DNA of 64,000 bases, from positions 5,691-69,690 of the forward strand of contig JBAVYM010000041.1 in the NCBI GenBank assembly GCA_049698775.1, written 5' to 3'. Below, piece by piece: positions 1-64,000 of the stretch. The notes under the pieces are model-generated. The model saw nothing but the letters and a program-made list of their open reading frames with translations. It had not been told where the DNA came from and did not search any database. The DNA is from Gammaproteobacteria bacterium. Lineage in GTDB: Bacteria > Pseudomonadota > Gammaproteobacteria > Natronospirales > REEB76. How positions within the stretch are numbered: the stretch's first letter is position 1; each line of letters starts with the position of its first letter. The position numbers and the translations under genes were made by a program.

Positions 1-1792
1 GGCGAGTGTGTATGCGATTGCCGCCTGGGTGCTGATCCAGGTCGCCAACGGGGTGTTCCCGGACATCGGCCTGACGCGCGCGGACGTGCGTGTCGTGATT
101 GCTGCGGTGGCGCTCCTGTTTCCCGTGGCCCTGGTGCTCGGCTGGATGTTCATTCCGCCTTCCAAGGAAAATCCCGCCAAGTTCTCAAGCTGGCAGCATC
201 TGCGCTGGAAACTGGGCTCGGTGCTGACCCTGGTGATCGTGGTGCTGGTGGTGATCTCCGGCATTTATCTGTGACACGTTCAAACCCGCCAGCTCAAGGC
301 TGAAGAAGTCGCCGCAGCCAAAGCACCCGCCGCCACGTCAGCTCCGGCCCCGACAACTGCCATACCGGCCAAATCCATCGCGGTGCTGACGTTCACCGAT
401 CTCTCGCCCAAACACGATCAGGGTTATTTCTCCGACGGCATGTCCGAGGAAATTCGCAATGCGCTGGCGCAAATCCAGGACCTCAAAGTCGCTGGGCGCA
501 GTTCGTCGTTCTACTACAAAGGCAGGGACGAGGATCTGCTCAGCATCGGCAAGACCTTGGGCGTGGCCAACGTATTGGAAGGCTCGGTACGCAAGCAGGG
601 CAACGAGGTGCGCATCACCGCGCAACTGGTGCGCGTCGCCGACGACACCCAGCTCTGGTCGCACGCCTACGACGGCAATCTTTCGGACGTGTTCAAGTTG
701 CAGGAAGACATCGCCCGCGCCATCACCGATCAGCTCAAGCTGGTGCTCAGCGGCAGCCAGCAGACGCAACTGGTGAACGTCGGCACTACCAATACCGCGG
801 CCTACACGTTGTATCTGAAGGCCACCGATGTCTTGAACCGGCGCGATTACGCGCACATGGACGAAGCCATCGGCTGGCTCAGGCAGGCGATCAAGCTCGA
901 TCCTGACTTCGCGCGTGCGTATGCGCGGGAAGCCATGATCGACGCTGTCGCCAACCGGCCCGAGGGTCTGCGCCCGGCGCGAAAAGCTCTCGCGCTGGAT
1001 CCTGCCGATGCCGAGGCCGATTCCGCGTTGGGCATGCTTGCGGGCTGGCAACGCCGTTACCTGGATGCGCGGGTGGCGATGAAGCGCGCATTCGCGCTGG
1101 CTCCGAACGACGCCTCGGTCAATCTGTATCTGGCTGAGGCGCTGATCGAAACCGGCTATACCCGGCAAGGTGTTGCCCATCTGGATCGCGCCCTGACGAT
1201 CGATCCGCTGCTGCCGAACGCCTCACTGTGGCGGGGCCAGCAGTATGTCTATGCCGGTGATTTCGCCGCCGCACAACGTGCGTTTCAGCGCGCCGATCAT
1301 CTGGGCTTGTCCTTCGTCAATGCCGGGTTTGCGTTGCTCGCGGAAGCGCGCGGCGATCATGCGAAGGCGCGCGCGCTGATGCTGCCCGGCCTGTTCGGAG
1401 GGGCGAGCAGTTCCTGCCTGCGGCAGCCGGCCAAGTCCCTGCCGATCGTGCTGGATGGCATATACGGCGGCGATGCGTCCGCACGCGCCAAGGCGCTGAC
1501 GATCGTCAACGAGTGTCTCGTGGCCAAACCCACGATCACGCCTGTCTGGGTGCCGTTTGCATTGATGTACCTCGGCCGGCCGCAGCGCGTGCTGGACGTA
1601 ATCGCCCTCGGTCTGACCGACAATGACGGTGCCCTGTTCCCCTATTTGTGGAGTCCGGCGGGACAAGCCGCGCGCCGCCTGCCGACCTTCGCCGCGTTCG
1701 CGCGCAAGGTCGGTTTCGCCGCGCTGTGGGACAAGTACGGCCCGCCCGACGATTGCAGCAAGAACGCCGCCGGCGATTACGTCTGCCACTGA
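1..1792 (+). pseudogene. Membrane-anchored TolB-N-like + TPR protein (paralog 1 of 3). The 5' end lies outside the window and an in-frame TGA interrupts it at 272-274.
   Basis: ORFs 8-274 and 383-1792 share one frame. The read-through translation ...VISGIYL*HVQTRQLKAEEVAAAKAPAATSAPAPTTAIPAKSIAVLTFTDLSPKHDQGYFSDGMSEEI... is collinear with the intact paralogs 2675-4492 and 55364-57121(-). The stop aligns with Trp of paralog 3 (ISGIYAWRF). Confidence 0.6.
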
Positions 1793-1939
1793 GATGAGCG
1801 CGCACACATGAACCTGTTCGCCGAACTCACACATCGCAATGAGCTGCACTTCCAGGCTCTGTTGAAGCAATGCGGCGAGGTGTGGCACGCGCAATCCGTG
1901 CTACACTGATCCCGTGTTTTAAGCATTTGGAGCAGAAAC

Positions 1940-2167
1940 ATGGCTAACCTGACTCTGAGCCTGGATGACGATATCCTGCAGAAGGCGCGCGAAGCAGCGT
2001 TGAGCGAGCGCACGTCGGTCAACGCGCTGGTGCGCGATTACCTTACGAATTATGTTGATTCGAAAAGCCGTCGGCTCAGCGCAATCGCCGCGCTCGATGG
2101 TGTGGCGCGGCGCAGCAAGTCGCGCAGCGCCAAGGCGTGGACACGAGAAGAATTGCACCGGCGCTAA
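1940..2167 (+). CDS. Type II antitoxin (VapB-like, probable ribbon-helix-helix)
   Basis: 75 aa. The N-terminus MANLTLSLDDDILQKAREAA is typical of RHH antitoxins. It lies immediately upstream of a PIN-domain gene. Confidence 0.7.
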   Translation: MANLTLSLDDDILQKAREAALSERTSVNALVRDYLTNYVDSKSRRLSAIAALDGVARRSKSRSAKAWTREELHRR

Positions 2168-2169
2168 CC

Positions 2170-2604
2170 GTGCGCGTGTTTATTGACACCAACCTGTGGG
2201 TGTATCGCCTTGACCGGCGCGAAGCCGACAAGTCGCTCTGGGTGAGCAAGTGGTTGCGCGCAATTGCGGGGGAACACGAGATCGTTGTCAGTACGCAGGT
2301 CATCATCGAACTGTGCGCAGTGCTCACGCGCAAATTCAAGCCGCCCATGCCGGCTCGTGATACGCGTGCCGCCTTGTATGCCTTGGCGCAATTCGAGGTA
2401 GTGGCGACAGATACTAACCTGGTGCTCGATGCGTATGAACTGGCCTGTGCCGAGCAGCTTGGATGGTTCGATGCACTGATCGTAGAGGCAGCGTTGCGCA
2501 CGCGCTGCCAGATACTTTTCAGCGAAGACTTCGGTCATGACCGGCGATTCGGCGATATGAGCGTATGCAATCCGTTCGTTGCCGCCAAGGCTGATCACCC
2601 GTGA
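2170..2604 (+). CDS. vapC: PIN-domain ribonuclease toxin VapC
   Basis: A GTG start at 2170 gives VRVFIDTNLWVY... The acidic PIN residues are present (FIDTN, IIELCAV, DALIVEAA, SEDFG). It starts 2 nt after the antitoxin stop. Confidence 0.8.
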   Translation: MRVFIDTNLWVYRLDRREADKSLWVSKWLRAIAGEHEIVVSTQVIIELCAVLTRKFKPPMPARDTRAALYALAQFEVVATDTNLVLDAYELACAEQLGWFDALIVEAALRTRCQILFSEDFGHDRRFGDMSVCNPFVAAKADHP

Positions 2605-2674
2605 CACCCGCGAATATGGTCGTGTCAGCGTTCGCGCGGCGCGCGCATAGCCTGATAAAGAAAGGGTGATTGGG

Positions 2675-4492
2675 ATGAGCGATTTTCTGCATCGCCTGAA
2701 GCAGCACCATCTGTACGGGGTGGTGGTGGCTTACGCGGTCGCGGTTGGATTTCTGATCCAGTTGGTGAGCCGAGCCTTTCCGTATTTCGGCTGGGCCGGC
2801 GCAGTGCCGGCGGTCATCATCGTATTGTTGCTGGGTTTCCCAGTGGTCGTGGTGCTGGCCTGGTTGCTGATCAAGCCGAAGGATCCGGCCAAATCGAATA
2901 GCTGGCAACGGCGGCACTGGAAGCTGGGGGCCGCGGTCACCGTCGTGGTGATCGTGCTGGTGGTGATTTCGGGGTTTTACGGTGTGCGGTTTTCCGAACG
3001 CTATGCCGCGCGTTTGGAAACGGCGAGCGTGGCGGCACCGTCTCAATTAGCTTCGGCTAACAGCGCGGTGCCGGCCGCGGTGATGGCCATTCCCGCCAAG
3101 TCCGTCGCAGTGTTGCCGCTCGTCAACGAAAGCGGTGACAAGGACCAGCAGTATTTTTCGGACGGACTGTCCGAAGACCTGATCACCGCGCTGTCGCAGT
3201 TCGCGGGGCTGAAAGTCATCAGCCGCGATTCCTCGTTCCGGTTTCGCGACAGCAAGGACAGTTCCACCGAGATCGGCGCCAAGCTCGGCGTCGCGCATCT
3301 GCTGGAAGGCAGCGTGCAGCGCGCGGGCGGCGACGTGCGCATCAGCGTCGAGCTGGTGAATGCCGCCGACGGCAGCGCGTTGTGGGCGCAGGATTACGAC
3401 CGGCCGTACCAGGATCTGTTCGCGCTGCAGGACGACATCACCAAGGCCGTGGCCGCTGCGCTCAAGGCGAAGCTTCTCGACACTGGCGGCGCCGCGTCGC
3501 AGAGTGACCGCCCCCCCAGCGGTAGCCTCGCCGCGTACAATGCCTACCTGCAAGGGCAGTTTTTTTTCCAGCGTGGCAGCGAAGCGGATCTGCGCGAAGC
3601 GCTTACGCAATTCGCCGAGGCCACGCACCTCGACCCGAATTACGCCGCCGCGTATGCGCAAGCGTCCCAAATCTGGACGGCACTCGCCGGGATTTATCTC
3701 GGTGGTGCGGACAAGCCGAATGCCTACGAGCAGGCGCGCACTGCAGCGGATGCCGCGCTGCGCTTGGATCCCGACCTGGCCGTGGCGCATCTGGCCAAGG
3801 CCGCCGTGATCATCAATGCCGATTTCGATTGGAGCGGGGCGAGTGCCGAACTCCGGCGTGCCCTGGAACTGGCACCGGGGAACGCCTTGGGGCAATTCTC
3901 GCTGTCCACGCGCCAGGCAGAAACCGGGCACGTCCAATCGGCGGTTCGATCCATCCAGCAAGCCTTGGCCAAGAATCCGCTGAACGCGTTCTGGCGCGAT
4001 TGGCTGGCATCCTATCTGGGCGCACTCGGCCGGTTCGACGAGGCCGAGGCGGCGGCGCGACAGAACGTCAATCTGGAACCGCAACAGGCGCTGAGCCACC
4101 GCGAGTTGACGTACGTTGAAGTGCTGCGCAACGACGCGGCGGCTGCGCTGGCTGCTGCGCAGCAGACACCGCCAGGCCGCAACCGGAATATCGCGATGGC
4201 ATGGGCGTTGCAGCTCGGTTCCGACCGCACGGCGGCGGCTGCCGCCTTGCAGAACCTGATTGAGAAGAATGCCGGCGATTCGTCGTACCAGATCGCCGAG
4301 GTGTACGCCTTGCGCCGCGATCCGGACAACATGTTCAAGTGGCTGGACCAGGCCTGGGTCAATCGCGACGACGGCATCCAGTATTTGCTCTTCGATCCCA
4401 TTCTTCTGCGCTACAAAAGCGACCCGCGCTTCGCGGCGTTCTGCAAAAAGGTGGGACTGCCGACCACCACCGATGCCAAGGCGTTGCCGTGA
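2675..4492 (+). CDS. Membrane-anchored TolB-N-like + TPR repeat protein (paralog 2 of 3, intact)
   Basis: It has two N-terminal hydrophobic segments, then AVLPLVNESGDKDQQYFSDGLSEDLITALS...GSVQRAGGDVRISVELVNAADGSALWAQDYD, then TPR-like repeats. An alternative GTG start exists at 2666. Confidence 0.8.
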   Translation: MSDFLHRLKQHHLYGVVVAYAVAVGFLIQLVSRAFPYFGWAGAVPAVIIVLLLGFPVVVVLAWLLIKPKDPAKSNSWQRRHWKLGAAVTVVVIVLVVISGFYGVRFSERYAARLETASVAAPSQLASANSAVPAAVMAIPAKSVAVLPLVNESGDKDQQYFSDGLSEDLITALSQFAGLKVISRDSSFRFRDSKDSSTEIGAKLGVAHLLEGSVQRAGGDVRISVELVNAADGSALWAQDYDRPYQDLFALQDDITKAVAAALKAKLLDTGGAASQSDRPPSGSLAAYNAYLQGQFFFQRGSEADLREALTQFAEATHLDPNYAAAYAQASQIWTALAGIYLGGADKPNAYEQARTAADAALRLDPDLAVAHLAKAAVIINADFDWSGASAELRRALELAPGNALGQFSLSTRQAETGHVQSAVRSIQQALAKNPLNAFWRDWLASYLGALGRFDEAEAAARQNVNLEPQQALSHRELTYVEVLRNDAAAALAAAQQTPPGRNRNIAMAWALQLGSDRTAAAAALQNLIEKNAGDSSYQIAEVYALRRDPDNMFKWLDQAWVNRDDGIQYLLFDPILLRYKSDPRFAAFCKKVGLPTTTDAKALP

Positions 4493-4569
4493 ATCTTCGC
4501 GGCCGGCGCTTGTGCGGCGGTGGTCACCGCGGAAACATCGGCAGATTTGATGTAAGCATACAGACGACA

Positions 4570-4586
4570 TGCTAAGATGTTTAGCA
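4570..4586. promoter_or_regulatory. Inverted repeat TGCTAA-N5-TTAGCA in the vapB2 promoter region (candidate autoregulatory operator)
   Basis: The repeat is seen directly 20-37 nt upstream of the antitoxin ATG at 4607. TA operators are usually palindromes overlapping the promoter. Confidence 0.3.
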
Positions 4587-4606
4587 CATGAAGCGAGGTA
4601 GATAGC

Positions 4607-4837
4607 ATGTCCATCATGATCCAGATCCGAAACGTACCCGACAAGGTCCACCGCGCGCTCAAGGCGCGCTCCGCGCTGGCCGGAAAGAGTCTGAGCGACC
4701 TGGTCCTCGAGGAACTCATCGCTATGGTATCCGTGCCTTCCGAAGTGGAACTCAAGGCCCGGTTGGCCGAAGCCGAACCGTTCACGATGAAGAAATCCTC
4801 CGCCGGCATTGTGCGCCGCGAGCGCGACGCGGCATGA
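4607..4837 (+). CDS. Type II antitoxin (FitA/VapB-like ribbon-helix-helix)
   Basis: MSIMIQIRNVPDKVHRALKARSALAGKSLSDLVLEEL is the FitA-like RHH pattern. It has an ATGA overlap with the downstream PIN gene. Confidence 0.8.
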   Translation: MSIMIQIRNVPDKVHRALKARSALAGKSLSDLVLEELIAMVSVPSEVELKARLAEAEPFTMKKSSAGIVRRERDAA

Positions 4838-5232
4838 GTCGAATTCTGGTCGTGGATGCCTCGGTGGCGGTTGATCTTCTGGCCCGCTTCCGGCCACAAC
4901 CGCTGGAGGAGTTGCTGTGGGCGCCCGATACCGTGCTGGCAGCGCCAGAGTTGATTGACATCGAAGTACTCAATGCGCTGCGCAAACTTGATCAGGCGGG
5001 TGCGATTCCATCCGGCCGCATCGCGGGGCTGCCGATCCTGTTGCGCGGCTTGCGCCTGCGCAAATACCGCCACGACCATCTGATTGATGGCATCTGGGCG
5101 CTGCGCAACAACCTCACAGCGTATGACGCGGCCTATGTTGTCCTTGCGCGGTTGCTGAAGGCCACGCTGGTTACACGCGACACGCGGCTTGCGCGCGCAG
5201 CGGGGTTGAACGTGCAGGTGGCTGTGCCATGA
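4834..5232 (+). CDS. vapC: PIN-domain ribonuclease toxin VapC
   Basis: The PIN acidic residues are present (LVVDASVAVDLL ... EVLNAL ... YDAAYVVLA ... VTRDTRL). It has a 4-nt overlap with the antitoxin. Confidence 0.8.
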   Translation: MSRILVVDASVAVDLLARFRPQPLEELLWAPDTVLAAPELIDIEVLNALRKLDQAGAIPSGRIAGLPILLRGLRLRKYRHDHLIDGIWALRNNLTAYDAAYVVLARLLKATLVTRDTRLARAAGLNVQVAVP

Positions 5233-5312
5233 GCATTCAAGAAGGATGAGAGTGAGTACGAGTTGAGGACGATGTAAATCCTGGGCGTTGGTCAACTGAG
5301 TGGGGGTTCGAT

Positions 5313-6323
5313 ATGCATACTGTAACGGGAAAGTGGAAGGCCATTTCTGCAGCCGTATCGCTGGGCTTGCTGCTGACCGGAGGTAGCATTGCTTTTGCGC
5401 GCAACGCCGCAATTGCGCCGAACGCCGAAATCCAGGCGGCCGAGGCGTGGGCGTTTCCGGTGTTCCCGCCGCCGCCTGATCCGCACGCGCCGAAACCCGA
5501 TCCACGCACGGTGCTGCACGTGCCGGGCAGCAAGGTGACCTACACGCAGGCGCAGTTCGACCACAGCGACGATGCCGACTGGTTTCCGCAGGATCACCCA
5601 CCGGCGCCGCAGATCGTGAGGTTGGGCCGCAAGCCGGCCCGTCCATGCGCCGAGTGCCACTTGATCAGTGGCGCGGGTGTTCCCGCCACGGCCTCGCTGG
5701 ACAGCTTGCCGAAGGTCTACATCCTCGAACAGGTCGCGGCGTTCCGCGCCGGTGAGCGCGGGATGGGCGGCCCGCCGACTGCGCACGACATGGTCGAGGA
5801 AGCGCGCGCGCTGACACCGGCCGATCTGCAACAAGCCGCTGACTACTTTTCAAGTGCAAAATTCGTCTCACGCGTGCATGTGGTCGAGATCGCATACGTC
5901 CCGAAAACGCATTGGAAGTTCTTCGTGCGCGTACCAGACGAGACCGGCGCACGCGAACCGATCGGCGAGCGCATCATCGAAATGCCTGTCAATTTCGACG
6001 ATTACGCACGTGCCGACAATCGGGCCGACTACGTTGCCTACGTGCCGCCGGGCAGCATCGAGGCAGGCGCGAAGATCGCGGCGCGGGGCGTGGGCGCTGC
6101 GCTGTCGTGCGAGTCCTGTCACGGCGCGAAGCTGCAGGGCGTGGGCGACATTCCGTATCTCGCCGGGCGCTCGCCAACCTACATCGTGCGCGAGCTGATC
6201 CTGTTCCGCACCGGCAAGCGCACGAACCCGGGCGCTGCGCCCATGCGGGTAGAAGTTTCGCATCTCACGTTGAAAGACATGATTGATGTCGCAGCGTATG
6301 CGGCATCACGCAAGCCCTCGTGA
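5313..6323 (+). CDS. Di-heme c-type cytochrome (secreted)
   Basis: It has a signal-like N-terminus and two CXXCH motifs (CAECH, CESCH). Confidence 0.8.
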   Translation: MHTVTGKWKAISAAVSLGLLLTGGSIAFARNAAIAPNAEIQAAEAWAFPVFPPPPDPHAPKPDPRTVLHVPGSKVTYTQAQFDHSDDADWFPQDHPPAPQIVRLGRKPARPCAECHLISGAGVPATASLDSLPKVYILEQVAAFRAGERGMGGPPTAHDMVEEARALTPADLQQAADYFSSAKFVSRVHVVEIAYVPKTHWKFFVRVPDETGAREPIGERIIEMPVNFDDYARADNRADYVAYVPPGSIEAGAKIAARGVGAALSCESCHGAKLQGVGDIPYLAGRSPTYIVRELILFRTGKRTNPGAAPMRVEVSHLTLKDMIDVAAYAASRKPS

Positions 6324-6373
6324 CGCAGGGTGACGATCAAGCACGTATCACCGAGGCATCGAGGAGAAGGCAC

Positions 6374-6853
6374 ATGAAAAAGATTCTGGCGGTTGCTGCA
6401 ATGGCGTGCGTGGGCCTGTTTGCGGGCGGCGCCAGCGCGCAGTCCGGGTCAGCAGCGGAACAGGCGATCCGCCCGTTGATGGCCAAGATGGGCAAGGCCG
6501 CCGGGGCGCACGACGCCGATGCCTTCATGGCATCCATGCTGCACAGTCCCAGCCTGGTGTCTGCAGTCAACGGTCGAGTGATCCATGGATGGAAAGCGCT
6601 CCACACGGCGCAAGTGAAATGGTGGAGCCGCAGCAAGGGCAATACGAAGTACGTGCCAGGTAGTGCGCCCGAGTTCATGGCAGTTGGTCCGGATGTCGAA
6701 ATCGTGACGCTGCAGATTGTCGGGCGGTACGTGTTGCCGAATGGCGAAGTCGTCACCAGTCCGTTTGTTGTCACCGATGTATGGCAACGCCTGCAGCAAG
6801 GTTGGCGCATCGTGTACAGCCACGAATCATGGGCGAAGCCGCCACCGGATTGA
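6374..6853 (+). CDS. Secreted SnoaL-like / NTF2-fold protein (DUF4440-like)
   Basis: The ATG at 6374 follows a GAGGAG RBS. The signal peptide is MKKILAVAAMACVGLFAGGASA. The C-terminus ...VWQRLQQGWRIVYSHES is typical of the NTF2-like fold. Confidence 0.6.
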   Translation: MKKILAVAAMACVGLFAGGASAQSGSAAEQAIRPLMAKMGKAAGAHDADAFMASMLHSPSLVSAVNGRVIHGWKALHTAQVKWWSRSKGNTKYVPGSAPEFMAVGPDVEIVTLQIVGRYVLPNGEVVTSPFVVTDVWQRLQQGWRIVYSHESWAKPPPD

Positions 6854-6908
6854 TGCGTGTTCGCGGCGTCACGCAAGCCCTGATCACTCTCCGGCAAGGA
6901 AACTCGAC

Positions 6909-7952
6909 ATGAAATATATCGTAATGTTGGCTCTCGTTTTCGCATTCGCCGCGCCGATCGCCGCGACGCAGGCGGCCACGGGCGACCAGATCTACTCGCA
7001 TCCGGAGCGGCTGGTGAATGCCGGGCCGACCCAACTCAACTTTTATTGCATGGGCTCGGGTTCTCCGACAGTCGTCTTTGACGCCGGCTGGGAAGACTGG
7101 TCGCCGTCGTGGGTCTTGATTCAACCTGTGATTGCACGCCACACGCGGACCTGCACCTACGACCGTGCCGGCTACGGCTTCAGCGCAGCCGGACCGATGC
7201 CGCGCACCAGCGTCGAGATTGCCAAGGAACTCCACACGGCATTGCACAATGCCCGCATCCCGGGTCCGTATCTTGTGGTCGGGCATTCGTTCGGCGGTTA
7301 CAACACCCGCACGTTTGCTGACCTTTACATGCCCGAGGTGTACGGCGAAGTCTTCGTGGATATCGCGGACGGCGATGTTGCGACGAGGGAAGGGCGTGAA
7401 TTATTCGACCACAAAATCGCACTCCATGCGTTGACCCAGTGCCGCGATGCGCTCTCCGCGCACGAGCCACTGCCGCCGATACCGTTGACCGGTCATTCCT
7501 ACGTGCCCGCGCCGAACACGCCGTGCTCGCATCAGTTCTTCCGCGGCCTGCCGATGAAGGAGTGGTCTCCGCAACTCAATGCCGCCGTCCTGCATATCGC
7601 GGAGACGCGCGTGGCGTCCTACGACGCTGCCTTTTCCGAGATGCAGGAGATGCCGACCGACGCGGATTGGCTGGTTAAACACCGGCAGTCGTTCGGCGAT
7701 CGGCCGCTGGTCATTCTTACCGCTCAGAACCATTCCTACGACAATGCCAAGACCCCGCCCGCCCTGCACGCGAAACACTTGGCATTCGAACGTGCCTGGG
7801 CGCGAACACAGCGTCGTTTTCTCTCCCTCTCGACCAACGCCAAGCAAATCCTCGTGCCGGATAGCGGCCACTACATCCAGCTCGATCAACCGCAAGTCGT
7901 GATCAACGCGATTTTGGGAGAACTGCCAAAGCGCCGGAATACGACCCCATGA
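6909..7952 (+). CDS. Secreted alpha/beta-hydrolase
   Basis: It has a signal peptide ([22 protein letters not shown]) and the nucleophile elbow GHSFGG. Confidence 0.75.
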
Positions 7953-9160
7953 AGCCCCGCTGGCGCGCACCGATCTGGCTGATGGGCATGACGTGGATGC
8001 CGTTCGGGCTGCTGACCTGTCTGGACGCCCTAACCATCCCGCAGTTGTTGGCGGTACGGCATGTCCCCGAAGGCGCGATCGCGGCGCTGACCACGCTGGC
8101 GTATTCGCCGATCGTCTGGTGCTTCCTGGTGTGTCCCATACTTGACGTGCGCTTTACCCGGCGGTCCTACGCCGTGGCAGGCACGCTGATCGCGGCCGTG
8201 CTGACGCCGGTGGCGTTGCTGAATCTGGATCACCTGGCGCTGGTGATGGGTGTGTTGGTGGTTGCGACTCTAGCGAGTGCCCTGATGATCAACGCACTGG
8301 GCGGGTGGTTTTCGACCGTGATTCCGCACGAGGACGAGAGCCGCATGAGCGCCTGGATGTCGGTGGGCAATCTCGGGGCGTTCGGCCTGACCGCTTTCGT
8401 TGCAATCGAACTGATCAATCACTTGTCGCTGCCCGTCGCCGCGATCCTGCTGGGCGCGATGCAACTGCTGCCGTTGGCGATCTATCCGTTCATTCCGGTG
8501 ACCCGGCCCGACGCAAAGCTGGCGCGCGACAGCTTCGTGCAGTTCTTCCGTGAAATTGCCCGACTGTTCAAGCGCCGCGAAGTGCTGATTGCGCTGGCGA
8601 TGTTCCTGTTGCCATCGGCATCGTTCACGCTCAGCAACGTGCTGGGCGGGCTCGGTGATGACTTCCACGCTTCGATGCAGTGGGTCGGCACCATCGGAGC
8701 CGCCGCGAGCGTGGTGAACATCGCGGCCAGCTTGTTCCTGCCACGGCTGGCGAAACGTTTGCCGTTGCGGCCGCTGTATCTGACCATCGGCATCGTGGGC
8801 GGCCTGTTCACGTTGAGCTTGCTGTTGCTGCCGCACACGCCAACGGTTTTCGCCGTGGCGTTCCTGGGCGAAAGCTGGTTCCAGTCGCTGGCGATCACCT
8901 GTTCCATCGCCATCACCTTTGAAGTCATCGGGCGCAACAATCCGCTGGCGGCGACAACCTTCACCGTGCTGATTGCGGCAGCCGTATTGCCCATTGATTA
9001 CATGGTGGCCGTGGACGGCCACGGCTATGCATGGCACGGCGTGGCGGGAGCCTTCATCACCGATGCGGGACTGGGCATCGCCTCGTGCCTGCTATTGGCG
9101 CTGATGCTGTGGTGGATGCGGTCGAAGCTGCGGAGGCCGGCGTTGCCGGAATCGGTATAG
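7949..9160 (+). CDS. MFS transporter of the AmpG/PAT-like type
   Basis: It is a ~12-TM hydrophobic protein whose N-terminal region resembles AmpG-family permeases. It has an ATGA overlap with the hydrolase gene. Confidence 0.7.
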
Positions 9161-9315
9161 TGGCGTCGCGGGCACATCGTTGCACGCTTTCACATGCATC
9201 CGGGAAAGCGATCCAATCTCGGAATTGATCTGGAATCGAGGAGGAGGCAAATGAAAAACTTTTCCGGTTGTCGCGCGCTCGCGCAAACCCTGAATCGTTC
9301 GAGAGGAGAATAGCG

Positions 9316-9858
9316 ATGAAGAAATTGTTTGGTTTTGCTGTGTGTATTGTGATGTTTGCGGGTGGGCAGGTGCTTGCGGTTGATGGCCTGCCGCTTTCGC
9401 CGGAGCTTCAGAAACTGGATGTTTCCACGGGCCGCTGGGTGTATCACGGCGAAACGCTGAATACGCCCTTCGGCAAGGCCGGTAACTGGACCTGGAACGA
9501 GGATTGCCGCTGGTCCGAGAACCGGATTTTCATGACCTGCAGCTTCAGCAACGTCTGGTCCGGCAAAACCGTCCAGTCGCTGGTGGTGGACACCTACAAC
9601 GAGAAGGACAAGAGCTTCTGGCACTACGAATTGTTTGCAGGCGGCGGCAGCGGCGCTCAGCCTTTCATTTCCAAAATGACCATCAACGGCGATACCCGCG
9701 TCGAGTATGCCACCGGCATGGATCACGGCAAGAAGTACAAGACGCGCATTACCTACGTGTTTGATTCGCCCACGCACGTCAAGGTGAAGATTGAGATTTC
9801 CCGCTATGGTGCCCACTGGATAACGGTGGACCAGGGTGAGGGCATTAAGCAGTCCTGA
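9316..9858 (+). CDS. Secreted hypothetical protein
   Basis: The ATG at 9316 follows a GAGAGGAG RBS. The signal peptide is MKKLFGFAVCIVMFAGGQVLA. I did not recognise a family with confidence. Confidence 0.55.
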   Translation: MKKLFGFAVCIVMFAGGQVLAVDGLPLSPELQKLDVSTGRWVYHGETLNTPFGKAGNWTWNEDCRWSENRIFMTCSFSNVWSGKTVQSLVVDTYNEKDKSFWHYELFAGGGSGAQPFISKMTINGDTRVEYATGMDHGKKYKTRITYVFDSPTHVKVKIEISRYGAHWITVDQGEGIKQS

Positions 9859-9902
9859 CTTTTGGGAGGTCTGATTAAATTGTCCATATCCCAAGTTCGT
9901 CA

Positions 9903-9968
9903 TTCCGGCGAATGCCGGAATCCAGAAAAATCAATTTCTTACTGGATACCTCCCGGTGAAAGCCGGGA
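9903..9968. repeat. REP-like hairpin pair (TTCCGGC-gaat-GCCGGAA and TCCCGG-N6-CCGGGA)
   Basis: Two short perfect stems lie in the intergenic gap 9859-10149. The cattccggcgaatgccggaatccag motif is characteristic of intergenic REP elements. Confidence 0.5.
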
Positions 9969-10149
9969 TCACGCCGGTATGACGAAGTCAGAAGATCAGC
10001 GAACAAATCATGGCAATCCTGTAACGTCCAACAATACGCCATGAATATGAACGCCTCTCGCCCCGCTATGGCGGGGCATGGGGCATTTTTAGAAGTGGTG
10101 GAATATCCCAGGTTGAGGGTTTAGAATTCACCAATCGCTGGAGGATACT

Positions 10150-10383
10150 ATGGCGGCAAATCTCAAAGAAGAACTGCACCTGCTGGCAGACCGCCTGCCA
10201 GACGGAGCCACGTGGAAGGACATACTCTACGAAGCCTACGTGCGTCAGGAGATCGAAGCGGGTCTTGAGGAAGCACGGCGTGGCGAGTTCGCGACCGACG
10301 CCGAAGTAAAATCCGCTTTTGCCAAATGGGGTGTGCAGATTGAAACTGAAATGGACTCGCCAGGCGCTGCATCAGCTTCTTGA
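10150..10383 (+). CDS. Antitoxin partner of the ParE/RelE-family toxin
   Basis: 77 aa and acidic. The C-terminal ...EARRGEFATDAEVKSAFAKWG motif is common in such antitoxins. It overlaps the toxin gene. Confidence 0.6.
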   Translation: MAANLKEELHLLADRLPDGATWKDILYEAYVRQEIEAGLEEARRGEFATDAEVKSAFAKWGVQIETEMDSPGAASAS

Positions 10384-10624
10384 CGCGCAGGACTACATAG
10401 CGCGAGAAAATCCAAGTGCAGCAAAGCAAGTTGTCAATCGCATTGCGGCGACCTGTCGTCAACTGCTCGATCACCCCGTGATGGGTAGAGCCGGGCGTAT
10501 CACCGGCACACGTGAACTTATCGTTAATCGCACGCCTTACTTTGTCATCTATGCAGTCGTGGATGACACCGTGCAGATCCTGCGCGTGTTGCACGGCAAA
10601 CAAGACTGGCCTCCGAAGAGCTAA
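10331..10624 (+). CDS. parE: ParE/RelE-family type II toxin
   Basis: LKLKWTRQALHQLLDAQDYIARENPSAAKQVVNRI...VIYAVVDDTVQILRVLHGKQDW is a classic ParE/RelE pattern. The start is ambiguous (GTG 10331 or TTG 10340), and either one overlaps the antitoxin by 44-53 nt. Confidence 0.75.
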   Translation: MCRLKLKWTRQALHQLLDAQDYIARENPSAAKQVVNRIAATCRQLLDHPVMGRAGRITGTRELIVNRTPYFVIYAVVDDTVQILRVLHGKQDWPPKS

Positions 10625-10658
10625 AACATCCATCCTTCTTCGCTGGCAGGTACTTCAG

Positions 10659-11249
10659 TCAGTTTCCCAGGCTGAACATGCGTTTCCAGATGGGCTGACG
10701 TAGCAGACTGTGCAGCACCACCACGGCCAGATGGCCACCCCAGTAGATCCAGGCGATGACCGCGAAGGTGTCGTGGACATCTTCGATGATTTCAAGGGTA
10801 TCGTGGCCGGCGCCGGCCATGCGCGACAGATAGAACACGCCGCCGGTGATTGCCATGGCGGTGATGGCAAGCAGGCCGAGACCGTGGATGAACCCCACCA
10901 GACCGCCGCCCTTTGCTCCGGGCCCGCCTGACGGCAGGCGCAGATAGCGAACGGCTTGCCAGAATTCCCGGATGACATTGCATAGGCCCTGGCGCGTCCA
11001 GGGAAACAGGTGACGCAATCCTTCATGCGGATGAGTGCAGGACCAGAGCCAATGCAGAATAATGAGCGCGAGGATGGTGGCGCCCAGAATTTCATGCGTT
11101 TCAAAGCCGAAGGTATCCGGCCGGCCTGAATGCGGGCTGTGCATGAAACTGCCGATGAATAACTGCGCCGTGACGGCGATTGCCAGCAGCAGGTGAATCA
11201 GCCGTAGCGGCCGGCTCCAGTGTACCGTAGCAGTTCCCTGATCGCTCAT
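10659..11249 (-). CDS. Cytochrome b561 family protein
   Basis: The ATG at 11249 gives MSDQGTATVHWSRPLRLIHLLLAIAV... It has 4 TM segments with conserved His residues, typical of the CybB-like family. Confidence 0.7.
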   Translation of the reverse strand: MSDQGTATVHWSRPLRLIHLLLAIAVTAQLFIGSFMHSPHSGRPDTFGFETHEILGATILALIILHWLWSCTHPHEGLRHLFPWTRQGLCNVIREFWQAVRYLRLPSGGPGAKGGGLVGFIHGLGLLAITAMAITGGVFYLSRMAGAGHDTLEIIEDVHDTFAVIAWIYWGGHLAVVVLHSLLRQPIWKRMFSLGN

Positions 11250-11315
11250 GCGCTTGCTCCCATTGCGGATGTTTTGAGGACGGCCACATTCTGCCTGATT
11301 CCGGTCTGATGGCAA

Positions 11316-11343
11316 CAAAAAACCCGGCAGCTTGCCGGGTTTT
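11316..11343 (-). terminator. Rho-independent terminator downstream of rpoH
   Basis: The minus strand reads AAAACCCGGCAAGCTGCCGGGTTTTTTGTT: a GC stem followed by a T-run. Confidence 0.75.
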
Positions 11344-11349
11344 AATGTA

Positions 11350-11373
11350 CCCCTCTCCCACAAGGGGAGAGGT
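11350..11373. repeat. REP-like hairpin CCCCTCTCCC-acaa-GGGGAGAGG
   Basis: It is a perfect stem. Related CTCTCCC/GGGAGAG hairpins occur at 32375-32419 and 34607-34631. Confidence 0.5.
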
Positions 11374-11405
11374 GATTTCGATTGGGAGTTGAATAGATTG
11401 GCCGT

Positions 11406-12278
11406 TCAGGCCATCAGTACACCGAGCTTCTTGATGGCGTTGGTTTCCAGTTGGCGGATGCGCTCCGCCGACACGCCGTAGTGGTCCGCGAGTTCCTGCA
11501 AAGTGGCCTTGTTTTCGTCCAGCCAGCGGCGCTGCATGATGTGACGGCTGCGATTGTCGAGCTTGACGAACGCACGTTGCAACTGTGCTTCACCCCGGGT
11601 TTTTGAATCGGCACGCTCCAGCGCCTTGGCCGGGTCGGATTCAACGTCTGCTGCCAGATAAGCGGCCGGCGCCACGCTGTGGCTGTCCTCGTCTTCGGTC
11701 TCGGGCGTGGTGTCGAAGGTGATATCATGGCCGCTGAGACGCGATTCCATTTCCATCACATCTTGCGGGGAGACTTTCAGCTCCTTGGCGATGGTTTCGA
11801 CTTCCGCACGGTTCATCCAGCCGAGGCGCTTCTTGGAGCTACGCAGGTTGAAGAACAATTTGCGCTGCGATTTGGTGGTGGCGACTTTCACGATGCGCCA
11901 GTTCTTCAAGATGAACTCGTGCATTTCCGCCTTGATCCAGTGCACCGCGAACGACACCAGGCGCACGCCCACCTCCGGGTCGAAGCGTTTGACCGCCTTC
12001 ATCAGGCCGATGTTGCCTTCCTGGATCAAGTCGCCGAGCGGCAGGCCGTAACCCAGATAACCGCGCGCCACGTGCACCACGAAACGCAGATGGTGCATTA
12101 CCAGCTCGCGGGCCGCGTCCAGATCCGCCTGGTCACGGAAGCGCAGCGCCAGTGCTTGTTCTTCCGAGGCGCTTAGCACCGGAATACTGCTCACCGCTTG
12201 GATATAGGCGTCCAGGCTACCGGTGGGACCGGCCAGGATGAGTTGCTGCGAGCGGGGCATCAGGGCGGTATGAGTCAT
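11406..12278 (-). CDS. rpoH: RNA polymerase sigma-32 factor RpoH
   Basis: It contains the RpoH box-like [19 protein letters not shown] and sigma-70 regions 2 and 4, and sits downstream of ftsYEX. Confidence 0.95.
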
Positions 12279-12307
12279 GGAAGCCTCCTTGAAAATCGTG
12301 GAATGAT

Positions 12308-12336
12308 ATTAGCACTCCAGGTGTTAGAGTGCTAAT
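12308..12336. promoter_or_regulatory. Perfect 10-bp inverted repeat ATTAGCACTC-N9-GAGTGCTAAT in the rpoH leader/promoter
   Basis: It is seen directly 30-58 nt upstream of the rpoH ATG, between the ftsX stop and rpoH. No T-run follows it on the minus strand. Confidence 0.3.
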
Positions 12337-12392
12337 CCTGATGAGGGTTCCCTGGACGGGGAAAGAATTAAGCCTTGTCTTTCAACGGCTTG

Positions 12393-13370
12393 TCATGTCG
12401 GCTCAATGGCCCGCAAGTGGCGCGCGACCGCCAACCAGGAGCCCAGCCAGCCGAGCACGATGCCGCACAGAAGCAGGATCAGGCTGCCCTTGAATCCCAA
12501 GCCGCTCAGGGTGAACTGGCTGCCGTACAGGCTCGCCAGACGGCTCACCGGCCCAGCCACGAGCACAAGGGCGATGATTACCAGAATCCAGGCCAACACA
12601 CCGCCCGCGAGACCGTACCAGGCGCCGTGATACAGGAACGGCCGGCGGATGAAGCGGTCGGTCGCGCCCAGCAATTTGCTGACTTCGATTTCTGCACGGC
12701 GGTTTTCGATTTCCAAGCGGATGGTATTGCCGACGATCAGTACCACGGCAATGGCGAGCAGCAGGGCGATGATCACCACCGCGCGATGCAGAATGGCGAG
12801 TATGGCTTGCAGGCGTTTGAGCCACTGGATGTCCATGCGCACCTGATCCACTTGCGGCAGGGCAGCGAGCGCCTGACCCAACTGCTGAGCCGCCGCCGGA
12901 GTGGCGTAATCGTCAGTTGGTGTAATCACCAGCACCGCGGGCAGCGGATTGTTGCCGAGCAATCCGAGCGCATCGCCGAAACCGGAGCGTTGCTGGAAAT
13001 CGGCCAGCGACTGACTGGCGGTGATAATTTGTACGGATGCTACACCCGCATGCGAACGCATCGTATTGGCGAATTGTTGCACCGTGCTGTCACTCAGATC
13101 TGTTTTCAGGAACAGCGAGATGCGCGCGGCACCCTGCCAGTCAGCGCTCACATTCTTGGCGTTATTCACGAGCACCAGCATACCGGCGGGCAGCGCGAGT
13201 GCGATGCCGATGACCGCCACGGTCATGAAGGTGGCGAGCGGATGGCGGCGCAGGCGCGTGAATCCCGCCAGCAACATTTGCCGGTGATGCAGCAACCAGG
13301 CACGCAGGCGCTGGCCCAGCGTGCGCCGGTTCAATTGCGCGCCGTGGGTGCTGGCGTCACGCGCCGGCAT
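12393..13370 (-). CDS. ftsX: Cell division ABC transporter permease FtsX
   Basis: It has the 4-TM FtsX architecture with a large periplasmic loop, follows ftsE, and overlaps it by 14 nt. Confidence 0.9.
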   Translation of the reverse strand: MPARDASTHGAQLNRRTLGQRLRAWLLHHRQMLLAGFTRLRRHPLATFMTVAVIGIALALPAGMLVLVNNAKNVSADWQGAARISLFLKTDLSDSTVQQFANTMRSHAGVASVQIITASQSLADFQQRSGFGDALGLLGNNPLPAVLVITPTDDYATPAAAQQLGQALAALPQVDQVRMDIQWLKRLQAILAILHRAVVIIALLLAIAVVLIVGNTIRLEIENRRAEIEVSKLLGATDRFIRRPFLYHGAWYGLAGGVLAWILVIIALVLVAGPVSRLASLYGSQFTLSGLGFKGSLILLLCGIVLGWLGSWLAVARHLRAIEPT

Positions 13371-14043
13371 GGGCGCCTCCTTGTAGTTCCGGCGTCACCA
13401 TGCGGCCCTCGCGCAGGCTCAGGAAGCGTTCGCCGAGGCGGCGGATGAGATTGTGGTCGTGGCTGGCCACCAGCACTGTGATGCCAACCTGGTTCAGACG
13501 CTGGAACAGGCGCATGACTTCGTAAGACAGATCCGGATCCAGGTTGCCGGTGGGCTCGTCGGCAATCAGGATGGGCGGACGGCTGATCACGGCGCGCGCG
13601 ATGCCCACGCGCTGCTGTTCGCCGGTGGACAGCGTGACGGGCAGGACGCGCTCCTTGCGCAGCAATCCCACCAGTTCCAGCGCGGCGCCCACGCGCTTGG
13701 GAATTTCCTGGTGGGGTACGCCGGCAATCGTGAGCGGCAGAGCCACGTTGTCGAACACCGGCCGGTCGTGCAGCAGCTTGTGGTCCTGGAAAATCACACC
13801 CACCTGGCGGCGGTAATGGGGAATCTGGCGGCGGCGGATGCCGGAGAGGTTCTGGCCGTTGACAATGATCTGGCCGCGGCTCGGGCGTTCGATAAGCGCC
13901 AGGAGTTTCAGCAGTGTGCTCTTGCCGGCGCCCGATGGGCCGGTGAGGAACACCATTTCGCCTTGTGCGACGCTGAAACTCACGCCGGCCAGCGCTTCGT
14001 TGCCGCCAGCGTAGCGCTTGCTGACTTCGTTGAACTGGATCAT
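13357..14043 (-). CDS. ftsE: Cell division ATP-binding protein FtsE
   Basis: [11 protein letters not shown]..., Walker [10 protein letters not shown], signature LSTGEQQRV and Walker B ILIADEP are present. The longer track ORF (to 14295) is an upstream in-frame extension into ftsY. Confidence 0.9.
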
Positions 14044-14963
14044 GTTGTAGTATCGCCCACCAAAGCCTCCGCAAAGGCACGCGCGTCGAATTCTTCCAGA
14101 TCGCCGGCCTGTTCGCCAATGCCGATGAAACGGATCGGAATGCCGAAGCGCTGCGCCGCGGCAATCAGGATGCCGCCCTTGGCGGTGCCGTCGAGCTTGG
14201 TGATGGCCAGTCCGGTGACCTGCACGGCCGCATGAAACTGCTCGATCTGGCGCAGGGCATTCTGACCGGTACCGGCGTCCAGCACCAGCAGACATTCGTG
14301 CGGCGCGGCGGGATCGAGCCGGGCCAGCACACGGCGGATTTTTTTCAATTCTTGCATGAGGTTGCCCTGGGTGTGCAGCCGCCCGGCGGTGTCAACGATC
14401 AACACGTCACTGCCGCGTGATTTGGCCGCCAGCCAGGCGTCGTGCGCTACCGCCGCGGGATCTGCTCCCGGTGCCTGCGCGATGACCGGCATGTCTTGGC
14501 GCGCCCCCCAGGTTTGCAACTGCTCCACCGCCGCGGCGCGGAAGGTATCGCCCGCGGCCAGCAGTGGTTGTTGCCCGGCGGATTTGAAGCGTTGCGCCAG
14601 CTTGGCGATGGTGGTGGTCTTGCCGACGCCGTTTACGCCCACCGTCAGGATCACGAACGGTTTTGCGGCGGCATTTATCGTGAGCGGCTTGGCGACCGGC
14701 TCCAGCAACTCTGCGATGTCTTGTGCGAGCGCCGTGCGCAATGCATCGGTGTCTTTCAAGCTCCCATCGCGCGCGTGAGTGCGCAGCCGTTCGAGAATCC
14801 CGTGCGTCGCGTCCACGCCCACGTCCGCCTGCAACAACTGGGTTTCCAGTTCTTCCAGCAACGCTTCATCCAGCGCCTTTCCCGGCGCGATGCGTAGCAC
14901 CGCGCGCTGCAGCCGTTCACGCAAGCGCGTGGAAAACCCGGGTTTGGCAATGTTCTGGTTCAT
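14040..14963 (-). CDS. ftsY: Signal recognition particle receptor FtsY (short form)
   Basis: The NG domain shows GVNGVGKTTTIAKLA, DTAGRL and TKLDGTAKGG. It has a 4-nt overlap with ftsE. Confidence 0.95.
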   Translation of the reverse strand: MNQNIAKPGFSTRLRERLQRAVLRIAPGKALDEALLEELETQLLQADVGVDATHGILERLRTHARDGSLKDTDALRTALAQDIAELLEPVAKPLTINAAAKPFVILTVGVNGVGKTTTIAKLAQRFKSAGQQPLLAAGDTFRAAAVEQLQTWGARQDMPVIAQAPGADPAAVAHDAWLAAKSRGSDVLIVDTAGRLHTQGNLMQELKKIRRVLARLDPAAPHECLLVLDAGTGQNALRQIEQFHAAVQVTGLAITKLDGTAKGGILIAAAQRFGIPIRFIGIGEQAGDLEEFDARAFAEALVGDTTT

Positions 14964-15013
14964 GAATCCGGAAACCGCATGCCGTGATTATCCTGGCATC
15001 GGTGCGCAGACCG

Positions 15014-15044
15014 CAAAAAAACGGGGCGGTCCGAAACCGCCCCG
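15014..15044 (-). terminator. Rho-independent terminator downstream of the lipase gene
   Basis: The minus strand reads GGGGCGGTTTCGGACCGCCCCGTTTTTTT. Confidence 0.8.
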
Positions 15045-15068
15045 CCCAAGCTCCTGTTGGTCAGCGCA

Positions 15069-17213
15069 TCAAGGCTTGATGTAGGTGTTGCTGCTGATAA
15101 TCACCGCGGCGCCGTTGGTGGCGGCGAGACTCACGGCCTCCGACTGCATTTCCTGGGTGACCGCACCGAACACCGGCGCATCCTGAGGGCAGGCGGACGG
15201 GGGTGCGGGATTCAATATTGAACCATGATCACCTGAAGTGAATTGCACCAGCACACCGGCGTGGGCCGCCACCGGGTTGGGACCGGGATTGCTGATGAGC
15301 GTGAGACCCATGAGGTTGGTCAACAACTGGGTGGCGGAATTCGGCACCACCGTATCCGGCAGCGAACAGGCATCGAAGCCACCCACCACTTCAATCATGT
15401 GGATGGGGTCATTGACGGTGGCGGCGGCAGCGTAGTTGGCCGGATCGCCGTCATCAATGACGGTCTGGGCATTACGGAAATAATCATCATAAAACTGAGT
15501 GCCTGGCAAGACACCCTGGGCCTGGAGGCCGGCATTGATCTGCGGCAAGAAACTCTGCGAATTTAGCACCAACTGGCTGATGTCACCGCCGGGGTTGGCG
15601 AGCGTCGCGGCCACGATTTTCCTACCGTCCACGCCCAGGAAAGTGATGCCGACGATGCCGCCCAGGGAATGACCCACGAAGAACAATTCCGAGCCGTCAA
15701 ACTTGTTGAACACGGTGGGATTGGTCGGCGAGTTCACTGCCACCAGGGTCGGTACCGTCGCGGTAAGATTGATGAGGTCGGCGGCCGCTTCGCGAAAGTC
15801 GTCGCGCAAGGTTAGCAAACTGCTGAGGTTGAAGAAATACGTGCCCGAAGGCGCGATGGTGCTGCTCGCGGTGGGAAAGAACGGCGGGAACTCCGGCAGA
15901 TCGAAGGTACGCTCATGGCCCTTCTGATACAGGGGATCGGCAGTGTTGGTGATGCCGTGCAGCGGTATATCAATCGCGACCACTGCGAAACACTGGCTGG
16001 CGAACGATCCGGCGATGGCCAGCATGTCTTCGCGGTTGCGGGTAATGCCATGCTGGAAAATCACCGTCTTCCAGCCGCCTGCGGGCTGGGTGCAGCCGCT
16101 TGTGGCATTCGGAATGCTGACCAGGATGGGGATTACGTTTTGCGCCACGGTAGCGGCGGGCAGGGGCGAGAGCACGGTGGTGTCATCGCCGTTCGCGGTG
16201 TGCCAGAAACCCGTCAGCGGCGCAGTGGGATTCGCAGCCGTCGGCACAGGTAAGTAATACGGCAGCGCCACATCGCCCGCATAAAGTTCGGCCAGTTGCG
16301 CAACTGCCGGCGGTGTTTGACCGCCGGCTTGCAGAGCCTGGGCAACGGTCAAAGTGGTATCAATGATGCCCGCACCTTGGGGCTGAGCCGTCGGTTGGGC
16401 GGTGGCCGCCAAAGTTCCGAGCGTCGCGCCGATGTATTGAGTGCTGAAACTGAACGTGAGCACGATGCTTTGCGGGTTGATCTTGGCACCCGCGGCCACC
16501 GCCAGTTGCGGCAGCGTGAACAGCGCGACTTGATCAAGTTGCGCATTGCCGGTGGTGCCCATCTGGCCGCCGGAAAGCACCGGCAGGTCGGCCGCCTGAA
16601 TCAACGCGTAATCGGAACTCGGCGCCGCAGCGTCGCCGTTCGCATCCTTGATGCCGTTGGTAAGCACCACCAGATAAGTGCTGCCACCCGCGAGCGGCTT
16701 GCAGGGCGTGATGTTCATTACCGTGCCGCCGGAGTCAGTGGCTGCTGATACACCCACGGTGTAATCGGTGCTGGCGGCGCTGCAATCGGCGCCCGGCACC
16801 AGCGGCGTGGCGCCCTTGGTGGGGTCAATGGCCTTGTTCTGCGGATTCGCCGTGACCTTGAACACGAACACGTCATCGGCATTCAGACTGGTGGGATCCA
16901 GCGACTCGGTGAAATACGCGTTGATCACTGATTGGGTGCCGAATCCGTCCAAATGATTGATGGCGGCGGTTGCCGCATTTGCGGGACTGGCCGCCGCGGT
17001 CGTGGAAGCGAACGGGATATTCACCGTGCCGGTGGTGCTGCCGTTGAAATACAGGTCATTGGGGAAGGGCCCCACGCCACTCAACGGCGCATAGCGCACC
17101 TGGAAAGCCGAAGCCTGGCCGGCATTCTGTGAATTTGTGGCATTGTTGCCATGCACACAGGCGGTAAGAATCAGGGCCAGAGCGGAGAGCAGAACCAGTG
17201 CGCGCCTATTCAT
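15069..17213 (-). CDS. Secreted lipase/phospholipase lipoprotein (bacterial lipase N-terminal region + alpha/beta-hydrolase)
   Basis: It has a lipobox (LILTAC), an FPNDLYF motif in the N-terminal region, and the nucleophile elbow GHSLGG. The size and architecture resemble the VolA/Pla-1-type lipases. Confidence 0.65.
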   Translation of the reverse strand: MNRRALVLLSALALILTACVHGNNATNSQNAGQASAFQVRYAPLSGVGPFPNDLYFNGSTTGTVNIPFASTTAAASPANAATAAINHLDGFGTQSVINAYFTESLDPTSLNADDVFVFKVTANPQNKAIDPTKGATPLVPGADCSAASTDYTVGVSAATDSGGTVMNITPCKPLAGGSTYLVVLTNGIKDANGDAAAPSSDYALIQAADLPVLSGGQMGTTGNAQLDQVALFTLPQLAVAAGAKINPQSIVLTFSFSTQYIGATLGTLAATAQPTAQPQGAGIIDTTLTVAQALQAGGQTPPAVAQLAELYAGDVALPYYLPVPTAANPTAPLTGFWHTANGDDTTVLSPLPAATVAQNVIPILVSIPNATSGCTQPAGGWKTVIFQHGITRNREDMLAIAGSFASQCFAVVAIDIPLHGITNTADPLYQKGHERTFDLPEFPPFFPTASSTIAPSGTYFFNLSSLLTLRDDFREAAADLINLTATVPTLVAVNSPTNPTVFNKFDGSELFFVGHSLGGIVGITFLGVDGRKIVAATLANPGGDISQLVLNSQSFLPQINAGLQAQGVLPGTQFYDDYFRNAQTVIDDGDPANYAAAATVNDPIHMIEVVGGFDACSLPDTVVPNSATQLLTNLMGLTLISNPGPNPVAAHAGVLVQFTSGDHGSILNPAPPSACPQDAPVFGAVTQEMQSEAVSLAATNGAAVIISSNTYIKP

Positions 17214-17325
17214 TAGTTTTCCTCCATTAAAGGCGATTTAGGGTACGCTGGAGACACACCGCCACGCAAGCATCCCGAATGCATGCGGAAGACATGGCCA
17301 ACTGACTGACTACGTGGAGTTGTGC

Positions 17326-17916
17326 ATGGTTAATCCCGGCCGCGGCTACCGCAACGAATTCCGCATCATCGCCGGCCTCTGGCGACGGCGGCGGCTCAGT
17401 TTTCCGGACCTGCCCGGCATCCGGCCCTCGCCGGACCGGGTGCGGGAGACCTTGTTCAACTGGCTCATGTACCGGATTGCCGGCGCGCGTTGCCTCGACC
17501 TGTTCGCCGGCAGCGGCGCGTTGGGTCTGGAAGCCCTGTCGCGCGGCGCCGCCGGCGTGCTGTTCGTTGATCGGGAACGGCAAGTGCTGGAAGCTCTGCG
17601 TGAACATCTGGATTTATTGCATGCTGACGGTGGCGAGCTGTTGCAAGCCGACGCGCTGACGTTCTTGCGCGGACCGGCGCGGCCTTTCGACATCGTGTTC
17701 CTGGACCCGCCGTTCGACTCAACACTGTTGGCACAATCCGTGGCGGCTTTGGAACAGACCGGCTGGCTTGCCCCGCAGGCCAACATATATATGGAATATC
17801 CCCAGGGCTTGGCCATCACGCTGCCGGCCGGCTGGGAGCGTAGTCGCGATGGCCACGCAGGCCGCGTGGGCTTTGCCCTTGCGCGCCGCACCCGCGCAAA
17901 ACTTGCCCAGGATTGA
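17326..17916 (+). CDS. rsmD: 16S rRNA (guanine966-N2)-methyltransferase RsmD
   Basis: IIAGLWRRRRLSFPDLPGIRPSPDRVRETLFNWL, LDLFAGSGALGLEALSRGA and DIVFLDPPF are present. A GGAG RBS lies 6 nt before the ATG at 17326. Confidence 0.9.
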   Translation: MVNPGRGYRNEFRIIAGLWRRRRLSFPDLPGIRPSPDRVRETLFNWLMYRIAGARCLDLFAGSGALGLEALSRGAAGVLFVDRERQVLEALREHLDLLHADGGELLQADALTFLRGPARPFDIVFLDPPFDSTLLAQSVAALEQTGWLAPQANIYMEYPQGLAITLPAGWERSRDGHAGRVGFALARRTRAKLAQD

Positions 17917-18714
<798 letters not shown>

Positions 18715-18765
18715 TCTGGGTCACGACCGGCGGGGCCGGGCCCGCGGTATTTGGCATCTTGCGCC

Positions 18766-18779
18766 TTGATTCATATCAA
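18766..18779. promoter_or_regulatory. FNR/Dnr-type box TTGATTCATATCAA upstream of norB
   Basis: This is a perfect TTGAT-N4-ATCAA palindrome. It is intergenic, with its centre ~74 nt upstream of the norB ATG at 18847. Confidence 0.75.
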
Positions 18780-18846
18780 GTTCCCGGATGGACGGATAAC
18801 CTATAGTCGCGTCGTTATCTACCTCACGGAATCTATCTCACGGAGC

Positions 18847-21177
18847 ATGGCCATGGGTACAGTTATGGATGGCGTTACCGAGGCTCCCCTTTCACCTTGG
18901 TGGGTGCGCAGCATCGTTGCGGTGATGGTGCTGGGCTTTGCGGTGCTCATTCTGATCACGGTGCTGGGCTATCGGAATGCGCCGCCGATCCCGGCAAAGG
19001 TAGTTGACGCACAGGGCGCAACCCTGTTCACCGGCGAAGATGTCGGCAGCGGTCAGGCGGTGTTCCTGAAATATGGGCTGATGGACAACGGCAGCATCTG
19101 GGGCCACGGCGCCTACCTCGGTCCTGATTTCTCCGCGCAAGCGCTACACCACATCGGCGAGGACACTGCCGAGGCGCTCGCACAACAGCAGTTCGGCAAA
19201 CCGCTCGCGCAACTGATCCCGATGCAGCAGGCGGCGGTGCGCTCACAAGTTGCGGTCGAGCTCAAAACCAATCGCTACGACCCTGCTACAGGTACATTGG
19301 CGCTGACACCCGCAGAAACTGCGGCGTGGCATCAACAGATCACTCACTGGACCGATTACTTCAAGAATCCGGTCGGCAATGGCGGTCTCAAGCCCAATCT
19401 GATAACCGATCCGACCGAGCTGCATCAATTCACCGCCTTCGTCACCTGGGCGGCCTGGGCCTCGGTGGCCAATCGGCCCGGCTACGACTACTCCTATACC
19501 AACAACTTCCCCTACGACCCGTTGGTCGGCAACACTCCGATATCCGGCGCTTTGCTATGGAGCGCGTTGAGCCTTTTGGTGCTGCTGGCCGGCATCGCCG
19601 CGGTGCTGTTAATGTTTGGAAAATTCGACTATCTCGGCTGGATTTCACGCGGAAACCGCCCCCACCCCAGCATCGTTCCGGGCCAGGCCAGTCCCGGACA
19701 GCGCGCACTGGTCAAGTACTTCGTGGTCGTGGCACTGCTGTTTCTGTTCCAGACCCTGGTCGGAGGCGGTGTCGCGCACTATCGCGCCGATCCGGGCAGT
19801 TTCTACGGTTTCCAGTTGGAAACCATCTTCCCCAGCAACCTGCTGCGTACCTGGCATTTGCAGAGCGCCATCATCTGGATTGCAACCGCCTATGTCGCCG
19901 CCGCGCTGTTCCTCGGCCGTGGGCTGCGCGACAACGAACCGCACGGATTCGCACTGTGGGTTAATCTGCTATTCGTCGCGTTCGTCGCGGTGATCGTCGG
20001 CAGTCTGCTCGGCGAGTGGCTTGGCATCACGCAGATGCTCGGACAATGGTGGTTCTGGCTCGGTAATCAGGGTTGGGAATACCTGGAGCTGGGGCGCATC
20101 TGGCAATATCTGTTGGTGATCGGACTGCTGGTGTGGTTCGCGTTGCTGTGGTGGGTGGCGCGGCCACGTGAGGTGGCCGATGCCAGCGCGCGCCCGATCG
20201 TGCGGATGTTCCTGTTGGCATCGCTCGCGATCCCGCTGTTCTACCTGCCGGCGCTGTTCTACGGCGCGAAGACCAACTACACGATTGTCGATACCTGGCG
20301 CTTCTGGATCATCCACCTGTGGGTCGAGGGCTTCTTCGAGTTCTTCGCCACCACCATCGTCGCGCTGGTGTTTTTCCAACTCGGGCTCGCCAGGCGCAAT
20401 ACCGCGCTGCGCGTGATCTATCTGGACGCGATCCTGTATTTTCTGGGCGGCCTGATCGGTACCGGTCACCACTGGTACTTCGAAGGCCATACCCAGTTCA
20501 ACATGGCGATGTCGGCGTTGTTCTCGGTGCTGGAAGTGGTGCCGCTGACCTTGCTGACGCTGGATGCCTGGGATTTTGTCAATACCACCCGTGGAACGGT
20601 AGATATTGACGGCCAGCCGCGCCGCGTACCACACAAGTGGACTTTCTACTTCCTTATGGCGGTGGGTTTCTGGAACTTTGTCGGGGCCGGCATGTTCGGC
20701 TTCCTGATCAATCTGCCGATCGTCAGTTACTACGAGGTCGGCACACAGTTGACGCCCAATCACGGCCACGCCGCGATGATGGGCGTGTTCGGCATGCTGG
20801 CAATCGCGCTGATGGTGTTCGTGCTGCGCCAAACCACCGATGAAGCGCGTTGGCCCGGTATCGAAAAGTACATCAAAGTAGCCTTCTGGGGCACCAATGT
20901 CGGCTTGGCAATGATGATCGTGATGAGCCTGTTTCCGAGCGGCGTGTTGCAGGTGTGGGATGTGGTACAGCATGGCTACTGGCATGCACGCAGCCTCGAA
21001 TTCACCGGCACCCATCGCGCGCGCGTGATCGAGTGGTTGCGCCTGCCGGGTGATCTGGTGTTCATCTTTCTCGGTGCACTGCCGCTGGTAATCGCTGCGA
21101 TCAAGACGTATTTCGGCATGCGGCGGGATCGTGCCGCGGAAGCTGCTCCGGCAGCCAGAATCCGGAGCGTGCCGTGA
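18847..21177 (+). CDS. norB: Quinol-dependent nitric oxide reductase (qNOR, single-subunit NorB/NorZ)
   Basis: At 776 aa it carries the N-terminal extension typical of qNOR (...FLKYGLMDNGSIWGHGAYLGPDFSA...) followed by a 12-TM heme-copper oxidase core with conserved His residues. The start at 18847 follows GGAG. Confidence 0.9.
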   Translation: MAMGTVMDGVTEAPLSPWWVRSIVAVMVLGFAVLILITVLGYRNAPPIPAKVVDAQGATLFTGEDVGSGQAVFLKYGLMDNGSIWGHGAYLGPDFSAQALHHIGEDTAEALAQQQFGKPLAQLIPMQQAAVRSQVAVELKTNRYDPATGTLALTPAETAAWHQQITHWTDYFKNPVGNGGLKPNLITDPTELHQFTAFVTWAAWASVANRPGYDYSYTNNFPYDPLVGNTPISGALLWSALSLLVLLAGIAAVLLMFGKFDYLGWISRGNRPHPSIVPGQASPGQRALVKYFVVVALLFLFQTLVGGGVAHYRADPGSFYGFQLETIFPSNLLRTWHLQSAIIWIATAYVAAALFLGRGLRDNEPHGFALWVNLLFVAFVAVIVGSLLGEWLGITQMLGQWWFWLGNQGWEYLELGRIWQYLLVIGLLVWFALLWWVARPREVADASARPIVRMFLLASLAIPLFYLPALFYGAKTNYTIVDTWRFWIIHLWVEGFFEFFATTIVALVFFQLGLARRNTALRVIYLDAILYFLGGLIGTGHHWYFEGHTQFNMAMSALFSVLEVVPLTLLTLDAWDFVNTTRGTVDIDGQPRRVPHKWTFYFLMAVGFWNFVGAGMFGFLINLPIVSYYEVGTQLTPNHGHAAMMGVFGMLAIALMVFVLRQTTDEARWPGIEKYIKVAFWGTNVGLAMMIVMSLFPSGVLQVWDVVQHGYWHARSLEFTGTHRARVIEWLRLPGDLVFIFLGALPLVIAAIKTYFGMRRDRAAEAAPAARIRSVP

Positions 21178-21635
21178 CATTGCTCGGTGCCGTCATCGCC
21201 GTGCACGTGCTTTCCGTGTTGTGGTGGATCGGCGGGCTGGCGTTCGTGACGACAGTGGTATTGCCGTCGCTGCGCAAGGCGCAACTGGGCGACCGCCGCA
21301 CCGCGTTCCACACCATCGAAAACCGCTTTGAACCCCAAGCGCGGATTGCGGTGCTGCTGGCGGGACTGTCGGGCCTGTATCTGCTGATCCGGCTGGATCT
21401 GTGGGCCTGGTTTCTACAAGCCCGGTTCTGGTGGCTGGACGCCATGGCCCTGTTCTGGCTATTCTTTGTACTTCTGCTGTTCGTACTCGGGCCGACGGGA
21501 ATGCTCAAGCAGGTTATGAATCGTAGCGGTGACGACGCGGCTGTTTGGCGGCGTATGCACCGCATTCATCTCAGCTTGCTGGTCATTGCATTGGTGATCG
21601 TCGCCGGTGCGGTCTCCGGCAGCCACGGTTATTGA
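21174..21635 (+). CDS. Integral membrane protein (4 TM) translationally coupled to norB
   Basis: The GTG start overlaps the norB stop (GTGA). It has hydrophobic helices, and I did not recognise a family with confidence. Confidence 0.6.
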   Translation: MTLLGAVIAVHVLSVLWWIGGLAFVTTVVLPSLRKAQLGDRRTAFHTIENRFEPQARIAVLLAGLSGLYLLIRLDLWAWFLQARFWWLDAMALFWLFFVLLLFVLGPTGMLKQVMNRSGDDAAVWRRMHRIHLSLLVIALVIVAGAVSGSHGY

Positions 21636-21637
21636 GG

Positions 21638-22159
21638 ATGGCCATGTTGAGCTTCGATCCGGTCACGACATTGGCGGATGAGCATGTGGCGCTTGCACAA
21701 CTGTTTGCACGTCATCAGGAGGCTCTGGTCACGCGCGCCTGGGCACGTGCCGCACGACTGCTGGATCATTACCGGAAGCGGCTTCAATATCACATCCAGT
21801 TGGAGGAGCATTACCTGCTGCCCTACTGCGTCGAAGAAAGGGCGCCTGGCCATTGGCAAGCACACGTCTATATGGCCGAACACCGCCGCCTTGAGGAGCT
21901 GTTGAGCAAGGCAGGCAAACGGTTGGCGGTCGCACGCCGTCGCGGCGTCACCGCGGCCGCACTCATCGCGCTGCTGGATGAGGAAAAGACACTGAAGCAT
22001 GTCGTGGAGCACCACTATCAGCGGGAAGAGATATCGCTGTTCACGGTGCTGCGGCAGTCGCTGCCGGAAGAAGTTCGCATTGGACTCACGCATATTCTCA
22101 TGCATCACGACATGCCGCCTGTTGTCCAGACTGGTAATGAGCGCGCCGAAAGCCGGTGA
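21638..22159 (+). CDS. Hemerythrin-like (HHE cation-binding) domain protein
   Basis: It is rich in His/Glu helices (EHVALAQLFARHQE, HIQLEEHYLLP, LKHVVEHHYQREE) and starts 2 nt after the preceding stop. Di-iron hemerythrin-like proteins commonly accompany NO reductases. Confidence 0.6.
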   Translation: MAMLSFDPVTTLADEHVALAQLFARHQEALVTRAWARAARLLDHYRKRLQYHIQLEEHYLLPYCVEERAPGHWQAHVYMAEHRRLEELLSKAGKRLAVARRRGVTAAALIALLDEEKTLKHVVEHHYQREEISLFTVLRQSLPEEVRIGLTHILMHHDMPPVVQTGNERAESR

Positions 22160-22188
22160 ACCTGTTTTTGTTTTCGGGCGAGGATGTT

Positions 22189-22875
22189 CTAGTGCATATG
22201 CCGGCGTAGCCTTTCAGTATCAAGCAGGGTCACTTCTTCATCCGCTACCTCAATCAGGCCTTCTTCGCTGAGCGTCCTGAGCGTGCGCGAGAAGGTTTCC
22301 GGCGTCACCGCCACATGCGCAGCGATCAGCATCTTGCGCGCCGGCAAGATGACAGTGACTTTGCCGCGCTGGCCCTCGGGCACCAGACCCAGCAGATAGT
22401 GCACCACGCGGAAGCGGCTGTTTTGCAGGGTCAGGGCTTCGATCTCGTCCCAGTGCGCCTGGATGCGTTGCGTCATCTGCGCCATGACCGCACGTGCCGT
22501 ATCGAAGGATTCGCGCAGCATGTCCAGGAATGCCGCGCGTTCAATGCCGACCAGAATACCGTCTTCGATACCGGCCGCGTGCACCGGGTAATGTGGTTCA
22601 TCCATGAACATGACGCTTTCCGCGAAACTCTGTCCGGGGCGGATCAGGCGCATGATCTTTTCCTGCCCGTCCGCCGATACCCGGTAGAGTTTCACCGCGC
22701 CGGATTGCAGCAGGAAGAATGACTGCGCAGGATCCCCCTGGCTGAACAGCGCTTCGCCGGCCTTGAAAGCATGGGTATGGATGTGTGTCAGCAGCCTGTT
22801 GCGCTGGCCCTCAGTGAGCGCCGAGAACAGGTAATGATGGCGTAATTCGCGCGCGAGCTGATTATGGTTGTCCAC
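22189..22875 (-). CDS. Crp/Fnr-family transcriptional regulator, Dnr/NnrR-like (no cysteines)
   Basis: It has a cNMP-binding-like beta-roll ([26 protein letters not shown]) and a C-terminal HTH with the E--SR recognition motif ([13 protein letters not shown]). No Cys is present, so it lacks the FNR-type Fe-S ligands. The start is GTG. Confidence 0.85.
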
Positions 22876-22930
22876 GGGTTTTCACCGGAAGCTTTGGCAA
22901 ACTCACTTGACGGCTACAGGTGTCGCACAC

Positions 22931-22944
22931 TTGATATGCATCAA
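22931..22944. promoter_or_regulatory. FNR/Dnr-type box TTGATATGCATCAA in the regulator/fdxA divergent promoter region
   Basis: This is a perfect TTGAT-N4-ATCAA palindrome. It lies ~62 nt from the regulator GTG and ~76 nt from the fdxA GTG. Confidence 0.75.
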
Positions 22945-23013
22945 GGCGCTGCCGGCAACATTGCAGGCACCATTATCTACGCTCCAGCGAAGGTGGGGCA
23001 AGGAGTTGGCGCC

Positions 23014-23337
23014 GTGACCCATGTGGTGACAGAAAACTGCATCAAGTGCAAATACACCGACTGCGTGGAAGTCTGTCCCGTGGATTGCTTCCACGAAGGC
23101 CCGAACTTCCTGGTGATTGATCCCGAGGAGTGCATAGATTGCACCCTGTGCGTGGCGGAATGTCCGGCTGAAGCGATCTTTGCCGACGGCGACGTGCCCA
23201 ACGGCCAGGAGTATTTCCTGGCCATCAACGCGGAGCTGGCGCTGAAATGGCCGGTCATAGCTCGCAAGATTCCGGCACCGGCGGATGCAAAACAGTGGGA
23301 CGGCGTGCCGGACAAGCTCCCGTTGCTGAAGCGCTGA
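23014..23337 (+). CDS. fdxA: 7Fe ferredoxin FdxA (Azotobacter type)
   Basis: A GTG start after an AAGGAG RBS gives [51 protein letters not shown]. At 107 aa it has the canonical FdxA length. Confidence 0.9.
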
Positions 23338-23353
23338 TGGTCAAGGAGAAGGC

Positions 23354-23662
23354 ATGGCTGTGGCGCTGGAAACCCCGAATGCTCAAAAGGTGTATTACGT
23401 CACCTGGGAAGAGCTACCGCTATCCTGCCCGACACCCGCGATGAGCCTGTGGAACTCGCACCAGCGAGTGTATCTGCCCATACAGGAGAGCGGGCGCGAA
23501 CAATGCCCGTATTGCGGATCGGTTTATATTCTGGTGGACCCGGACCCCGACGCGGCGCCTGCCAAGCTGAATAATGTGGAGATTGAACGGTTTTATCACC
23601 AGCAGCGCACGATCCTGCGCAAGCGGCGTGTCCCGGACACTCCGGCCGCGCCATCGCATTGA
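23354..23662 (+). CDS. Zinc-finger (zf-CHCC-like) domain protein
   Basis: ...LSCP...HQRVYLPI...CPYCGSVYIL matches the NDUFS6-like CHCC zinc-finger pattern. Confidence 0.6.
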   Translation: MAVALETPNAQKVYYVTWEELPLSCPTPAMSLWNSHQRVYLPIQESGREQCPYCGSVYILVDPDPDAAPAKLNNVEIERFYHQQRTILRKRRVPDTPAAPSH

Positions 23663-23746
23663 TCAAAGACAAACTGGTGGAGCGAAGCTGAAGCCCTGAA
23701 CGCTGCGGAGTCGAACGGAAACAGGGTCAGGTTCTGCACGCTACGC

Positions 23747-24697
23747 TCAATTCACTATCCGCGCGGCGGGGCCGGCAACGGGCGAAACCCAGGCGTGGCT
23801 CGCGAGTCCGGCGCGCTTGAAGGCTTGCTGCATAATTTCAACTGCCTGTTGCGCCGTTTGCTCGGCCGCGAACCAGGCGAACAGGCTCGGACCCGCACCG
23901 GATATTCCCGCGCCGAGCGCTCCGCACGCGAGCGCTGCGCGTTTCACGTCTGCAAATCCGGGTATCAATTCCGCCCGGCGCGGCTCGATGAGGCAGTCCG
24001 ACAATCCCGCGCGGATCAGCTCCGGATCATTGCGGTAGCAGCCGCTCAGGACCAGCGCCAGGTTGCCGGTCTGCTGCACGATATCTTCGAGTGCGAACGG
24101 CCGGTCCAGCACTTGGCGGGCCTGCAAGGTCCGCACCTCGAGTTCCGGGTGTACCAGCACGCAATATAAATTTGGTGGCACAGGCACCGATACCACCTGC
24201 CCGGACGTGGCGATCACGAGTCCGCCGTACAGCATCGGGCCGACGTTGTCGCCGTTGCGCGTGCCACTCGCCAGCGATTCTCCATCCAACGCGCATTGAT
24301 AAAGCGTTTCGAGCGACGCTGGAACATCCAGCAGCGCATTCGCCGCCACCAGTGCGGCGACACAGGAAGCGGCCGAGCCGCCCATGCCGGACGCGAGCGG
24401 GATGCCCTTGTCGAGTTCGATCTCGAAACCGCTGGACAGGTTGAGTACGCGGCGCAGGGACAGCAGCGCGGTACCTGCGGTATTTTTCTCAGCAGCGAAT
24501 GGGATATCGCGGGTCACGCCGCGAATATCGGTAATGTTCACCACCGGTTCAGCGATGATGCGCACCGTCACCCGGTCCTGCAGGCCGACGACAGTGTGTC
24601 CGAGAAAGTCAAATCCCACCGCCACATTGCCGACACAGGCCGGTGCGCAAGCCGTGGCCTGCCGACGAGCAGCAATGTGTTTGATGACTTTGGTCAC
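23747..24697 (-). CDS. thrB: Homoserine kinase ThrB (GHMP kinase)
   Basis: APACVGNVAVGFDFLG and the GHMP motif GIPLASGMGGSAASCVA are present. The start is uncertain (GTG 24697 chosen), and the track ORF extends to 24802. Confidence 0.8.
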   Translation of the reverse strand: MTKVIKHIAARRQATACAPACVGNVAVGFDFLGHTVVGLQDRVTVRIIAEPVVNITDIRGVTRDIPFAAEKNTAGTALLSLRRVLNLSSGFEIELDKGIPLASGMGGSAASCVAALVAANALLDVPASLETLYQCALDGESLASGTRNGDNVGPMLYGGLVIATSGQVVSVPVPPNLYCVLVHPELEVRTLQARQVLDRPFALEDIVQQTGNLALVLSGCYRNDPELIRAGLSDCLIEPRRAELIPGFADVKRAALACGALGAGISGAGPSLFAWFAAEQTAQQAVEIMQQAFKRAGLASHAWVSPVAGPAARIVN

Positions 24698-24719
24698 CGC
24701 ATTTTGCAATCGGCGTTGT

Positions 24720-25880
24720 TCATACCCGCGCAGGGCCGAAGTGTACGGGAATGAAGCGGATGAAATACACGGCAAATGCCAGCGCCCACAGCGCACCGGC
24801 AAGCGGCAACAAGCCGGAATATCCGATCATGCGCAGGATGGCGGCGGCGGTTATCAGCAGGAATGCCGTGGTCATGAACGGTCCGGCCTGCAATGGCCGG
24901 CCGGTGTGGCCGAGCGGCACGCGCGTCATCATGCCGATGGACAGCGAACCGAGTGCGCCCACGATGATGGCGTGCAGCGCGGTGATCTCGGGGATGGCAT
25001 GCGCGAGCAGCGCCAGACCACGCAGGCCGAGGCCAATGACCAGCCACAGGTAACCGAGATGCAGCACCCACAACATGGGCTCACGCCAGGTCTTCCAGGG
25101 CTTCCAACCCAACAGACGTACCAGCGCGAGAATCGCCACCAGCAACGAAACAATGCCCAGTGCGGTGGAGTCCGGCAGGACAACATCAAGCAGCACCAGC
25201 AGGACTGCACCGCCGTTGACGCACCAGTTGATCCCGCGATAGCTGCGCACGCCGGCCTTGGCGATGCGCCGCTCCGTGAAAAACGGAATTACGCGTCCGC
25301 CGATCACCAGCATGAGCACGGTCAGAAGATCAATCACCCAAATGAGCGCTTGATATGCCGTCAGCCGGATCACGCCGGCCACGGCCAGATGAAACAGCGC
25401 ATCGGCGAGTGCGAACGCGAGCAGCAGCGGAATCAGGAACAGATTACGGCGGTTGCGACTCTGCAGAATCGGGCGCGCCACCAGCAACGCCAGCAACGGG
25501 AAAAATGCAAAATCCAGGACTGCGGCGACAGGATAGGGAATCAGCGCAGGCAGCAGGAACGCAATGCGGCCCAGAAGCCACACTATCGCCAAACCCGCCA
25601 GAGAAACCGGCGTGACGACCGGCAATTTGGTCCAGTCGGCCACGGCTGTGAGCAGGAATCCCGCCATGAGCGCGGCGGCGAAACCGAACAGCATCTCGTG
25701 ACCGTGCCACAAGAGCGGCGACAGCGAAGCGGCGGGAATCAGGCCGAGATGCAGGAACAGCGCCCAGGCCAGGATGTCCAGGCTGGCGAACAGGGAAGCG
25801 CCCAGGAACATCAGGCGGAAAGGCTGTTGCAGTAATGGCGAGACGCGCGCCGGCTGAGCCGGTGACAATGCTGTATTCAT
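24720..25880 (-). CDS. nnrS: NnrS family membrane protein (heme/copper, NO-stress associated)
   Basis: It is a ~12-TM protein whose N-terminal region ...QPFRLMFLGASLFASLDILAWALFLHL...LWHGHEMLFGF is typical of NnrS. Confidence 0.85.
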   Translation of the reverse strand: MNTALSPAQPARVSPLLQQPFRLMFLGASLFASLDILAWALFLHLGLIPAASLSPLLWHGHEMLFGFAAALMAGFLLTAVADWTKLPVVTPVSLAGLAIVWLLGRIAFLLPALIPYPVAAVLDFAFFPLLALLVARPILQSRNRRNLFLIPLLLAFALADALFHLAVAGVIRLTAYQALIWVIDLLTVLMLVIGGRVIPFFTERRIAKAGVRSYRGINWCVNGGAVLLVLLDVVLPDSTALGIVSLLVAILALVRLLGWKPWKTWREPMLWVLHLGYLWLVIGLGLRGLALLAHAIPEITALHAIIVGALGSLSIGMMTRVPLGHTGRPLQAGPFMTTAFLLITAAAILRMIGYSGLLPLAGALWALAFAVYFIRFIPVHFGPARV

Positions 25881-25926
25881 GCAGGGAACCCCGTGATTTG
25901 TACGCGAATCCTGTGAGGCAGGTACG

Positions 25927-26173
25927 TCATGTCGAAAATACCCTTTTCAGATAGCGCAGACCACGCAGATAATCCAGTTCGTCCTGCCGGAAGCGCAAAC
26001 TGCAAAGCCCAGTGATTTCCTTGCGGATGCCATCGGCCTGACGGGCGAGAGTTTCCCCGTGATTGCGGCACTTGAACCGATATTCCACTTCCGCGCTCGG
26101 AAAATGGTGCAATACCGCCTGCATCATGGTGAATTTGTAGAGATTCAGTATCGAGCAGGGACTCAATGATCAC
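25927..26173 (-). pseudogene. pncB: Relic of the nicotinate phosphoribosyltransferase gene (pncB): N-terminal ~80-98 codons only, frameshifted
   Basis: The minus strand reads ATGATCATTGAGTCCCTGCTCGATACTGAAT|CTCTACAAATTCACCATGATGCAGGCGGTATTGCACCATTTT, which translates [10 protein letters not shown] then, with a frame jump, [27 protein letters not shown].... This is the conserved PncB N-terminus. A full PncB is ~400 aa. Confidence 0.7.
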
Positions 26174-26234
26174 GATGGCGTCGGCACCTGGCAGCTTGTA
26201 TCGTCAAGCGCGCAACAGTGTTCAGGGTCTCCGC

Positions 26235-26576
26235 TCATTTGTTCGCGGCAGCCTGCTCCATCTCGTCCAGCGCCAGTACCGAATGCGCATAGGCGCCGCC
26301 GGCGCGCATCTCGGCCGCGACCCAGATGGCTTCCATGATTTCCGCGTCCGTGGAACCGGTGCGCAGTGCCGCGCGCGTATGACCGCGGATGCAGTAGGGG
26401 CACTGAGTGGTGTGCGCCACCGCCACGGCGATCAATTGCTTGGTTTTCTCCAGCAGTGCGCCATCAGCGAATACCTGCTGGCTGAATGCCTTGAAGGCTT
26501 CCAGTTGTTTCGGCGCCAGCGTTTTACGACGTGCCGAGAGCGCCGTGGAAGGTTCCGGGAAAATCGGGTGTGGCAT
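26235..26576 (-). CDS. Carboxymuconolactone decarboxylase-family (AhpD-like) protein
   Basis: 113 aa with the CXXC motif in context (HTTQCPYCIRGH) typical of the AhpD-like/CMD fold. Confidence 0.75.
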   Translation of the reverse strand: MPHPIFPEPSTALSARRKTLAPKQLEAFKAFSQQVFADGALLEKTKQLIAVAVAHTTQCPYCIRGHTRAALRTGSTDAEIMEAIWVAAEMRAGGAYAHSVLALDEMEQAAANK

Positions 26577-26615
26577 GGATACTCTCCTTGGATGTGTGAT
26601 GGTTATGGTTAAAGA

Positions 26616-26975
26616 TCAGCGTAAGCGGCGTTTCAGATACGCGGCCAGTACCACCGCTTGATTGCGTTCCTCATCGTGCGCGCCGAACAGTATGGTGACG
26701 GTGGCGTGTGCTTTGAGGATGTCCCGCAGAGCCTTGATCGCTGGCTTGTTGGCGCGCAGCTCGGCCGTATAACGGTGTTTGAACTCCAGCCATTTCTCCG
26801 GCTCATGGCCGAACCACTGGCGCAGTTTGGTGGTCGGCGCCACTTCCCGGTCCCAGTAATCCACCGCGGCTTTTTTCTTGGTCAGGCCGCGCGGCCACAC
26901 CCGGTCCACCAACACCCGGAAGCCGTCGCCGCGTGCGGGCGGCAGATACACGCGTTTCAGTTTAATGTTGGTCAT
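26616..26975 (-). CDS. DUF488 family protein
   Basis: The ATG at 26975 follows an AGGAGG RBS. MTNIKLKRVYLPPARGDGFRVLVDRVWPRGLTKKKAAVDYWDREVAPTTKLRQWFGH is the DUF488 signature. Confidence 0.75.
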   Translation of the reverse strand: MTNIKLKRVYLPPARGDGFRVLVDRVWPRGLTKKKAAVDYWDREVAPTTKLRQWFGHEPEKWLEFKHRYTAELRANKPAIKALRDILKAHATVTILFGAHDEERNQAVVLAAYLKRRLR

Positions 26976-27012
26976 GGTCTCAGCCTCCTGGCGCGGCCCG
27001 CGCCAACGTGTT

Positions 27013-27834
27013 TCAGTGTTCGCGTGCCACCATGAGCTTCTTGATCTCCGCAATTGCGCGTCCGGGATTGAGTCCTTTGGGGCAGGTGCGCGTGCAGTTC
27101 AGGATGGTGTGGCAGCGATACAGTTTGAAAGGATCCTGCAGTGCGTCGAGGCGTTCGCCCGCGGCCTCGTCGCGTGAATCCACCAATGCGCGGTAAGCCT
27201 GCAACAGCACCGCCGGTCCCATGAAGCGGTCGCCGTTCCACCACCAGCTCGGGCAGCCGCTGGTGCAGCAGAAGCACAAAATACATTCGTAATAACCGTC
27301 GAGTTTGGCGCGTTCCTCGGGCGACTGCAGGCGTTCACGATCGGGCGCGGGCGTTATGGTTTTGAGCCATGGCTCGATGGAGGCGTACTGCGCAAACGCG
27401 TGCGTCTGATCCGGCACCAGATCCTTGATGACCGGCATGCTGTTCAGCGGATAGATCTCGACCACGCCCGGGATGTCGCAGATGGTGCGCGTGCATGCCA
27501 GCCAGTTGGTGCCGTGAATGTTCATGGCGCAACTGCCGCATATGCCTTCGCGGCAGGAGCGGCGGAAAGTGAGCGTGCTGTCAATCTCGTTCTTGATCTT
27601 GATGAGCGCGTCCAGCACCATCGGCCCGCATTGATCCAGATCCACGAAATAGGTATCGAGCCGCGGCGGTTCGCCGCTATCCGGGTCGTAGCGGTAGATG
27701 CGAAATTCCTTGACGTGCCTGGTGTTCTCAGGTTTTAGCCAGACTCTACCTTTATGTACGCGCGCGTTCGGATTCATGCCGAGATTTCGCGGGATGATAT
27801 CGGTGATGTTCATATCTGGCAACTCGTGGCGCAT
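27013..27834 (-). CDS. sdhB: Succinate dehydrogenase/fumarate reductase iron-sulfur subunit (SdhB, long alpha-proteobacterial/mitochondrial type)
   Basis: [43 protein letters not shown] and [17 protein letters not shown] together give all three cluster motifs. The ATG overlaps the upstream stop (TAATG). Confidence 0.9.
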
Positions 27835-28784
27835 TATGCGAAGTGGCTGGTATCCACGGATGGCGGTTTACGCTCCATGAAATACTCGTTCAGATATTTC
27901 TCGCCCTCGTCACAGAACAGCGTGACCACCGTCTTGAGCTCCGGATATTGCGTGCGCACGCGCTTTGCGGTCAGCAGGTGCGCGCCCGAACTCGGCCCGC
28001 AGAACAAGCCATATTGCCGCGCCAGATAACGCATGGCCTGTACGGCTTCTTCGCTGGATACGCTCAGCACCTCATCCACGAGTTCGCGATGGCGCGTGAG
28101 GATGCCCGGGACGAAACCGTCCGAGATGCCCTCGATCTGGTGCGTTCCGATTTCGCCGCACAGCAAGGTGCAGGACTCCGACGGTTCCATCGCGAACAGG
28201 CGCACGCGCGGGTTGGCGGCGCGGAACGCTTGGCCGACACCCACGAGCGTGCCACCGGTGCCGACGCCCATGACCAGCGCGTCCGGCAGCGTGCCGTGCG
28301 GGAGTTGCGCGAGGATTTCCGGACCGAGCAACAGGCGATTCTCTTCAACGTTCCATTCCGATTCAAATTGGTGCGGACAGAAATAACCCGGTTGTTGTCC
28401 GAGTTCGCTGGCGCGCTTGAGCGCATCGCTGACATGGAAATGGCCGCAGAACAGGACTTCTGCGCCGTACGCACGCGAGATTGCCACACGCTCGCTGCTC
28501 ATTCCTTCCGGCATCACCACCAGCATGCGGTAGCCCTTGACCGCCGCAACCAGCGACAGCGCATTGCCGGTGTTGCCGCTGGTTGCCTCGACGATGGTGT
28601 CGCCGGGATGCAGCAGGCCCTGCTGTTCGGCTTTCTCGATCATGTATTTGGCGATGCGCGCCTTGATGGAGCCGGAGGGATTCAGGAATTCGAGCTTGGC
28701 GTAAATGCCATCCACCCGCAGCAGTGGCGTGTCGCCGATGGCGTCGAGAATGCTGGACGAGAGGGCCGTATAACGCGTTGGCAT
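27834..28784 (-). CDS. PLP-dependent cysteine synthase family protein (CysK/CysM-like)
   Basis: [15 protein letters not shown] holds the PLP lysine context. [10 protein letters not shown] and GVGTGGTL are also present. Confidence 0.85.
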
Positions 28785-28795
28785 GGATTGCCGCG

Positions 28796-29182
28796 TCAGT
28801 GCTTGAAGCGTGTGTTGCCTGGATCCACGCCGAGTGTCCAGGACGGCGGATCGCTGGCCGGAAATGTGCCGTCCAGTTCCGCATCAATGCGGCGCTCGCA
28901 TTCCGCGATGTGCTGGCCGGCAGGATCTTTGGTCGCCGGCGATTCCGACGGTTGCGACGATACGCCCGCGGCCGTGTGCGGTGCGATATGGGTTTGCAAA
29001 TAATGTTTGTAAAACAAATATGACACGATGAACGCCCTCCTGTACTGGGTTGTGGAGGCGAAATGTGCGGGATTCAATACCGCACGCCGGTAGATGCGCA
29101 GTGTCTGACGGGCATAATGACGAGCGGCGGTACGTCCGCTGCGCGCGACGATCCCGTCAATAATGGTCTTATCCACATTCAC
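28796..29182 (-). CDS. Hypothetical protein coupled to lipA
   Basis: The GTG start overlaps the lipA stop (GTGA). It is 128 aa with a C-terminal [10 protein letters not shown] motif seen in small uncharacterised proteobacterial proteins. Its position in a tightly packed operon supports coding. Confidence 0.5.
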
Positions 29183-30171
29183 GCGACCAAGCCCACGTTA
29201 TTGTGCTCCAGAACGCGCTCGGCACGGTAACTGGAGCGTACCAGCGGTCCCGCTACGGCCTCGGTGAAGCCCTTCTTGAGCGCGAACTCCCTATACGCGC
29301 GGAATTCGGCGGGCGTCACATAACGCTGTACCGGCAAATGGTTTTGCGTGGGCCGCAGATACTGGCCCAGTGTCACGATATCCACGCCCGCACCACGGAT
29401 GTCATCGAGTGTCCCGGAAATTTCCGCGTCGGTTTCGCCCAAGCCCAGCATCAAGCTGGTTTTGGTCAGCACATCCGGCTGCTGCTGTTTTGCGAATGCC
29501 AGCACCGTGAGTGTCTGTGCGTAGCCAGCGCGCGGATCGCGCACGCACGCGGTCAGCCGTTCGACGGTTTCGAGATTCTGGGCAAAGACCTTTACTTCCG
29601 CGGACAGCACCGTGGCGACCGCAGCGTGGTCGCCGCCGAAATCCGGCGTCAGCGCTTCCACGGCCGTATCCGGCGTGCGTGCATGAATGGCGCGGATGCA
29701 GGCGGCGTAATGCGCCGCACCGCCGTCGGGCAGATCGTCCCGGTCCACCGAGGTCAGCACCACGTATTTGAGGCGCATGAGTTCGACCGCTTCGGCCACG
29801 TGTACCGGTTCGAACGGATCCAGCCAGCCGTGCGGATTGCCGGTATCCACGGCGCAGAACTTGCAGGCGCGGGTACACACTGAACCCATGAGCATGAGCG
29901 TCGCGGTACCGCGGCCCCAGCACTCGGCAATGTTGGGGCACATGGATTCTTCGCACACCGTGTGCAATTTGTGCTCATGCACGATGCCGTGTACCGTCTG
30001 GTAGCGGCCGCCGGATGGCGGGCGGATCCGCAACCACGGTGGTTTCGGCAACGCTTCGAGTGGTTCGCCGGCGTGCGTGGCGCGGAGCCCGTGTTTGACT
30101 GCGTGAATGCCTTCCGCCGTGACGAACTTTTCGCCACTGTGCGGTGGCGATTTAATGCGCTTATCCGGCAT
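29179..30171 (-). CDS. lipA: Lipoyl synthase LipA (radical SAM)
   Basis: It has the auxiliary cluster motif [12 protein letters not shown] and the radical-SAM motif [10 protein letters not shown], plus the C-terminal ...[10 protein letters not shown]. Confidence 0.95.
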
Positions 30172-30235
30172 CGTGCCAAACCTCCATGAACCCCTTGGCT
30201 CGCTTCAAGGCTAGACCTGCAGCCGCCATCCGGCC

Positions 30236-30249
30236 TTGATGCGTATCAA
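30236..30249. promoter_or_regulatory. FNR/Dnr-type box TTGATGCGTATCAA upstream of lipA
   Basis: This is a perfect TTGAT-N4-ATCAA palindrome. It is intergenic, with its centre ~71 nt upstream of the lipA ATG at 30171. Confidence 0.7.
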
Positions 30250-30391
30250 GGCGGGGAAGGTGCCCAAGTCCTAAAGTTCTGCGCAGTCTAAACCCTGAGT
30301 GAGCGCAGTGTCGCAGTAGTTTGAAGCCGCGCGTGTAGGCGAAATTGCCAACCGGTCCAAGCCACAAGCGAACGTTCTTGATGTCCGTACA

Positions 30392-30595
30392 TTGATTCCC
30401 ATGGAGTGCCTCCGCCTGATTTTCGAGACCTGCAAGAATCTCCAGACCGACGATAGCTTCCTGCCGGTCAACGACCATGATCCGAAGCCGCTCTATTACC
30501 AGTTCGAGGCCGAACACAACGGCGAATTCTCGTGGCAATATCTGGAACAGGGACCGACCGCCTGGCGTGTCGAAATCGGTCGCACGGTCGCCTGA
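30392..30595 (+). CDS. Small hypothetical protein (67 aa)
   Basis: The ORF has somewhat lower GC than the flanks and is followed 25 nt later by a canonical stem-loop/T-run terminator. I did not recognise a family. Confidence 0.4.
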   Translation: MIPMECLRLIFETCKNLQTDDSFLPVNDHDPKPLYYQFEAEHNGEFSWQYLEQGPTAWRVEIGRTVA

Positions 30596-30620
30596 ACGTT
30601 TCCCGCTAACAATACACACG

Positions 30621-30649
30621 GAGCGGGCCGTTGGCCCGCTCTTTCATTT
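30621..30649 (+). terminator. Rho-independent terminator
   Basis: GAGCGGGCC-gtt-GGCCCGCTC is followed by TTTCATTT. Confidence 0.7.
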
Positions 30650-30699
30650 CCGCGCGTGGCGCGTTACGCTGCGCAGCATTTCCACATCAGACCGGAATC

Positions 30700-32370
30700 A
30701 TGAAACACCGACTCGCCGGCTGTCTGCTGCTGTTGTGTCTGCCGCTGCTGGCACTGGGCGCACCGCTCAAGCCCGGCCACGATGCCGTGGCCAGCGCCCA
30801 GCCTTTTGCCACGCAGGCAGGCATGCAGGTGATGCGTGAGGGCGGCAACGCTTTCGACGCGGCGGTGGCGGTGAGCGCGGCGCTCGCGGTGGTCGAGCCG
30901 TACAGTTCCGGTATCGGCGGCGGCGGCTTCTGGCTGCTGCATGCTGCCAAGACCGGCAAGAACATGGTGGTGGATGGCCGCGAATACGCACCCGCGGCGG
31001 CCACCGCGACAATGTACCAGGACAAGAACGGCAACGTGATCCCCGGCGCTTCGTTGAACGGGCCATTGTCGGCCGCGATCCCCGGCGAAATCGCGGCGCT
31101 GGCTTACATCAACCGGCATTACGGCAAGCTGACATTCGCGCAGGACCTGGCGCCGGCCATCAAACTGGCGCGCGACGGTTTTCCGCTGGACCGCAGGTTT
31201 CACGAGATGCTGGTCAGCCGCGAGCAGAAGCTGAAGCAATGGCCGGCAGCCTGGAAAGTTTTTTATCCGAACGGCCAGGTGCCGCCCACCGGATATATGT
31301 TGAAACAACCGGACCTGGCCAATACCTTGGAGTTGATTGCCAAACACGGCCCGGCCGCGTTCTACACCGGCCCGCTGGCCACGCAAATGGTGGATGCGGT
31401 GCGCGCCAATGGCGGCATCTGGTCGCTGGATGATCTGCGCAATTACCAAATCAAGTTGCGCACGCCGATGACCGGTGACTATCGCGGCATGCGCATTGTG
31501 ACGGTGCCGCCGCCATCTTCGGGTGGTATCGTGATGCTGGAAGCGCTCAATATTCTTTCCGATTACGATCTGGCGCACGACAGCGATCTGATGCGGAAAC
31601 ATTTTGTCATAGAGGCCATGCGCTACGCTTACCGTGATCGTGCGGATTATCTGGGCGATCCGGATTTCGTGAAGATGCCGATTACGCGGCTGTTAAGTCC
31701 GTATTACACCGCCGGTTTGCGCGCTGCGATTCTGCCGGATCGCGCCACGCCCAGCAGCGGACTCGCACCGGTGACGCCGGAAGCGCCCGAGAGCCAGCAC
31801 ACCACCAGCATCGCTGTCATGGACTCGGACGGCAACATGGTGGGTGCGACTTTCACGGTGAATTTCCGTTTCGGTTCCGGCTTCATGCCGTCGCACACCG
31901 GCGTGATTCTGAACGACGAGATGGACGATTTCGTGTCCAAGCCGGGCGTGGCCAACGGTTACGGCCTGGTAGGCAATTCTGCCAACGAGATCGCGCCGCA
32001 CAAGCGGCCGCTGTCGAGCATGATGCCCACGTTCCTGTATACCCCGCACGGGCAGGCGATTTTGGGTACACCCGGCGGCAGCCGCATCATCAGCATGGTG
32101 CTGCTCGGTACGCTCAATTACTTCAACGGCGGCGATGCCGAGAGCATCGTCAGCATTCCGCGCTACCACATGCAGTACTTGCCGGACGCAGTATTCTACG
32201 AACCGGGTGCGTTCACACCGGATGAAATCAGCGGCCTGGGAAAAATGGGCTACACGCTCAAGGAATCCCGTCAGTACGGCAACATGCAGTCCATCACCTG
32301 GGATTACCAAACCGGCAAGGTGACGGCGGCCGCCGACCCGCGCGACGTCGGCACGGCGGAGGTCAAATAG
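30700..32370 (+). CDS. ggt: Gamma-glutamyltransferase
   Basis: It has a signal peptide, then ...SGIGGGGFWLLH..., and the autoprocessing site context ...ESQHTTSIAVMD (Thr nucleophile). Confidence 0.9.
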   Translation: MKHRLAGCLLLLCLPLLALGAPLKPGHDAVASAQPFATQAGMQVMREGGNAFDAAVAVSAALAVVEPYSSGIGGGGFWLLHAAKTGKNMVVDGREYAPAAATATMYQDKNGNVIPGASLNGPLSAAIPGEIAALAYINRHYGKLTFAQDLAPAIKLARDGFPLDRRFHEMLVSREQKLKQWPAAWKVFYPNGQVPPTGYMLKQPDLANTLELIAKHGPAAFYTGPLATQMVDAVRANGGIWSLDDLRNYQIKLRTPMTGDYRGMRIVTVPPPSSGGIVMLEALNILSDYDLAHDSDLMRKHFVIEAMRYAYRDRADYLGDPDFVKMPITRLLSPYYTAGLRAAILPDRATPSSGLAPVTPEAPESQHTTSIAVMDSDGNMVGATFTVNFRFGSGFMPSHTGVILNDEMDDFVSKPGVANGYGLVGNSANEIAPHKRPLSSMMPTFLYTPHGQAILGTPGGSRIISMVLLGTLNYFNGGDAESIVSIPRYHMQYLPDAVFYEPGAFTPDEISGLGKMGYTLKESRQYGNMQSITWDYQTGKVTAAADPRDVGTAEVK

Positions 32371-32374
32371 GATA

Positions 32375-32419
32375 CCTCACTTTGCCCCCTCTCCCTTTGT
32401 GGGAGAGGGAAGGGTGAGG
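32375..32419. repeat. REP-like nested hairpin CCTCAC..CCCCCTCTCCC-tttgt-GGGAGAGGG..GTGAGG
   Basis: It is seen directly between ggt and murB and belongs to the same CTCTCCC/GGGAGAG family as 11350-11373. Confidence 0.5.
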
Positions 32420-32440
32420 GGTCTGCGTTCTGCATCTTCC

Positions 32441-33463
32441 ATGACATCGCCCTATATATTCACGCGCAACGCCCAGCTCGACCGGCGTAACACTTTTCGC
32501 GTGCCGGCGCGTGCTGCTTGGCTCGCGGAAATCCATACGCCGGCGGCACTGCCTGAAGTGCTGGCGCGTCCCGAAGTGAACGACCGGCCGATGTTGGTGC
32601 TCGGCGAAGGCAGTAACGTGCTGTTCACACGCGATTTCGACGGCTTGGTGCTCGCCATGGTGAATCGCGGCATCGAAGTGCTGGAAGATACCGGCGAGAC
32701 TGTGCGCCTGCGCGCGCAGGCGGGCGAGGATTGGCACGGCTTGGTGCGCTGGTCGCTGTCGCAGAAATTGTGCGGCCTGGAAAACCTGTCGCTGATTCCC
32801 GGCACGGTGGGTGCCGCGCCCATCCAGAACATCGGCGCCTACGGCGCGGAACTCGCGGAGACCCTGGAGACGGTGGAGGCTTACGACCGCGAAGCACGGG
32901 AATTCGTGTGCTTGAGTCGTGCGCAATGCGAATTCAGTTACCGTCAAAGCGTGTTCAAACGCCAGCCGGAGCGCTGGATTATCAGCGCCGTGGAATTGCG
33001 CTTGCGTCGTTCCGCGCCCCTGAAGCTGGATTATGCCGGCGTGCGCGAGGAACTGGCGGCGATGAATGTGCACGCGCCTACAGCGGCGAATGTCTCGGAA
33101 GCGATCTGTCGGCTGCGCCGGCGCAAGCTGCCGGACCCCGCGGTGATTGGCAATGCCGGCAGTTTCTTCAAAAACCCGGTCGTTTCCAACGGCGAAGCGG
33201 AAATACTGCAAGCCGCGCATCCTGGATTGCCGGTGTTCAACACGCCGGACGGCAGGAAACTGAGCGCCGCCTGGTTGATCGAGCGCTGCGGCTGGAAGGG
33301 TTTCCGCGAGGGCGACGCCGGCGTCTCCGAAAAACATGCGCTGGTGCTGGTGAACCACGGCCACGCCACGGGCGCGCAAATTTGGTCGCTGGCGCAGCGT
33401 ATCCGCGATTCGGTGCAAGAGAAATTCGGCATCCGGCTGGAGCCAGAGCCGCGCGTTGTTTGA
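32441..33463 (+). CDS. murB: UDP-N-acetylenolpyruvoylglucosamine reductase MurB
   Basis: NTFRVPARAAW, LVLGEGSNVLF, IPGTVGAAPIQNIGAYG and GNAGSFFKNP are present. Confidence 0.95.
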   Translation: MTSPYIFTRNAQLDRRNTFRVPARAAWLAEIHTPAALPEVLARPEVNDRPMLVLGEGSNVLFTRDFDGLVLAMVNRGIEVLEDTGETVRLRAQAGEDWHGLVRWSLSQKLCGLENLSLIPGTVGAAPIQNIGAYGAELAETLETVEAYDREAREFVCLSRAQCEFSYRQSVFKRQPERWIISAVELRLRRSAPLKLDYAGVREELAAMNVHAPTAANVSEAICRLRRRKLPDPAVIGNAGSFFKNPVVSNGEAEILQAAHPGLPVFNTPDGRKLSAAWLIERCGWKGFREGDAGVSEKHALVLVNHGHATGAQIWSLAQRIRDSVQEKFGIRLEPEPRVV

Positions 33464-33466
33464 TTC

Positions 33467-34006
33467 TTAACTCCGCCAATAAAAAAGATCTAGATGCACG
33501 CGAGCTACACCTTTACCTTTTTTCTGTGCGACCTGTTTCGCAAAATCCTGAAATCTTTTGTTATCGGCAGGTTGTAAATGGATTACCCCCTTCCATCTTG
33601 GTAATTCTTTGGCCCTCTGCCTACGCTGTTCTTTTTTAAGTTTTGCAGTGACTTGACGATCGAGCGGAACCTCAAGCCATCTTCTAAGCCTACCCAATCC
33701 ATATTCTTTACAAATATATCTGTTGTAGAAACACTCTTCTAGAAAAATATTTAGAAATTTGCGGGCACTTCCCCATTTTCTTCCATTTTTAGGCAATTTA
33801 TTTCTGAGATAATTTGTACGGTGGTTCAGAATTTTTATAAAGACATTCTCGTTCTGCACATTGGAGAATGTACTAAGCTTCAAATGAATCAGGTATTTAC
33901 GAGCTTTCCCGATGGTATTTGGGCGCATCCCGCGAGCAGCTGAGGCACTGATAGATATATTGGCAATTCTCTTTTGTGCCAGCTTTATAAGCTTTTTATT
34001 AGGCAT
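33467..34006 (-). CDS. Orphan, strongly basic hypothetical protein in a low-GC islet
   Basis: 179 aa from the ATG at 34006 (MPNKKLIKLAQKRI...). I hand-counted 40 G+C in the first 100 nt of the islet, versus >60% in the flanks. I recognised no family. Confidence 0.5.
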   Translation of the reverse strand: MPNKKLIKLAQKRIANISISASAARGMRPNTIGKARKYLIHLKLSTFSNVQNENVFIKILNHRTNYLRNKLPKNGRKWGSARKFLNIFLEECFYNRYICKEYGLGRLRRWLEVPLDRQVTAKLKKEQRRQRAKELPRWKGVIHLQPADNKRFQDFAKQVAQKKGKGVARVHLDLFYWRS

Positions 34007-34039
34007 CGCAACCCACCCTCTTAGAGACAAACGGTGGTC

Positions 34040-34438
34040 TTATAACGCGCTGAAAATCCCGCCGATCAGTGCGTTGGCCACGCCAAAACCGGCGCCCATT
34101 CCCAAGCCGCTCGTGACATTGCCCCAGAAGCCGCCGCCGCGCGGTGCCATCTGGCTGCTCCAGCCGCGCGCCTGCATGGTGGGATTGGGATGGGTATCGA
34201 GCTGCTGCTCCAGGTTGTGCATGTGTTCGGCCATCTGGTTGACCATGGCCGCGAGTTGCTGATTCTGGGACTGCACGTTGATGGCGATTTGTTTCAAGTC
34301 CAGCACCCACTCCTTGCCGGTCTGCGGATTGGGAGCGGCGCTGTTGAGTTTCTGCCCCAGTGCCTGGAATTGCTGGGCCAACTGTTGGGTTTGCTGCTCG
34401 ATCTGGGCGATCTGGTTGGTGGCGTCATCGTATTGCAT
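34040..34438 (-). CDS. Small Q-rich coiled-coil protein with C-terminal glycine-zipper segment
   Basis: The heptad-like Q/L-rich region (IAQIEQQTQQLAQQFQALGQKL; QNQQLAAMVNQMAEHMHNLEQQL) is followed by GGGFWGNVTSGLGMGAGFGVANALIGGIFSAL. Confidence 0.55.
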   Translation of the reverse strand: MQYDDATNQIAQIEQQTQQLAQQFQALGQKLNSAAPNPQTGKEWVLDLKQIAINVQSQNQQLAAMVNQMAEHMHNLEQQLDTHPNPTMQARGWSSQMAPRGGGFWGNVTSGLGMGAGFGVANALIGGIFSAL

Positions 34439-34514
34439 GGCGGTTCCCCTTGCAGTTGGTGCGGATGCGCCATTTTAGCTCCAAGCCACTAACCGCTGCC
34501 GACAAAATTTAAAT

Positions 34515-34586
34515 GTAGGTTGGGGTGAGCATAGCGAACCCCAACGAAACATCTGTTGGGGTTCGGAAGACCTCACCCCAACCTAC
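34515..34586. repeat. 72-bp MITE/REP-like element with 15-bp terminal inverted repeats GTAGGTTGGGGTGAG...CTCACCCCAACCTAC and an inner palindrome
   Basis: The inner arms are CGAACCCCAAC / GTTGGGGTTCG. The right 31 nt are shared (30/31) with 55337-55367. Confidence 0.6.
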
Positions 34587-34606
34587 TTTCGTACCCCCTC
34601 ATCCTG

Positions 34607-34631
34607 CTTCTCCCTCTGAAAGGGGGAGAAG
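34607..34631. repeat. REP-like hairpin CTTCTCCC-N9-GGGAGAAG
   Basis: It is seen directly just downstream of the btuB stop on the minus strand. Confidence 0.4.
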
Positions 34632-34653
34632 GGATAAAGTTGGAAGCGGTCCA

Positions 34654-36528
34654 TTATTTTGTGTACTCGAGCCGCACGAACAGCGAGCGGCCGACAGTGT
34701 TGTAGCCGGAAGCGGTCTGGTAATGCGTATCGAACAGATTTTCAAGGCTGCTGCTGATGGCGAAGCCGTGGCCGAGCGCGCGGCGCGCGGTCAGGCCCGT
34801 GAGCACGTAGCCGGCATCGGTGACCGGCAGGCCGGTGTTGAAATCCAGATCGCTGCGCGGACCGGTGACGATGACATGCACGCCGAAGCTGGTAGCGTCA
34901 TCGCGCCAGTCGAGCGCGGTAGTGAGTGTGCGTTCGGCGCGGCGCAGTAGCAGCGTGCCGGTGTTGAGGTTTTCGGGTTTCTGGAAAATCACATCCGTGC
35001 GCCAAGACCAATCGCGCTGCGTAAATTGGTAACCGGCTTCCAGGCCGCGCACGCGGGCGCGGGCGATGTTTTCGTTCTGACCGTTCAGATCCGCAGGCGT
35101 GACCACGAACTGAATCAGATTGTCCAGCTTGTCGCGGAACGCACTGAGCGTGAGGCTCTGGTCATCGCCGATTTTCTGGCGCAGGCCCAGCTCGAGGTTT
35201 TGCGAGGTCTCCGGTTGCAGGTCTGGATTGCCGCCGAAGCCGAAGCGCTCGTTGGCGCTCGGCGCGCGGAAACCGGTGCCGGTTCCGGCCGTGAGGCGAG
35301 TGTCGGCGGTCAGATCGTAGCCGTAGTCGGCGTTCCAGGTGAGGTGATTTCCGAACGCCTGGTCATGGGTGTCGCGCGCCGCCAGCACCAGACGGTACGG
35401 GCCGGCGTGGATATCGTCCTCGGCATAGAGCGCGTTGATGTGGTCGGTCTGGTCGAAACCGGAACCGAACGACAACGCGGAAGCGTGCTGCGCTTCGGAA
35501 TACAGACCGGCGGTGAACAATTGGTACTCGCCCACGGCCACGTCGTTTTGCCAATCCACCGCGTTGCGCTGGGTGTGCACGAAATCGGGTATCTGCTGCG
35601 GATTAAGGGGGTCGGCTTGCAGTTGGTCAATTTCGTCGAGCATGTGACTGAGATTCAGGTTGCTGCGCCAGTCGGTGAGGAAATGGCCGGTGAAATCCAT
35701 GCTTGATGCCTGATTGCCAAAGTTTTCATCAAAAGGCGCAAGGGCGAATGGTGGATTCGGCGAGAAATCCGTGAACTGGGTGTTGCCGCTGCTCTGCCAG
35801 TGCTTGAAATCCATGTCCAGACCGCCGAGGGTGGTGCGCCCGTAGGCATTCCAGGTGCGATCGGTATTGCCGTTGTCGGTGGTGGTGCCAGCGACCGCCG
35901 GGAAGCCGTCTGTATGGTAATCGTCGGCGGACACGCCGAAGGCGCTGTCACCTTGGCCGTAATCGAAATGGCCGCCGTTGTCGTATGTGCCGTAGCGACC
36001 GGCGCCGGCGTGGGCGCCGTAGTGCGTGCCCTCACTCGCCTGCTTGGTGATGATGTTGATGACGCCGCCGATGGCGTCGGAGCCGTAGAGTGCGGCGCGC
36101 GGGCCTTTGACGATTTCGATGCGCTCGATGTCGTTCAAGCGCAGATTGGCGAGCGGCGCGCCACTGCCATCGGCGGGATTGATTTTCACACCGTTGAGCA
36201 TCACCAGCGTCTGGTTGCTGTTGGTGCCGCGCAGGAACAGCGAAGTCGGCTGGCCGGGGCCGCCATTCTGAGCAATGTCGAATCCCGCATATTGCTGCAA
36301 TACCTGCGCGATGCTTTGCGCGCCCGAGAGCTGTATCTGCTGAGCGGTAATCACGATGACCGGCGCGACCTCCTGGTCCGCGATGAGCGGTGTGCGCGTG
36401 GCAGTGACGGTGATGGGTGAACCGAGGCTGACGGCGCCGTTGTCATCCTGTGCGGAAACGGAAAACGCGGCAAACAGCGCGAGCGCGCCGCCCGCGAGAG
36501 TGAAATAACGCATGTGAATCTCCCGCAC
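34654..36528 (-). CDS. btuB: TonB-dependent vitamin B12 outer-membrane transporter
   Basis: It has a signal peptide, a TonB-box-like ITVTATRTP, a plug domain (...GGVINIITK...) and a beta-barrel. It lies directly downstream of a cobalamin riboswitch. Confidence 0.85.
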   Translation of the reverse strand: MREIHMRYFTLAGGALALFAAFSVSAQDDNGAVSLGSPITVTATRTPLIADQEVAPVIVITAQQIQLSGAQSIAQVLQQYAGFDIAQNGGPGQPTSLFLRGTNSNQTLVMLNGVKINPADGSGAPLANLRLNDIERIEIVKGPRAALYGSDAIGGVINIITKQASEGTHYGAHAGAGRYGTYDNGGHFDYGQGDSAFGVSADDYHTDGFPAVAGTTTDNGNTDRTWNAYGRTTLGGLDMDFKHWQSSGNTQFTDFSPNPPFALAPFDENFGNQASSMDFTGHFLTDWRSNLNLSHMLDEIDQLQADPLNPQQIPDFVHTQRNAVDWQNDVAVGEYQLFTAGLYSEAQHASALSFGSGFDQTDHINALYAEDDIHAGPYRLVLAARDTHDQAFGNHLTWNADYGYDLTADTRLTAGTGTGFRAPSANERFGFGGNPDLQPETSQNLELGLRQKIGDDQSLTLSAFRDKLDNLIQFVVTPADLNGQNENIARARVRGLEAGYQFTQRDWSWRTDVIFQKPENLNTGTLLLRRAERTLTTALDWRDDATSFGVHVIVTGPRSDLDFNTGLPVTDAGYVLTGLTARRALGHGFAISSSLENLFDTHYQTASGYNTVGRSLFVRLEYTK

Positions 36529-36589
36529 AGCACGCCCGCTGCGCGAAAACGTGGTGAAAACCAGCGTGGGGAGAAAGACGAGGGTTGAA

Positions 36590-36810
36590 CCCGCGCATTG
36601 CCCGCCGCAACGCTGATGCCGTTGCCTCGGGGCCGGTCTCCGGGCTCGCGAGCGGGTTTTCCCGGTCTGTCGCCTTCCCGCGCTTGTGCGCAGTGGCTTC
36701 GTGACAGACTTGTGCTCGCCTACCGTTGCGGGGGCAGCTCCGGCATTGTCGTGTGACGCACCGGCTTCCCGAGTGTCATCCGCGAAGATGACGCCTCAAG
36801 GCGGCGGGCA
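36590..36810 (-). promoter_or_regulatory. Cobalamin (AdoCbl) riboswitch in the btuB leader
   Basis: The minus strand contains, in canonical order, GGGAAGCCGGTG (36770-36759), AATGCCGGAGCTGCCCCCGCAACGGTA (36747-36721), GCCACTG (36697-36691) and the B12 box AGCCCGGAGACCGGCC (36646-36631). The boundaries are approximate. Confidence 0.85.
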
Positions 36811-36932
36811 ATCTAAAGCGTCGCCATGCTGCTGTCAAGCAAGTCGATGCTGTGTAAGCAGGATTCAGTTCCACGCAGCGACCATGCGCATTGCCAGCCG
36901 TTCCGATAAGCATTTTTGCTATCTGACTTGCG

Positions 36933-36966
36933 ACACAAAACAAAAGCCCCGCTGATGCGGGGCTTT
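36933..36966 (-). terminator. Rho-independent terminator after the lipoprotein gene (end of the btuCD-lipoprotein unit)
   Basis: The minus strand reads AAAGCCCCGC-atca-GCGGGGCTTT followed by TGTTTTGTG. Confidence 0.7.
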
Positions 36967-36986
36967 GTACTGTGGATCAAAAAAAT

Positions 36987-37565
36987 TCAGGCCGGCTGGA
37001 AGGCGCTGCCGTTCTTGATATTGTCGAAGGCCTTTTGCGCCAGGGCCGCCGCCTGCTTTTCGCCACTGGCGAAGTCCTTGGGGTTGTTTACCTGCACCAT
37101 CATTTTGTAGCCGTCCTGGATGATGTGCAGTTGCACCGAAGTGGAGGTCGGGTTAAGGGTGTTATCCACGAAGAATGCACCCTCGCCGAAACCAGTGGTC
37201 ACATGCACCTTGGTCGGAACGATGTTGTTCTTGAACAGGGCCTTTTGCGTGGCGGCATCTTCGGCCAAGTCAGCGGCAGGATTCTTGGAATTGGAACCGG
37301 ATATTTGCAGTAACACGGCGGTATCGTTGTTGTCGTTGATGTATTCGCAGATATGCACCGGCGAACCGGTGCCGGAGAGCTTCAGTCCGATGAGCTTGCC
37401 GCCCAGTATCTGGCCGGCGGCGGTGTCGGGAAGGGCCAGGCAGGCCATGAGCACTTTCTTGGCCGCGGGTCCGGGGCCCTGGGAGCAACCGGCGATACCG
37501 CCCAAGAGCAATGCAGTTGCTGCACCCATGCCAGTCAGTTTTGCAAAATGATTCAGGTTGAGCAT
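36987..37565 (-). CDS. Lipoprotein of unknown function, last gene of the btuCD unit
   Basis: The ATG at 37565 gives MLNLNHFAKLTGMGAATALLLGGIAGCSQG, which contains a lipobox. It is 192 aa, does not resemble BtuF, and looks slightly lower in GC by eye than its neighbours. Confidence 0.6.
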   Translation of the reverse strand: MLNLNHFAKLTGMGAATALLLGGIAGCSQGPGPAAKKVLMACLALPDTAAGQILGGKLIGLKLSGTGSPVHICEYINDNNDTAVLLQISGSNSKNPAADLAEDAATQKALFKNNIVPTKVHVTTGFGEGAFFVDNTLNPTSTSVQLHIIQDGYKMMVQVNNPKDFASGEKQAAALAQKAFDNIKNGSAFQPA

Positions 37566-37676
37566 TTTTATGCCTCGTGACGGTGATTGAGGATGACGCC
37601 GGTTGAAATGGCAGTGCGCGCTAAGCTTTGGCAATGAGTAAAGGATACCGCAACACCCGCCGTCAGTCATGTACCT

Positions 37677-38450
37677 TCAGCCGGGAAGGTAAACCGTGCC
37701 ACCGGGCCAGCTTACCGGTATCACCGGTGTGCGATACAGACGGCTCAAGTTGGTGGCGGTGAGGGTTTCCGAAATCGGTCCATGCAGGACTTCGCCGTCG
37801 CCGAACAGCATCAGCATCTGGCCACAGAAACGCGCCGCCAGATTCACATCGTGCAGGCTCATGACGATGGCGCGCCCCTGATCGCGGGCCAGTGCGCTGA
37901 AATGCGAGAGCAATGTCAGTTGGTGGTGCAGATCCAGTTGATGCGCGGGTTCATCCAGCAACAGGACCTTGGGATCCTGGGTCAGGATGGTGGCAATGGC
38001 GAGACGGCGGCGTTCGCCGCCGGAAAGCTGGGTTTGAGAACGCTGTTCGAGACCGTCGAGCCCCACCAGTCTGAGTGCACGGCGCGCGATGTTCACATCC
38101 GCGTGGGACTCCCAGCGCCAGAAATCAATATGCGGATGCCGCCCGATGAGTGCGGTTTCCAGCACCGTGGCCGGCAGGCTATCCTCCTGTTGCTGCATGA
38201 GCAGGCCGAGGCATTGCGCGATGCGCCGGCGCGTCAGAGTGTGCAGGACGGCGCCATCCAGAAGGATTTCGCCGTGGTCAGACGCGCGCAATCCGGCCAG
38301 CGTGTGCAGCAGCGTGGTTTTGCCCACGCCGTTTGCACCCAGCACGCCGAGGCAAGCGCCAGCGTGCAGGGCCAAATCAAAATTGCGGCATACGATTTTG
38401 CCGGCGATGTTCACCGTGAGCGCACGCGCTTCCAGCAATGGCGCGTTCAC
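37677..38450 (-). CDS. btuD: ABC transporter ATP-binding protein (BtuD/FecE type)
   Basis: Walker A GANGVGKTT, signature LSGGERRR and Walker B LLLDEP are present. It has a 4-nt overlap with the permease gene. Confidence 0.8.
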   Translation of the reverse strand: MNAPLLEARALTVNIAGKIVCRNFDLALHAGACLGVLGANGVGKTTLLHTLAGLRASDHGEILLDGAVLHTLTRRRIAQCLGLLMQQQEDSLPATVLETALIGRHPHIDFWRWESHADVNIARRALRLVGLDGLEQRSQTQLSGGERRRLAIATILTQDPKVLLLDEPAHQLDLHHQLTLLSHFSALARDQGRAIVMSLHDVNLAARFCGQMLMLFGDGEVLHGPISETLTATNLSRLYRTPVIPVSWPGGTVYLPG

Positions 38451-39433
38451 AGCGGACCCCGTGCGCGATTCAGAAGATACAGGAATACCGGCACGCCGAT
38501 GCCGGCGGTGACCACGCCGACCGGCAATTGCTCGGGCGCTACCACGGTACGCGCCAGGGTGTCGGCAAGCATCAGCAGGCTGCCGCCCAAAAGCACCGCG
38601 CCCGGCAGCAAGCTGCGGTGGTCGCTGCCGGAAATCAGCCGCAGCATGTGCGGGATCACCAAGCCGACGAAACCGATGGCACCGGCTTCGGTCACTGCCA
38701 CCGCGGTGAACAACGACGCGGCGATGTAGATGGCAATGCTGAACGGACGCACCGCCACGCCGAGTGCTTCCGCCAGGGTTTCACCGCGCGACAGCACGTT
38801 CAGATGCCGCGCGAAGGGCATGCAGATGCAAAGGCCGGCGATGAGAACGATGAGCGCCGGCCAGCCGCTGCTGCGATAGGACAAGTCGCCCATGAGCCAG
38901 AACAACATGCTGCGCAAGCTGGCGTTGTCGGATAGCACCAGCAGCAAGCTGATGGCCGCGCCCCAACCGAAGGCCACCACGATGCCGGTGAGCAGCAGGC
39001 GCGTGGGCGTCCAGCCGCCGCGACCGTGGGCCAGCACGAACACGATGAGCATGGAGATGAGCGCGCCCAGAAATGCGCTGCCGCTGATCCAATAGCCGGC
39101 AAGCCCGAACAGCAACGACAACAGCGCACCGACTGCTGCGCCACCCGAGACGCCGAGAATATAAGGATCCGCGAGCGGATTGCGCAGCAGCACCTGCATG
39201 AGTGCGCCGGCGAGTGCCAGGAGACCGCCGGTGGCAAACGCGGTGATGGCGCGCGGCAGGCGCAACTCGAGTACCAGCGTGCGCGTGAGCGGATCGCCGC
39301 CGCCGCTCAGGACATTTACCACCGAGCATAATGGCAGGTGCACACTGCCCACCGCCAACGCCATGCACAACGCAATGAGCGCGAGCACCACCAGGGCGCT
39401 GAGCAGGGGCAGCGGATGCAGGCGCCGTTGCAT
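38447..39433 (-). CDS. btuC: FecCD-family ABC permease (BtuC type)
   Basis: It has ~9-10 TM segments and the motifs ...RLPRAITAFATGGLLALAGALMQVLLRNPLADPYILGVSGGA... characteristic of FecCD/BtuC. Confidence 0.85.
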   Translation of the reverse strand: MQRRLHPLPLLSALVVLALIALCMALAVGSVHLPLCSVVNVLSGGGDPLTRTLVLELRLPRAITAFATGGLLALAGALMQVLLRNPLADPYILGVSGGAAVGALLSLLFGLAGYWISGSAFLGALISMLIVFVLAHGRGGWTPTRLLLTGIVVAFGWGAAISLLLVLSDNASLRSMLFWLMGDLSYRSSGWPALIVLIAGLCICMPFARHLNVLSRGETLAEALGVAVRPFSIAIYIAASLFTAVAVTEAGAIGFVGLVIPHMLRLISGSDHRSLLPGAVLLGGSLLMLADTLARTVVAPEQLPVGVVTAGIGVPVFLYLLNRARGPL

Positions 39434-39658
39434 TTTCAGTGTTCAGCCACTGTGGCATCCAAGGGGACGGGTGTGATCAGCCAATCGAATTGCACAGCGG
39501 AGCCCGTACAGCCCGGCGCGCTGCTGCTCGCATGGAAAAGCGCAAGTTTCATTCTTAAAATCCGCCAGCGGGTTGGGGTGGGCAGGTTAAAGAAATCCTG
39601 CGGCCGCGACAACTAATACGGTTTGCCAGCGCACGCGTGTTTGTGGAACACTTGCCGC

Positions 39659-40180
39659 ATGAACATGCGGCCTGCCGGGATCAGCGGCGGAATCATTGAT
39701 GCGCAAGGCTTCCGCGCCAATGTGGGCATCATTCTCACGGACGGCGCCGGGCGGCTGTTCTGGGCGCGGCGCGTGGGTCAGCCCGGCTGGCAATTTCCGC
39801 AGGGCGGCATCCAGGAACATGAAAGTCCCGAACAGGCGCTGTTCCGTGAACTCGCTGAAGAAATTGGTCTGGAACCCGAGCACGTGGAGATACTCGGCAG
39901 CACCCAGCGTTGGTTGCGCTACCGGCTTCCACAGCGCTATTTGCGCCATGATCTGGCGCCGCTGTGCGTGGGTCAGAAACAACGCTGGTTCCTGCTGCGA
40001 CTGGTCGGCGACGAGTCGGCCGTGCGTCTGGACGCCAGTGATCTGCCGGAATTCGACGACTGGCGCTGGGTGGATTACCGGCATCCGGTACAGGAAGTTA
40101 TTTTTTTCAAACGACGCGTTTATCGGCGCGCGTTGGCGGAATTGGCACCGCTCTTGTTTCCGGATGAAGTGCCGACATGA
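39659..40180 (+). CDS. rppH: RNA pyrophosphohydrolase RppH (Nudix)
   Basis: [23 protein letters not shown] and the Nudix box ...[17 protein letters not shown] are present. The start is uncertain: the ATG at 39659 adds ~11 aa relative to the usual MIDxxGFR start. Confidence 0.85.
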
Positions 40181-40193
40181 GTATCTCGAATCG

Positions 40194-40697
40194 CTAATCT
40201 TTGGCTTCGTCCGCGAGTTTGGCGAGTGCGTCGCCCGCGAGGCGGTTGATACGCCAATCATCCAGGATGCGTGCCCCCAGGCTTTTATAAAAGCGCATGG
40301 CCGGCGCATTCCAGTCCAGCACCGCCCATTCGAATCTTCCGCACCCCCGCTGCACCGCGAGCCGCGCCAGATGCGCGAGCAACTTGCGACCAAAGCCCCG
40401 GCCACGGAATCCAGGCTTCATATACAGATCTTCCAGGTACAAGCCCGGACGACCCATGAAGGTGGAGAAATTGTGGAAGAACAGCGCGAAACCCACCGGT
40501 TGGTTCGCGAATTCCGCGATGACGCACTCCGCCTTCGGGTGTGCGCCAAACAGATTGACCTGAATATCCTCTTCGGTGGCCACCACTTCGTGGGCAAGTT
40601 TTTCGTATTCCGCCAGTTCGCGGATGAATCCCAGGATCAACACACTATCCGCATGTTTGGCGGAGCGGATGAGAAACCTACCTTTCTGGGCGTGCAT
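40194..40697 (-). CDS. GNAT family N-acetyltransferase
   Basis: The acetyl-CoA binding motif context is LYMKPGFRGRGFGRKLLAHLARLA. Confidence 0.8.
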   Translation of the reverse strand: MHAQKGRFLIRSAKHADSVLILGFIRELAEYEKLAHEVVATEEDIQVNLFGAHPKAECVIAEFANQPVGFALFFHNFSTFMGRPGLYLEDLYMKPGFRGRGFGRKLLAHLARLAVQRGCGRFEWAVLDWNAPAMRFYKSLGARILDDWRINRLAGDALAKLADEAKD

Positions 40698-40733
40698 GTC
40701 CGGGTATTGTAGGGGAAGCGCGCCTGAACGGCA

Positions 40734-40892
40734 CTAGCAGGTTGTTGAAAAACGCCATCCATGGCCTTTTTCAACTCGAAAACCGAAAATGCGATTTCCG
40801 GTTTTCTCCATTTTTCAATCACTTGGCGTGATTGAAAAATGGCGGCACGTCCGTGTACCGCGCTAGCAGGCTGTTTTTCAACAGCCTGCTAG
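40734..40892. repeat. ~160-bp MITE-like element with 20-bp terminal inverted repeats (19/20) and three internal TTGAAAAA-type hairpins
   Basis: The left end is CTAGCAGGTTGTTGAAAAAC (40734-40753). The right end is GTTTTTCAACAGCCTGCTAG (40873-40892). There are perfect 13-bp stems at 40810-40840 and 40863-40892. The right end overlaps the stop codon of the peroxidase gene. Confidence 0.6.
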
Positions 40893-42667
40893 TTACTGTA
40901 GTCCTCATTGAGCGATGCCAGAAACGCGGCCATATCCGCAAGGTCCGCATCGTTGAGTGCAATGTTCTGCATGCGCGGGTCGGCGTTGCGCAGTTGGCCG
41001 GCGCGTGCCAGGGCAGAGGCCTGTTGGTAGAACTTGAGCACGTCGGTGAGCGTGTCGAACTCGCCGTTGTGCATGTAGGGATCGGACTGGCCGAGATCCC
41101 GCAGGGTACGGGTCTTGAACACCGCGACCGCGAGGTTCAGCAATTCATCATCGCTCGCCGCGCAGTCCGCGTATTGCCCGCTTTTGATGGAACATAGGAA
41201 CTCGCGCAGGCTCGCCTGGCGGCTGGGAAAATACGGATTGGCAAAAATGTTCCACACGCCCAAGTCGGTCTTTTGCGGATTGGCGAGCGTGGCGGCGGAA
41301 CGGAATACGCTCTCGTCATCAGGATTGGTTGGCAGGTAGGCGTCGGGATCGGCGTTGCGCTCTGCGAGCGTGGGGATGGACAGTTGCATGAACGCGCCTG
41401 CGCCATGAACCGAATCATATTCGAATTGTGATACACCGGTGTTATGCATGAGATGATCGGTGAAATCCGGCGGAGTGTGGCAGGCGGCGCAGTTGCCAAT
41501 GCCGCCGGCAGTGATTTCCGCGGATGTGAGGGTTGCACCGGCCGGGCGGTTTAGAAAGATCATCAGGCCGTGCAACTCCTGCGTGCCAAATACAAACGGC
41601 TGGTCGTGCTGGAACTTGAGCACGCCGTCGTTCACAAATTGCGGATTGTGCAGTCCGCTCAGTGCCAGCAGCAGGGCGGCGGCGTATTGCTGTGGGGTCT
41701 GGGCCGCTGCCGGCGCACGCGGCAAATTATTGAGAATCAGGAATTGGTCAAAAGGCGAGCCGTTGAACTTATTGTTGCTGTCACGGCTGAACGCCAGGCT
41801 GTTGACGTAGGAAGCGATCAGATTGGCGACGTCCTGGGCGATTTGTTCACCGCTGGCCGTGGCCACATTCAGGCAGTACTGCTGCGGCAGCCGGTATGCG
41901 GCCGGAATCTGCGGGTCGCTGCAATCGAACAGGGTAGCGTAGGGTAGAGAGCCGCTGAACTGCTGTGCCAGCGTATCTGTGCCATTGTCCAGGCGGATCA
42001 CACGGGCAATTTGTTGCACCGCCTGGCCCTGTTCCGTTGGCAACCAGCCAAAATCGCGTCCAGTGAGCGTGTCGTACACCAGCGTGTCCATGTCACCGAA
42101 CTCGCAGTCCCAATGCAGGCATTGACCCGCATCGCCGGTGTTGAAGTCGTCCACCATGGGCGCGGGTTTGCGGGCGGTGAATGCACCCTGTGTGCTGGCG
42201 TCTTCCGGCCTCAGCGGATGGGGCGCCCGGCCGGCAAAGTTGGTGTAGGCGCGCATGCCGCCGCCCGGCACGTCCATTTCCTGTTGCACCAAATGACATT
42301 GCAGGCAGTTCATGGATTGGCCGGCCATGGGACCCGGCAGGGATATGGCGGGGTTCGTGGTGGGCACGTTGGCGACGGTCGGCTCGCCCACATTCACGCC
42401 ATTGATCGCGCCGCCCGAGTGCGTGACGAAATATTGACCGAAGCGCGGATCCTTGAACAGGCGCTCGCCGAGAAGTTGGTCGGGCGGGTTGAGCGCCTCA
42501 CCGACGCTGCATTCACTGGGGCTGACGCATCCGGGGCCGGGCGGCACGTTGGTCTGGCCGCCGTTGGTAAGTTTGCAGCCGCTGAGCAGCGCACCCAGGC
42601 TGGCGAGCAGGCCGGCTAGCATCAGTCCACGCACGCCACGGCGCGGAAAAGCGTCAAAAGAATTCAT
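40889..42667 (-). CDS. Di-heme cytochrome c peroxidase/MauG-family lipoprotein
   Basis: It has a lipobox (LLSGC) and two CXXCH motifs (CLQCH, CAACH), the second in the ...GNCAACHTPPDFTD context typical of the CCP family. Its start overlaps the upstream gene by 14 nt. Confidence 0.75.
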   Translation of the reverse strand: MNSFDAFPRRGVRGLMLAGLLASLGALLSGCKLTNGGQTNVPPGPGCVSPSECSVGEALNPPDQLLGERLFKDPRFGQYFVTHSGGAINGVNVGEPTVANVPTTNPAISLPGPMAGQSMNCLQCHLVQQEMDVPGGGMRAYTNFAGRAPHPLRPEDASTQGAFTARKPAPMVDDFNTGDAGQCLHWDCEFGDMDTLVYDTLTGRDFGWLPTEQGQAVQQIARVIRLDNGTDTLAQQFSGSLPYATLFDCSDPQIPAAYRLPQQYCLNVATASGEQIAQDVANLIASYVNSLAFSRDSNNKFNGSPFDQFLILNNLPRAPAAAQTPQQYAAALLLALSGLHNPQFVNDGVLKFQHDQPFVFGTQELHGLMIFLNRPAGATLTSAEITAGGIGNCAACHTPPDFTDHLMHNTGVSQFEYDSVHGAGAFMQLSIPTLAERNADPDAYLPTNPDDESVFRSAATLANPQKTDLGVWNIFANPYFPSRQASLREFLCSIKSGQYADCAASDDELLNLAVAVFKTRTLRDLGQSDPYMHNGEFDTLTDVLKFYQQASALARAGQLRNADPRMQNIALNDADLADMAAFLASLNEDYSN

Positions 42668-43451
42668 ATTCCAGCCTCAACATGAAAGTTTTATCGGGAG
42701 CATGGGCGTTCATGCCGAATACCACGCCCGCGCTGTATTCGAGTTCGTTCCCTGAATCGGAGGCGTATTCCCCGTACACCACCGGTCCCGACTGGTACTG
42801 GTTGGCGTTGGGATGCAAGTAAACTTCCACGCCCGGCGCGAACAGCGGTGTGACGCGGTAGCTCAGGCTGTAGGCGCTGCGAAACACGTAACCGCGCGCC
42901 GCGCCGGTACCGATCTCGCGCTCCCAGATCAGGTTGAGACGTTGATCGAAACGGCCGCTGTGTTTCTCGAACAACGGCCCGAATTCCAGCTCATTCGCCT
43001 GGCTAAGATGGGTCTTGAATTCGTACGACAGTAAAAACCCGGGGTCCGCCCAGTATTCGCCGGGAGGCGCGAGCTGGAAGGTGTTTTCGAACTCGTAAGC
43101 CACCAGATTGCTGGGCTGGCGCGGAAGCTGGGTGTATTCACCGAGATACAATTCCGTTTTCCACCAACTAGTGAAGCTGTGGGCCACGGACAGCACCTGG
43201 CCGTTCAAATCATCCAGCACCAAGCTGCTGTCGCGATAAGCGGCGGCGCGCAGCTCGATCTCGCTTTGCCCCTGTATTACGTAAGGGGAGTAGACCGTGT
43301 AATCGTTGATGTACTCGTCCAGCTCATTGTCCGCCCGCGCAGCGGGTACGACGACAAACAGTGCCAGTATGATTGCCAATGACAGCGTGAAACGATGCCA
43401 GAAGGATCTTTTGGGTGGCAGTTGGCGAAGGGTAGGGTTCATTTTTTGCAT
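42654..43451 (-). CDS. Outer-membrane beta-barrel protein (unknown family)
   Basis: It has a signal peptide ending ...PAARA, an alternating amphipathic beta-strand pattern, and the C-terminal sequence LRLEYEFF with a terminal Phe. Confidence 0.6.
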   Translation of the reverse strand: MQKMNPTLRQLPPKRSFWHRFTLSLAIILALFVVVPAARADNELDEYINDYTVYSPYVIQGQSEIELRAAAYRDSSLVLDDLNGQVLSVAHSFTSWWKTELYLGEYTQLPRQPSNLVAYEFENTFQLAPPGEYWADPGFLLSYEFKTHLSQANELEFGPLFEKHSGRFDQRLNLIWEREIGTGAARGYVFRSAYSLSYRVTPLFAPGVEVYLHPNANQYQSGPVVYGEYASDSGNELEYSAGVVFGMNAHAPDKTFMLRLEYEFF

Positions 43452-43536
43452 GGCGCTCGTGTTGCAAAGCGTTGCTCAGAAGAATGCGTATTCCGGATGC
43501 GGCACGAAAGTCCGGATGATGTGCAGATGGTCGGCC

Positions 43537-44397
43537 TCAGGTACCAGTCGGCTGGCTGTGAGCTTGCGCCGCGGCCGGTGACGGGCGCGAACGCGCCGTG
43601 CGCCTCCCAACCGTTCGCATTAGCGTGAAGATAGTTACCAGCGTGACCACATAGAACAGCAACTCGATGCCGGAAGGCCGCGCGATGTAGCCCACCAGAA
43701 TATGCAGCAACTGGCCGAGAATGCTCTGCTGGTTCAGGATATGAGAGGTGTTCCAGAGGTTGCTGCCCAGCGCCGGCAACAGGCCAGCCTGGTTGAGGAA
43801 GCCGGCAGCTTGGGCGGCCAGCCCCGCCGTCAGCAGCAGAATCAGCCAGCCAGTGACCGTGAAGAAATAGCGGATCGGAATGAACAATAAGCTGCGGTAA
43901 AGCAGCGCGCCCACCGCGATGCCGGCCGCAAGACCTGCGAAGCCGCCGACCGTCATGCCGAATTCCTGGCCGCCGCTGGCGGCGATGGCCCATAGGAACA
44001 GCACTACTTCCGAACCTTCGCGCATCACTGCGGTGAAACAGATCACCAGCAGTGCCGCCAGGGTTTTATTGCCGGCCTGCACCGCCGCGCCGATCTGCTT
44101 GATTTCTCCCGCGAGCTTGCGGCCGTGACCGCTCATCCAGATGTTGTGCCAGGCGAGCATTACGACCGCAATCAGCAGAATTACTGCATCCAGCAGAGCT
44201 TGGCCGGTGCCGGAAAATGCTTCTGCGATGGCGCCCGCGAACAGCGCCACCAGCCCCGCGCCGAGCGCGCCGAGTAGGATGCCACCCAGCACCCACCGGC
44301 CGCGACGGGCGACGCCGCGGCTCGCGCCCAGCACGATCGCGATCACCAGCGCAGCTTCGAGCACCTCGCGGAAAACAATGACGGCCGTGGCGAGCAT
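43537..44397 (-). CDS. FTR1-family high-affinity iron permease
   Basis: Two REXXE-type motifs (FREVLEA and MREGSEV) are carried in a 7-TM protein. Confidence 0.85.
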   Translation of the reverse strand: MLATAVIVFREVLEAALVIAIVLGASRGVARRGRWVLGGILLGALGAGLVALFAGAIAEAFSGTGQALLDAVILLIAVVMLAWHNIWMSGHGRKLAGEIKQIGAAVQAGNKTLAALLVICFTAVMREGSEVVLFLWAIAASGGQEFGMTVGGFAGLAAGIAVGALLYRSLLFIPIRYFFTVTGWLILLLTAGLAAQAAGFLNQAGLLPALGSNLWNTSHILNQQSILGQLLHILVGYIARPSGIELLFYVVTLVTIFTLMRTVGRRTARSRPSPAAAQAHSQPTGT

Positions 44398-44417
44398 GAG
44401 GAATTCCTGCGAACCGG

Positions 44418-44780
44418 TTATTTGTTGCCGCCGGTTTTGGCGGCGTCTGGCGTGGATACCACCACCCAACCTTGCGCCGCGTGGTTGAAGTCATTGAAGA
44501 AGTTGTAGCGGCCCGGAGCCAGGGGGCCGAGGAACACGACCACCGAGCTATGGCCCGGCACCACCACTTCGCGCGACAGGTCATAGCTCTCGAACTCCGC
44601 CGGCTGACTGTCCTGGTTCACCACCAGCAGCTTGATCTTGGTGTTGGCGGGCAACGGCAACTCTTGGGTGGTAAATACCCGGTTTTTGATCACCAGTTGG
44701 GCGGTGGGCGGTTCGGCATACGCCATGGAGCCAATTGCCAAGGCGGCGATCAAGGCCAGGGAAGTGAGGCGTGGAGACAT
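44418..44780 (-). CDS. Periplasmic cupredoxin-like domain protein (FtrB-like partner of FTR1)
   Basis: It has a signal peptide (MSPRLTSLALIAALAIGSMAYA), and ...KLLVVNQDSQPAEFESYDLSREVVVPGHSSVVVFLGPLAPGRYNFFNDF matches cupredoxin_1-like FTR1 partners. Confidence 0.7.
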   Translation of the reverse strand: MSPRLTSLALIAALAIGSMAYAEPPTAQLVIKNRVFTTQELPLPANTKIKLLVVNQDSQPAEFESYDLSREVVVPGHSSVVVFLGPLAPGRYNFFNDFNHAAQGWVVVSTPDAAKTGGNK

Positions 44781-44816
44781 GCTGTTTCCTTGGATTGAGC
44801 AGCAGTTCGAGTGTTC

Positions 44817-44835
44817 GTAAATGCGAGTAATTCTC
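44817..44835. promoter_or_regulatory. Candidate Fur box in the divergent ftr / bfd promoter region
   Basis: GTAAATGCGAGTAATTCTC matches 12/19 positions of GATAATGATAATCATTATC in my alignment. It is an AT-rich, partly palindromic stretch (AAATGCGAGTAATTCTCATTT) in GC-rich DNA between two iron-related operons. Confidence 0.4.
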
Positions 44836-44925
44836 ATTTGTGAGCAAAGTATAGCTCTTGCTTTTGGTATTGGCAATCGTTCGCATTTGCGTTTATGATT
44901 GCGGATACTGAATCAGGAAATACCC

Positions 44926-45150
44926 ATGTTCGTTTGCGTCTGTCATGCTGTGACCGAGAGTCAGATCCGCCGGGCGGTGGATGAGGGCGCCGCTGGCCTG
45001 GCCGACCTTGGCGCGCGGCTGGGAGTCGCCATCCATTGTGGCTGCTGCGCTGAACAGGCCGTTTCAGCGCTGCAGAAACGCTTGCTTGAAATCGCCTCCT
45101 CGCAACCTCTCACCGGTTCCACCGACATTCGCCCCGCACTTCGCTGCTAG
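44926..45150 (+). CDS. bfd: Bacterioferritin-associated ferredoxin
   Basis: MFVCVCHAVTESQIRRAV...CGCCAE gives the four Cys of the Bfd [2Fe-2S] motif. It lies immediately upstream of bfr. Confidence 0.85.
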   Translation: MFVCVCHAVTESQIRRAVDEGAAGLADLGARLGVAIHCGCCAEQAVSALQKRLLEIASSQPLTGSTDIRPALRC

Positions 45151-45279
45151 CCACGAATCTGAATCGTTCGTGTTTTCTTTAAATTTCATCAATAGAATCA
45201 ACGAGTTATTTATTTATCTGGCGAGAGCGCCTATGCTGCTCTCGGCATAAGCCGCTTTCTCCGGCCAATCGAGGGCAAC

Positions 45280-45744
45280 ATGCAAGGCGATACCAGGGTC
45301 ATCCAGTTCCTGAACAAGGCGCTCAAGAACGAGCTCACCGCCATCAACCAGTATTTCCTGCACGCGCGCATGTACAAGAACTGGGGCCTGAAGGATCTCG
45401 ACGAGCACGAATACAAGGAGTCGGTGAGCGAGATGAAGCACGCCGATCGGCTCATCGAGCGCACCCTGTTCCTGGAAGGGCTGCCGAATCTACAGGAATT
45501 GGGCAAGCTCTACATCGGCGAACACGTCAAGGAGATCATCGAGTGCGACTTGAAGCTGGAAATGGAAGCAGCGCCTTTGTTGCGCGAAGCCATCGCCTAC
45601 TGCGAATCGAAAAGCGATTACATTTCACGCGAGCTGTTCGAGGACATCCTGGAAAGCGAAGAGGACCACATTGATTGGCTGGAAACCCAGTTGGAACTCA
45701 TTCAGCGCGTCGGTATCGAGAACTACACCCAGAAGAAAATCTGA
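45280..45744 (+). CDS. bfr: Bacterioferritin
   Basis: [37 protein letters not shown]...[15 protein letters not shown] covers the ferroxidase ligands and the heme Met context. Confidence 0.95.
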
Positions 45745-45796
45745 ACGGCGTCGCCCACGCACAGCAACGGCTCGCTCTAGTGGGCCGTTTACGTTT

Positions 45797-46210
45797 TCAG
45801 AAGGGCTTCACTACCGCTAGGATCACGATGATAATCAAAAGGAGCGCCGGGATTTCGTTGAACCAGCGATAGAAGCGCGCGGTGTGGCGGTTGCGGCCAT
45901 GTCTGAAGTCGGCCATCAACTTGCGGCAATAGATGTGATACAGGATTAGCAGAACCACCAGCACCAGCTTCACGTGCAACCAGCCGGGCATCGGTAGCCA
46001 CCAGCCGATCAGTAGCCACAGGCCGAAGGCAATGGTGCCGGCGGCGCCGATGTTCATGATGATGAACAAACGCCGTTCCATGGTCTCGAAACGCCGCAAG
46101 CTCGGCTCGTCGCGCGCTTCCGCGTGATACACGAACAGCCGTGGCAGATAGAACAACCCGGCGAACCAGGTCACCATGAAGATAATGTGGAAAGCCAGTA
46201 CCCAGCGCAT
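45797..46210 (-). CDS. hemJ: Protoporphyrinogen IX oxidase HemJ
   Basis: AFHIIFMVTWFAGLFYLPRLFVYHAEA ... WLHVKLVLVVLLILYH ... FYRWFNEIPALLLIIIVILAVVKPF is the HemJ family signature. Confidence 0.85.
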   Translation of the reverse strand: MRWVLAFHIIFMVTWFAGLFYLPRLFVYHAEARDEPSLRRFETMERRLFIIMNIGAAGTIAFGLWLLIGWWLPMPGWLHVKLVLVVLLILYHIYCRKLMADFRHGRNRHTARFYRWFNEIPALLLIIIVILAVVKPF

Positions 46211-46452
46211 CAGCCTTTCTCCTCGTGCTTGAAAACAATCGGACGATGAACGTTGCGTATATGCCGATGTATGGCATTACGCCGGCAACAGTGCGGCAGG
46301 ATTGTGCTGGAAATCTTAAATACGCCGCGATGCGCAGGTTATCGTCAAATTCTACCATCACAGACTGAAATCCCGCCGCGAGTAGTGTAGTGCCCGGCGG
46401 GTTCAGCGGGTACCATAGCCCGAGTTCCTGTCGTGAGCGCGCATTTCGTTCG

Positions 46453-47151
46453 ATGCCCAAACAGCTTGTCATCAAACACCACCGGCCAGTGTGGCCGTGG
46501 CTCACCGCCGCATTGGCGTTGGCCGCGGCCGTCATCCTCATTGCGGCGGCATTTTTCTACGGCGGCGCGCGAGCCGGTTACGATCGTCTGGCCGCGATGA
46601 AATTGCAAGCTAATATGGATGCGCTTGAGCAGAAGAATTCCCAACTGCAGGAGCAGATCGTTGTGTTGCAGCGGGAACGCGATGTGGATCAGGCGGCGCG
46701 CCAGCAGGTGCAGCAGGGCTTGGAAGCGCAACAAACCAAGCTGCTCAATCTGCAGGAGGAGCTGGCCTTTTATAAAGGCATCGTCTCGCCGGCCACGGGC
46801 GAAGAAGGCATCCGCGTACAGAGCCTCAAGTTCACGAGCGGAGGCGCACCACGCCTGTATTATTACCACCTGGTATTGGTGCAGGTGCGCACCAAGGAAC
46901 TTCGGATTTCGGGCAGCGTGGACATGAAAATCTATGGCGCGCAACAGGGCAAGCCCGTGATTCTCGACGCACACAGCATCGCGCCCAAGGGCGCCACGCC
47001 TTTGACATTTGCCTTCCAGTATTTCGAGAACCTGGAGGGCGATGCGATTCTTCCCGACGGCTTCGCACCCGGCCGGGTGGAAGTGACGGTGACGGAAAAC
47101 GGCCACGGACCGGTACAGCAGAACTTTGATTGGCGAACCATCAGTGGCTAG
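46453..47151 (+). CDS. Membrane-anchored coiled-coil protein (DUF6776-like), upstream partner of bactofilin
   Basis: It has one N-terminal TM, a coiled coil (LEQKNSQLQEQIVVLQRERD...) and a C-terminal beta-rich domain. The family name is from memory and should be checked. Confidence 0.6.
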   Translation: MPKQLVIKHHRPVWPWLTAALALAAAVILIAAAFFYGGARAGYDRLAAMKLQANMDALEQKNSQLQEQIVVLQRERDVDQAARQQVQQGLEAQQTKLLNLQEELAFYKGIVSPATGEEGIRVQSLKFTSGGAPRLYYYHLVLVQVRTKELRISGSVDMKIYGAQQGKPVILDAHSIAPKGATPLTFAFQYFENLEGDAILPDGFAPGRVEVTVTENGHGPVQQNFDWRTISG

Positions 47152-47162
47152 GAGGTTGGAAA

Positions 47163-47603
47163 ATGTTTAGCGGCAAAACTCAACGGCCCGCCGTGCGCAT
47201 AGACACGCTGGTGGGACGCAATACCGAGATCAACGGCGATGTGAATTTCAGCGGCGGATTGCACGTGGACGGCACCATCCGCGGCAACGTGAGCGCCGGG
47301 AGCGGACCTGAATCCATGCTCAGTCTGAGCCAGCATGGCGTCATCAAGGGTGAGATCCGCGTACCGCATGTGACCATCAACGGCACTGTAGAAGGCGACG
47401 TGTACGCGGAGCAGAGGCTGGAACTCGGTGCTGAAGCGCGCGTCACCGGCGACGTGCATTACAACCTGATCGAGATGGCGGTGGGCGCCACCGTGGACGG
47501 CAAGATGGTGCACAAGCCGGCCGGCCCCATGCTGGCCCTGAGCCATCAGAAATCCGAAGCGAACGCCATCGCGTCCAGTCGCGGAGCCTTGGGCGAGGGT
47601 TGA
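47163..47603 (+). CDS. Bactofilin family cytoskeletal protein
   Basis: The repetitive beta-helix pattern (G.V.G.I....) is visible in INGDVNFSGGLHVDGTIRGNV...INGTVEGDVYAEQRLELGAEARVTGDVHY. Confidence 0.85.
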   Translation: MFSGKTQRPAVRIDTLVGRNTEINGDVNFSGGLHVDGTIRGNVSAGSGPESMLSLSQHGVIKGEIRVPHVTINGTVEGDVYAEQRLELGAEARVTGDVHYNLIEMAVGATVDGKMVHKPAGPMLALSHQKSEANAIASSRGALGEG

Positions 47604-47640
47604 GTTATAATGCGTTCACGGTTCAGCGAGCGTTTTAAAC

Positions 47641-47988
47641 ATGGAAAGCCAGTCAACCCACCTGCCACTTGTGTTCACCAGCGCCGCGGCGCGCAAGGTG
47701 AAGCAGCTCATCGAGGAGGAAGCGAATCCCGCCCTCAAACTGCGCGTGTTTGTCAGCGGCGGTGGCTGCTCGGGTTTCCAGTATGGCTTCACGTTTGACG
47801 AGAACGTGGAAGAGGGCGACACCCAGGTCAGCAACGAAGGTGTGATGCTGCTGGTGGACCCCATGAGCTACCAGTATCTCGCGGGCGCGGAGATTGATTA
47901 CTCCGAGGGCCTGGAAGGCGCGCAGTTCGTGATCCGCAATCCCAACGCCACGACTTCCTGCGGCTGTGGTTCGTCATTCAGCGTCTGA
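47641..47988 (+). CDS. erpA: Iron-sulfur cluster insertion protein ErpA
   Basis: [20 protein letters not shown] and the C-terminal CGCGSSFSV are present. Confidence 0.95.
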
Positions 47989-48007
47989 GAAAAAGTTTTG
48001 GGTGAAC

Positions 48008-48036
48008 AACGGGCGCTGCGGCGCCCGTTTTCGTTT
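48008..48036 (+). terminator. Stem-loop terminator after erpA (convergent with the anmK end)
   Basis: AACGGGCGC-tgcg-GCGCCCGTT is followed by TTCGTTT. Confidence 0.65.
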
Positions 48037-49141
48037 ACGCGTGATACACCGCACCCAGCACGGCGGGTTCGTGTGCGCCGGTAACGGCAGGCAGGTTGCC
48101 GGGCCGGCCGGCGAGGGTTTCGCGCGCCAGCCAGGCGAAGGCGGCCGCTTCCACCCAATCGGGTGGCACGCCGAAATCGCCAGTGGTGGCCAGCGCACAT
48201 TTGGGCAGAAGCACAGCGAGGCGTTTGCGGAGATGCCCGTTGTGGACGCCGCCCCCGCATAGCAGCACGCGCGCGACCTGCGGTGTCTGACGGCTAACCG
48301 CCTCGGCGATGGAACGCGCCGTCAGTTCGCACAGCGTCGCCATGACATCTGCCGCTGATGGTTTTCGGCCGGAGAGTTTTTGTGTGAACCACGTCCGGTT
48401 GAAATATTCGGGGCCGGTGCTCTTGGGCGCCGGCCGCTGGAAATATTCATCCGCCAGCGAAATTTGCAACAACGGTTCAATCACGTGGCCCGACGCGGCG
48501 AACGCGCCATCCTCATCGTGCGGCGCGTGCAGCTGCTCGCGGCTCCATAAATCCATCAGCAGGTTGCCGGGGCCGATGTCGAAGCCGCTGACCGGCCCGT
48601 CTTTTGCCGGCAGCAGCGTCAGGTTTGCGATGCCGCCGATGTTGACCACCGCGCGGGTTTCCTCGCGATCCGCAAACGCCGCACGATGAAACGCTGGCAC
48701 CAGCGGTGCGCCCTGGCCGCCCAAGGCCAGGTCGCGGCGGCGGAAATCCGCCACCGTGGTGATGCCGGTGCGTGCGGCAATGGGATTGGGATCGGCGATT
48801 TGCAGGCTGAACGGGTGCGCACCGGCCGGATGATGCCGCACGGTCTGACCGTGGCTGCCGATGGCGCGGATGTCGCACGCGGATAGTTTGGATTGTTTCA
48901 GTACTTCGAGCGCAGCCAGGGCAAACAAACCACCCAGCTCATGGTCCAGCTTGCCCAGTTGATCTATGGCATCACCCTGATATTGGCCGCTGGCAAATTC
49001 CAGCAATTGCTTGCGTAGCGGAGCGGGATAAGGCAGGAAGTAACTGGCGTATAACCGCGGTGGCCGAGAGAATTCCACCACGGCCGCGTCCACCCCGTCA
49101 CTGCTGGTGCCGGAAATCAGACCGATAAAGTAGTCGCTCAC
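48035..49141 (-). CDS. anmK: Anhydro-N-acetylmuramic acid kinase
   Basis: YFIGLISGTSSDGVDAAVV and ...NIGGIANLT...GPGN.LMD are present. Synteny matches erpA/M23/tyrS. Confidence 0.9.
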   Translation of the reverse strand: MSDYFIGLISGTSSDGVDAAVVEFSRPPRLYASYFLPYPAPLRKQLLEFASGQYQGDAIDQLGKLDHELGGLFALAALEVLKQSKLSACDIRAIGSHGQTVRHHPAGAHPFSLQIADPNPIAARTGITTVADFRRRDLALGGQGAPLVPAFHRAAFADREETRAVVNIGGIANLTLLPAKDGPVSGFDIGPGNLLMDLWSREQLHAPHDEDGAFAASGHVIEPLLQISLADEYFQRPAPKSTGPEYFNRTWFTQKLSGRKPSAADVMATLCELTARSIAEAVSRQTPQVARVLLCGGGVHNGHLRKRLAVLLPKCALATTGDFGVPPDWVEAAAFAWLARETLAGRPGNLPAVTGAHEPAVLGAVYHA

Positions 49142-49156
49142 GCTTGGCGTCTGGAT

Positions 49157-50614
49157 TCAGTGGGCGGTGGTGACTTTGCCTGCGCTGTTGGCGGCAGTCG
49201 TGGCGATACGGGTTTCACCGCCGTTGCTCAACTCCGCGAGCAACGTGTCCAGGCTGCGGGAGAATTCCGGCCGGTACTGTGCCAGGATCGGATCCGCACT
49301 CGGCAGTTTCACGGTACGCGGATTGCGTGGCACACCGTCCACCATGATCTGATAATGAAGATGCGGCCCCGTGGCTTCTCCGCTCTCGCCGACATATCCG
49401 ATGACCTGATCCTGCTTCACGCGGTTGCCCACGTGCAACTTGCTGTTGAAACGCGACATGTGCGCATACAGGGTGCTGTAGCCGTCGCCGTGGTTGATGA
49501 TGACGCAGCGGCCGAAGCCCTCCTTGCGGCCACGGAACACAATGCGGCCATCGCCCGCCGAAACGATGGGCGTACCCGTGGGCGCCGCATAGTCCACCCC
49601 GTAATGGGGGCGCACGAAATGCAGCACCGGATTCATACGGTGCAGGCTGAATTCCGAACTGATGCGTGTGTACGCGACCGGTGCACGCAGCAGCGTTTTG
49701 CGTATGCTGTGGCCGTCGGGCGTGTAGTAATCGGTGTGTCCCGCCGGGTCGGTGAAACGCACAATGCGGTAGGTTTTGCCTGGTGTGACGAATTCGGCCG
49801 CCAGAATCGGGCCGTCGGTTGCCGGTTCGCCCTGGCGATGGATTTTCTGGTACAGCAGCGTGAAGGAATCCCCGCTGCGGATATCGTGGGCAAAATCAAT
49901 ATCCCAGGCGAACAAGTGGATCAATTGCATGGTGACGCTGTCATCGAGTCCGGCACGGCTGGATGCATCAAAAACGGAATTCTCGATGACGCCGTGGGCA
50001 TACGCGATGCTGGTATCGGTGGGGACATCCGCAACAGCGGCCCGGTAACCGTTGGCGTCGCGTGTCACTTCCAATACGTGCGCAGCATCCAGTTTCATGT
50101 TGAGAACGAGTATCCGGCCGCTGTCATCGTGACTGATGCTGATGATTTGGCCTGGATGGATCTGCTTCAAGCGCGAGGTATCGCCGCCCGCGGCCATGAT
50201 TGCGTGCAGGTCGGATACGTTGAGATCGTGGACTGCCAGCAAATGCCCCAGCGTGTCGCCGCGATGGACCGTGAGTTGTAGCGTTTCAGCACCCGCGACG
50301 GTGGCAAGCGTCGCGGTAGTAGCTGCCGGTGGATTGGAAACCGCTACCGAAGCCGCGGCTTGGGCTGGAACCGCGGCGGGCGCGACCACTGTAGCCGCCA
50401 GCACGGAGGGATTGGCGGCAATCTGATTGTTATGTCCGGCGTGGGCGACAGACATGCCGAACAACTGGAAAGTACCGCCAGTGGTCACCGCCAGGGCCAA
50501 CAGCACCCAGAAACGGCGCCGCACTCGCGGCGCGCGCACGGCATGGATGTGCGCTTCGCCGCCTGGCTTATAATCCACCCTGAGCTGGCTGCTGGGTGTG
50601 GTCATGGTTCCCAT
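49157..50614 (-). CDS. M23-family peptidoglycan DD-metalloendopeptidase (MepM/YebA-like, with LysM/OapA-like N-domain)
   Basis: It has an N-terminal TM, LQLTVHRGDTLGHLLAVH (LysM-like), and the M23 motifs HYGVDYAAPTGTPIVSAGDG and GESGEATGPHLHYQI. Confidence 0.9.
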   Translation of the reverse strand: MGTMTTPSSQLRVDYKPGGEAHIHAVRAPRVRRRFWVLLALAVTTGGTFQLFGMSVAHAGHNNQIAANPSVLAATVVAPAAVPAQAAASVAVSNPPAATTATLATVAGAETLQLTVHRGDTLGHLLAVHDLNVSDLHAIMAAGGDTSRLKQIHPGQIISISHDDSGRILVLNMKLDAAHVLEVTRDANGYRAAVADVPTDTSIAYAHGVIENSVFDASSRAGLDDSVTMQLIHLFAWDIDFAHDIRSGDSFTLLYQKIHRQGEPATDGPILAAEFVTPGKTYRIVRFTDPAGHTDYYTPDGHSIRKTLLRAPVAYTRISSEFSLHRMNPVLHFVRPHYGVDYAAPTGTPIVSAGDGRIVFRGRKEGFGRCVIINHGDGYSTLYAHMSRFNSKLHVGNRVKQDQVIGYVGESGEATGPHLHYQIMVDGVPRNPRTVKLPSADPILAQYRPEFSRSLDTLLAELSNGGETRIATTAANSAGKVTTAH

Positions 50615-50744
50615 CCGGTGAGCGAAAACCGGCTAACACTAACGGGTCGAACCAGCGGGGTCAACCCTAAACCCGCGCTAAATCATGGGGATAAGCGGAA
50701 AATCTCCCTCACCCCTGAGGTTTTACGGGCCATTTTCAGGAGTT

Positions 50745-51962
50745 ATGGCTATGCCGACGCCCGCTGAAGCACTGGCGGAGCTCCGCCGGGGTGCCGACGA
50801 AATCCTGCTGGAAACCGAGCTGGCGGAGCGCCTCAAGGCCGGCCAGCCGCTGCGCGTCAAAGCCGGCTTTGACCCTACCGCGCCCGATCTGCACCTCGGT
50901 CACACCGTGCTCATCAACAAGCTGCGCCAGTTCCAGCAACTCGGCCACCAGGCGATTTTCCTGATCGGCGATTTCACCGGCATGATCGGTGATCCCAGCG
51001 GCAAGAATGTGACACGCAAGCCGCTCACGCCGGAAGAGATCGCAGGCAACGCCGAAACCTACAAGGCGCAGATCTTCAAGATCCTCGATCCGGATAAAAC
51101 CCGCATCGAATTCAATTCCCGCTGGATGGAAAAACTCGGCGCCGCCGGTCTGGTGCAACTTGCGGCCAGGCACACCGTCGCGCGCATGCTGGAACGCGAC
51201 GATTTTAAAAAGCGATTTGACAGCGGTCAGCCCATCGCCATCCATGAATTCCTGTACCCGCTCGCGCAAGGTTACGATTCAGTAGCGCTCAAGGCGGATG
51301 TGGAGCTGGGCGGCACCGATCAGAAATTCAACCTGCTGGTCGGCCGTCAGTTGCAGCAATACTACGGCCAGAAACCGCAAGTGATTTTCACCATGCCGAT
51401 CCTGGAAGGGCTGGACGGCACACAGAAAATGTCCAAGTCGCTTGGCAACTACATCGGTATCAGTGAACCACCCGACGACATGTTCGGTAAACTCATGTCC
51501 ATTTCCGACGAACTCATGTGGCGCTACTTTGAATTGCTGAGTTTTCGTCCCCTGAACGAGATCGAGAAATTCAAGCGTGACATAAAAGACGGTGCCAATC
51601 CGCGCGACATCAAGTTCCTGTTGGCGGAAGAAATCGTGGTGCGTTTTCACGGTGCGGGCGCGGCCAGAGCAGCACATGCCGGGTTCATCGCGCGTTTCCA
51701 GAAAGGCGTTGTTCCGGAAGACATGCCCGAACACATCATCAAGGTGGAACCAGGCGGCATTGCGATTGGTGCCTTGCTCAAGCAATGCAACCTCGTCGCC
51801 AGTGTTTCCGAAGCCAACCGTATGTTGGAACAGGGCGGTGTGCGCGTGGACGGCGAGAAGGTCACGGACCGCAACCTGAAACTCGGCATCGGCAAGTCGT
51901 ATGTGCTGCAAGTGGGCAAGCGCAAATTCGCACGCGTGCAGTTGCGACACGCAGCGAAATAA
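50745..51962 (+). CDS. tyrS: Tyrosine--tRNA ligase (type 2)
   Basis: HIGH-type DLHLGH, KMSKS and a C-terminal S4-like domain are present. The start is ATG 50745 or 50751. Confidence 0.95.
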
Positions 51963-51972
51963 TCTGCCCGGT

Positions 51973-53382
51973 TCAAAACAGCGGTTTTTCCCGCAGCGTG
52001 GTGCGAGCCAGCCACTTTTCTCCCTTGACCACCGCTGCACCCGTGTGCAACGTCATGGGGTCCGGCGCACCCGCCGCCGTCAGATTGGAATGACACAGCG
52101 CCATGCGCGGGCGCCCGGCGATTTTTTTTCCGATCTTCAGATACTGGGTTTCACCGCCCGCCTCCGGTGCGCGCAGGTACACCAGGAAGGATGCCACTCG
52201 CTGACCCGAGTGGTCACCGATGCGCAGGTTGTTTTCCAGGCGCGCGGCGTCGAAATAATCCAGATGCGGTGCGTAACGATCATTGGCCTGATAGCGCAGC
52301 ACCGACAACGGTTCCACGTGGCTGGTGGGCAGGTCAAAGATCGCCGCGATGCGCCGTTCGATATTGCGCACCACGGCGTCGCTGTCCGGCAGGTGGAATA
52401 CCGCCGCCTCGCCGGTGAACGCGGTCTGCTCGCCCGACAGGCGTTCGCGCGTGGCTACGCGCGCTGGCGCGAGACGCGCCGCGGCCAGTGCCTGCAGATG
52501 CGCGCATTCGCTCTCACTGACGAAGTTGTCCACCGTGAAAATGTGCGGCGTTGCGCTGATGACATTGGGCCCGTCTGGCTGATGCGGCTTGCCGGTACTG
52601 ACATCCCGCGCCGCGGCGACGGTCAACGCGGGTTCCCCGAGAGTGGCGAGATTTTCTTCCGCGAAGTGCAGTAAAACCAGCGGATTGGCGGCCAGCGCGG
52701 CATCGGATTCTAGCCGCTGCTGAATGACGCGCAGGCGTTCGCGCAGGCGTTCCGCAAGCCCGATGGCTTTGGTACGCGCAGCGGAATCAAGCTGCGCGTC
52801 CAATTGAGCGAGTTGTTCTTCGGCCAGCGGATAGCGCGCGAACGCCGCCATCGCCAGACAGGCGTGTGCCGCCTGCAAATCCTGCGATTGCTCGTGATTG
52901 GCCATGTAACGCAGGCCCAGATTGAAAAGCCCGCGTGGATCGGCGAGCGCCGCGGCGCGCACATAGCTTTCGGTTGCCGCGCACGCATCCGACTTTGTGC
53001 CCAGGCCCTCGTCGTGCATGTAAGCCAGATTGCAGAGCGCGTGCGGGTACGCCATGGCGGCGGTGCGCGCGTACCAACGCAAGGCTTCGGCATCGTCCCG
53101 GGCTACGCCGTAGCCGAGCATATATAAATCCGCGAGCCGGTCCTGGGCCACGGGATGACCCTGTGCAGCGGCCTGCCGGTACCAGTGCGCGGCTTCGGAG
53201 GCGGCGTCCGGCAACAGGTGCACCTGGGCGTACAGATGTCCCAGGGCCACTTTGGCTTCGATGCAATCCGCCGATGCGGACTTTTTCAGGAGTTCCAAAC
53301 CGCGGTCGAATTCCGGTGTGCCAAATTGATTGGCGCTCACCAGCGCTTCGCCGTCCTTGCACCAGATTTCCGGCGTGCTCAT
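51973..53382 (-). CDS. Sel1-repeat protein fused to a 2OG-Fe(II) oxygenase (prolyl 4-hydroxylase-like) domain
   Basis: The N-terminal half has Sel1-like repeats (A..WYRQAAAQGHPVAQDRLADLYMLGYGV; ALRWYARTAAMAYPHALCNLAYMHDEGLG). The C-terminal half has the P4H pattern (YAPHLDYFD ... RVASFLVYL ... GGETQY ... HTGAAVVKGEKW). Confidence 0.7.
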   Translation of the reverse strand: MSTPEIWCKDGEALVSANQFGTPEFDRGLELLKKSASADCIEAKVALGHLYAQVHLLPDAASEAAHWYRQAAAQGHPVAQDRLADLYMLGYGVARDDAEALRWYARTAAMAYPHALCNLAYMHDEGLGTKSDACAATESYVRAAALADPRGLFNLGLRYMANHEQSQDLQAAHACLAMAAFARYPLAEEQLAQLDAQLDSAARTKAIGLAERLRERLRVIQQRLESDAALAANPLVLLHFAEENLATLGEPALTVAAARDVSTGKPHQPDGPNVISATPHIFTVDNFVSESECAHLQALAAARLAPARVATRERLSGEQTAFTGEAAVFHLPDSDAVVRNIERRIAAIFDLPTSHVEPLSVLRYQANDRYAPHLDYFDAARLENNLRIGDHSGQRVASFLVYLRAPEAGGETQYLKIGKKIAGRPRMALCHSNLTAAGAPDPMTLHTGAAVVKGEKWLARTTLREKPLF

Positions 53383-53475
53383 GCTGGCAGTGTAGCAAAG
53401 GCTTTGGCTTGATTGGTCGGCTTGGTTCCCCCCGCGACTGTGGAGTAACCTGTACGCCCTTTTCCGAGGCGCGGC

Positions 53476-54669
53476 ATGCAACTCACCGGCAAACACATCC
53501 TCCTCGGCGTCACTGGCGGCATCGCCTCGTATAAATGCCCGGATCTGGTGCGGCGGCTGCGCGAATCCGGCGCCGAGGTGCAGGTGGTGATGACTCAGAG
53601 CGCGCAGCGCTTCGTGACACCACTGACATTCCAGGCTGTCTCAGGCAAGGCCGTGCATACGGAACTCTGGGATACCTCCGCCGAATTCGCCATGGGACAT
53701 ATTGAACTTGCGCGCTGGGCGGATCTGGTGCTGGTGGCGCCGGCCACCGCCGGTTTTATGGCGCGGCTCGCCCACGGCCACGCCGATGATCTGCTCACCA
53801 CTCTTTGCCTCGCCGCACAAGCACCCATCGCCGTCGCGCCGGCCATGAACTGGGTAATGTGGGAACATGCCGCGACCCAGGAAAACGTGCGGCATCTTGC
53901 CGGACGCGGCGTGCGCATCTTGGGCCCAGTAGCCGGCGAACTGGCGGAAGGCGAGATCGGCATGGGCCGCATGCTGGAACCGGCGGAAATCGTCGCCGCC
54001 TTGAATGACACCAGCAGCACCCCGCTCAAGGGGATACGCATATTGGTCACCGCCGGACCCACGCGCGAACCCATTGATCCAGTGCGTTACTTGAGCAACC
54101 GCAGTTCCGGCAAGATGGGTTTTGCGGTGGCGCGCGCCGCCGCCGAAGCTGGCGCGCAGGTGACGCTGGTGAGCGGCCCCACGCATCTCGCCACGCCGCG
54201 CGACGTGCGCCGCGTGGACGTGGAGACCGCAGTGCAGATGCACGCGGCGGTCATGCGCGAAGTGGCGCACACGGATATTTTCATTGCTGCAGCGGCGGTG
54301 GCGGATTACGCGCCTGCGGAAGCGGCGCGTCAGAAAATCAAGAAACGCAATGATGCTCTGGAGCTGAAGCTGACGAAAACCCCGGATATTCTGGCTGAAG
54401 TGGCGGCGCGCAAACCTAAACCTTTCACCGTGGGCTTCGCCGCGGAAACCGAGCAACTCGAAGCGCGTGCGCGCGAGAAGCTGGAAAACAAACGTCTCGA
54501 TATGATTGCTGCCAACTGGGTGGGCGCGGGCCGCGGTTTCGAACGCGATGACAATGCGCTTACGGTTTATTGGAAGGGCGATTCTGCGGCACTCGGGAGT
54601 GCCTCGAAGCTGGAGTTGGCGCAGCGACTCATGCAACTTGTTGCCGAGCGCTATCTACAAAGCCGCTGA
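53476..54669 (+). CDS. coaBC: Bifunctional phosphopantothenoylcysteine decarboxylase/synthetase
   Basis: ILLGVTGGIASYK, PAMN..MW and ...ITAGPTREPIDPVRYLSNRSSGKMG are present. Confidence 0.95.
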   Translation: MQLTGKHILLGVTGGIASYKCPDLVRRLRESGAEVQVVMTQSAQRFVTPLTFQAVSGKAVHTELWDTSAEFAMGHIELARWADLVLVAPATAGFMARLAHGHADDLLTTLCLAAQAPIAVAPAMNWVMWEHAATQENVRHLAGRGVRILGPVAGELAEGEIGMGRMLEPAEIVAALNDTSSTPLKGIRILVTAGPTREPIDPVRYLSNRSSGKMGFAVARAAAEAGAQVTLVSGPTHLATPRDVRRVDVETAVQMHAAVMREVAHTDIFIAAAAVADYAPAEAARQKIKKRNDALELKLTKTPDILAEVAARKPKPFTVGFAAETEQLEARAREKLENKRLDMIAANWVGAGRGFERDDNALTVYWKGDSAALGSASKLELAQRLMQLVAERYLQSR

Positions 54670-54711
54670 CCAGGATTTCAATCCCGCGTCCATCAACGTC
54701 GAGGATTTTTC

Positions 54712-55167
54712 ATGCACGCTGTAAAAGTGAAGATTCTGGATGCGCGCATCGGCAAGGAATTCCCGCTGCCCGCCTACGCCACATCGGGTTCCGCGGGCCT
54801 GGACCTGCGCGCCTGTCTCAAACAGGCTCAGATACTCAAACCCGGCGACACGGTGCTGATTCCTTCCGGCATCGCTATCCATATCGACGATCCGGGTTAT
54901 GCCGCGGTGCTGTTGCCACGCTCCGGACTCGGTCACAAGCATGGCATCGTGCTCGGCAATCTGGTGGGCCTGATAGATTCCGATTACCAGGGTGAAATCC
55001 TGGTGTCGTGCTGGAACCGCGGCCACGAGGAATTTGTCATCCAACCCGGGGAACGCATCGCGCAGATGATTATTGTGCCGGTGGTGCAGGCAAGATTCGA
55101 AATGGTGGCTGAATTTGCCGAAAGTGCGCGCGGCACCGGCGGCTTTGGTCATTCTGGCCAGCATTGA
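54712..55167 (+). CDS. dut: dUTP diphosphatase
   Basis: [36 protein letters not shown] and GTGGFGHSG are present. Confidence 0.95.
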
Positions 55168-55197
55168 TTTTGTCGGCAACGGCGCGGAGTAGTACCT

Positions 55198-55367
55198 GTA
55201 GGTTGGGCTGAGCGCAGTGAAGCCCAACATGAATCCAATCTCGCAATGACACAACCGAACCAGCGTCATTGCGAGTGCAGCGAAGCAATCTCGTGATGAG
55301 ATTGCTGCGGCCGGTGACCAGCCTCGCAATGACAAATTGGGGTTCGGAAGACCTCACCCCAAGCTAC
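55198..55367. repeat. 170-bp composite MITE/REP-like element of the same family as 34515-34586
   Basis: The termini are GTAGGTTGGGCTGAG...CTCACCCCAAGCTAC. Internal hairpins include TCGCAATGAC/GTCATTGCGA and GCAATCTC-gtgat-GAGATTGC. Its last bases contain the stop codon (55364-55366) of the TPR paralog 3 gene. Confidence 0.6.
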
Positions 55368-57121
55368 TCCAGCGTCATGGTGGTGTAGCGCTTGGACAGC
55401 TTCTCGAAGCGCGGATCGCCGTGCAGTGGCGCATACATCGGATTGATGGCGAGGTCGCTGCAGCTAACAGGTAGGGCGGCGCAGATGTCTGGCAGCATTT
55501 GCATGGCCGTGGCCTTCTCGCCCAGCGTCAGATAAAGCTGCAACAGATCGTCTTGCGATTGGGGGCTGATGTGGGCGCGGCGCAGCGCGTTGAGCGCCGC
55601 CAATGCCTTGGGGCGAAGCGCCGGTTTGAGCAGCGCCTGATAGGTCAGCCGGCCCGCGTCCACCAGTTGTTTGTCCAGAGCCGTCGCCGGCTGGACCAGA
55701 TCGAAGGCCTTGACCGCCTCCTCACCGCGCTGCAACTGCGTGTAGGCGAAGGCGAGATAGAACGCAGCATCAATGTCGTGCGGGGAGAGCTCGATCATCG
55801 CCTGCGACGCCGCCAGCTCCTGCGGCCAGTCGCCGGCGTCCTGGGCGACCGCGGCAAGGTTGTTCTGCGCGCTCACGCTGTCGGGGTCGAGCCGCGCGGC
55901 TTCCTGAAATTCCGCCAGTCCGGGCTTGAGCGGCAGCACCGTGCCGTACTCCAGATGTGCGGGTGCATTGTTGGGGTCGAGCTTGAGCGCCTGCTGGTAT
56001 TTCGCCGTGGCCTGGGCGATGCGGTTGTCGTTGTCATCAGCATTGGCCAGTTGCACCAGTGCGTTGACGTTATGCGGATCGAGCGCCAGCGCCTTCTCGG
56101 CCGCCGCGCGCATCTTCGGCAGCGCCTCTTGCAACGGCAGCGTGGACCATTGCGTCAACCCAAAGTAGGCGTATGCCAGCCCGGCCCAAGCGTCGGCGTA
56201 GTTCGGATCGAGCTTCAGGGCCGCCTGGAAATCCTCGAGCGCGGCTTGCGAATCCGCCGCGGTATGGCGATCTATGGCCGCAAGGCTCTTGAGATACAGT
56301 TCATGCGCCTGCGGGTTGAGCGTGGGCGCGGCCTGCAGGCCGGCGAACTTCACTTGCAGCGCGCCCGCGATCGCCGCGGAGATCTTGTCCTGCACCGCGA
56401 AGATGTTCTTGAACGGCTCATCGTAATGCGCCGACCACAGTTGCCGGCCGGTCACGGTGCTAACCAGTTCCGCCGACACGCGAACCTGATCGCCCGCGCG
56501 CTGGATGCTGCCGTCGAGGATGTGCGCAACGTTCAAAGTGTGACCCATTTCGCCAGCGGTCTGCTTGGTATCATGGAACTTGGATGCGGTATCCCAGGCG
56601 ATCACGGTCAGGCCGGTGCTCTGGCCGAGCGCCCCGGTCAGTTCTTCGGTGATGCCGTCGCTGAAGTATTGCTGGCTCTTGTCACCGCTCAAGTTGGCGA
56701 ACGGCAGCACCACGATGGAATCGGTGGGTGGATTGAAGGCGGGCGCGGCCTGTTCGGCAGCTAAACGTTGCGCATGGTGTTCGGAGAATCGCCAAGCGTA
56801 GATACCTGAAATCACCACCAGGACCACCACCGCGGTGGCGATGGCCGCACCGAGTTTCCAGTGCAAGCGCTGCCATGAATTGTATTTGGCGGGATCACTG
56901 GGCTTGATGAGCATCCAGGCCAGCACCAACACCACCGGGAAACCCAGCAGCAGCACGATGATGATTACCGGCACGGCACCGGTCCAGCCGAAATACGGAA
57001 AGGCGCGGCTTACCACCTGGATCACAAACGCAGCAAAGACTGCATAGCCCACCACCACTCGGTAGATATGGTGCTGCTTCAGGCGCGCGAACAAGCCCGG
57101 TTGATTGCTGGCGGTTTCCAT
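55364..57121 (-). CDS. Membrane-anchored TolB-N-like + TPR repeat protein (paralog 3 of 3, intact)
   Basis: It has the same architecture as 2675-4492: LKQHHIYRVVVGYAVFAAFVIQVVSRAFPYFGW, VVLPFANLSGDKSQQYFSDGITEEL and C-terminal TPR-like repeats. Confidence 0.8.
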   Translation of the reverse strand: METASNQPGLFARLKQHHIYRVVVGYAVFAAFVIQVVSRAFPYFGWTGAVPVIIIVLLLGFPVVLVLAWMLIKPSDPAKYNSWQRLHWKLGAAIATAVVVLVVISGIYAWRFSEHHAQRLAAEQAAPAFNPPTDSIVVLPFANLSGDKSQQYFSDGITEELTGALGQSTGLTVIAWDTASKFHDTKQTAGEMGHTLNVAHILDGSIQRAGDQVRVSAELVSTVTGRQLWSAHYDEPFKNIFAVQDKISAAIAGALQVKFAGLQAAPTLNPQAHELYLKSLAAIDRHTAADSQAALEDFQAALKLDPNYADAWAGLAYAYFGLTQWSTLPLQEALPKMRAAAEKALALDPHNVNALVQLANADDNDNRIAQATAKYQQALKLDPNNAPAHLEYGTVLPLKPGLAEFQEAARLDPDSVSAQNNLAAVAQDAGDWPQELAASQAMIELSPHDIDAAFYLAFAYTQLQRGEEAVKAFDLVQPATALDKQLVDAGRLTYQALLKPALRPKALAALNALRRAHISPQSQDDLLQLYLTLGEKATAMQMLPDICAALPVSCSDLAINPMYAPLHGDPRFEKLSKRYTTMTLE

Positions 57122-57402
57122 GCGTCGCTGTTCCCCTGTGGAGGCATAGCCTAGCGCAAGTGGCGAAGGCGTGCAGGGAGCGGGGAAAAAACTTCGGGAG
57201 CCAATACCTTGCCCCTCGCCAAACTCAGTACGGACCCTTCGACTCCGCGCCTGTGGCGCTACGCTCAGAGCTTGCCCCGGACTTGATCCGGGGGCGAACG
57301 GTGTTTTAAACCCGCTGACTTTGTCTTGGCCGGGTTTTTGTGGGAGCGCCGATATTCGGCGCGATTCTTTGTGGGCGGAAATCGCGACGGAGGCAGAAAC
57401 TC

Positions 57403-58044
57403 TCAGCCGCCGCCGTTGCCCTGCAATTGCTTGAAGCGCGTGATATACGCTTCATAGCGTTCCCGCGTGGTCTGCTCGTCCTGTTGTTGTTGCAGTAGCA
57501 ATTGCTGATCGGTCTTGATCTGCTGTTGCACGCTGTCCAGGTTTTTTGTCAGATCGGCGGGAATTGGTTTGCGGGCATGGGTCAGTTCGGTTTCACGCGC
57601 CTGATATTCCGTCAGCGTCTTTTGCAGACCGCTGATGGCGCTGTTGGTCAGTTTGATCTGCGAGTCCATGGCGGCGAGCCGGCTGTCGCGGTCCTGCTCG
57701 ATGTCTGAAACCGAGGTATAGGTATCGCGCAGCATCTGGTCGTTGGCCTGCTGCTGTTGATCCTGTTGGGTTTTTTCCGCCGCCGCCGCCTGGGCTTGTT
57801 GTTCCTTGGCAATTTCCGCCGGGGTCTTAGCGGCATTCAGGGTTTTGACGGTGACGCCTTCGCTGTTGAGCACGTCCAGTTGCTGACTGGCGTATTCCGG
57901 CGGCACGCTGCTGCCGTAATGCACCACGCCCTGCTTGTCCACCCACTTGTAGAGTTTCGGGGTTTTATCCTGGGCAAACGCGCCTACGGCAAACACGGTC
58001 GCAAGAAGCGCCGCAAGAATCAATGCGGGGATGCGTGGTTTCAT
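57403..58044 (-). CDS. DUF4124 domain protein with Q-rich coiled coil
   Basis: It has a signal peptide and LYKWVDKQGVVHYG (the DUF4124 signature), then a Q/A-rich coiled coil. Confidence 0.75.
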   Translation of the reverse strand: MKPRIPALILAALLATVFAVGAFAQDKTPKLYKWVDKQGVVHYGSSVPPEYASQQLDVLNSEGVTVKTLNAAKTPAEIAKEQQAQAAAAEKTQQDQQQQANDQMLRDTYTSVSDIEQDRDSRLAAMDSQIKLTNSAISGLQKTLTEYQARETELTHARKPIPADLTKNLDSVQQQIKTDQQLLLQQQQDEQTTRERYEAYITRFKQLQGNGGG

Positions 58045-58114
58045 GTGGCAGGCCGTGTATGCGTATGAATCTGGGGAGAAAAGTATAGCATCGTCGCCAG
58101 AGGGGCTTAGCGCA

Positions 58115-58756
58115 TCAGGCCCCGTAGCGTTGACGGTATTCCCGCAGCGTGGTGAGCGAAGCCGCGAGATCCGGCCGGCTTTCCAGCCACCCGATGATGT
58201 CCTCGAGCCGCGCGATGGCGGCCACCTCGATATGTTCGGTTTCGCGCAGTTCGGCGATGGCAGATTTTTCCCGCTGGCCGCGTTCCTGCCGATCCAGCGC
58301 GATGACCAGGCCCGCGGGCCTAGCGCCGGCCACGCGGATAATGTTCAGGGATTCGCGCACCGCGGTGCCGGCGGTGATTACGTCGTCAATGATCAGCACC
58401 CGGCCAGTAAGCTTTGCGCCCACCAGGTTTCCGCCTTCGCCGTGGTCCTTGGCTTCCTTGCGGTTGAAACACCAAGGCAGGTCGTGGCCGTGGTGCTCGG
58501 CCAGCGCTGCCGCGGTCACGGACACCAACGGGATGCCCTTGTACGCGGGGCCGAACAACATGTCGAATGGGATGCCGGATTCCGTGACGGCACTGGCATA
58601 GAAACGGCCCAAGGCGGCGAGTGCGCTGCCACTGTTGAACAGGCCGGCGTTGAAGAAGTAGGGACTCTTGCGCCCCGATTTCAAGGTGAATTCACCAAAG
58701 CGCAACACGCCGCATTTCAGGGCAAACTCCAGGAATTCCCGCCGATAGTCCTGCAT
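58115..58756 (-). CDS. pyrE: Orotate phosphoribosyltransferase
   Basis: [36 protein letters not shown] and the PRPP motif [13 protein letters not shown] are present. The 505-aa track ORF is an artefactual upstream extension antisense to xthA. Confidence 0.95.
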
Positions 58757-58819
58757 AAACCGCCCATGCGTCCGCAAACCGGTCGAGTATGATACACGCT
58801 TTGTTTCACGAGCCTGGGC

Positions 58820-59593
58820 ATGCGCATCATCACGCTCAACGTCAACGGCATCCGTTCCGCCGCCCGCAAGGGATTGTTCGAGTGGCTGCCAAAACAGCGC
58901 GCCGAGGTAGTGTGCGTGCAGGAAACCAAGGCCCAGATAGATCAACTCACGGACGCGGCGTTCCGGCCGGACCAGCATCATTGTTTTTATTTCGACGCGC
59001 ACAAGAAAGGCTATGCCGGCACCGCGCTGTACACTCGCACCGAGCCGGACGATGTGATCACCGGCTTCGGTGAAAAGGAATTCGACAACGAGGGCCGTTA
59101 TCTCGAAGCGCGCTTCAGAAATCTTTCGGTGGTGTCGCTGTATCTGCCTTCGGGTTCTGCCGGTCCCGAACGCCAGGCCTCCAAGGATCGTTTCCTGAAA
59201 GTCTTCATGCCGTATCTGAAATCCCTGCGCCGCAAAAAACGCGAATACATTCTGTGCGGCGACTGGAACATTGCGCACAAGGAAATTGACCTCAAGAACT
59301 GGAAGGGCAATCAGAAGAATTCGGGGTTCCTGCCGCACGAGCGCGCCTGGCTGGACGAGCTGTTCGGACCGGCCGGTTTCGTGGATGCGTTCCGCTGCGT
59401 GGACCCACGGCCCGAGCAATACACCTGGTGGTCGAACCGCGGCCACGCTTGGGCCAAGAACGTCGGCTGGCGCATTGATTACCAGATTGTCACGCCGGGT
59501 TTGAAGCACGCTGTGAAGAAAGTTTCTATATATAAGGAGCAGCGTTTCTCGGATCACGCACCGCTCATCATGGATTACGATTGCGTCCCGTGA
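58820..59593 (+). CDS. xthA: Exodeoxyribonuclease III
   Basis: [22 protein letters not shown] and ...SDHAPL are present. Confidence 0.9.
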
Positions 59594-59622
59594 ACAGTCC
59601 CTCGAAGGCGCCTGCCTGGAAC

Positions 59623-60882
59623 ATGAATTCACTTGCGGACTTCGCGCGCACCTGCTGGAACCGCCGCATCGGCATCACTCTGCTGTTGGGGTTTTCCTCA
59701 GGCCTGCCGCTGGCACTTTCCGGCAGTAGCTTGCAAGCCTGGCTCGCGACACAGCACGTGAACATCTCCACCATCGGCTGGTTCTCGCTGGTCGGCTTGC
59801 CGTATTCGCTCAAGTTCCTGTGGGCGCCGGTCATGGACCGTTACGTGCCGCCGTTCCTGGGCCGGCGCCGCGGCTGGATTCTGCTCATGCAATGCGCGCT
59901 GGCCGTGATTCTCGCCGGCATGGCGCTCACCGATCCGGTCAGTCACGTGTGGCGCATGGGGATTCTGGCGTTTGCTCTGGCGTTTGCTTCGGCGTCACAG
60001 GACATCGCTTATAACGCCTATTTCACCGACATCCTGCGGCCCGCGGAACGCGGTCTGGGCGCGGCGGTGCAGGCCGGCGGTTATCGCCTGGCCATGATCG
60101 TGGCCGGCGCGATTGTCCTGATCCTCTCGGACCGCATCGGTTGGCGCAACAGTTATCTGCTGATGGCGTTGCTGATGTTGATCGCGATGCTTCCCACATG
60201 TATCGGTCCGGAGCCTGAAATCAAGGTTACGCCGCCGCGCACGCTCACCGACGCGGTAGTGAAACCGTTGCTGGAATTGCTGGTGCGCCGTGGCGCTTTA
60301 TGGCTGCTGTTGCTGGTGGTGCTGTACAAATTCGGCAACTGGTTCTCGGGATTACTGACCAACGCGTTTCTGATTGAGGGCTTGCATTTCACCGCCACCG
60401 ATGTGGGTGTGGTGAACAAGGGCTTTGGCATCGCGGCCACGATCGTCGGTGTGTTTCTCGGCGGCGTGCTGATGGCGCGGCTGTCGCTGTTCCGGGCCTT
60501 ATTTTATTTCGGCATTCTGCAAGCCGTGTCCATTCTTACGTTCCTGGCCCTGTCGCTGATCGGCCATAGCTATGTCGGCATGATCGTGGCGGTGGGCGTG
60601 GAGAATCTCGCTTGGGGCATGGGCACCGCGGCGTTCCTCGCCTATCTCATGGCGCTCTGCGATCACCGCTATACCGCGTTCCAGTTTGCGCTGTTGTCGG
60701 CGCTGGATTCGATTTCGCGGGTATTCCTGGGGCCGGCCGCCGGATATGTGGCCGGGCACCAAGGCTGGAGCGCGGTATTCATCGTGAGCGCGCTGTTGGC
60801 GCTGCCGGGATTGGTGTTGCTGGTGTTGCTGCGCCGGCGCATCGGCGAAATTGAATTCCGCAATGCGCCGCAACAAGTCTGA
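59623..60882 (+). CDS. ampG: AmpG-family muropeptide MFS permease
   Basis: [22 protein letters not shown] and ...[16 protein letters not shown] are present, with 12+ TM segments. Confidence 0.85.
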
Positions 60883-60888
60883 GGTTTC

Positions 60889-61302
60889 TCAGTGCAGCCG
60901 GCCCTGGGGTTTTTCCGCGGGATTCTGTACCGCCACCGGCGAAGCATGGTGCAGAATCATGCGCCAGCCCTCACGGGTGAGTTGATAGATATTGGTGGCG
61001 ATCATGGGCGGACGTTCGCCACTTTCCCCCGGCACGCTGATGTGTTCGTGCAGTACATGAATGGCGAGCAGTGCATCCTGGGTGCGGCTCACCTCCGCCA
61101 GCCGGAAATTCAGGTTGCTGCCGCCGCGGAACAATTCCGCCCAGGCGGCACGCACGGCTTTGTGACCAGCGAGCTTCGGTCCCACCGGATGCACGCAGAT
61201 CACCGCGTCGCCTTCCATCCAGACCGCCATCATGGCGTCCAGGCTGGCCTTCGCGAAGGCAGTGTAAAATGCGGCTTCCGCTTCGTCGGGGGTGGCAAAC
61301 AT
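60889..61302 (-). CDS. SnoaL-like / NTF2-fold protein (DUF4440-like)
   Basis: ...AFYTAFAKASLDAMMAVWMEGDAVICVHPVG... and ...GWRMILHHAS are typical of YybH/DUF4440-like proteins. Confidence 0.65.
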   Translation of the reverse strand: MFATPDEAEAAFYTAFAKASLDAMMAVWMEGDAVICVHPVGPKLAGHKAVRAAWAELFRGGSNLNFRLAEVSRTQDALLAIHVLHEHISVPGESGERPPMIATNIYQLTREGWRMILHHASPVAVQNPAEKPQGRLH

Positions 61303-61378
61303 GCTGTTACCGCACGGGATGGAGCGCTGACGATAAAAGAAAATCCAGGGTCTTGCAAAGCACGCGGTTGATTCCCCT

Positions 61379-61753
61379 ATGCCGGAAGCCTTACGCCATG
61401 TGGTCTGCGCGCTCGCGGATATTCCCGATCCGGGCGCCCGCGGTTTTTCGCCGCCGGGTGCGCGCTTCCCGGACGAATACTTCCTGGTGCGCCGCGGCGC
61501 GGCGCTGTATGCCTACCGCAATGTCTGCCCGCACGCCGGCAACTTCCTGAACTGGAAGGCGGATGCGTTCCTGACCAGGGACGAAACGCTCATCATGTGC
61601 TCGGCGCATGGCGCGCTGTTTGATCCCGCCACCGGCCAATGCGTGGCCGGACCCTGTGTTGGCCGGAGCCTGCAGCCGATACCGGTGGAAGTGGCGGACG
61701 GTCTGGTAGTGGCGTGTTTCCGCCACGCCGCTGATGGTTTGAAGATTGAATGA
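61379..61753 (+). CDS. Rieske [2Fe-2S] domain protein
   Basis: CPH (NVCPHAG) and C..H (MCSAHG) motifs occur with the appropriate spacing, plus a CVAGPC context. Confidence 0.8.
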   Translation: MPEALRHVVCALADIPDPGARGFSPPGARFPDEYFLVRRGAALYAYRNVCPHAGNFLNWKADAFLTRDETLIMCSAHGALFDPATGQCVAGPCVGRSLQPIPVEVADGLVVACFRHAADGLKIE

Positions 61754-61774
61754 AACCGGGTCCGGGAGGTTGGA

Positions 61775-62071
61775 TCAGCGTTCGAGATGGTCGAGAGGAT
61801 TTGCCCATAGCTCGTGACGTTCCTCGTCAAGATCCACGCCGTAATCCTCGCGTTCTATGTCCAGCGAACCGGACCAGTCTTCCGGCGGATCCACCTGCCG
61901 CAGTTGCCGCTCCGGCCAGGAGTCCGCGTCCAGCTCTTCCAGCGTGCCATCGAAATACTGCACACCGATGCTGCCGTCTTCGTCGTCCAGGGCCACCACT
62001 TCAAAGCTGACGCCCTGCGTATCGGCGTACCACTCGCCCACGGCGGGTTTCAAGGTGTCGGGTTCCATCAT
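61775..62071 (-). CDS. Small acidic hypothetical protein (DUF6763-like)
   Basis: ...VGEWYADTQGVSFEVVALDDEDGSIGVQYFDGTLEELDADSW...PPEDWSG. The family name is from memory, and the start is ATG 62071 or 62068. Confidence 0.55.
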   Translation of the reverse strand: MMEPDTLKPAVGEWYADTQGVSFEVVALDDEDGSIGVQYFDGTLEELDADSWPERQLRQVDPPEDWSGSLDIEREDYGVDLDEERHELWANPLDHLER

Positions 62072-62294
62072 GCGACTCGGTTGCGGTAGGCCTCCGGGCC
62101 CGAAGCTTGTTACCATGCACAACAAGATGACTTGCGCGCCTATGTTATAAAACTAGAATTCGCGCAAAGCAAGCGGGGATAGGCAGCGCGGTATGCAAAC
62201 GCAAGGCCGCTGCCGCGGTCATTCAAGAATGAGTCCAGATTGAACGGGTAGCTGTGTGTAAACGCTCACAATTTCTCGTGGATATCGGTGCCTG

Positions 62295-62921
62295 ATGCTG
62301 GAAAAATTCGTCAACATGTTTATTGTGCTGTTCGTGGTGGTGGACCCGATCGGTGTCACGCCCATGTTCGGCGCGCTGACCCGCGGCGGCGGCCATATCC
62401 ACCGCCGGCGCATGGCCTTCAAGGGCACGGCGCTGGCTGCGCTGATTCTGCTGATCTTCGCCTTCATCGGCGACTGGCTGCTCAAGGCTCTGGGCATTTC
62501 GATTCCCGCCTTCAAGATCGCCGGCGGCATCCTGCTGTTCCTGATTGCCATAGACATGGTGTTTGCGCGCCAGTCTGGCGGCCGTTCCGCGACCAGCCGG
62601 GAAGAGGAGGAAGCGCGTTACAAGGAAGATATCTCGGTGTTTCCGCTAGCCTTCCCGCTGATTGCCGGTCCCGGCGCGCTGGCCACTATCCTGCTGATGG
62701 TGAGTGAAGCGCGCGGCAGCATCGTGTATTTCATCGGCATGATCGTGGTGCTGTTGCTGGTGCTCGGCATCACGCTGTTGTGTTTGTTGCTGGCCGGACG
62801 GCTCATGAAGTTACTGGGTGAGACCGGTGCCAACGTGGTGGGGCGCCTGTTCGGCGTGATCCTCGCGGCGCTGGCGGTGCAATTCGTGGTGGATGGAATA
62901 CGCGCCGGATTTTTCAGTTGA
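62295..62921 (+). CDS. MarC family (UPF0056) membrane protein
   Basis: FVVVDPIGVTPMF and ...VFPLAFPLIAGPGA are present, with 6 TM segments. Confidence 0.85.
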   Translation: MLEKFVNMFIVLFVVVDPIGVTPMFGALTRGGGHIHRRRMAFKGTALAALILLIFAFIGDWLLKALGISIPAFKIAGGILLFLIAIDMVFARQSGGRSATSREEEEARYKEDISVFPLAFPLIAGPGALATILLMVSEARGSIVYFIGMIVVLLLVLGITLLCLLLAGRLMKLLGETGANVVGRLFGVILAALAVQFVVDGIRAGFFS

Positions 62922-62983
62922 CCCTCAAGACATCATCGCCGCGGAGGCGGGGATTCCATCTTCTTTCAAGTTCCTTTAACACC

Positions 62984-63024
62984 ATGTCGTGTAAGGTGGG
63001 TTAGCGAAGCGTAACCCGCGACAT
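62984..63024. repeat. REP-like nested palindrome ATGTCG..GGGTTA-N8-TAACCC..CGACAT
   Basis: It is seen directly in the marC/protease intergenic gap. Confidence 0.45.
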
Positions 63025-63058
63025 TTTCACTTGGCGGAATACACCGAGCTATTGCACC

Positions 63059-64000
63059 CTACGCTTGCTGACGCTGTTTTAGCCGGATGCCTATAAGCAG
63101 CAACATCAGACTTAAGATCCCCAGGGAACCCCCGCCACCGCTTTTGCCATTGGAGGCGGATGCAGAATTACTGACGGTTTTTACCGAGGCGATGTCGGGA
63201 AGTCCGTAACCGGAAACCCCATTCGGGATGCCCGAGCCGTTGGGCGTGTTGAAGGTCAAGCCCTTGCTGTTCGACTGCAGCACGCCGTATGCCTGATCGC
63301 TGCTATAACCAGCCGATTCGAGCAGCGCGATCAGTGCTGCCACATGCGGCGCGGCTGCCGAAGTACCGTAAAAGACCGGAGGGTTGGGTGCCGGCTGGCC
63401 ACATTCGGCTGGCGGGAACCCGCCAGCGCCGCTGATGCTCACTCCATCCACACCGACAAAATCCGGTTTCGGGATTGGACTGCTGGTCAAAAGTGGCAGG
63501 CTCACGGGTCCCTGTGAGCTGTAGGCTTCCACATCGTATTGATTCTGGAGTGCGGCGCTCGCATTGAGTGCACCTACCGAGATTTCCGCAGGGTAGGGTA
63601 ACGCAGCGTGGCCTACAATGCTGCCAATCGGGTTCACCGTGCTGATAGTCACTTCGCACGAGTTCGGCGATGCGACGAACAATTTGAGTTGATTCCCCGG
63701 TTGCCCGGCACGCAGGTAAATTGCAAGATTCACTTCTACGGATGAGGTTGAGGTGTTGGTCCAGAGGTTCCCGGTAACCGGTTGAGGTCCGGGTGTTGCG
63801 CTTGACGCCGCGCCGGCTTGTGCGCAGCCGTTCTGATCGTAGGTTTCCCCCTGGGTGCAGGCGATGATGTTGTTGTTGGAGTCGTACAGGACGACATCAT
63901 AGTCATTTGGGTCATTCGGCGTACTACTTGTGATCTCGGCGCTTGGCACCCATGGGTCATCACACTCCAGGATGTATTCGACCCCGGCACTCGGCGCGAC
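63059..64000 (-). CDS. Subtilisin-like S8 serine protease with GlyGly-CTERM sorting signal (partial; N-terminus beyond the window)
   Basis: The catalytic Ser motif is GTSAAAPHVAALIALL. The C-terminal tail is SGGGGSLGILSLMLLLIGIRLKQRQQA. The frame stays open to nt 64000 (…VAPSAGVEYILECDDPW-VPSAE…). Confidence 0.75.
   Translation of the reverse strand, partial: VAPSAGVEYILECDDPWVPSAEITSSTPNDPNDYDVVLYDSNNNIIACTQGETYDQNGCAQAGAASSATPGPQPVTGNLWTNTSTSSVEVNLAIYLRAGQPGNQLKLFVASPNSCEVTISTVNPIGSIVGHAALPYPAEISVGALNASAALQNQYDVEAYSSQGPVSLPLLTSSPIPKPDFVGVDGVSISGAGGFPPAECGQPAPNPPVFYGTSAAAPHVAALIALLESAGYSSDQAYGVLQSNSKGLTFNTPNGSGIPNGVSGYGLPDIASVKTVSNSASASNGKSGGGGSLGILSLMLLLIGIRLKQRQQA

Follow-up and report, generated by a model that had tools for sequence, protein, structure and literature searches.

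The DNA analyzed here, called the window throughout, is a 64,000-nt stretch from an uncultured gammaproteobacterium, in which an 11.5-kb block lies between the housekeeping genes yfhL-coaD-rsmD and ggt-murB (Table 1). The block encodes a quinol-dependent NO reductase (qNOR), a hemerythrin-like protein, NnrS, an AhpD-like protein, an SdhB-type subunit, a CysK-like enzyme, and LipA, identities given in the original prediction and borne out by Pfam and NCBIfam, together with the only Crp/Fnr regulator of the window. No solved relative of the hemerythrin-like protein was found by sequence. The product of fdxA is one that we take to be a 7Fe ferredoxin of the Azotobacter FdI type, and LipA shows the CX4CX5C, CX3CX2C, and RSSY motifs. 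No sdhA, sdhC, or sdhD stands beside the SdhB-type gene, whose product clades with the copies found in related modules (79-89% identity), apart from the SdhBs of sdhB-sdhC-sdhD clusters. Two decayed genes had previously been overlooked: a pncB remnant directly upstream of nnrS and a DUF2249 remnant on the plus side of box 3.

Table 1. Features of the block, with positions in the window; offsets are in nt from the box center
Feature	Position	Strand	Remarks
Box 1, CTTGATTCATATCAAG	18765..18780	.	DNR/FNR-type palindrome; intergenic, 51 nt after yfhL stop
norB promoter -10 hexamer TATAGT	18802..18807	+	Offset 29; box center ~-41.5
norB	18847..21177	+	qNOR, 776 aa; Pfam NorB_cytochrome_c-like 1.9e-59, COX1 1.6e-48
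DUF4149 membrane protein	21174..21635	+	23.7 bits, slightly below Pfam cut-off 24.6
Hemerythrin-like (HHE domain) protein	21638..22159	+	Last box 1 operon gene (predicted); Pfam Hemerythrin 1.6e-9
DNR-type Crp/Fnr regulator	22189..22875	-	228 aa, 0 Cys; NCBI MGB9429510; best solved relative P. aeruginosa DNR
Box 2, CTTGATATGCATCAAG	22930..22945	.	Within 138-bp divergent gap
fdxA promoter -10-like CACCAT	22968..22973	+	Offset 30; weak
fdxA	23014..23337	+	FdxA-family 4Fe-4S ferredoxin; NCBIfam FdxA_Protbact 159 bits (cut-off 135); Pfam DUF3470
zf-CHCC zinc-finger protein	23354..23662	+	Predicted co-transcribed with fdxA; weak Pfam match
nnrS	24720..25880	-	Pfam
pncB remnant	25877..26173	-	N-terminal ~85 codons, frameshifted and truncated; Pfam NAPRTase_N on L064 gene call
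AhpD-like CMD protein	26235..26576	-	113 aa, single domain, CxxC motif; final conserved module gene
DUF488 protein	26616..26975	-	Also a gene call in L064
Orphan SdhB-type iron-sulfur subunit	27013..27834	-	PRK05950 348.9 bits (cut-off 228)
CysK-like PLP enzyme (PALP)	27834..28784	-	Cysteine synthase family, below equivalog cut-offs
unk128	28796..29182	-	Small helical protein, C-terminal FPASDPPSW motif; no known family
lipA	29179..30171	-	Lipoyl synthase; TIGR00510 369.9 bits (cut-off 310)
lipA-operon promoter -10 hexamer TAGCCT	30208..30213	-	Offset 29
Box 3, CTTGATGCGTATCAAG	30235..30250	.	Between two divergent predicted promoters
Plus-side -10 hexamer TAAAGT	30272..30277	+	Ancestral Rieske-operon promoter; identical hexamer at offset 29 in L057, L006
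Rieske'-DUF2249 chimeric remnant	30308..30595	+	In-frame TAG 30317-30319; DUF2249 domain from 30374
Bidirectional hairpin terminator	30620..30642	.	Strong; predicted to close short plus-side transcript

Three palindromes and the putative promoters they face

The pattern TTGAT-N4-ATCAA (TTGATNNNNATCAA) occurs in the window at 18766-18779, 22931-22944, and 30236-30249 and nowhere else, as had been claimed from inspection; shuffling the window gives an expectation of 0.04, and three matches were reached in none of 100 shuffles. Each match extends to a 16-bp palindrome, CTTGAT-N4-ATCAAG (0.01 expected). All three are intergenic, again as first reported, in a window of which only ~10% is non-coding, and they fall within 11.5 kb, with none in the remaining 52 kb. 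The three one-mismatch sites (4951, 27631, and 56904) lie within open reading frames and are without the C/G flanks. These flanks had escaped earlier attention; in the 902 kb made up by the window and related loci, 68 boxes are perfect, and 90% have a C at -1 and a G at +1. The published DNR consensus, CTTGATnnnnATCAAG (PMC1274295), is the same as the boxes of the window, flanks included.

The box centers lie 74.5 nt from the norB ATG (18847), 62.5 nt from the regulator GTG (22875), 76.5 nt from the fdxA GTG (23014), and 71.5 nt from the lipA ATG (30171), and the distances first given are correct. Spacing resembling that of class II activators had also been proposed. Among 136 half-sites, a TAnnnT hexamer starts 29-30 nt from the box center in 46, compared with 0-4 at other offsets, and the four elements in the window sit at offset 29 (TATAGT, TAGCCT, and TAAAGT) or 30 (CACCAT). 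The predicted class II (-41.5) geometry holds, and is that of FNR/ANR class II promoters, in which the box is centered at about -41.5 and the -10 hexamer begins 29-30 nt away.

The same boxes precede the same genes at ~60 related loci, those with perfect boxes all being metagenome-assembled genomes or metagenome contigs. With up to one mismatch allowed, 36 orthologous boxes precede fdxA and 11 precede DUF4149-hemerythrin, and the lipA/unk128 module has one at 8 loci besides the window. This phylogenetic footprinting supports each of the boxes as a putative regulatory site.

Box 1 is placed before a predicted operon, norB-DUF4149-hemerythrin, in which the start of the second gene shares 4 nt with the end of norB, and its assignment as the driver of these genes is supported by relatives in which the arrangement of box and DUF4149-hemerythrin is kept. 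At one locus (L002), nirK takes the place of norB behind a homologous promoter with an identical box core and a homologous flank, and at another (L063), a NirK-like gene has a perfect box upstream.

Box 2 faces two ways, and the arrangement in which it separates the regulator from fdxA recurs in more than 20 relatives. The pair fdxA-zfCHCC is the best-conserved box target of the clade; next come a Rieske-p452-DUF2249 operon and the lipA cassette. The zf-CHCC gene follows fdxA in many relatives. The fdxA boxes (n = 36) mostly lie 72-78 nt before the start codon, and TAnnnT is found at offsets 28-31 in 25 of 36 fdxA-side sites; L006, L007, and L009 have CAGCAT at offset 29-30. On the regulator side, the -10-like element is 3-4 nt off position and is canonical at only 2 of 39 sites, and autoregulation through box 2 is therefore doubtful. 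The geometry of box 2 suits fdxA-zfCHCC and is a poor match to the regulator gene, a distinction not drawn before. Every main element of the original interpretation withstands a separate in-silico check, although details need correction. Of the stimulon originally proposed to link all of these genes, footprinting and geometry support the norB, fdxA, and lipA promoters, and the regulator's own promoter is out of phase.

The regulator and the factor that binds the boxes

The regulator had been described as a cysteine-free Crp/Fnr protein with an E--SR helix, and this description stands. Its alignment with P. aeruginosa DNR is ungapped over residues 11-224 (E 1.5e-43; next Crp-family protein, 8e-21). 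Among 56 sequences, P192-E193-T194-x-S196-R197, which includes the three helix residues, is invariant. His187 is kept, although present in only 29 of the 56, and His139 of DNR is replaced by Gln. Assignment as DNR-type is supported by these comparisons. The protein has none of the four cysteines that hold the [4Fe-4S] cluster of FNR, and it cannot sense O2 by the FNR mechanism.

In P. aeruginosa, Anr and Dnr sites overlap, dnr is directly regulated by ANR, and DNR is activated by NO through heme (PMC12403760). The TTGAT-N4-ATCAA consensus is common to ANR and DNR (PMC1274295), and, since FNR/ANR and DNR share it, the sequence alone does not decide which factor binds. An FNR/ANR-type O2 sensor encoded elsewhere might thus be the main occupant of the boxes, giving an anoxia regulon in which the Dnr-like gene, which does have box 2 upstream, is a target in an ANR-to-DNR cascade. 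We consider this unlikely. The boxes are closely grouped near the Dnr-like gene, 63 perfect ones are found in the ~800 kb surrounding its orthologues, and even a minimal island (L001) retains the trio of regulator, box, and fdxA. The C/G flanks agree with the DNR consensus, the targets (norB, nirK, nnrS, and hemerythrin) center on NO, and box 2 is badly spaced for class II activation of the regulator gene.

It is very improbable that the regulator is instead a signal-blind, FixK-like activator whose amount, rather than a ligand, sets the output under another sensor: the lack of cysteines, the absence of His139, the patchy occurrence of His187 in the clade, and sub-threshold NCBIfam similarity to the FtrB and FixK models would permit it, but full-length similarity to DNR is far above that to the FixK, FNR, and FtrB models (E 4e-17 to 3e-11 and 3e-22), and there are no FixLJ-like genes near the regulator in the window. 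We infer that the boxes are occupied by the DNR-type regulator itself, with NO as its signal.

Box 3 and a cassette shared with fdxA

On its minus side, box 3 is predicted to drive an operon of lipA, unk128, and the CysK-like, SdhB, DUF488, and AhpD-like genes, a proposal supported by a hexamer at the matching position in L003, L004, L055, L057, L059, and L061. The promoter is kept in these loci and in L069, regardless of whether lipA leads the module. As nnrS has no box of its own within two mismatches, it may be reached by read-through from box 3.

The plus side of box 3 is predicted to drive a decayed Rieske'-DUF2249 gene, making the box bidirectional; the remnant is reproduced in a Logan contig (L064). 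That box 3 serves only this ancestral operon, with lipA an unregulated neighbor by chance, is a reading to which we give very little credence: the Rieske operon is indeed the second most conserved target (14 boxes, 12 with a phased -10), and one box faces both the module and the Rieske genes in the window, L003, and L057, but lipA (4011) and Rieske (4713) each have a separate box in L004, the module has its own box opposite ggt rather than Rieske in L055 and L059, a -10 hexamer is found at offset 29 in each of the seven module-side promoters, and a one-mismatch box precedes lipA in the more distant lineage L069.

In one relative (L141), the genes run fdxA-zfCHCC-lipA-67aa-CMD-PALP and are preceded by a degenerate box in the class II position, the flank of which is identical to that of box 2 in the window; the gene order recurs in L103, and a Rhodanobacter locus (L144) has lipA-66aa-CMD-PALP. 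Because fdxA, zfCHCC, lipA, a small protein, and AhpD-like and CysK-like genes form one operon in sister lineages, lipA is not a stray target. The inclusion of lipA and a cysK-like gene, originally regarded as unusual, loses that character, since both belong with fdxA in a cassette of which boxes 2 and 3 are predicted to control the two halves.

The biochemical role that we infer for the cassette starts from gene linkage, the most likely logic of which is that FdxA would supply electrons to the radical-SAM enzyme LipA, with the AhpD-like thiol protein and the CysK-like enzyme supporting sulfur and thiol supply. Lipoylation and Fe-S-dependent metabolism might in this way be kept going while NO damages Fe-S clusters. 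In Mycobacterium tuberculosis, Lpd, DlaT, AhpD, and AhpC constitute a peroxynitrite reductase/peroxidase, which ties a lipoylated protein to a CxxC protein of the AhpD type in defense against reactive oxygen and nitrogen species (PMC12028322). The window similarly places lipA and an AhpD-like gene in one predicted transcript under an NO-type regulator. Unlike that system, the cassette has no ahpC, lpd, or E2 gene, and its AhpD-like protein is small and single-domain; the parallel is best treated as a functional lead.

A probable nitric oxide response island and its relatives

Taken together, the 11.5-kb block is probably a variable NO/low-oxygen response island under a DNR-type Crp/Fnr activator. 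As a dimer activated by heme-NO, by analogy with P. aeruginosa DNR, the regulator would recognize CTTGAT-N4-ATCAAG through its E-SR helix. From the three boxes, bound at -41.5, it would recruit RNA polymerase to class II promoters, four in all. Box 1 would serve norB-DUF4149-hemerythrin, for NO removal; box 2, fdxA-zfCHCC; and box 3, the operon from lipA to the AhpD-like gene, possibly on into nnrS, together with the decayed gene on its other side.

The DNR proteins of P. aeruginosa and P. stutzeri, which govern nir, nor, and nos genes, belong to the same Crp/Fnr subfamily and share with this regulator the lack of an Fe-S cysteine cluster, the E-SR helix, His187, the box, and an NO reductase target. 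The window differs in having a single-subunit qNOR instead of norCB, in the replacement of His139, and in the absence of nirS and nos genes nearby. The predicted DNR regulons of β- and γ-proteobacteria described by Rodionov et al. in 2005 (PMC1274295) have an identical extended consensus and a clustering of regulator and targets, and they share norB, nirK, nnrS, and a dnrN-like di-iron/hemerythrin protein with the clade of the window. Their additional members are hemN, hcp, hmp, and similar genes; a search of that text returned no lipA, fdxA, or pncB, and the members given there include no sdhB or cysK-like gene. Literature searches likewise found fdxA-zfCHCC, the Rieske-p452-DUF2249 operon, and the lipA cassette nowhere reported as DNR targets. 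Were lipA of the window the sole copy, strict dependence on an activator would be awkward for aerobic growth. With some target genes for which the literature searched held no report, the island would represent a known kind of NO/low-oxygen switch.

The boxes and their putative regulator

The sequence TTGAT-N4-ATCAA occurs only at 18766, 22931 and 30236 across the 64-kb window, as originally predicted; 0.04 copies are expected by chance, and three were never reached in dinucleotide-preserving shuffles. All three boxes form a longer palindrome than first proposed, the 16-bp CTTGAT-N4-ATCAAG, for which the expectation is 0.01. A repeat finder recovers them independently, with GC-rich flanks, and they match the DNR-site consensus CTTGATnnnnATCAAG described by Rodionov et al. 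from upstream of nirS, nirK, norB and nosZ (PMC1274295). Their intergenic placement (3/3, in a window with a non-coding share of ~10%) and their distances from the start codons had also been read correctly. Taking the window and related loci together (902 kb), there are 68 perfect boxes, where <1 would arise by chance at the window's rate, and C at -1 and G at +1 are present in 90% of them.

Origin from a repeat element and origin by chance were both rejected, given the shuffles, the conservation in orthologous promoters and a repeat search that returned nothing beyond the boxes themselves. An Rfam search of 17-32 kb of the window for hidden RNA elements gave nothing at E <= 0.1. Weaker window sites were rejected as further boxes: the three with one mismatch (4951, 27631, 56904) all lie within ORFs and are without C/G flanks, and those with two mismatches number 25 versus 16 expected, which is near expectation. 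One of the latter, TTAAATTTCATCAA at 45179, falls in the bfd-bfr gap and probably reflects no more than an AT-rich promoter. The region 44899-47988 carries a cluster of iron- and haem-related genes, which, judged by their N-terminal sequences, resemble bfd, bacterioferritin, a HemJ-like gene and erpA.

The sole Crp/Fnr gene within the window encodes the 228-aa regulator; the window proteins correspond to NCBI MGB9429510-519, encoded on a 78-kb contig of a Gammaproteobacteria MAG. A sensor-like domain (Pfam cNMP_binding, 4.3e-21) is joined to a Crp-type HTH (HTH_Crp_2, 2e-14). The closest solved relative is DNR of Pseudomonas aeruginosa (3dkw), which aligns ungapped over residues 11-224 with an E-value of 1.5e-43, the next Crp-family structure being at 8e-21. 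Scores against the NCBIfam models for FNR (2.6e-11), FixK (4.4e-17), FtrB and CRP fall far under cut-offs. By sequence, the regulator is nearer to DNR than to FNR, FixK, CRP or NtcA.

The regulator was aligned with 54 relatives from related loci and P. aeruginosa DNR (n = 56). P192, E193, T194, S196 and R197 of the recognition helix are invariant in 56/56, bearing out the previously noted E-x-x-S-R motif, by which TTGAT is read. Also as noted, the protein is without cysteine, and the 56 aligned sequences have no conserved Cys column. It therefore lacks the four cysteines of the [4Fe-4S] FNR/ANR type, and an FNR-type Fe-S cluster is excluded. Of the two haem-ligand histidines of P. aeruginosa DNR, His187 is kept in the window regulator, yet in only 29/56 of the aligned sequences, and the His139 position is occupied by Gln, with His at 141 in 47/56.

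The gene map was built from ORF translations and Pfam and NCBIfam models, which upheld the gene identities first assigned. NorB is a single long qNOR, whose haem-copper oxidase domain bears a fused cytochrome-c-like extension at its N-terminus, and the LipA translation contains both cluster motifs and RSSY.

Genes and sites of the window around the three boxes
Feature	Position	Strand	Remark
rsmD	17314-17916	+	housekeeping flank
coaD	17950-18432	+	housekeeping flank
yfhL-type ferredoxin	18466-18714	+	housekeeping flank
Box 1	18765-18780	.	palindrome
norB (qNOR)	18847-21177	+	776 aa; PF22085 1.9e-59 plus PF00115 1.6e-48
DUF4149 membrane protein	21174-21635	+	
Hemerythrin-like protein	21638-22159	+	
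Crp/Fnr regulator	22189-22875	-	
Box 2	22930-22945	.	palindrome
fdxA	23014-23337	+	
zf-CHCC protein	23354-23662	+	
thrB	23747-c.24694	-	
nnrS	24720-25880	-	
pncB remnant	25877-26173	-	
CMD/AhpD-like protein	26235-26576	-	
DUF488 protein	26616-26975	-	
SdhB-type protein	27013-27834	-	SdhB subfamily model 348.9 bits, cut-off 228
CysK-like PLP enzyme (PALP)	27834-28784	-	
unk128	28796-29182	-	
lipA	29179-30171	-	TIGR00510 369.9 bits, cut-off 310 (equivalog passed)
Box 3	30235-30250	.	palindrome
Rieske'-DUF2249 remnant	30308-30595	+	
Terminator	30620-30642	.	
ggt, murB	from 30631	+	housekeeping flank

Elsewhere in the window, three ORFs (8-274, 2666-4492, 55364-57121), two of them full-length at ~600 aa each, contain a near-identical N-terminal membrane segment (..HHLYxVVVxYAVxxxFxIQxVSRAFPYFGW..) and look like a paralogous family.

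Promoter geometry and conservation

Of the 136 half-sites of the 68 perfect boxes, read in both directions, 46 have a TAnnnT hexamer that begins 29-30 nt from the centre of the box, compared with 0-4 at every other offset from 15 to 49. With this offset the centre falls at about -41.5, as in class II promoters, and the class-II-like arrangement proposed earlier is consistent in silico with the -10 spacing in both window and relatives. In the window, transcription starts are predicted near 18814, 22979-22980, 30201 and 30284.

Candidate -10 hexamers at the window boxes
Box	Strand	-10 hexamer	Offset	Gene
Box 1	+	TATAGT	29	norB
Box 2	+	CACCAT	30	fdxA
Box 3	-	TAGCCT	29	lipA
Box 3	+	TAAAGT	29	Rieske'-DUF2249 remnant

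Using the regulator as query, 54 loci were fetched from GTDB genomes, the 46 closest being 54-75% identical. The divergent regulator-box-fdxA layout is found in >20 of the 54. Boxes upstream of fdxA number 36 (23 perfect) and mostly lie 72-78 nt before its start; the fdxA-side hexamer in relatives is CAGCAT, TACACT, TAGGGT and the like, versus CACCAT in the window. Box 2 had been proposed as the promoter site of both regulator and fdxA. The fdxA side fits, but on the regulator side the sole conserved -10-like element is at offset 32-33 (TAAGCT in relatives, GAGTTT in the window), with a canonical -10 in 2/39 sites. Being off-phase and mostly non-canonical, it makes class II autoactivation of the regulator doubtful. 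In locus L001, fdxA, box and regulator stand alone between ggt and yfhL; the island is therefore an insert that varies in content while its place in the chromosome stays the same.

The closest relatives have analogues of box 1 ahead of the DUF4149-hemerythrin pair, all with nAnACT or TAnnnT at offset 29-30. The box 1 promoter has a homologue, with the identical box core TTGATTCATATCAA, in L002 (2654-4143), where it precedes the gene for a copper nitrite reductase, NirK (TIGR02376, 338.9 bits, above cut-off), followed by DUF4149-hemerythrin. One promoter slot is thus occupied by nirK in L002 and by qNOR in the window. A NirK-like gene also lies behind a perfect box in L063. Comparative genomics has already placed DNR boxes before norB, nirK, nnrS and genes for di-iron proteins (PMC1274295).

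The two sides of box 3

The lipA operon might have been the mere neighbour of another gene's box. The module [lipA]-unk128-PALP-SdhB-DUF488-CMD, in which CMD is the AhpD-like protein, was found again in six loci (L003, L004, L055, L057, L059, L061), and a variant order, lipA-small protein-CMD-PALP, in L069. A box with <=1 mismatch lies upstream in 7/7 of these, and in six of them, as in the window, the module-side -10 hexamer stands at precisely offset 29. Divergent from the module lies the Rieske operon (window, L003, L057), ggt (L055, L059), an FmdE-like gene (L004) or, at the same position, an unannotated 235-aa gene (L061). The first gene also varies, lipA being absent from L059 and replaced in L055 by a 136-aa gene with a 36% match to it. 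Chance adjacency is excluded by this persistence of the box across neighbours, with or without a leading lipA.

LipA homologues 70-77% identical to the window protein come from Rhodanobacteraceae and other Xanthomonadales; lipB was never seen in the gene contexts examined. In Mizugakiibacter (L141, 4232-7659), fdxA-zfCHCC-lipA-67aa-CMD-PALP run in one direction, an order repeated in L103 (4132-7443). Upstream in L141 are TTGACgcatGTCAG, 22 nt and CACACT, with a flank, ggcgctgccg, identical to that of box 2. In Rhodanobacter (L144, 3933-6552), lipA-66aa-CMD-PALP is preceded by the palindrome CCTGACCTGTATCAGG with the same spacing. The cassette, whose small protein carries an FPASDP motif, is conserved in Rhodanobacteraceae and relatives. 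The L141 (TTGACgcatGTCAG) and L144 (CTGACctgtATCAG) palindromes are degenerate and at class II spacing, which suggests that a related Crp/Fnr factor controls the cassette in these culturable genera. Since the fdxA-lipA cassette is one operon elsewhere, boxes 2 and 3 control its two halves in the window, and both halves are predicted from sequence to have kept identical regulatory input. The inclusion of lipA, a cysK-like gene and sdhB had been called unusual; for lipA and the cysK-like gene this did not hold, as they belong to the cassette elsewhere, but sdhB is a clade-specific addition, as is DUF488.

No sdhA, sdhC or sdhD lies within the window lipA operon, leaving its SdhB without co-encoded partners. 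Identity to the window copy is 79-89% for the module SdhBs and ~73-74% for relatives' SdhBs adjoining sdhC/sdhD, and the latter lack their own box. There is nothing special in the N-terminal extension of the window SdhB-like protein: it is usual in alphaproteobacterial-type SdhBs, and ordinarily annotated SdhBs of ~279 aa, for example from Methylobacterium, are 72-76% identical. The order sdhB-sdhC-sdhD without adjoining sdhA was seen in L062 (3477-5133), L063 (6001-7648) and L020 (14353-15955), and we know of no other example. L020 was rejected as evidence for DNR control of sdhB, which there heads sdhB-sdhC-sdhD, the box being that of the divergent Rieske operon.

The small protein unk128 has no Pfam or NCBIfam match, and the C-terminal motif family (FPASDPPSW) that it carries therefore appears undescribed. 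AF2 gave a model of only moderate quality (pLDDT 65.8), for which Foldseek returned no PDB match at E <= 0.001. A metagenome scan with the unk128 alignment recovered mostly unrelated short proteins with only the C-terminal motif in common. In soil and rhizosphere metagenomes (L065-L140), this short motif sits on many otherwise unrelated small proteins.

On its plus side, box 3 faces a gene absent from the original prediction. In relatives, the second most conserved box target is a Rieske-p452-TusA/DUF2249-DUF59-p90-DUF2249 operon (14 boxes, 12 phased). The 452-aa membrane protein p452 was considered as a hidden NorB-like oxidase and rejected, having no norB similarity and no Pfam or PDB match. 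The operon is seen at L057 1890-4904 (-), and in L061, L059, L004, L006 and others; its DUF59 is FeS_assembly_P. It has been deleted from the window save for the Rieske'-DUF2249 remnant: alignment with L057 shows promoter, leader and ~19 Rieske codons kept, with the last DUF2249 gene joined on in frame. At codon 4 (30317-30319) the window has TAG, and L057 TGG. There is no canonical start before the DUF2249 domain, so that only a truncated product is possible, from TTG 30392 or ATG 30401. The remnant retains its own terminator and, by sequence, a perfect class II promoter. A Logan contig 100% identical over 9,160 bp contains the same remnant, which is thus no artefact of the MAG assembler.

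A second remnant, ~85 codons of pncB (nicotinate phosphoribosyltransferase), frameshifted and truncated, lies directly upstream of nnrS. Just upstream of it, CTTGACGATACAAG (26194-26207) looks like a decayed box, 2 bp short. An FmdE-like gene, box and pncB occur in L006, L007, L009 and L059, followed in the first three by nnrS. The window scan found no box for nnrS itself within two mismatches; as no convincing terminator separates it from box 3, nnrS may be transcribed by read-through.

A possible role in cofactor maintenance

Beyond the sites, their conservation and geometry, the regulator's subfamily and the gene linkage, all established by the comparison, a mechanism may be sketched in which a haem-NO-activated DNR dimer would bind the three boxes and activate four class II promoters. 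FdxA would serve as reductant for LipA, a radical-SAM enzyme, the AhpD-like CxxC protein and CysK-like enzyme would play supporting parts, and lipoylation and Fe-S metabolism might thereby be kept working under NO. There is precedent in M. tuberculosis for tying lipoyl groups to AhpD: its peroxynitrite defence runs from NADH through Lpd, DlaT and AhpD to AhpC (PMC12028322). An FNR encoded elsewhere in the genome could own or share the boxes, since the sites of DNR overlap with those of ANR/FNR, and P. aeruginosa dnr itself depends on ANR (PMC12403760).

It is conceivable, if less likely than not in our estimation, that the conserved core of the DNR-type regulon is a previously undescribed NO-switched cofactor-maintenance system rather than one for denitrification. 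A dedicated FdxA, with its zf-CHCC partner, would feed a lipoyl synthase whose partners would be the FPASDPPSW-motif protein, the AhpD-like thiol protein and the CysK-like PLP enzyme. In the window's clade the additions are DUF488 and an orphan SdhB. The purpose might be lipoylation, or lipoyl/AhpD-based detoxification of reactive nitrogen species, during Fe-S attack. The idea is testable because culturable Rhodanobacteraceae have the cassette too, preceded by a related palindrome with class II placement. In the literature searched, no paper ties lipoyl synthase or fdxA to DNR, and there is no report of a DNR regulon with fdxA-zfCHCC, the lipA cassette, an orphan SdhB, pncB or Rieske-p452-DUF2249.

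For an uncultured gammaproteobacterial lineage, the region provides a clean case of a DNR-type regulon, validated by comparison. On the list of functions predicted to be under NO/anoxia control, NO reductases and NnrS are joined by pncB, an orphan SdhB, the ferredoxin-lipoyl synthase-AhpD-like-CysK-like cassette and the Rieske/DUF2249/Fe-S-assembly operon. FdxA is nominated as a physiological reductant of LipA. If the link is true, the programmed NO response of bacteria would include the protection or replacement of metabolism that depends on Fe-S clusters and lipoyl groups. Rhodanobacter and other culturable relatives would allow a test of both ideas.

Follow-up and report, generated by a model that had tools for sequence, protein, structure and literature searches.

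Why should genes for lipoyl synthase, a cysteine-synthase-like enzyme and a lone iron-sulfur subunit of complex II be packed together among nitric oxide (NO) response genes? We addressed this question in a 64,000-nucleotide stretch of DNA (the window) from an uncultured soil gammaproteobacterium. A first-pass annotation had described six minus-strand genes running head to tail: lipA, orf128, a CysK-like PLP gene, sdhB, a DUF488 gene and an AhpD-like CMD gene. Our reading of the ORFs and the profile scores bear out these identities and coordinates:

29179..30171, minus strand: lipA, lipoyl synthase, 330 aa (TIGR00510, 369.9 bits)
28796..29182, minus strand: orf128, two-module small protein, 128 aa (seven aligned orthologs)
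27834..28784, minus strand: CysK/CysM-family fold-type II PLP enzyme, 316 aa (PALP, 3e-73)
27013..27834, minus strand: orphan sdhB paralog (PRK05950, 348.9 bits); the likely start at 27813 gives 266 aa
26616..26975, minus strand: YeaO-like DUF488 protein, 119 aa, no cysteine (Pfam DUF488-N3i, 119 bits)
26235..26576, minus strand: AhpD-like CMD protein, 113 aa (CMD, 2e-21; motif CPYCIRGH, that is CxxCxxxH)

The six genes and their junctions

The largest spacing between neighbours is 39 nt, and we infer that all six are transcribed as a single unit. Reading from lipA onward, the junctions are a GTGA overlap between lipA and orf128, 11 nt before the PLP gene, TAATG at the PLP/sdhB junction, 37 nt before the DUF488 gene, where AGGAGG provides a ribosome-binding site, and 39 nt before the CMD gene. 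The proposed tight coupling stands at the first of these, where the 4-nt overlap is kept in all relatives. It is weakened at the third: TAATG is not conserved and its ATG is probably not the start of sdhB. A start at M8 (27813) is likelier, since PGAP calls a protein of 266 aa (MGB9429516.1) and 'D[IV]IPRN[FL]G' is conserved at the N-terminus. This start leaves a 20-nt gap, compared to 13-62 nt in relatives, and coupling through TAATG is therefore doubtful. No terminator-like site matches the junctions of the operon genes or the region after the CMD gene. The single minus-strand match (28405-28385) falls within the PLP gene, and the matches overall (8 versus 5.6 in shuffles) are not enriched.

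LipA exceeds its equivalog cutoff of 310.25 bits, and its translation carries the radical-SAM CX3CX2C motif, the auxiliary-cluster CX4CX5C motif and the C-terminal RSSY serine ligand (VRSSYRAE); its dN/dS is 0.09-0.18. Rhodanobacter LipA comes in two sequence types, one of 328 aa, whose contigs also carry the PLP gene, and one of 325/334 aa. The window LipA diverges from other Rhodanobacteraceae LipAs no more than expected of an ortholog. No second LipA of this metagenome-assembled genome (MAG) was seen among the 20 clusters inspected, and the window gene may be the organism's sole lipA, in which case the label 'spare part' does not fit it. The lack of a lipB next to lipA, noted earlier, loses its weight: in related Gammaproteobacteria the presumed housekeeping lipA, with none of the cluster genes nearby, adjoins a peptidase S49 gene. 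A reconstructed lipB probe sequence, which matched nothing anywhere, gave no match in the window either.

The PLP enzyme has the PLP-lysine (SIKAR), the substrate loop (ATSGNTG), the phosphate loop (GVGTGGT) and the serine to the pyridine nitrogen (GPSSGA). Its closest solved relative is the cysteine synthase 2EGU (1e-70, end-to-end alignment), from which it departs in the 'QF.NPANP' and 'GIGAGF' regions. No CysK, CysM or CBS cutoff is reached: it scores 283.1 versus 344.15 for cysKM, 276.8 versus 350.95 for cysK and 196 versus 394 for cysM, and is also under the CBS cutoff. Proteins of 316 aa that are 77-88% identical to it are found across Rhodanobacteraceae.

The CMD protein scores 65.6 bits against the AhpD core domain (ahpD_dom, cutoff 27.8), and its CPYCIRGH is conserved in two other loci (L009 and L175). 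In Rhodanobacter and Mizugakiibacter its gene and the PLP gene form a pair. At locus L091 the place held elsewhere by CMD is taken by an OsmC gene, next to a more distant CysK-family PLP gene. The DUF488 protein matches the N3i subclade best, and no solved relative was found by sequence; in Methylobacterium a DUF488 gene adjoins an sdhB without sdhA.

Alignment of the seven orf128 orthologs gives two conserved blocks, an N-module (residues ~5-62, pattern '[LI]YR.AVL..HFAS..YRR.F..SY') and a C-module (residues ~92-118), joined by a variable linker. With a dN/dS of ~0.2, orf128 is, on sequence grounds, a real small protein. It matches no Pfam or NCBIfam family and no PDB sequence, and a single-sequence AF2 model has a pLDDT of 48. 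Among 134 representative homologs, either module also occurs solo, or both occur in reversed order. The small 'FPASDPP' protein, to which orf128 corresponds, is present wherever the CMD and 316-aa PLP genes occur (L009, L175 and the full clusters), and in L091 it lies upstream of OsmC and the more distant PLP gene. Neither Lys nor Cys is conserved in the FPASDPP motif, which is common outside such clusters and often tandemly repeated. We also considered the N-module as a LYR-motif protein (SDHAF1/SDHAF3/ISD11) and found no support for this: there was no Pfam match at E<=5 (36 members), and in hhalign the comparison with six reconstructed LYR sequences had a probability of 1%.

A predicted Dnr-type promoter in a nitric oxide island

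The operon lies in an island with genes for qNor, a hemerythrin, a Cys-less Crp/Fnr regulator, fdxA, nnrS and DUF2249. The features that bear on its regulation and history are:

18751..21177, plus strand: qNor-type nitric oxide reductase (Pfam NorB_cytochrome_c-like and COX1)
22189..22875, minus strand: Dnr-type Crp/Fnr regulator (Pfam cNMP_binding and HTH_Crp_2)
24720..25880, minus strand: nnrS (Pfam NnrS, 8e-102)
25927..26166, minus strand: pncB remnant (nicotinate phosphoribosyltransferase), 79 aa (PRK05321, 82 bits versus a cutoff of 379)
30208..30213, minus strand: -10-like hexamer TAGCCT, 22 nt from the box, a putative promoter element
30236..30249, no strand: FNR/Dnr-type box TTGATGCGTATCAA, a perfect consensus match between the divergent lipA and DUF2249 genes
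30401..30595, plus strand: DUF2249 gene, divergent from lipA (Pfam DUF2249, 8e-22)

The Dnr-type box noted earlier ahead of the operon holds up: it matches the consensus TTGAT-N4-ATCAA perfectly, and its geometry is shared with relatives. Its centre is 71 nt from the lipA ATG. Spaced 22 nt from TAGCCT, the box would be centred at -41.5 (class II), with a predicted transcription start near 30201. The 22-nt distance between box and TAGNNT is identical in six lineages while the intervening spacer sequence varies, and this fixed distance fits the class II geometry of FNR/Dnr. Boxes with 0-1 mismatch are also found upstream of lipA in L001, L004, L011, L012, L092 and L006. On the plus side of the window box, a mirror-image TAAAGT faces DUF2249.

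At a threshold of one mismatch the window holds 6 FNR-type boxes against 1.24 expected, and half of the six are perfect. One perfect box (18766-18779) precedes qNor, with TATAGT 22 nt downstream in the same geometry as at the operon, and another (22931-22944) lies by the gene of the Dnr-type regulator. This regulator contains no cysteine and has the recognition motif ETFSR (E--SR). The box, the class II distance, their conservation and a cognate regulator are thus all present, as would be expected of a member of a Dnr/FNR regulon. We predict that the promoter is class II and Dnr/FNR-dependent, and that NO or anoxia would induce it. Within 25800-26300, nnrS has no FNR box of its own at up to 2 mismatches, and it is possibly transcribed by read-through from the lipA promoter. 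The pncB remnant matches only the N-terminus of NCBIfam PRK05321, and relatives have a full-length pncB at this place. The window DUF2249 gene is the remainder of what is a 6-gene operon in relatives (Rieske, DUF2249, DUF59 and others).

The NO regulons of denitrifiers under DNR, NnrR or NsrR comprise norB, nnrS and dnrN/ytfE-type hemerythrins; the survey of Rodionov et al. 2005 (PMC1274295) mentions neither lipA nor sdhB nor cysteine synthase among their members. The window shares with these regulons the TTGAT-N4-ATCAA box, the Cys-less Crp/Fnr regulator and the co-localisation of nnrS, nor, hemerythrin and DUF2249 genes. It differs from them in having central-metabolism genes behind the box, namely lipA, sdhB and the cysteine-synthase-like gene.

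What would such genes do there? The operon probably sustains central metabolism while NO destroys Fe-S and lipoyl cofactors. NO degrades the Fe-S clusters of aconitase and SDH and inactivates lipoamide-dependent enzymes; LipA uses up its own auxiliary cluster, and lipoyl proteins supply electrons to AhpD and Ohr/OsmC. The reading that we favour, with moderate confidence, is that Dnr induces a set of maintenance genes, one of them for an alternative Fe-S subunit of complex II; the functions of the set are inferred. NO made or met under low oxygen would lead Dnr to turn on the operon together with qNor, NnrS, hemerythrin and DUF2249. LipA would then renew lipoyl groups. The PLP enzyme, the AhpD-like CxxC protein and the 'FPASDPP' protein would presumably supply thiol or sulfur, and presumably also serve a lipoyl-linked defence against peroxide or peroxynitrite. 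The inducible replacement or repair set suggested in the first-pass annotation is compatible with the island setting, the box and the extra sdhB.

The orphan sdhB

Our tblastn searches agree with the earlier description of this sdhB as an orphan, as they found neither sdhA nor any homolog of sdhC/D across the 64 kb. The other orphan-clade loci likewise have no sdhA/C/D. A search for canonical sdh genes elsewhere returned a second, sdhA-linked SdhB from the same MAG (P0070, MGB9429293.1), so the orphan is not the sole sdhB. P0070 is 76% identical to the orphan and lies directly 3' of an sdhA C-terminus and 5' of ygfX. It comes from the same SRA run, with an accession 223 away from MGB9429516.1. 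A second MAG also has both SdhB types, 9 accessions apart. From MAG binning and accession proximity, rather than a closed genome, the window sdhB appears to be an extra copy beside a housekeeping sdhA-sdhB pair.

The orphan scores over the subfamily cutoff (228 bits) and has every Cys ligand of the 2Fe-2S, 4Fe-4S and 3Fe-4S clusters. Its dN/dS of 0.05-0.11 indicates strong purifying selection; the L012 copy has a frameshift, either a pseudogene or an assembly error. Judged by its sequence, it is a complete and constrained complex II iron-sulfur subunit of a distinct clade. In E. coli numbering, which is based on a reconstructed sequence, the quinone-site residues Pro160, Trp164, His207 and Ile209 are retained, the clade-specific changes S158G, Y162W and M210L flank the 3Fe-4S cluster and the quinone pocket, and T72W and P95N are clade signatures on the 2Fe-2S domain.

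The earlier label 'alpha/mitochondrial type' is imprecise, as this clade is sister to sdhB-sdhC-sdhD modules without sdhA, with which the orphan groups at an NJ bootstrap of 74/100. Such an sdhA-less sdhB-sdhC-sdhD set is undescribed. Sister-group loci with their own sdhC/D and no sdhA are L093, L095 (which adjoins fdxA-nnrS), L097 (where an aconitase gene follows sdhBCD) and L098. This gene content suggests that the sister group exchanges the half of complex II that carries Fe-S clusters and heme, and not the flavoprotein.

In this lineage the orphan would most likely take the place of the housekeeping SdhB in succinate:quinone oxidoreductase at times when NO attacks Fe-S clusters, serving as a replacement or as an alternative isoform that pairs with SdhA and the anchors of the housekeeping enzyme. 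With no dedicated anchors or flavoprotein beside it in the window or in relatives, the choice of partner is a guess, and S158G, Y162W and M210L make the orphan deviate exactly where the housekeeping SdhC/D must fit. The clade signatures as a whole, grouped around the 3Fe-4S cluster and the quinone pocket and, with T72W and P95N, on the 2Fe-2S domain, would suit an unlikely but substantive alternative, in which the orphan is not a complex II spare but the Fe-S wire of a module without flavoprotein. Such a module, exemplified by SdhB-SdhC-SdhD of the sister clade, would tie the quinone pool to another island protein; candidates are a Rieske/Pyr_redox_2-type reductase, NnrS, DUF488 and a 452-aa unknown protein. 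The sister group, consistently without sdhA yet with its own anchors, speaks for this, as do the adjacency of DUF488 and sdhB in both Methylobacterium and the window, the Pyr_redox_2 or Rieske genes that recur nearby at L097, L098 and L177, and the divergent Rieske operon. Nonetheless the orphan shares 73-76% identity with bona fide SdhB and clears the subfamily cutoff, its own clade lacks anchors, and no other partner is conserved beside it across loci.

Replacement of a subunit under stress, as we favour it, has likenesses elsewhere. E. coli has stress isozymes under SoxRS, AcnA for AcnB and FumC for FumA. The likeness is the induction under stress of a second form of a TCA-cycle Fe-S enzyme that oxidants damage, and it extends to L097, where sdhBCD is coupled to an aconitase gene. 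Unlike these swaps, the duplication in the window concerns a single one of the four subunits of a membrane complex, and since the cofactors of the orphan are those of the housekeeping copy, no mechanism of resistance is evident. Ascaris has stage-specific complex II subunits, swapping Fp and CybS but not Ip. In Synechocystis, sdhB1/sdhB2 are split or duplicated sdhB genes (see, for example, PMC5111286). The two systems are precedents for anaerobic complex II isoforms and for two sdhB copies away from sdhA. However, no link to NO islands or FNR boxes is known for the copies in cyanobacteria, whereas the window clade is proteobacterial and sister to the sdhA-less sdhBCD.

Conservation of the cluster, variable placement of sdhB and proposed thiol partners

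The first-pass annotation had left the conservation of the neighbourhood to be checked. The order lipA-orf-PALP-sdhB-DUF488-CMD recurs in L001, L004/5, L012, L092 (with a GST gene inserted) and L006/7, in at least five independent assemblies; conserved in this way, the arrangement exceeds chance. The conserved core consists of lipA, the PLP and CMD genes and the gene of the small 'FPASDPP' protein. Clusters of the form lipA-x-CMD-PALP in Mizugakiibacter and Rhodanobacter are without sdhB and DUF488. The position of orphan-clade sdhB varies, 3' of the PLP gene, of nnrS or of nor genes. For example, in L002 it is displaced by 5 kb to a place 3' of pncB-nnrS, behind a perfect box, and in L091 it lies 3' of norC/norB-like genes. 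In every sampled lineage the clade adjoins NO-response genes.

Hence the association of sdhB with lipA or the PLP enzyme is not a fixed one, which argues against one dedicated sulfur-transfer pathway. The proposal that SdhB is the electron carrier of such a pathway fares badly, as sdhB is missing, displaced or nor-linked in other lineages. More broadly, we regard as improbable a single uncharacterised pathway, for sulfur transfer or for a cofactor, made up of all six proteins, in which radical-SAM sulfur insertion would be joined to PLP beta-replacement and a CxxC protein, perhaps with the orf128 protein as their target. Dense packing with the conserved 4-nt overlap, the constant company of the 'FPASDPP' protein with CMD and the 316-aa PLP gene, and the sulfur or Fe-S chemistry handled by every member would agree with it. 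However, LipA qualifies as a full equivalog and lacks none of the LipA-specific motifs, FPASDPP offers no conserved Lys or Cys target and is widespread outside the clusters, sdhB and DUF488 fall outside the core, and transporters or proteases of the kind that mark peptide-product pathways are absent. Slightly less probable still is a lack of any functional unity, with a transferred sdhB copy landed by rearrangement in a plastic island and its packing incidental: the pncB remnant, the reduced DUF2249 operon, the L092 insertion and the shifting sdhB do point to a fluid island, but the orphan clade stays beside NO-response genes despite rearrangements, is under strong purifying selection and sits behind FNR boxes in two different arrangements.

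Finally, the core of the proposed maintenance set resembles known thiol and cysteine systems. AhpC-AhpD-DlaT-Lpd of M. tuberculosis is a lipoamide-dependent peroxynitrite reductase, and Ohr/OsmC proteins are lipoyl-dependent peroxidases. A CxxCxxxH AhpD-type protein (OsmC in L091) with lipoyl synthase in an NO setting suggests a lipoyl-fed thiol relay. Unlike that system, the window cluster is without AhpC, DlaT and Lpd, and the 113-aa CMD is shorter than AhpD. CysM/CysO and CysK2 of M. tuberculosis are alternative, stress-linked cysteine synthases, and the likeness lies in a CysK-family enzyme distinct from housekeeping CysK and tied to oxidative or nitrosative stress. M. tuberculosis CysM differs in its partners: in place of CysO or Mec, the constant ones here are CMD and the 'FPASDPP' protein.

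The six-gene operon and its putative promoter

The first-pass annotation had described six minus-strand ORFs between 26235 and 30171, and family scans back the identities it gave them.

Genes of the operon, with the gene remnant that follows it
29179-30171, minus: lipA (passes the LipA equivalog cutoff, 369.9 vs 310.25 bits)
28796-29182, minus: orf128, 128 aa (no match in family scans)
27834-28784, minus: fold-type II PLP enzyme of the CysK/CysM/CBS family (below every equivalog cutoff, 283 vs 344)
27013-27834, minus: sdhB (passes the PRK05950 cutoff, 348.9 vs 228)
26616-26975, minus: DUF488 gene
26235-26576, minus: CMD/AhpD-like gene (AhpD core domain and CPYCIRGH motif)
25927-26166, minus: N-terminal remnant (79 aa) of pncB, nicotinate phosphoribosyltransferase, between the CMD gene and nnrS

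The tight junctions described earlier (GTGA, 11 nt, TAATG, 37 nt and 39 nt) are all present, and every relative keeps the 4 nt that lipA and the small ORF share. The TAATG overlap, however, is probably not used as the sdhB start and is not conserved, because the conserved N-terminus of the SdhB clade (D[IV]IPRN[FL]G) starts upstream of M20, PGAP calls a 266-aa protein from M8 (27813), and the gap between the PLP gene and sdhB is 13-62 nt in relatives. Purifying selection acts on all six genes, with dN/dS of 0.05-0.11 for sdhB, 0.07-0.12 for the PLP gene, 0.09-0.18 for lipA, about 0.10 for CMD, 0.11-0.25 for DUF488 and about 0.2 for orf128, where dS is near saturation.

The lipA gene encodes a bona fide LipA, 72-84% identical to LipAs from such clusters and from Rhodanobacteraceae and 65-70% identical to other gammaproteobacterial LipAs whose genes have no cluster genes nearby and are presumed to be housekeeping copies. 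Among five such presumed housekeeping loci, three adjoin a peptidase S49 gene, one a DnaJ-domain gene and none lipB (Pfam on neighbours); the separation of lipA from lipB is not unusual. A lipB probe matched nowhere and was unusable. Across Rhodanobacter, two LipA sequence types occur, one of 328 aa encoded on contigs that also hold the PLP gene and one of 325 or 334 aa. No second LipA of this MAG was found by accession proximity.

The Dnr-type box reported ahead of the operon is a perfect TTGAT-N4-ATCAA match at 30236-30249, upstream of lipA. The window holds three perfect boxes, and six at no more than one mismatch (1.24 expected). A box with 0-1 mismatches also precedes lipA in five relative loci (L001, L004, L011, L012 and L092). 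When the upstream regions are anchored on the box, a TAGNNT hexamer lies exactly 22 nt away in six of six lineages; the spacer sequence between them is not conserved. With this spacing the box would be centred at -41.5, as in class II FNR-type promoters, and transcription is predicted to start near 30201. On the opposite side of the same box, toward the divergent DUF2249 gene, TAAAGT is found at 22 nt, which suggests that lipA and DUF2249 share a bidirectional promoter. The box of the nitric oxide reductase gene qNor, at 18766, likewise has TATAGT 22 nt away. Judged by its sequence, the neighbouring Crp/Fnr protein (22189-22875), with zero cysteines and an ETFSR motif, is Dnr/NnrR-like and not an Fe-S FNR.

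On the minus strand of the cluster the single terminator-like match falls within the PLP gene, and such matches are not enriched over shuffles (8 vs 5.6). Sequence scans found no terminator-like site after CMD and no box of its own for nnrS, and an Rfam scan of 18-33 kb gave no RNA family.

Recurrence and modularity in nitric-oxide islands

The operon lies in a nitric-oxide (NO) island that reads qNor, a DUF4149-like membrane protein, hemerythrin, dnr, fdxA, zf-CHCC, thrB, nnrS, the pncB remnant, the six genes, the divergent DUF2249 gene and ggt. The closest named relatives of the window's MAG are Rhodanobacteraceae. A full pncB occupies the equivalent place in relatives, in one of them (L002) behind a perfect FNR box, so NAD salvage seems to be a part of the NO island that the window has lost. 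The homoserine kinase gene thrB (23747-24802, minus; 332 bits vs a cutoff of 194) lies between zf-CHCC and nnrS, and a GHMP kinase gene adjoins the DUF2249 operon in L004.

The operon that diverges from lipA in relatives encodes a Rieske protein, a protein of about 452 aa that matched no Pfam family, a double DUF2249/TusA-like protein, a DUF59/SufT-like protein, an 82-aa protein and DUF2249 (L001, 4478-7528; L004, 3774-7498; L092, 1772-5612). The last DUF2249 gene (30401-30595, plus) is all that remains of it in the window.

Scans of genome contigs with LipA and of metagenomes with SdhB gave, among the matches listed, mostly relatives at or below 73% identity, which form a sample of contexts, not a census. 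The gene order is conserved: it recurs in full in L001, L004/5, L012, L092 and L006/7, drawn from ENA, JGI, NCBI and Logan assemblies, with a GST inserted in L092. In GCA_050739415.1 (L002/L011) the order is lipA-orf-PALP-DUF488-CMD (PALP, the PLP gene); its sdhB is found at a distance of 5 kb, as the last gene of a pncB-nnrS-x-sdhB set that a further perfect box precedes. In L091, which has no lipA, the sdhB (76% identical) is preceded by norC/norB-like genes and a 77-aa ORF, and around it are CMD, nnrS, fdxA, zf-CHCC, OsmC, a more distant CysK-family PLP gene, hemerythrin and crp. Mizugakiibacter has fdxA-zfCHCC-lipA-67aa-CMD-PALP, and Rhodanobacter sp. FDAARGOS 1247 only 61aa-CMD-PALP. From these comparisons, four members make up the conserved core: lipA, the PLP enzyme, CMD and a small protein. 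The window's lineage has added sdhB and DUF488, and sdhB goes with the island, not with the PLP gene.

In L091 (4725-7733) and L092 (1-1519), two conserved three-helix membrane proteins of about 100-117 aa and a small cytochrome c come after a norC/norB-like pair; in L091 the N-module gene (see below) and sdhB are next. The set is possibly an operon for an alternative NO reductase.

The small ORF orf128 is a real gene; seven orthologs align, with two conserved blocks and a variable linker. A sensitive search gave 134 representative homologs. Their sequences show that the two blocks are independent small-protein families, a putatively helical N-module ([LI]YR..AVL) and a C-module carrying the FPASDPP motif, which occur singly, in both orders, in tandem, or following a Cys-rich zinc-ribbon-like domain. 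For example, P0462, P0472, P0478-P0480, P0463 and P0489 show reversed module order, an N-terminal Cys-rich zinc-ribbon/TRASH-like fusion or tandem FPASDPP repeats, variants that suggest a widespread, uncharacterised small-protein system.

When all the loci retrieved were scanned with HMMs, each one with CMD and the 316-aa PLP gene also had the C-module; the 61-aa ORF of Rhodanobacter and the 67-aa ORF of Mizugakiibacter are such copies, and L091 has a weaker one ahead of OsmC-PALP. In these scans the N-module turned up only where the orphan sdhB is also present (six lineages); L091 has it as a gene of its own, 4 nt ahead of sdhB. In L177 it also stands alone, after DUF59-DUF2249 and a membrane protein and before a Pyr_redox_2 gene, on a short contig with no sdhB. 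Given this copy, we downgraded the N-module from an SdhB-specific factor and treat it as an NO-island protein, not a proven SdhB factor. Its '[LI]YR ... F[KR]' spacing resembles that of LYR-motif assembly factors (SDHAF1/ISD11), a relationship rejected by sequence profiles. A single-sequence AF2 model of orf128 reached a pLDDT of 48.

An SdhB clade apart from sdhA

The window sdhB is an extra copy in its MAG, as judged by binning and not from a closed genome. A second SdhB of the same MAG (P0070, MGB9429293.1) is 76% identical to it, lies 223 accessions from it (MGB9429516.1) on a contig from the same SRA run, and directly follows an sdhA C-terminus (FAD_binding_2 and Succ_DH_flav_C), before ygfX. 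Another MAG has both SdhB types, 9 accessions apart.

Relatives of the orphan SdhB at 70-73% identity include Methylobacterium fujisawaense (L093/L094, 8001-10000), where the order is DUF488-sdhB-sdhC-sdhD with no sdhA. The same sdhBCD arrangement is found in three metagenomic loci, adjoining fdxA-nnrS-DUF6448 (L095), behind an ArsR-type regulator and followed by an aconitase gene (L097), and near a Rieske-Pyr_redox_2 fusion (L098). A neighbour-joining tree built from 94 SdhBs makes the orphan clade the sister group of the sdhBCD genes just listed (joint clade, bootstrap 74/100) and sets both apart from canonical sdhCDAB and from the mdh/zapE-linked housekeeping sdhB. The sdhBCD sets appear to form a branch of complex II genes that lacks the flavoprotein and has not been described before. 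What the sister clade replaces is precisely the NO-sensitive part of complex II, its Fe-S and heme half, and not the flavoprotein.

The orphan SdhB keeps all cluster ligands and the quinone-site Pro, Trp, His and Ile. Scored against 56 canonical SdhBs (provisional E. coli numbering), the orphan and sdhBCD clades share T72W, P95N, S158G, M210L and A223G; L146Y and Y162W are confined to the orphan clade. Several of these substitutions flank the 3Fe-4S cluster and the quinone pocket. A CFCC vs CACC motif was rejected as an orphan marker, both being found in canonical sdhCDAB operons. In L012 ('Natronospirales bacterium' MAG, 10502-11253), a single frameshift, at ...THVF|AQYASIEP..., interrupts sdhB; either the gene is a pseudogene or the assembly is wrong here.

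Proposed role of the operon and minor features of the window

Denitrification necessarily passes through NO, which is toxic to Fe-S and lipoyl enzymes: it degrades the Fe-S clusters of aconitase and SDH and inactivates lipoamide-dependent enzymes. LipA consumes its own auxiliary cluster, and AhpD and Ohr/OsmC take electrons from lipoyl proteins. At sites contaminated with nitrate, Rhodanobacteraceae are key denitrifiers. It is, to our knowledge, poorly understood how denitrifiers sustain complex II and the TCA cycle while they make NO.

The locus suggests an answer. The best-supported reading of the sequence evidence is a maintenance operon of the NO island, which Dnr would activate; its LipA would renew lipoyl groups, and the operon would supply thiol and sulfur chemistry and, in the window's lineage, an alternative complex II Fe-S subunit. 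This reading fits the biochemistry of NO, LipA and AhpD-type proteins given above. In its chief rival, the SdhB clade would serve a partner other than SdhA. More ambitious, and in our judgement improbable, is the proposal that the orphan SdhB and the sister sdhBCD sets form a widespread complex II branch, either a swappable Fe-S/heme/quinone half for use under NO or anoxia or a quinone-coupled electron module for NO-island proteins, with the orf128 family as dedicated accessory factors of stress-time Fe-S and thiol enzymes.

Of the two ideas first put forward for the operon, the inducible replacement or repair set fits the maintenance reading; the modularity of the cluster argues against a single sulfur-transfer pathway that unites all its genes. 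The strong constraint, and an association with the island that holds throughout, speak against a purely coincidental grouping of genes.

Dnr/NnrR regulons and stress isozymes are already known. Searches of the available literature returned nothing on this cluster, the sdhA-less SdhB clade, the orf128 modules, 'FPASDP', nnrS with sdhB, or Rhodanobacter with nnrS. The uncharacterised families exposed here are the flavoprotein-less SdhB clade, the Rhodanobacteraceae core of lipA, FPASDPP protein, AhpD-like and CysK-like genes, and the orf128 module pair.

Iron and Fe-S housekeeping genes lie near, at 44899-45744 and 47641-47988 (plus), with no obvious link to the island; they include erpA (NCBIfam, 194 bits vs a cutoff of 117) and bfd-like and bacterioferritin-like genes identified from N-termini alone. 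Three further ORFs of the window (33467-34030, minus; 13331-14164, minus; 9862-10633) have a GC3 of 0.37-0.54 vs about 0.75 for the genome and are likely foreign or spurious.

Follow-up and report, generated by a model that had tools for sequence, protein, structure and literature searches.

A four-gene operon in a 64,000-nucleotide stretch of gammaproteobacterial DNA (the window) encodes a cupredoxin-like protein, a permease of the FTR1/OFeT family, an outer-membrane beta-barrel and a di-haem lipoprotein. The analysis confirmed the operon, which has the look of a ferrous-iron uptake system under Fur control. Both this assignment to iron uptake and the part given to the barrel are well supported. 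The preferred reading, to which we give a probability of roughly 0.55, is that of a Fur-repressed, oxidase-dependent Fe(II) uptake operon with a widespread three-part core and a clade-specific fourth part. The conserved unit is the triad of an FtrB/Cup-II type cupredoxin, FTR1 and a 12-stranded acidic barrel. This core is widespread, and no published description of it was found. As an addition specific to one clade, the di-haem enzyme goes together with the pore.

Gene order and the shared control region

The sequence-only reading had described four minus-strand genes divergent from bfd-bfr. The ORF coordinates (Table 1) confirm this arrangement along with its spacings, which are 20 nt between the cupredoxin and FTR1 genes, 85 nt between the FTR1 and barrel genes and a 14-nt overlap between the barrel and di-haem genes. 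No promoter or terminator was found inside the operon. The system had also been called non-canonical for its lack of P19, EfeO and FtrD, and it indeed consists of the four genes named above and no others. Specifically, searches of Pfam and NCBIfam found no P19, M75/EfeO, DyP or FtrD domain in the four products, and none for the 56 other ORFs of the window among the best 25 of 70 matched families.

Table 1. Genes and regulatory features of the operon and its divergent neighbours, in window coordinates.
Feature	Position	Strand	Details
Di-haem MauG-like lipoprotein gene	40889-42667	-	ORF, 592 aa
Outer-membrane beta-barrel gene	42654-43451	-	ORF, 265 aa
FTR1/OFeT-family permease gene	43537-44397	-	ORF, 286 aa
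FtrB-type (Cup-II) cupredoxin-like gene	44418-44780	-	ORF, 120 aa, periplasmic (predicted)
Terminator-like hairpin and T-run	40842-40861	-	Operon end, 28 nt past the di-haem stop codon
Fur-like box B, imperfect palindrome AAATGCGAGTAATTCTCATTT	44819-44839		21 bp, 16/21 positions self-complementary
Sigma-70-like promoter of the four-gene operon	44848-44876	-	TTGCCA-17-TATACT; -35/-10 conserved in orthologues
Fur-like box A ATTGGCAATCGTTCGCATTTGC	44869-44890		Conserved; overlaps both divergent -35 hexamers
Sigma-70-like promoter of bfd	44870-44899	+	TTGGCA-18-TATGAT
bfd, bacterioferritin-associated [2Fe-2S] ferredoxin	44926-45150	+	Fer2_BFD match
bfr, bacterioferritin	45280-45744	+	TIGR00754 match, 2.5e-75

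The two Fur-like boxes are conserved in orthologous intergenic regions and overlap -35 and +1 positions. In the promoter of the cupredoxin operon, the -10 element is followed 9 nt downstream by the start of box B, which is kept in the loci L001, L003 and L004. The orthologues of box A in L003 and L004 (AAATGAGAATCATTGAC) match the Fur consensus at 14/19 positions. A 12/19 Fur-like site noted earlier at 44817-44835 was reproduced and falls inside the palindrome region of box B. A 12/19 match is weak evidence by itself, since matches as good occur in about 11% of control intergenic regions, and each box in the window scores only 12/19 against the E. coli consensus. The homologous box positions in relatives reach 13-17/19. 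Moreover, consensus matches of at least 13/19 precede the cupredoxin gene in 52 of 64 cases but occur in just 3 of 140 other intergenic regions, and a divergent fur gene adjoins the triad in 11 loci. The enrichment of boxes across loci and the conservation of the window boxes in orthologues lend in silico support to the iron control that had been suspected, and Fur probably represses the operon. Because bfd-bfr shares the Fur-box region, iron import and the release of stored iron would then switch on together.

The cupredoxin-FTR1-barrel triad

The cupredoxin ORF starts at an ATG preceded by an AAGGAAA ribosome-binding site. Its product matches Cupredoxin_1 (3e-23) and PDB 8vuk (1e-16) and contains the motifs EFESYDLSRE (ExE-x6-E) and DFNH (DxxH), and the mature protein is free of Cys. 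It possesses the Glu triad and the Asp/His pair, which are the defining metal residues of FtrB (PMC11966278), and no type-1 His-His-Cys site, as expected of an FtrB-type Cup-II cupredoxin and in agreement with its initial description as FtrB-like. The permease, equal in length to the public model P0241, has seven hydrophobic segments and matches Pfam FTR1 (PF03239) across residues 1-259 with 113.5 bits (cut-off 25.3; 1e-32). The two REXXE motifs attributed to it are REVLE (residue 10) and REGSE (residue 126). It falls below the EfeU equivalog level, scoring 144.4 bits with NF041756 against a cut-off of 255.

The barrel, whose public (NCBI) model begins 9 nt later and comprises 262 aa, has a signal peptide that ends in ARA and the C-terminus LEYEFF, so that the EYEFF ending read at first was correct. 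The signal peptide, the amphipathic beta-strands, the C-terminal aromatic residue and the predicted barrel fold are all those of an outer-membrane beta-barrel. The AF2 model has 12 strands at a moderate mean pLDDT of 62, with the N-terminal strands below 50, and its Foldseek matches (FapF, Tsx, PcoB, NanC and KdgM-type porins) are generic for 12-stranded barrels. Neither Pfam nor NCBIfam returned a match. The mature protein contains 27 acidic and 14 basic residues, and four E-x-E dyads lie within the predicted strands. Specifically, E64/E66, E120/E122, E236/E238 and E263 are invariant, and E261 is present in 17 of 18 sequences. These dyads hint indirectly at a cation-conducting pore, which would admit Fe2+. 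To our knowledge, no dedicated Fe2+ pore tied to FTR1 is known. Ferrous iron is generally thought to cross via general porins such as OmpC (PMC7315122).

The association of the barrel with FTR1 is evident from both gene order and gene fusion. Fifty metagenome barrel loci had 1400 bp or more of upstream sequence, and in these the barrel is preceded by cupredoxin-FTR1 in 40, by the cupredoxin alone in 8 and by neither in 2. Many of the loci in this and the other counts are interrelated, so that the counts overstate independence. The cultivated Sulfuriferula plumbiphila also possesses cupredoxin-FTR1-barrel. Additionally, at least 16 protein clusters have representatives of 513-528 aa in which a single ORF joins FTR1 to the barrel. 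Four full-length fusions were searched against Pfam, and FTR1 was confirmed in every one. In each of the six fusions read, the VYSPYV motif of the barrel is immediately preceded by an AxA site and a segment resembling a signal peptide. One fusion has a cupredoxin gene upstream, and one fusion member gives a weak KdgM match in Pfam. Based on this synteny (40/50 loci) and on the fusions, the barrel is a genuine and specific partner of FTR1, as the sequence-only reading had supposed. That reading had also required the four genes to be co-conserved, and as a set they are not: the full layout is restricted to the window and three closely related MAGs (L001, L003 and L004).

The di-haem lipoprotein and its possible roles

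The product of the fourth gene had been taken for a lipoprotein of the di-heme CCP/MauG family, and its lipobox (LSGC, Cys31), its haem motifs (CLQCH at 121 and CAACH at 393, with about 270 residues between them) and its match to the fold of the superfamily all agree with this. Across 114 sequences, C121/C124/H125 and C393/C396/H397 show little or no variation and Tyr547 is invariant. In the sequence alignment, Tyr547 lies within ...PYMHNG...FY and coincides with Tyr294, the axial ligand of MauG. A His/Tyr-ligated haem of the MauG type, with Tyr in place of the Met of bCCPs, is predicted from this correspondence. The AF2 model (pLDDT 89.3, pTM 0.87) adopts the two-domain di-haem peroxidase fold, and Foldseek matched it to MauG, BthA, MbnH and bCCPs with E values of 1e-6 to 1e-4 and target-normalised TM-scores of about 0.6-0.65, MauG and BthA being the best matches. 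Sequence similarity to MauG/MbnH is confined to the C-terminal 75 or so residues, and the protein scores below the equivalog cut-offs of both (TIGR03791, 39 bits vs 444; TIGR04039, 47.5 vs 363). The sole Pfam match of the window protein was PF00034 (24.3 bits). PF03150 was not found above threshold in it but appears in the precomputed matches of some homologues, and the L021 homologue scores 27.2 bits with it. No mau or mbn genes were found near the di-haem gene among the window ORFs, within the families listed (best 25 of 70). Overall, the alignment and the model indicate that the protein is a MauG/BthA-like member of the CCP/MauG superfamily.

Sequence downstream of the barrel is available at 63 metagenome loci, and at only 1 of them is the barrel followed by the di-haem gene. 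The closest syntenic relatives, with an FTR1 identity of 79-83%, lack this gene, and relative to them the di-haem gene and bfd-bfr are insertions. Since the di-haem gene is missing from almost all triads, including those of the nearest syntenic relatives, it cannot be essential for the function of the triad. The link of the di-haem protein is with the barrel and not directly with FTR1. Pairs of barrel and di-haem genes without FTR1 occur at L005, L006, L007, L058/L103 and L083, and four of them have a 13-15/19 Fur box right after the -10 element. As these pairs have no adjacent cupredoxin or FTR1, the coupling of the di-haem protein to FTR1 is indirect. The di-haem-linked barrels are monophyletic. 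The barrel of the window shares 74% identity with its counterpart at L083, compared with just 47-48% for the barrels of the syntenic relatives, even though the FTR1 of these relatives is 80% identical to that of the window. This subtype also carries an extra acidic, Tyr-rich N-terminal segment, DNELDEYINDY.

Distant di-haem homologues in Nitrospira, Nevskia and Binatia accompany a different porin, which is of the Porin_O_P type and unrelated to the barrel, and 16 of 23 such loci lie behind Fur-like boxes. These homologues cluster with an FMN_bind protein, an ApbE flavin transferase and a small (4-TM) membrane protein. In one case a cytochrome c::FTR1 fusion stands beside such a homologue, and the Nitrospira homologue adjoins a bacterioferritin gene (bfr). 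At the L142 triad locus, a canonical CCP adjoins fur.

In the uptake scheme that we prefer, Fe2+ would enter the periplasm through the acidic 12-stranded pore with its Glu-x-Glu dyads. From the published biochemistry of FtrB, it would then be bound on the Glu triad of the cupredoxin and oxidised at the Asp/His Cu site, and, as is known of the family, the FTR1 permease with its two REXXE motifs would move the resulting Fe3+ across the inner membrane. In the window clade, the pore subtype is co-inherited and translationally coupled with a di-haem lipoprotein of the MauG/BthA branch. The most likely role of this lipoprotein would be to act at the pore as an oxidant or electron sink driven by peroxide, by which Fe2+ may be oxidised directly or the cupredoxin re-oxidised. 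By analogy, such a role is plausible and would match that proposed for EfeB in EfeUOB and FtrD in FtrABCD. Two considerations count against it. Di-haem enzymes with MauG-type His/Tyr ligation are known to modify proteins and are not known as ferroxidases (PMC6405878), and a two-haem enzyme is costly under iron starvation.

The di-haem protein could instead be a maturation enzyme like MauG and MbnH. Through a bis-Fe(IV) state, it would oxidatively modify a Trp or Tyr of the barrel or cupredoxin to make or tune a metal site, and iron itself would be left untouched. We consider this unlikely. Its nearest solved relatives are indeed MbnH, BthA and MauG, the last two of which form bis-Fe(IV), and BthA is suspected of acting on a neighbouring outer-membrane protein (PMC6405878). 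The invariant Tyr547 at the position of MauG Tyr294 and the co-inheritance with the one barrel subtype that bears the Tyr-rich acidic segment also speak for maturation. However, barrels without a di-haem neighbour conserve the invariant Trp and Tyr residues just as well, and the pairing of distant homologues with a Porin_O_P-type porin argues against one specific substrate. The short region of similarity to MauG/MbnH, far below the NCBIfam cut-offs, is a further point against this role.

A protective peroxidase, which would remove H2O2 where Fe2+ enters the periplasm and so avert Fenton chemistry with no part in transport, seems no more probable than a maturation enzyme. It would be consistent with the predicted CCP-superfamily fold, the dispensability of the di-haem protein for the triad in most genomes, the CCP beside fur at L142 and the bacterioferritin beside the Nitrospira homologue. 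Nevertheless, the His/Tyr ligation and the wide spacing of the haem motifs differ from those of the His/Met detoxifying bCCPs (PMC6405878), and an overlapping, co-inherited pairing with a specific pore subtype exceeds what co-regulation needs.

It is more doubtful still that the porin and the di-haem protein form an electron conduit that reduces or mobilises extracellular or periplasmic Fe(III), rather than an oxidant. The genes that cluster with the distant homologues suggest this, as the combination of FMN_bind, ApbE and a membrane protein is typical of extracytoplasmic flavin-based reductases such as that of Listeria extracellular electron transfer. These genes are absent from the window clade, however, whose permease is of the oxidase-dependent kind and whose cupredoxin is putatively of the ferroxidase type. 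In addition, a 12-stranded barrel leaves too little room for a cytochrome, whereas MtrAB-type barrels are much larger. Least probable is a chance neighbourhood, in which a recently inserted di-haem gene is unrelated to FTR1, or the movement of another metal (Cu, Pb or Mn): while the insertion of the di-haem gene and bfd-bfr, the lead transporters within the FTR1 family and the sub-EfeU score of the permease would allow this, it is opposed by the Fur boxes and fur genes beside the triad across many loci, the Fur boxes upstream of barrel-di-haem pairs in a different genomic context, the 14-nt overlap in an operon with no internal promoter or terminator, and the presence of both REXXE motifs and the iron-binding Glu triad of FtrB.

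Comparison with known systems

The barrel resembles the KdgM/NanC, Tsx and PcoB channels and metal-regulated porins such as MnoP in size, strand number, C-terminal aromatic residue and acidic interior. It differs in that Pfam and NCBIfam place it in no sequence family. Polyproteins of the FbcH type, such as the cytochrome b/c1 precursor of Bradyrhizobium, are cleaved at an internal signal peptide. The FTR1::barrel fusions similarly retain an internal signal peptide and AxA site, judging from their sequences, which would allow release of the second moiety by signal peptidase. In contrast to FbcH, FTR1 and the barrel are separate genes in the window, and cleavage of the fusions is putative.

The di-haem protein shares with MauG, MbnH (with MbnP) and BthA the two CXXCH motifs, the fold, the PYMHxG...Y motif with its axial Tyr and the pairing with a specific partner. 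MbnH moreover acts in the context of copper uptake, which is a further likeness in metal uptake. The window protein differs in being a lipoprotein of 592 aa, compared with about 350-480 aa, and in the approximately 270 residues between its haem motifs. Its gene also lacks the mau or mbn context of MauG and MbnH.

A two-gene module of a cupredoxin and an Ftr1-like protein (EfeU) in Leptospirillum has been proposed to take up Fe(II) in acidophiles (Osorio et al., 2008, PMC2631029). That description mentions neither a barrel nor a di-haem partner for these pairs, and a kelch-domain gene is linked to them instead.

EfeUOB, found in E. coli and Bacillus and as EfeUOB/M in Pseudomonas syringae, likewise joins an FTR1-type permease to two periplasmic parts, a cupredoxin-type module and a haem peroxidase (PMC9174327, PMC3577903). 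Its EfeB would correspond in function to the di-haem protein. Unlike EfeUOB, the operon has no M75 domain, its permease lies below the EfeU equivalog cut-off, its peroxidase is a c-type di-haem protein of the MauG type rather than a DyP, and it includes a barrel gene.

FtrABCD is found in Bordetella, Brucella and Burkholderia, with a five-component FtrAPBCD in Rubrivivax. In contrast to this system, the operon has neither P19 (FtrA) nor the polyferredoxin FtrD, and it possesses a dedicated outer-membrane barrel and, in the window clade, a di-haem lipoprotein. Both share an FTR1-family permease (cf. FtrC) encoded directly after a Cup-II cupredoxin (cf. FtrB) with the same Glu triad and Asp/His residues, as well as proposed oxidase-dependent uptake of Fe(II) (PMC11966278).

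Gene content and setting of the operon

The operon, from an uncultured gammaproteobacterial MAG, is classed with OFeT/FTR1 iron uptake. Its four open reading frames, their spacings and motifs, and the divergent bfd-bfr pair all lie where the sequence-only reading, which had described a non-canonical FTR1 operon, had placed them (table). The first three genes are separated by 20 nt and 85 nt, and the barrel and di-haem genes overlap by 14 nt. No promoter-like or terminator-like site was found in any gap of the operon, and a hairpin with a T-run stands 3' of the di-haem gene. The cupredoxin-bfd intergenic region spans 145 bp and holds one sigma-70-like promoter in each direction. Pfam recognizes the first two products (Cupredoxin_1, 3e-23; FTR1, 1e-32), and those of the barrel and di-haem genes are annotated as hypothetical proteins in public records. 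When the products were examined by script, the permease had REVLE at residue 10, REGSE at residue 126 and seven hydrophobic segments, the mature barrel had 27 acidic and 14 basic residues, and the di-haem protein had a lipobox, LSGC, with Cys31. The cupredoxin has a match to 8vuk, a crystal structure of the FtrB type (1e-16). Both the ExE-x6-E residues of the iron site and the DxxH residues of the copper site, by which Cup-II proteins are defined (PMC11966278), are present in it, and it has no Cys for a type-1 copper site. Its earlier description as FtrB-like is therefore upheld.

Features of the operon and of the adjoining regulatory region (window positions)
Feature	Position	Strand	Remarks
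Di-haem protein	40889-42667	-	592 aa; CLQCH and CAACH
Barrel	42654-43451	-	Signal-peptide protein ending LEYEFF
FTR1 permease	43537-44397	-	Length same as in the public gene model
Cupredoxin-like protein	44418-44780	-	Start is the ATG behind an AAGGAAA ribosome-binding site
Conserved block, near-palindrome	44819-44839		Closely follows the -10 element; in L004 the palindrome is perfect (10-1-10)
Conserved block	44869-44890		Overlaps the back-to-back -35 hexamers
bfd	44926-45150		Divergent from the four-gene operon
bfr	45280-45744		Divergent from the four-gene operon

An iron island that would take in the flanking FecCD, ABC and TonB-receptor genes was considered but rejected. Because a cobalamin riboswitch (RF00174, 94.5 bits; 36614-36813, minus strand) precedes the TonB-dependent receptor, this receptor, the adjoining lipoprotein, the ABC ATPase and the FecCD permease are most likely a btuB/btuCD-like set for B12 uptake that stands outside the iron system. 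The open reading frames around the riboswitch are at 34654-36528, 36987-37670 and 37677-39433, all on the minus strand. Elsewhere, the window encodes an 808-aa quinol-type nitric oxide reductase with a NorB cytochrome c-like domain and COX1 (18751-21177, plus strand), two PIN-domain proteins and one gamma-glutamyltranspeptidase.

Two overlapping modules

Two overlapping modules are conserved, not the four-gene set. A scan with a di-haem profile over one genome per GTDB species found 547 relatives. Among the best 80 of these 547 loci, the four-gene layout occurs only in L001, L003 and L004, relatives' loci at 69-88% identity whose flanks are also syntenic with the window. The sequence-only reading had named such a lack of co-conservation as a ground for refuting its claim. 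At 53-61% identity, L005, L006, L007 and L058 possess a barrel-di-haem pair in another neighbourhood, with neither FTR1 nor cupredoxin, and the di-haem homologues at 42-47% identity are accompanied by neither such a barrel nor cupredoxin-FTR1.

The second module is the triad of cupredoxin, FTR1 and barrel, which is common in Beta- and Gammaproteobacteria of soils, mine drainage and other iron-rich acidic habitats. A barrel profile yielded 80 metagenome loci at 43-60% identity. Where at least 1400 bp of upstream sequence was present (50 loci), cupredoxin-FTR1 lies immediately upstream of the barrel in 40, cupredoxin alone in 8 and neither in 2. A di-haem gene follows the barrel in one of the 63 loci with downstream sequence. 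The cultivated Sulfuriferula plumbiphila likewise possesses cupredoxin-FTR1-barrel. Since the di-haem gene is missing from most triads, its product is an accessory and not a core component.

MAGs whose FTR1 is 79-83% identical to that of the window share the whole neighbourhood, namely erpA, bactofilin, DUF6776, hemJ, cupredoxin, FTR1, barrel, GNAT, rppH, fecCD and an ABC gene, and in these MAGs both the di-haem gene and bfd-bfr are missing. Because both are missing from the closest syntenic relatives, they are clade-specific insertions around one triad. The hemJ-cupredoxin interval without bfd-bfr is at approximately 5300-5650 in L164-L168 and corresponds to 44926-45744 in the window. In L164 (6943-7974), the place of the barrel is taken by two short open reading frames (160 and 129 aa), which share only 39% identity with the window barrel and may be a frameshifted or decaying copy. 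In other loci (L086 5571-6654, L087, L088-L090, L110, L127, L149, L152 and L158) the barrel gene comes directly after the cupredoxin gene, without an intervening FTR1, so a cupredoxin-barrel pair can occur without an adjacent permease.

The barrel and its partners

The barrel family has no match in Pfam or NCBIfam, even at E up to 1 with 18 members. A UniRef label of 'BcsS' on the Sulfuriferula homologue was not reproduced and was set aside. The AF2 model of the window barrel has 12 strands (mean pLDDT 62), and Foldseek matches it to FapF, Tsx, PcoB, NanC and a KdgM-type porin, all of which are 12-stranded channels. The model is of moderate confidence, and these matches are taken to indicate the channel class only, and homology to FapF or PcoB is not drawn. 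The predicted strands contain four E-x-E dyads (E64/E66, E120/E122, E236/E238 and E261/E263), whose residues are invariant in 18 diverse barrels except for E261 (17/18); E100, E132, D136, E156 and E228 are likewise invariant in the 18 sequences. Since strand residues two apart face one side, the dyads fit a pore with an acidic lumen, which they would line.

An exhaustive search with the barrel profile returned 1012 cluster representatives. The best 150 include at least 16 FTR1::barrel fusions, each a single open reading frame of 513-528 aa with a C-terminal barrel domain. Among the fusions are L169 2265-3833, the proteins P0414, P0422, P0441, P0460, P0481 and P0490, and at least 10 more. All four of the fusions tested with Pfam possess a full N-terminal FTR1 domain. 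One fusion gene, that of P0441, has a Cupredoxin_1 gene and a gene for a CsoR/RcnR-type repressor ahead of it. At the junction, read in six sequences, a basic stretch leads into a hydrophobic core and an AxA-type site directly before the conserved VYSPYV, a pattern that has the form of an internal signal peptide. Fusion of an inner-membrane permease to an outer-membrane barrel argues that the two are partners in function and suggests a polyprotein whose predicted cleavage by signal peptidase would release the barrel. The view of the barrel as a specific partner of FTR1 is thus supported both by synteny in the metagenome loci and by the fusions.

The di-haem gene is linked to the barrel gene, with which it overlaps. 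The FTR1-less barrel-di-haem pairs of L005, L006, L007 and L083 immediately follow a -35/-10 promoter whose Fur-like box scores 13-15/19, for example GTAAATGCGAATCATTATC. In a neighbour-joining tree, the di-haem-linked barrels form one clade within which the window clade is nested, and they possess an extra acidic N-terminal segment, DNELDEYINDY. The window barrel shares 74% identity with its L083 counterpart and 69% with the one in L006, but only 47-48% with the barrels of its syntenic relatives, even though the FTR1 of the latter is 80% identical to that of the window. This is most simply read as replacement of the resident barrel, downstream of cupredoxin-FTR1, by a barrel-di-haem unit.

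Models for MbnH, MauG and His-Xaa-Ser MauG-like proteins match only the last ~75 residues of the di-haem protein, far below cut-offs. Its AF2 model, built from 114 sequences (pLDDT 89, pTM 0.87), has MauG, BthA, canonical bCCPs and MbnH as its best structural matches. The two CXXCH motifs are separated by ~270 residues. A conserved segment, PYMHNG...FY, can be aligned with MauG residue by residue, so that Tyr547, invariant in the 114 sequences, falls on MauG Tyr294. This Tyr is a ligand to the six-coordinate haem of both MauG and BthA, each of which forms bis-Fe(IV) (PMC6405878). Alignment with a known haem ligand argues for placing the di-haem protein in the MauG-type branch, and with the two CXXCH motifs and the fold matches it sustains the original assignment to the CCP/MauG family. 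Orthology with MauG, MbnH or BthA is ruled out by scores and gene context.

The 42-47% identical di-haem homologues of Nitrospira, Nevskia, Polyangia, Binatia and others belong to a different conserved array (L023 3631-10356, L024, L025, L030, L049, L061, L074, L077, L056 and others). Its order is a Porin_O_P-like porin, a small lipoprotein, an FMN_bind protein, a 4-TM protein (172 aa), an HD protein (in Nitrospira) and the di-haem protein. A divergent gene nearby encodes ApbE, and in Nitrospira and Binatia the array has a bacterioferritin gene (bfr) downstream. In 16 of 23 array loci the porin gene is preceded by a Fur-like box scoring 13/19 or better, as with GATATTAATAATCGTTCTC in Nitrospira and GATAACAAGAATCCTTATC in Nevskia. 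The array has the appearance of a second type of iron-regulated redox system in the envelope. In a Binatia MAG (L021, 639-10364), a gene for a Fur homologue is followed by a one-strand array that opens with a cytochrome c (x2)::FTR1 fusion and continues with FMN_bind, ApbE, a 4-TM protein, a 625-aa porin, the di-haem homologue and bacterioferritin. In L021, FTR1, a porin and the di-haem family have thus been joined independently. It was the only locus in which tblastn, with the window FTR1 and the Binatia cytochrome c::FTR1 as queries, found FTR1 near distant di-haem homologues. The combination of Fur-like box, porin and di-haem family thus recurs with different inner-membrane partners. In L064, L065, L072 and L076 (~7470-7880; Acidobacteriaceae and Acetobacteraceae MAGs), a gene for a small c-type cytochrome lies immediately upstream of the di-haem homologue and may encode its electron donor in these lineages.

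Predicted iron regulation and proposed mechanism

The sequence-only reading had also proposed a Fur-like site in the shared promoter region. In the window, the two best matches to the Fur consensus score 12/19 each, a level reached by ~11% of control intergenic regions. The aligned orthologous intergenic regions of the window, L001, L003 and L004 contain exactly two conserved blocks (table). Matches to GATAATGATAATCATTATC of at least 13/19 precede 52 of 64 cupredoxin genes, the best reaching 16-17/19 in 14 cases; the corresponding figures are 15 among 320 random segments and 3 among 140 other intergenic regions from these loci. The fur gene itself (PF01475, 2e-40) is divergent from the triad in 11 loci, and since many loci are kin to one another, both counts overstate independence. 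The loci with fur are L142 (3025-6613), L091, L092, L098, L099, L102, L105, L108, L111, L114 and L115. Just beyond fur in L142 is a gene for a canonical 344-aa di-haem CCP (PF03150, 9e-49), the one canonical CCP found near triads. Judged by these predicted sites, the iron signal is strong across loci and weak in the window alone.

The best-supported model is that the operon is a Fur-repressed, oxidase-dependent Fe(II) importer. Fe2+ would enter through the acidic pore, the FtrB-type protein would bind and oxidize it, and the FTR1 permease would import the Fe3+, steps based on family knowledge together with the synteny, fusion and Fur evidence. In this clade, the pore-associated MauG-type lipoprotein would provide peroxide-driven oxidizing power or act as electron acceptor. 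Three other roles compete for the di-haem protein, those of a MauG/MbnH-like maturase, a protective peroxidase and an electron conduit.

A broader reading, which we consider unlikely at about one chance in four, is that a Fur-regulated porin and a MauG-like di-haem lipoprotein (His/Tyr, potentially bis-Fe(IV)) constitute an unrecognized cross-phylum iron-acquisition module that, at the outer membrane, provides various inner-membrane importers with peroxide-driven oxidizing power, and that the Glu-rich 12-stranded barrel is the first dedicated outer-membrane Fe2+ channel, tied to FTR1. If so, the importers would be cupredoxin-FTR1 here and cytochrome c::FTR1 or FMN_bind/ApbE sets elsewhere, and the tie of barrel to FTR1 would be tight enough for an occasional single polyprotein.

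Several parts of such systems have been described, including cupredoxin-Ftr1 pairs in Leptospirillum (PMC2631029), FtrABCD and FtrB with its biochemistry (PMC11966278), EfeUOB (PMC9174327, PMC3577903) and Fe2+ entry via OmpC (PMC7315122). No description of the barrel, the FTR1::barrel fusions or the di-haem family was found in the accessible full-text literature, most subscription journals being outside the search. While outer-membrane passage of Fe2+ is usually ascribed to general porins, the barrel is a dedicated, co-inherited and sometimes fused candidate pore. With defined genes, the role of the large orphan MauG-like di-haem branches becomes testable, as do the identity of the Fe2+ oxidant and the destination of the electron in bacterial FTR1 systems such as FtrABCD and EfeUOB. 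By analogy, the role ascribed here to the MauG-type lipoprotein would be the one proposed for EfeB in EfeUOB and for FtrD in FtrABCD.
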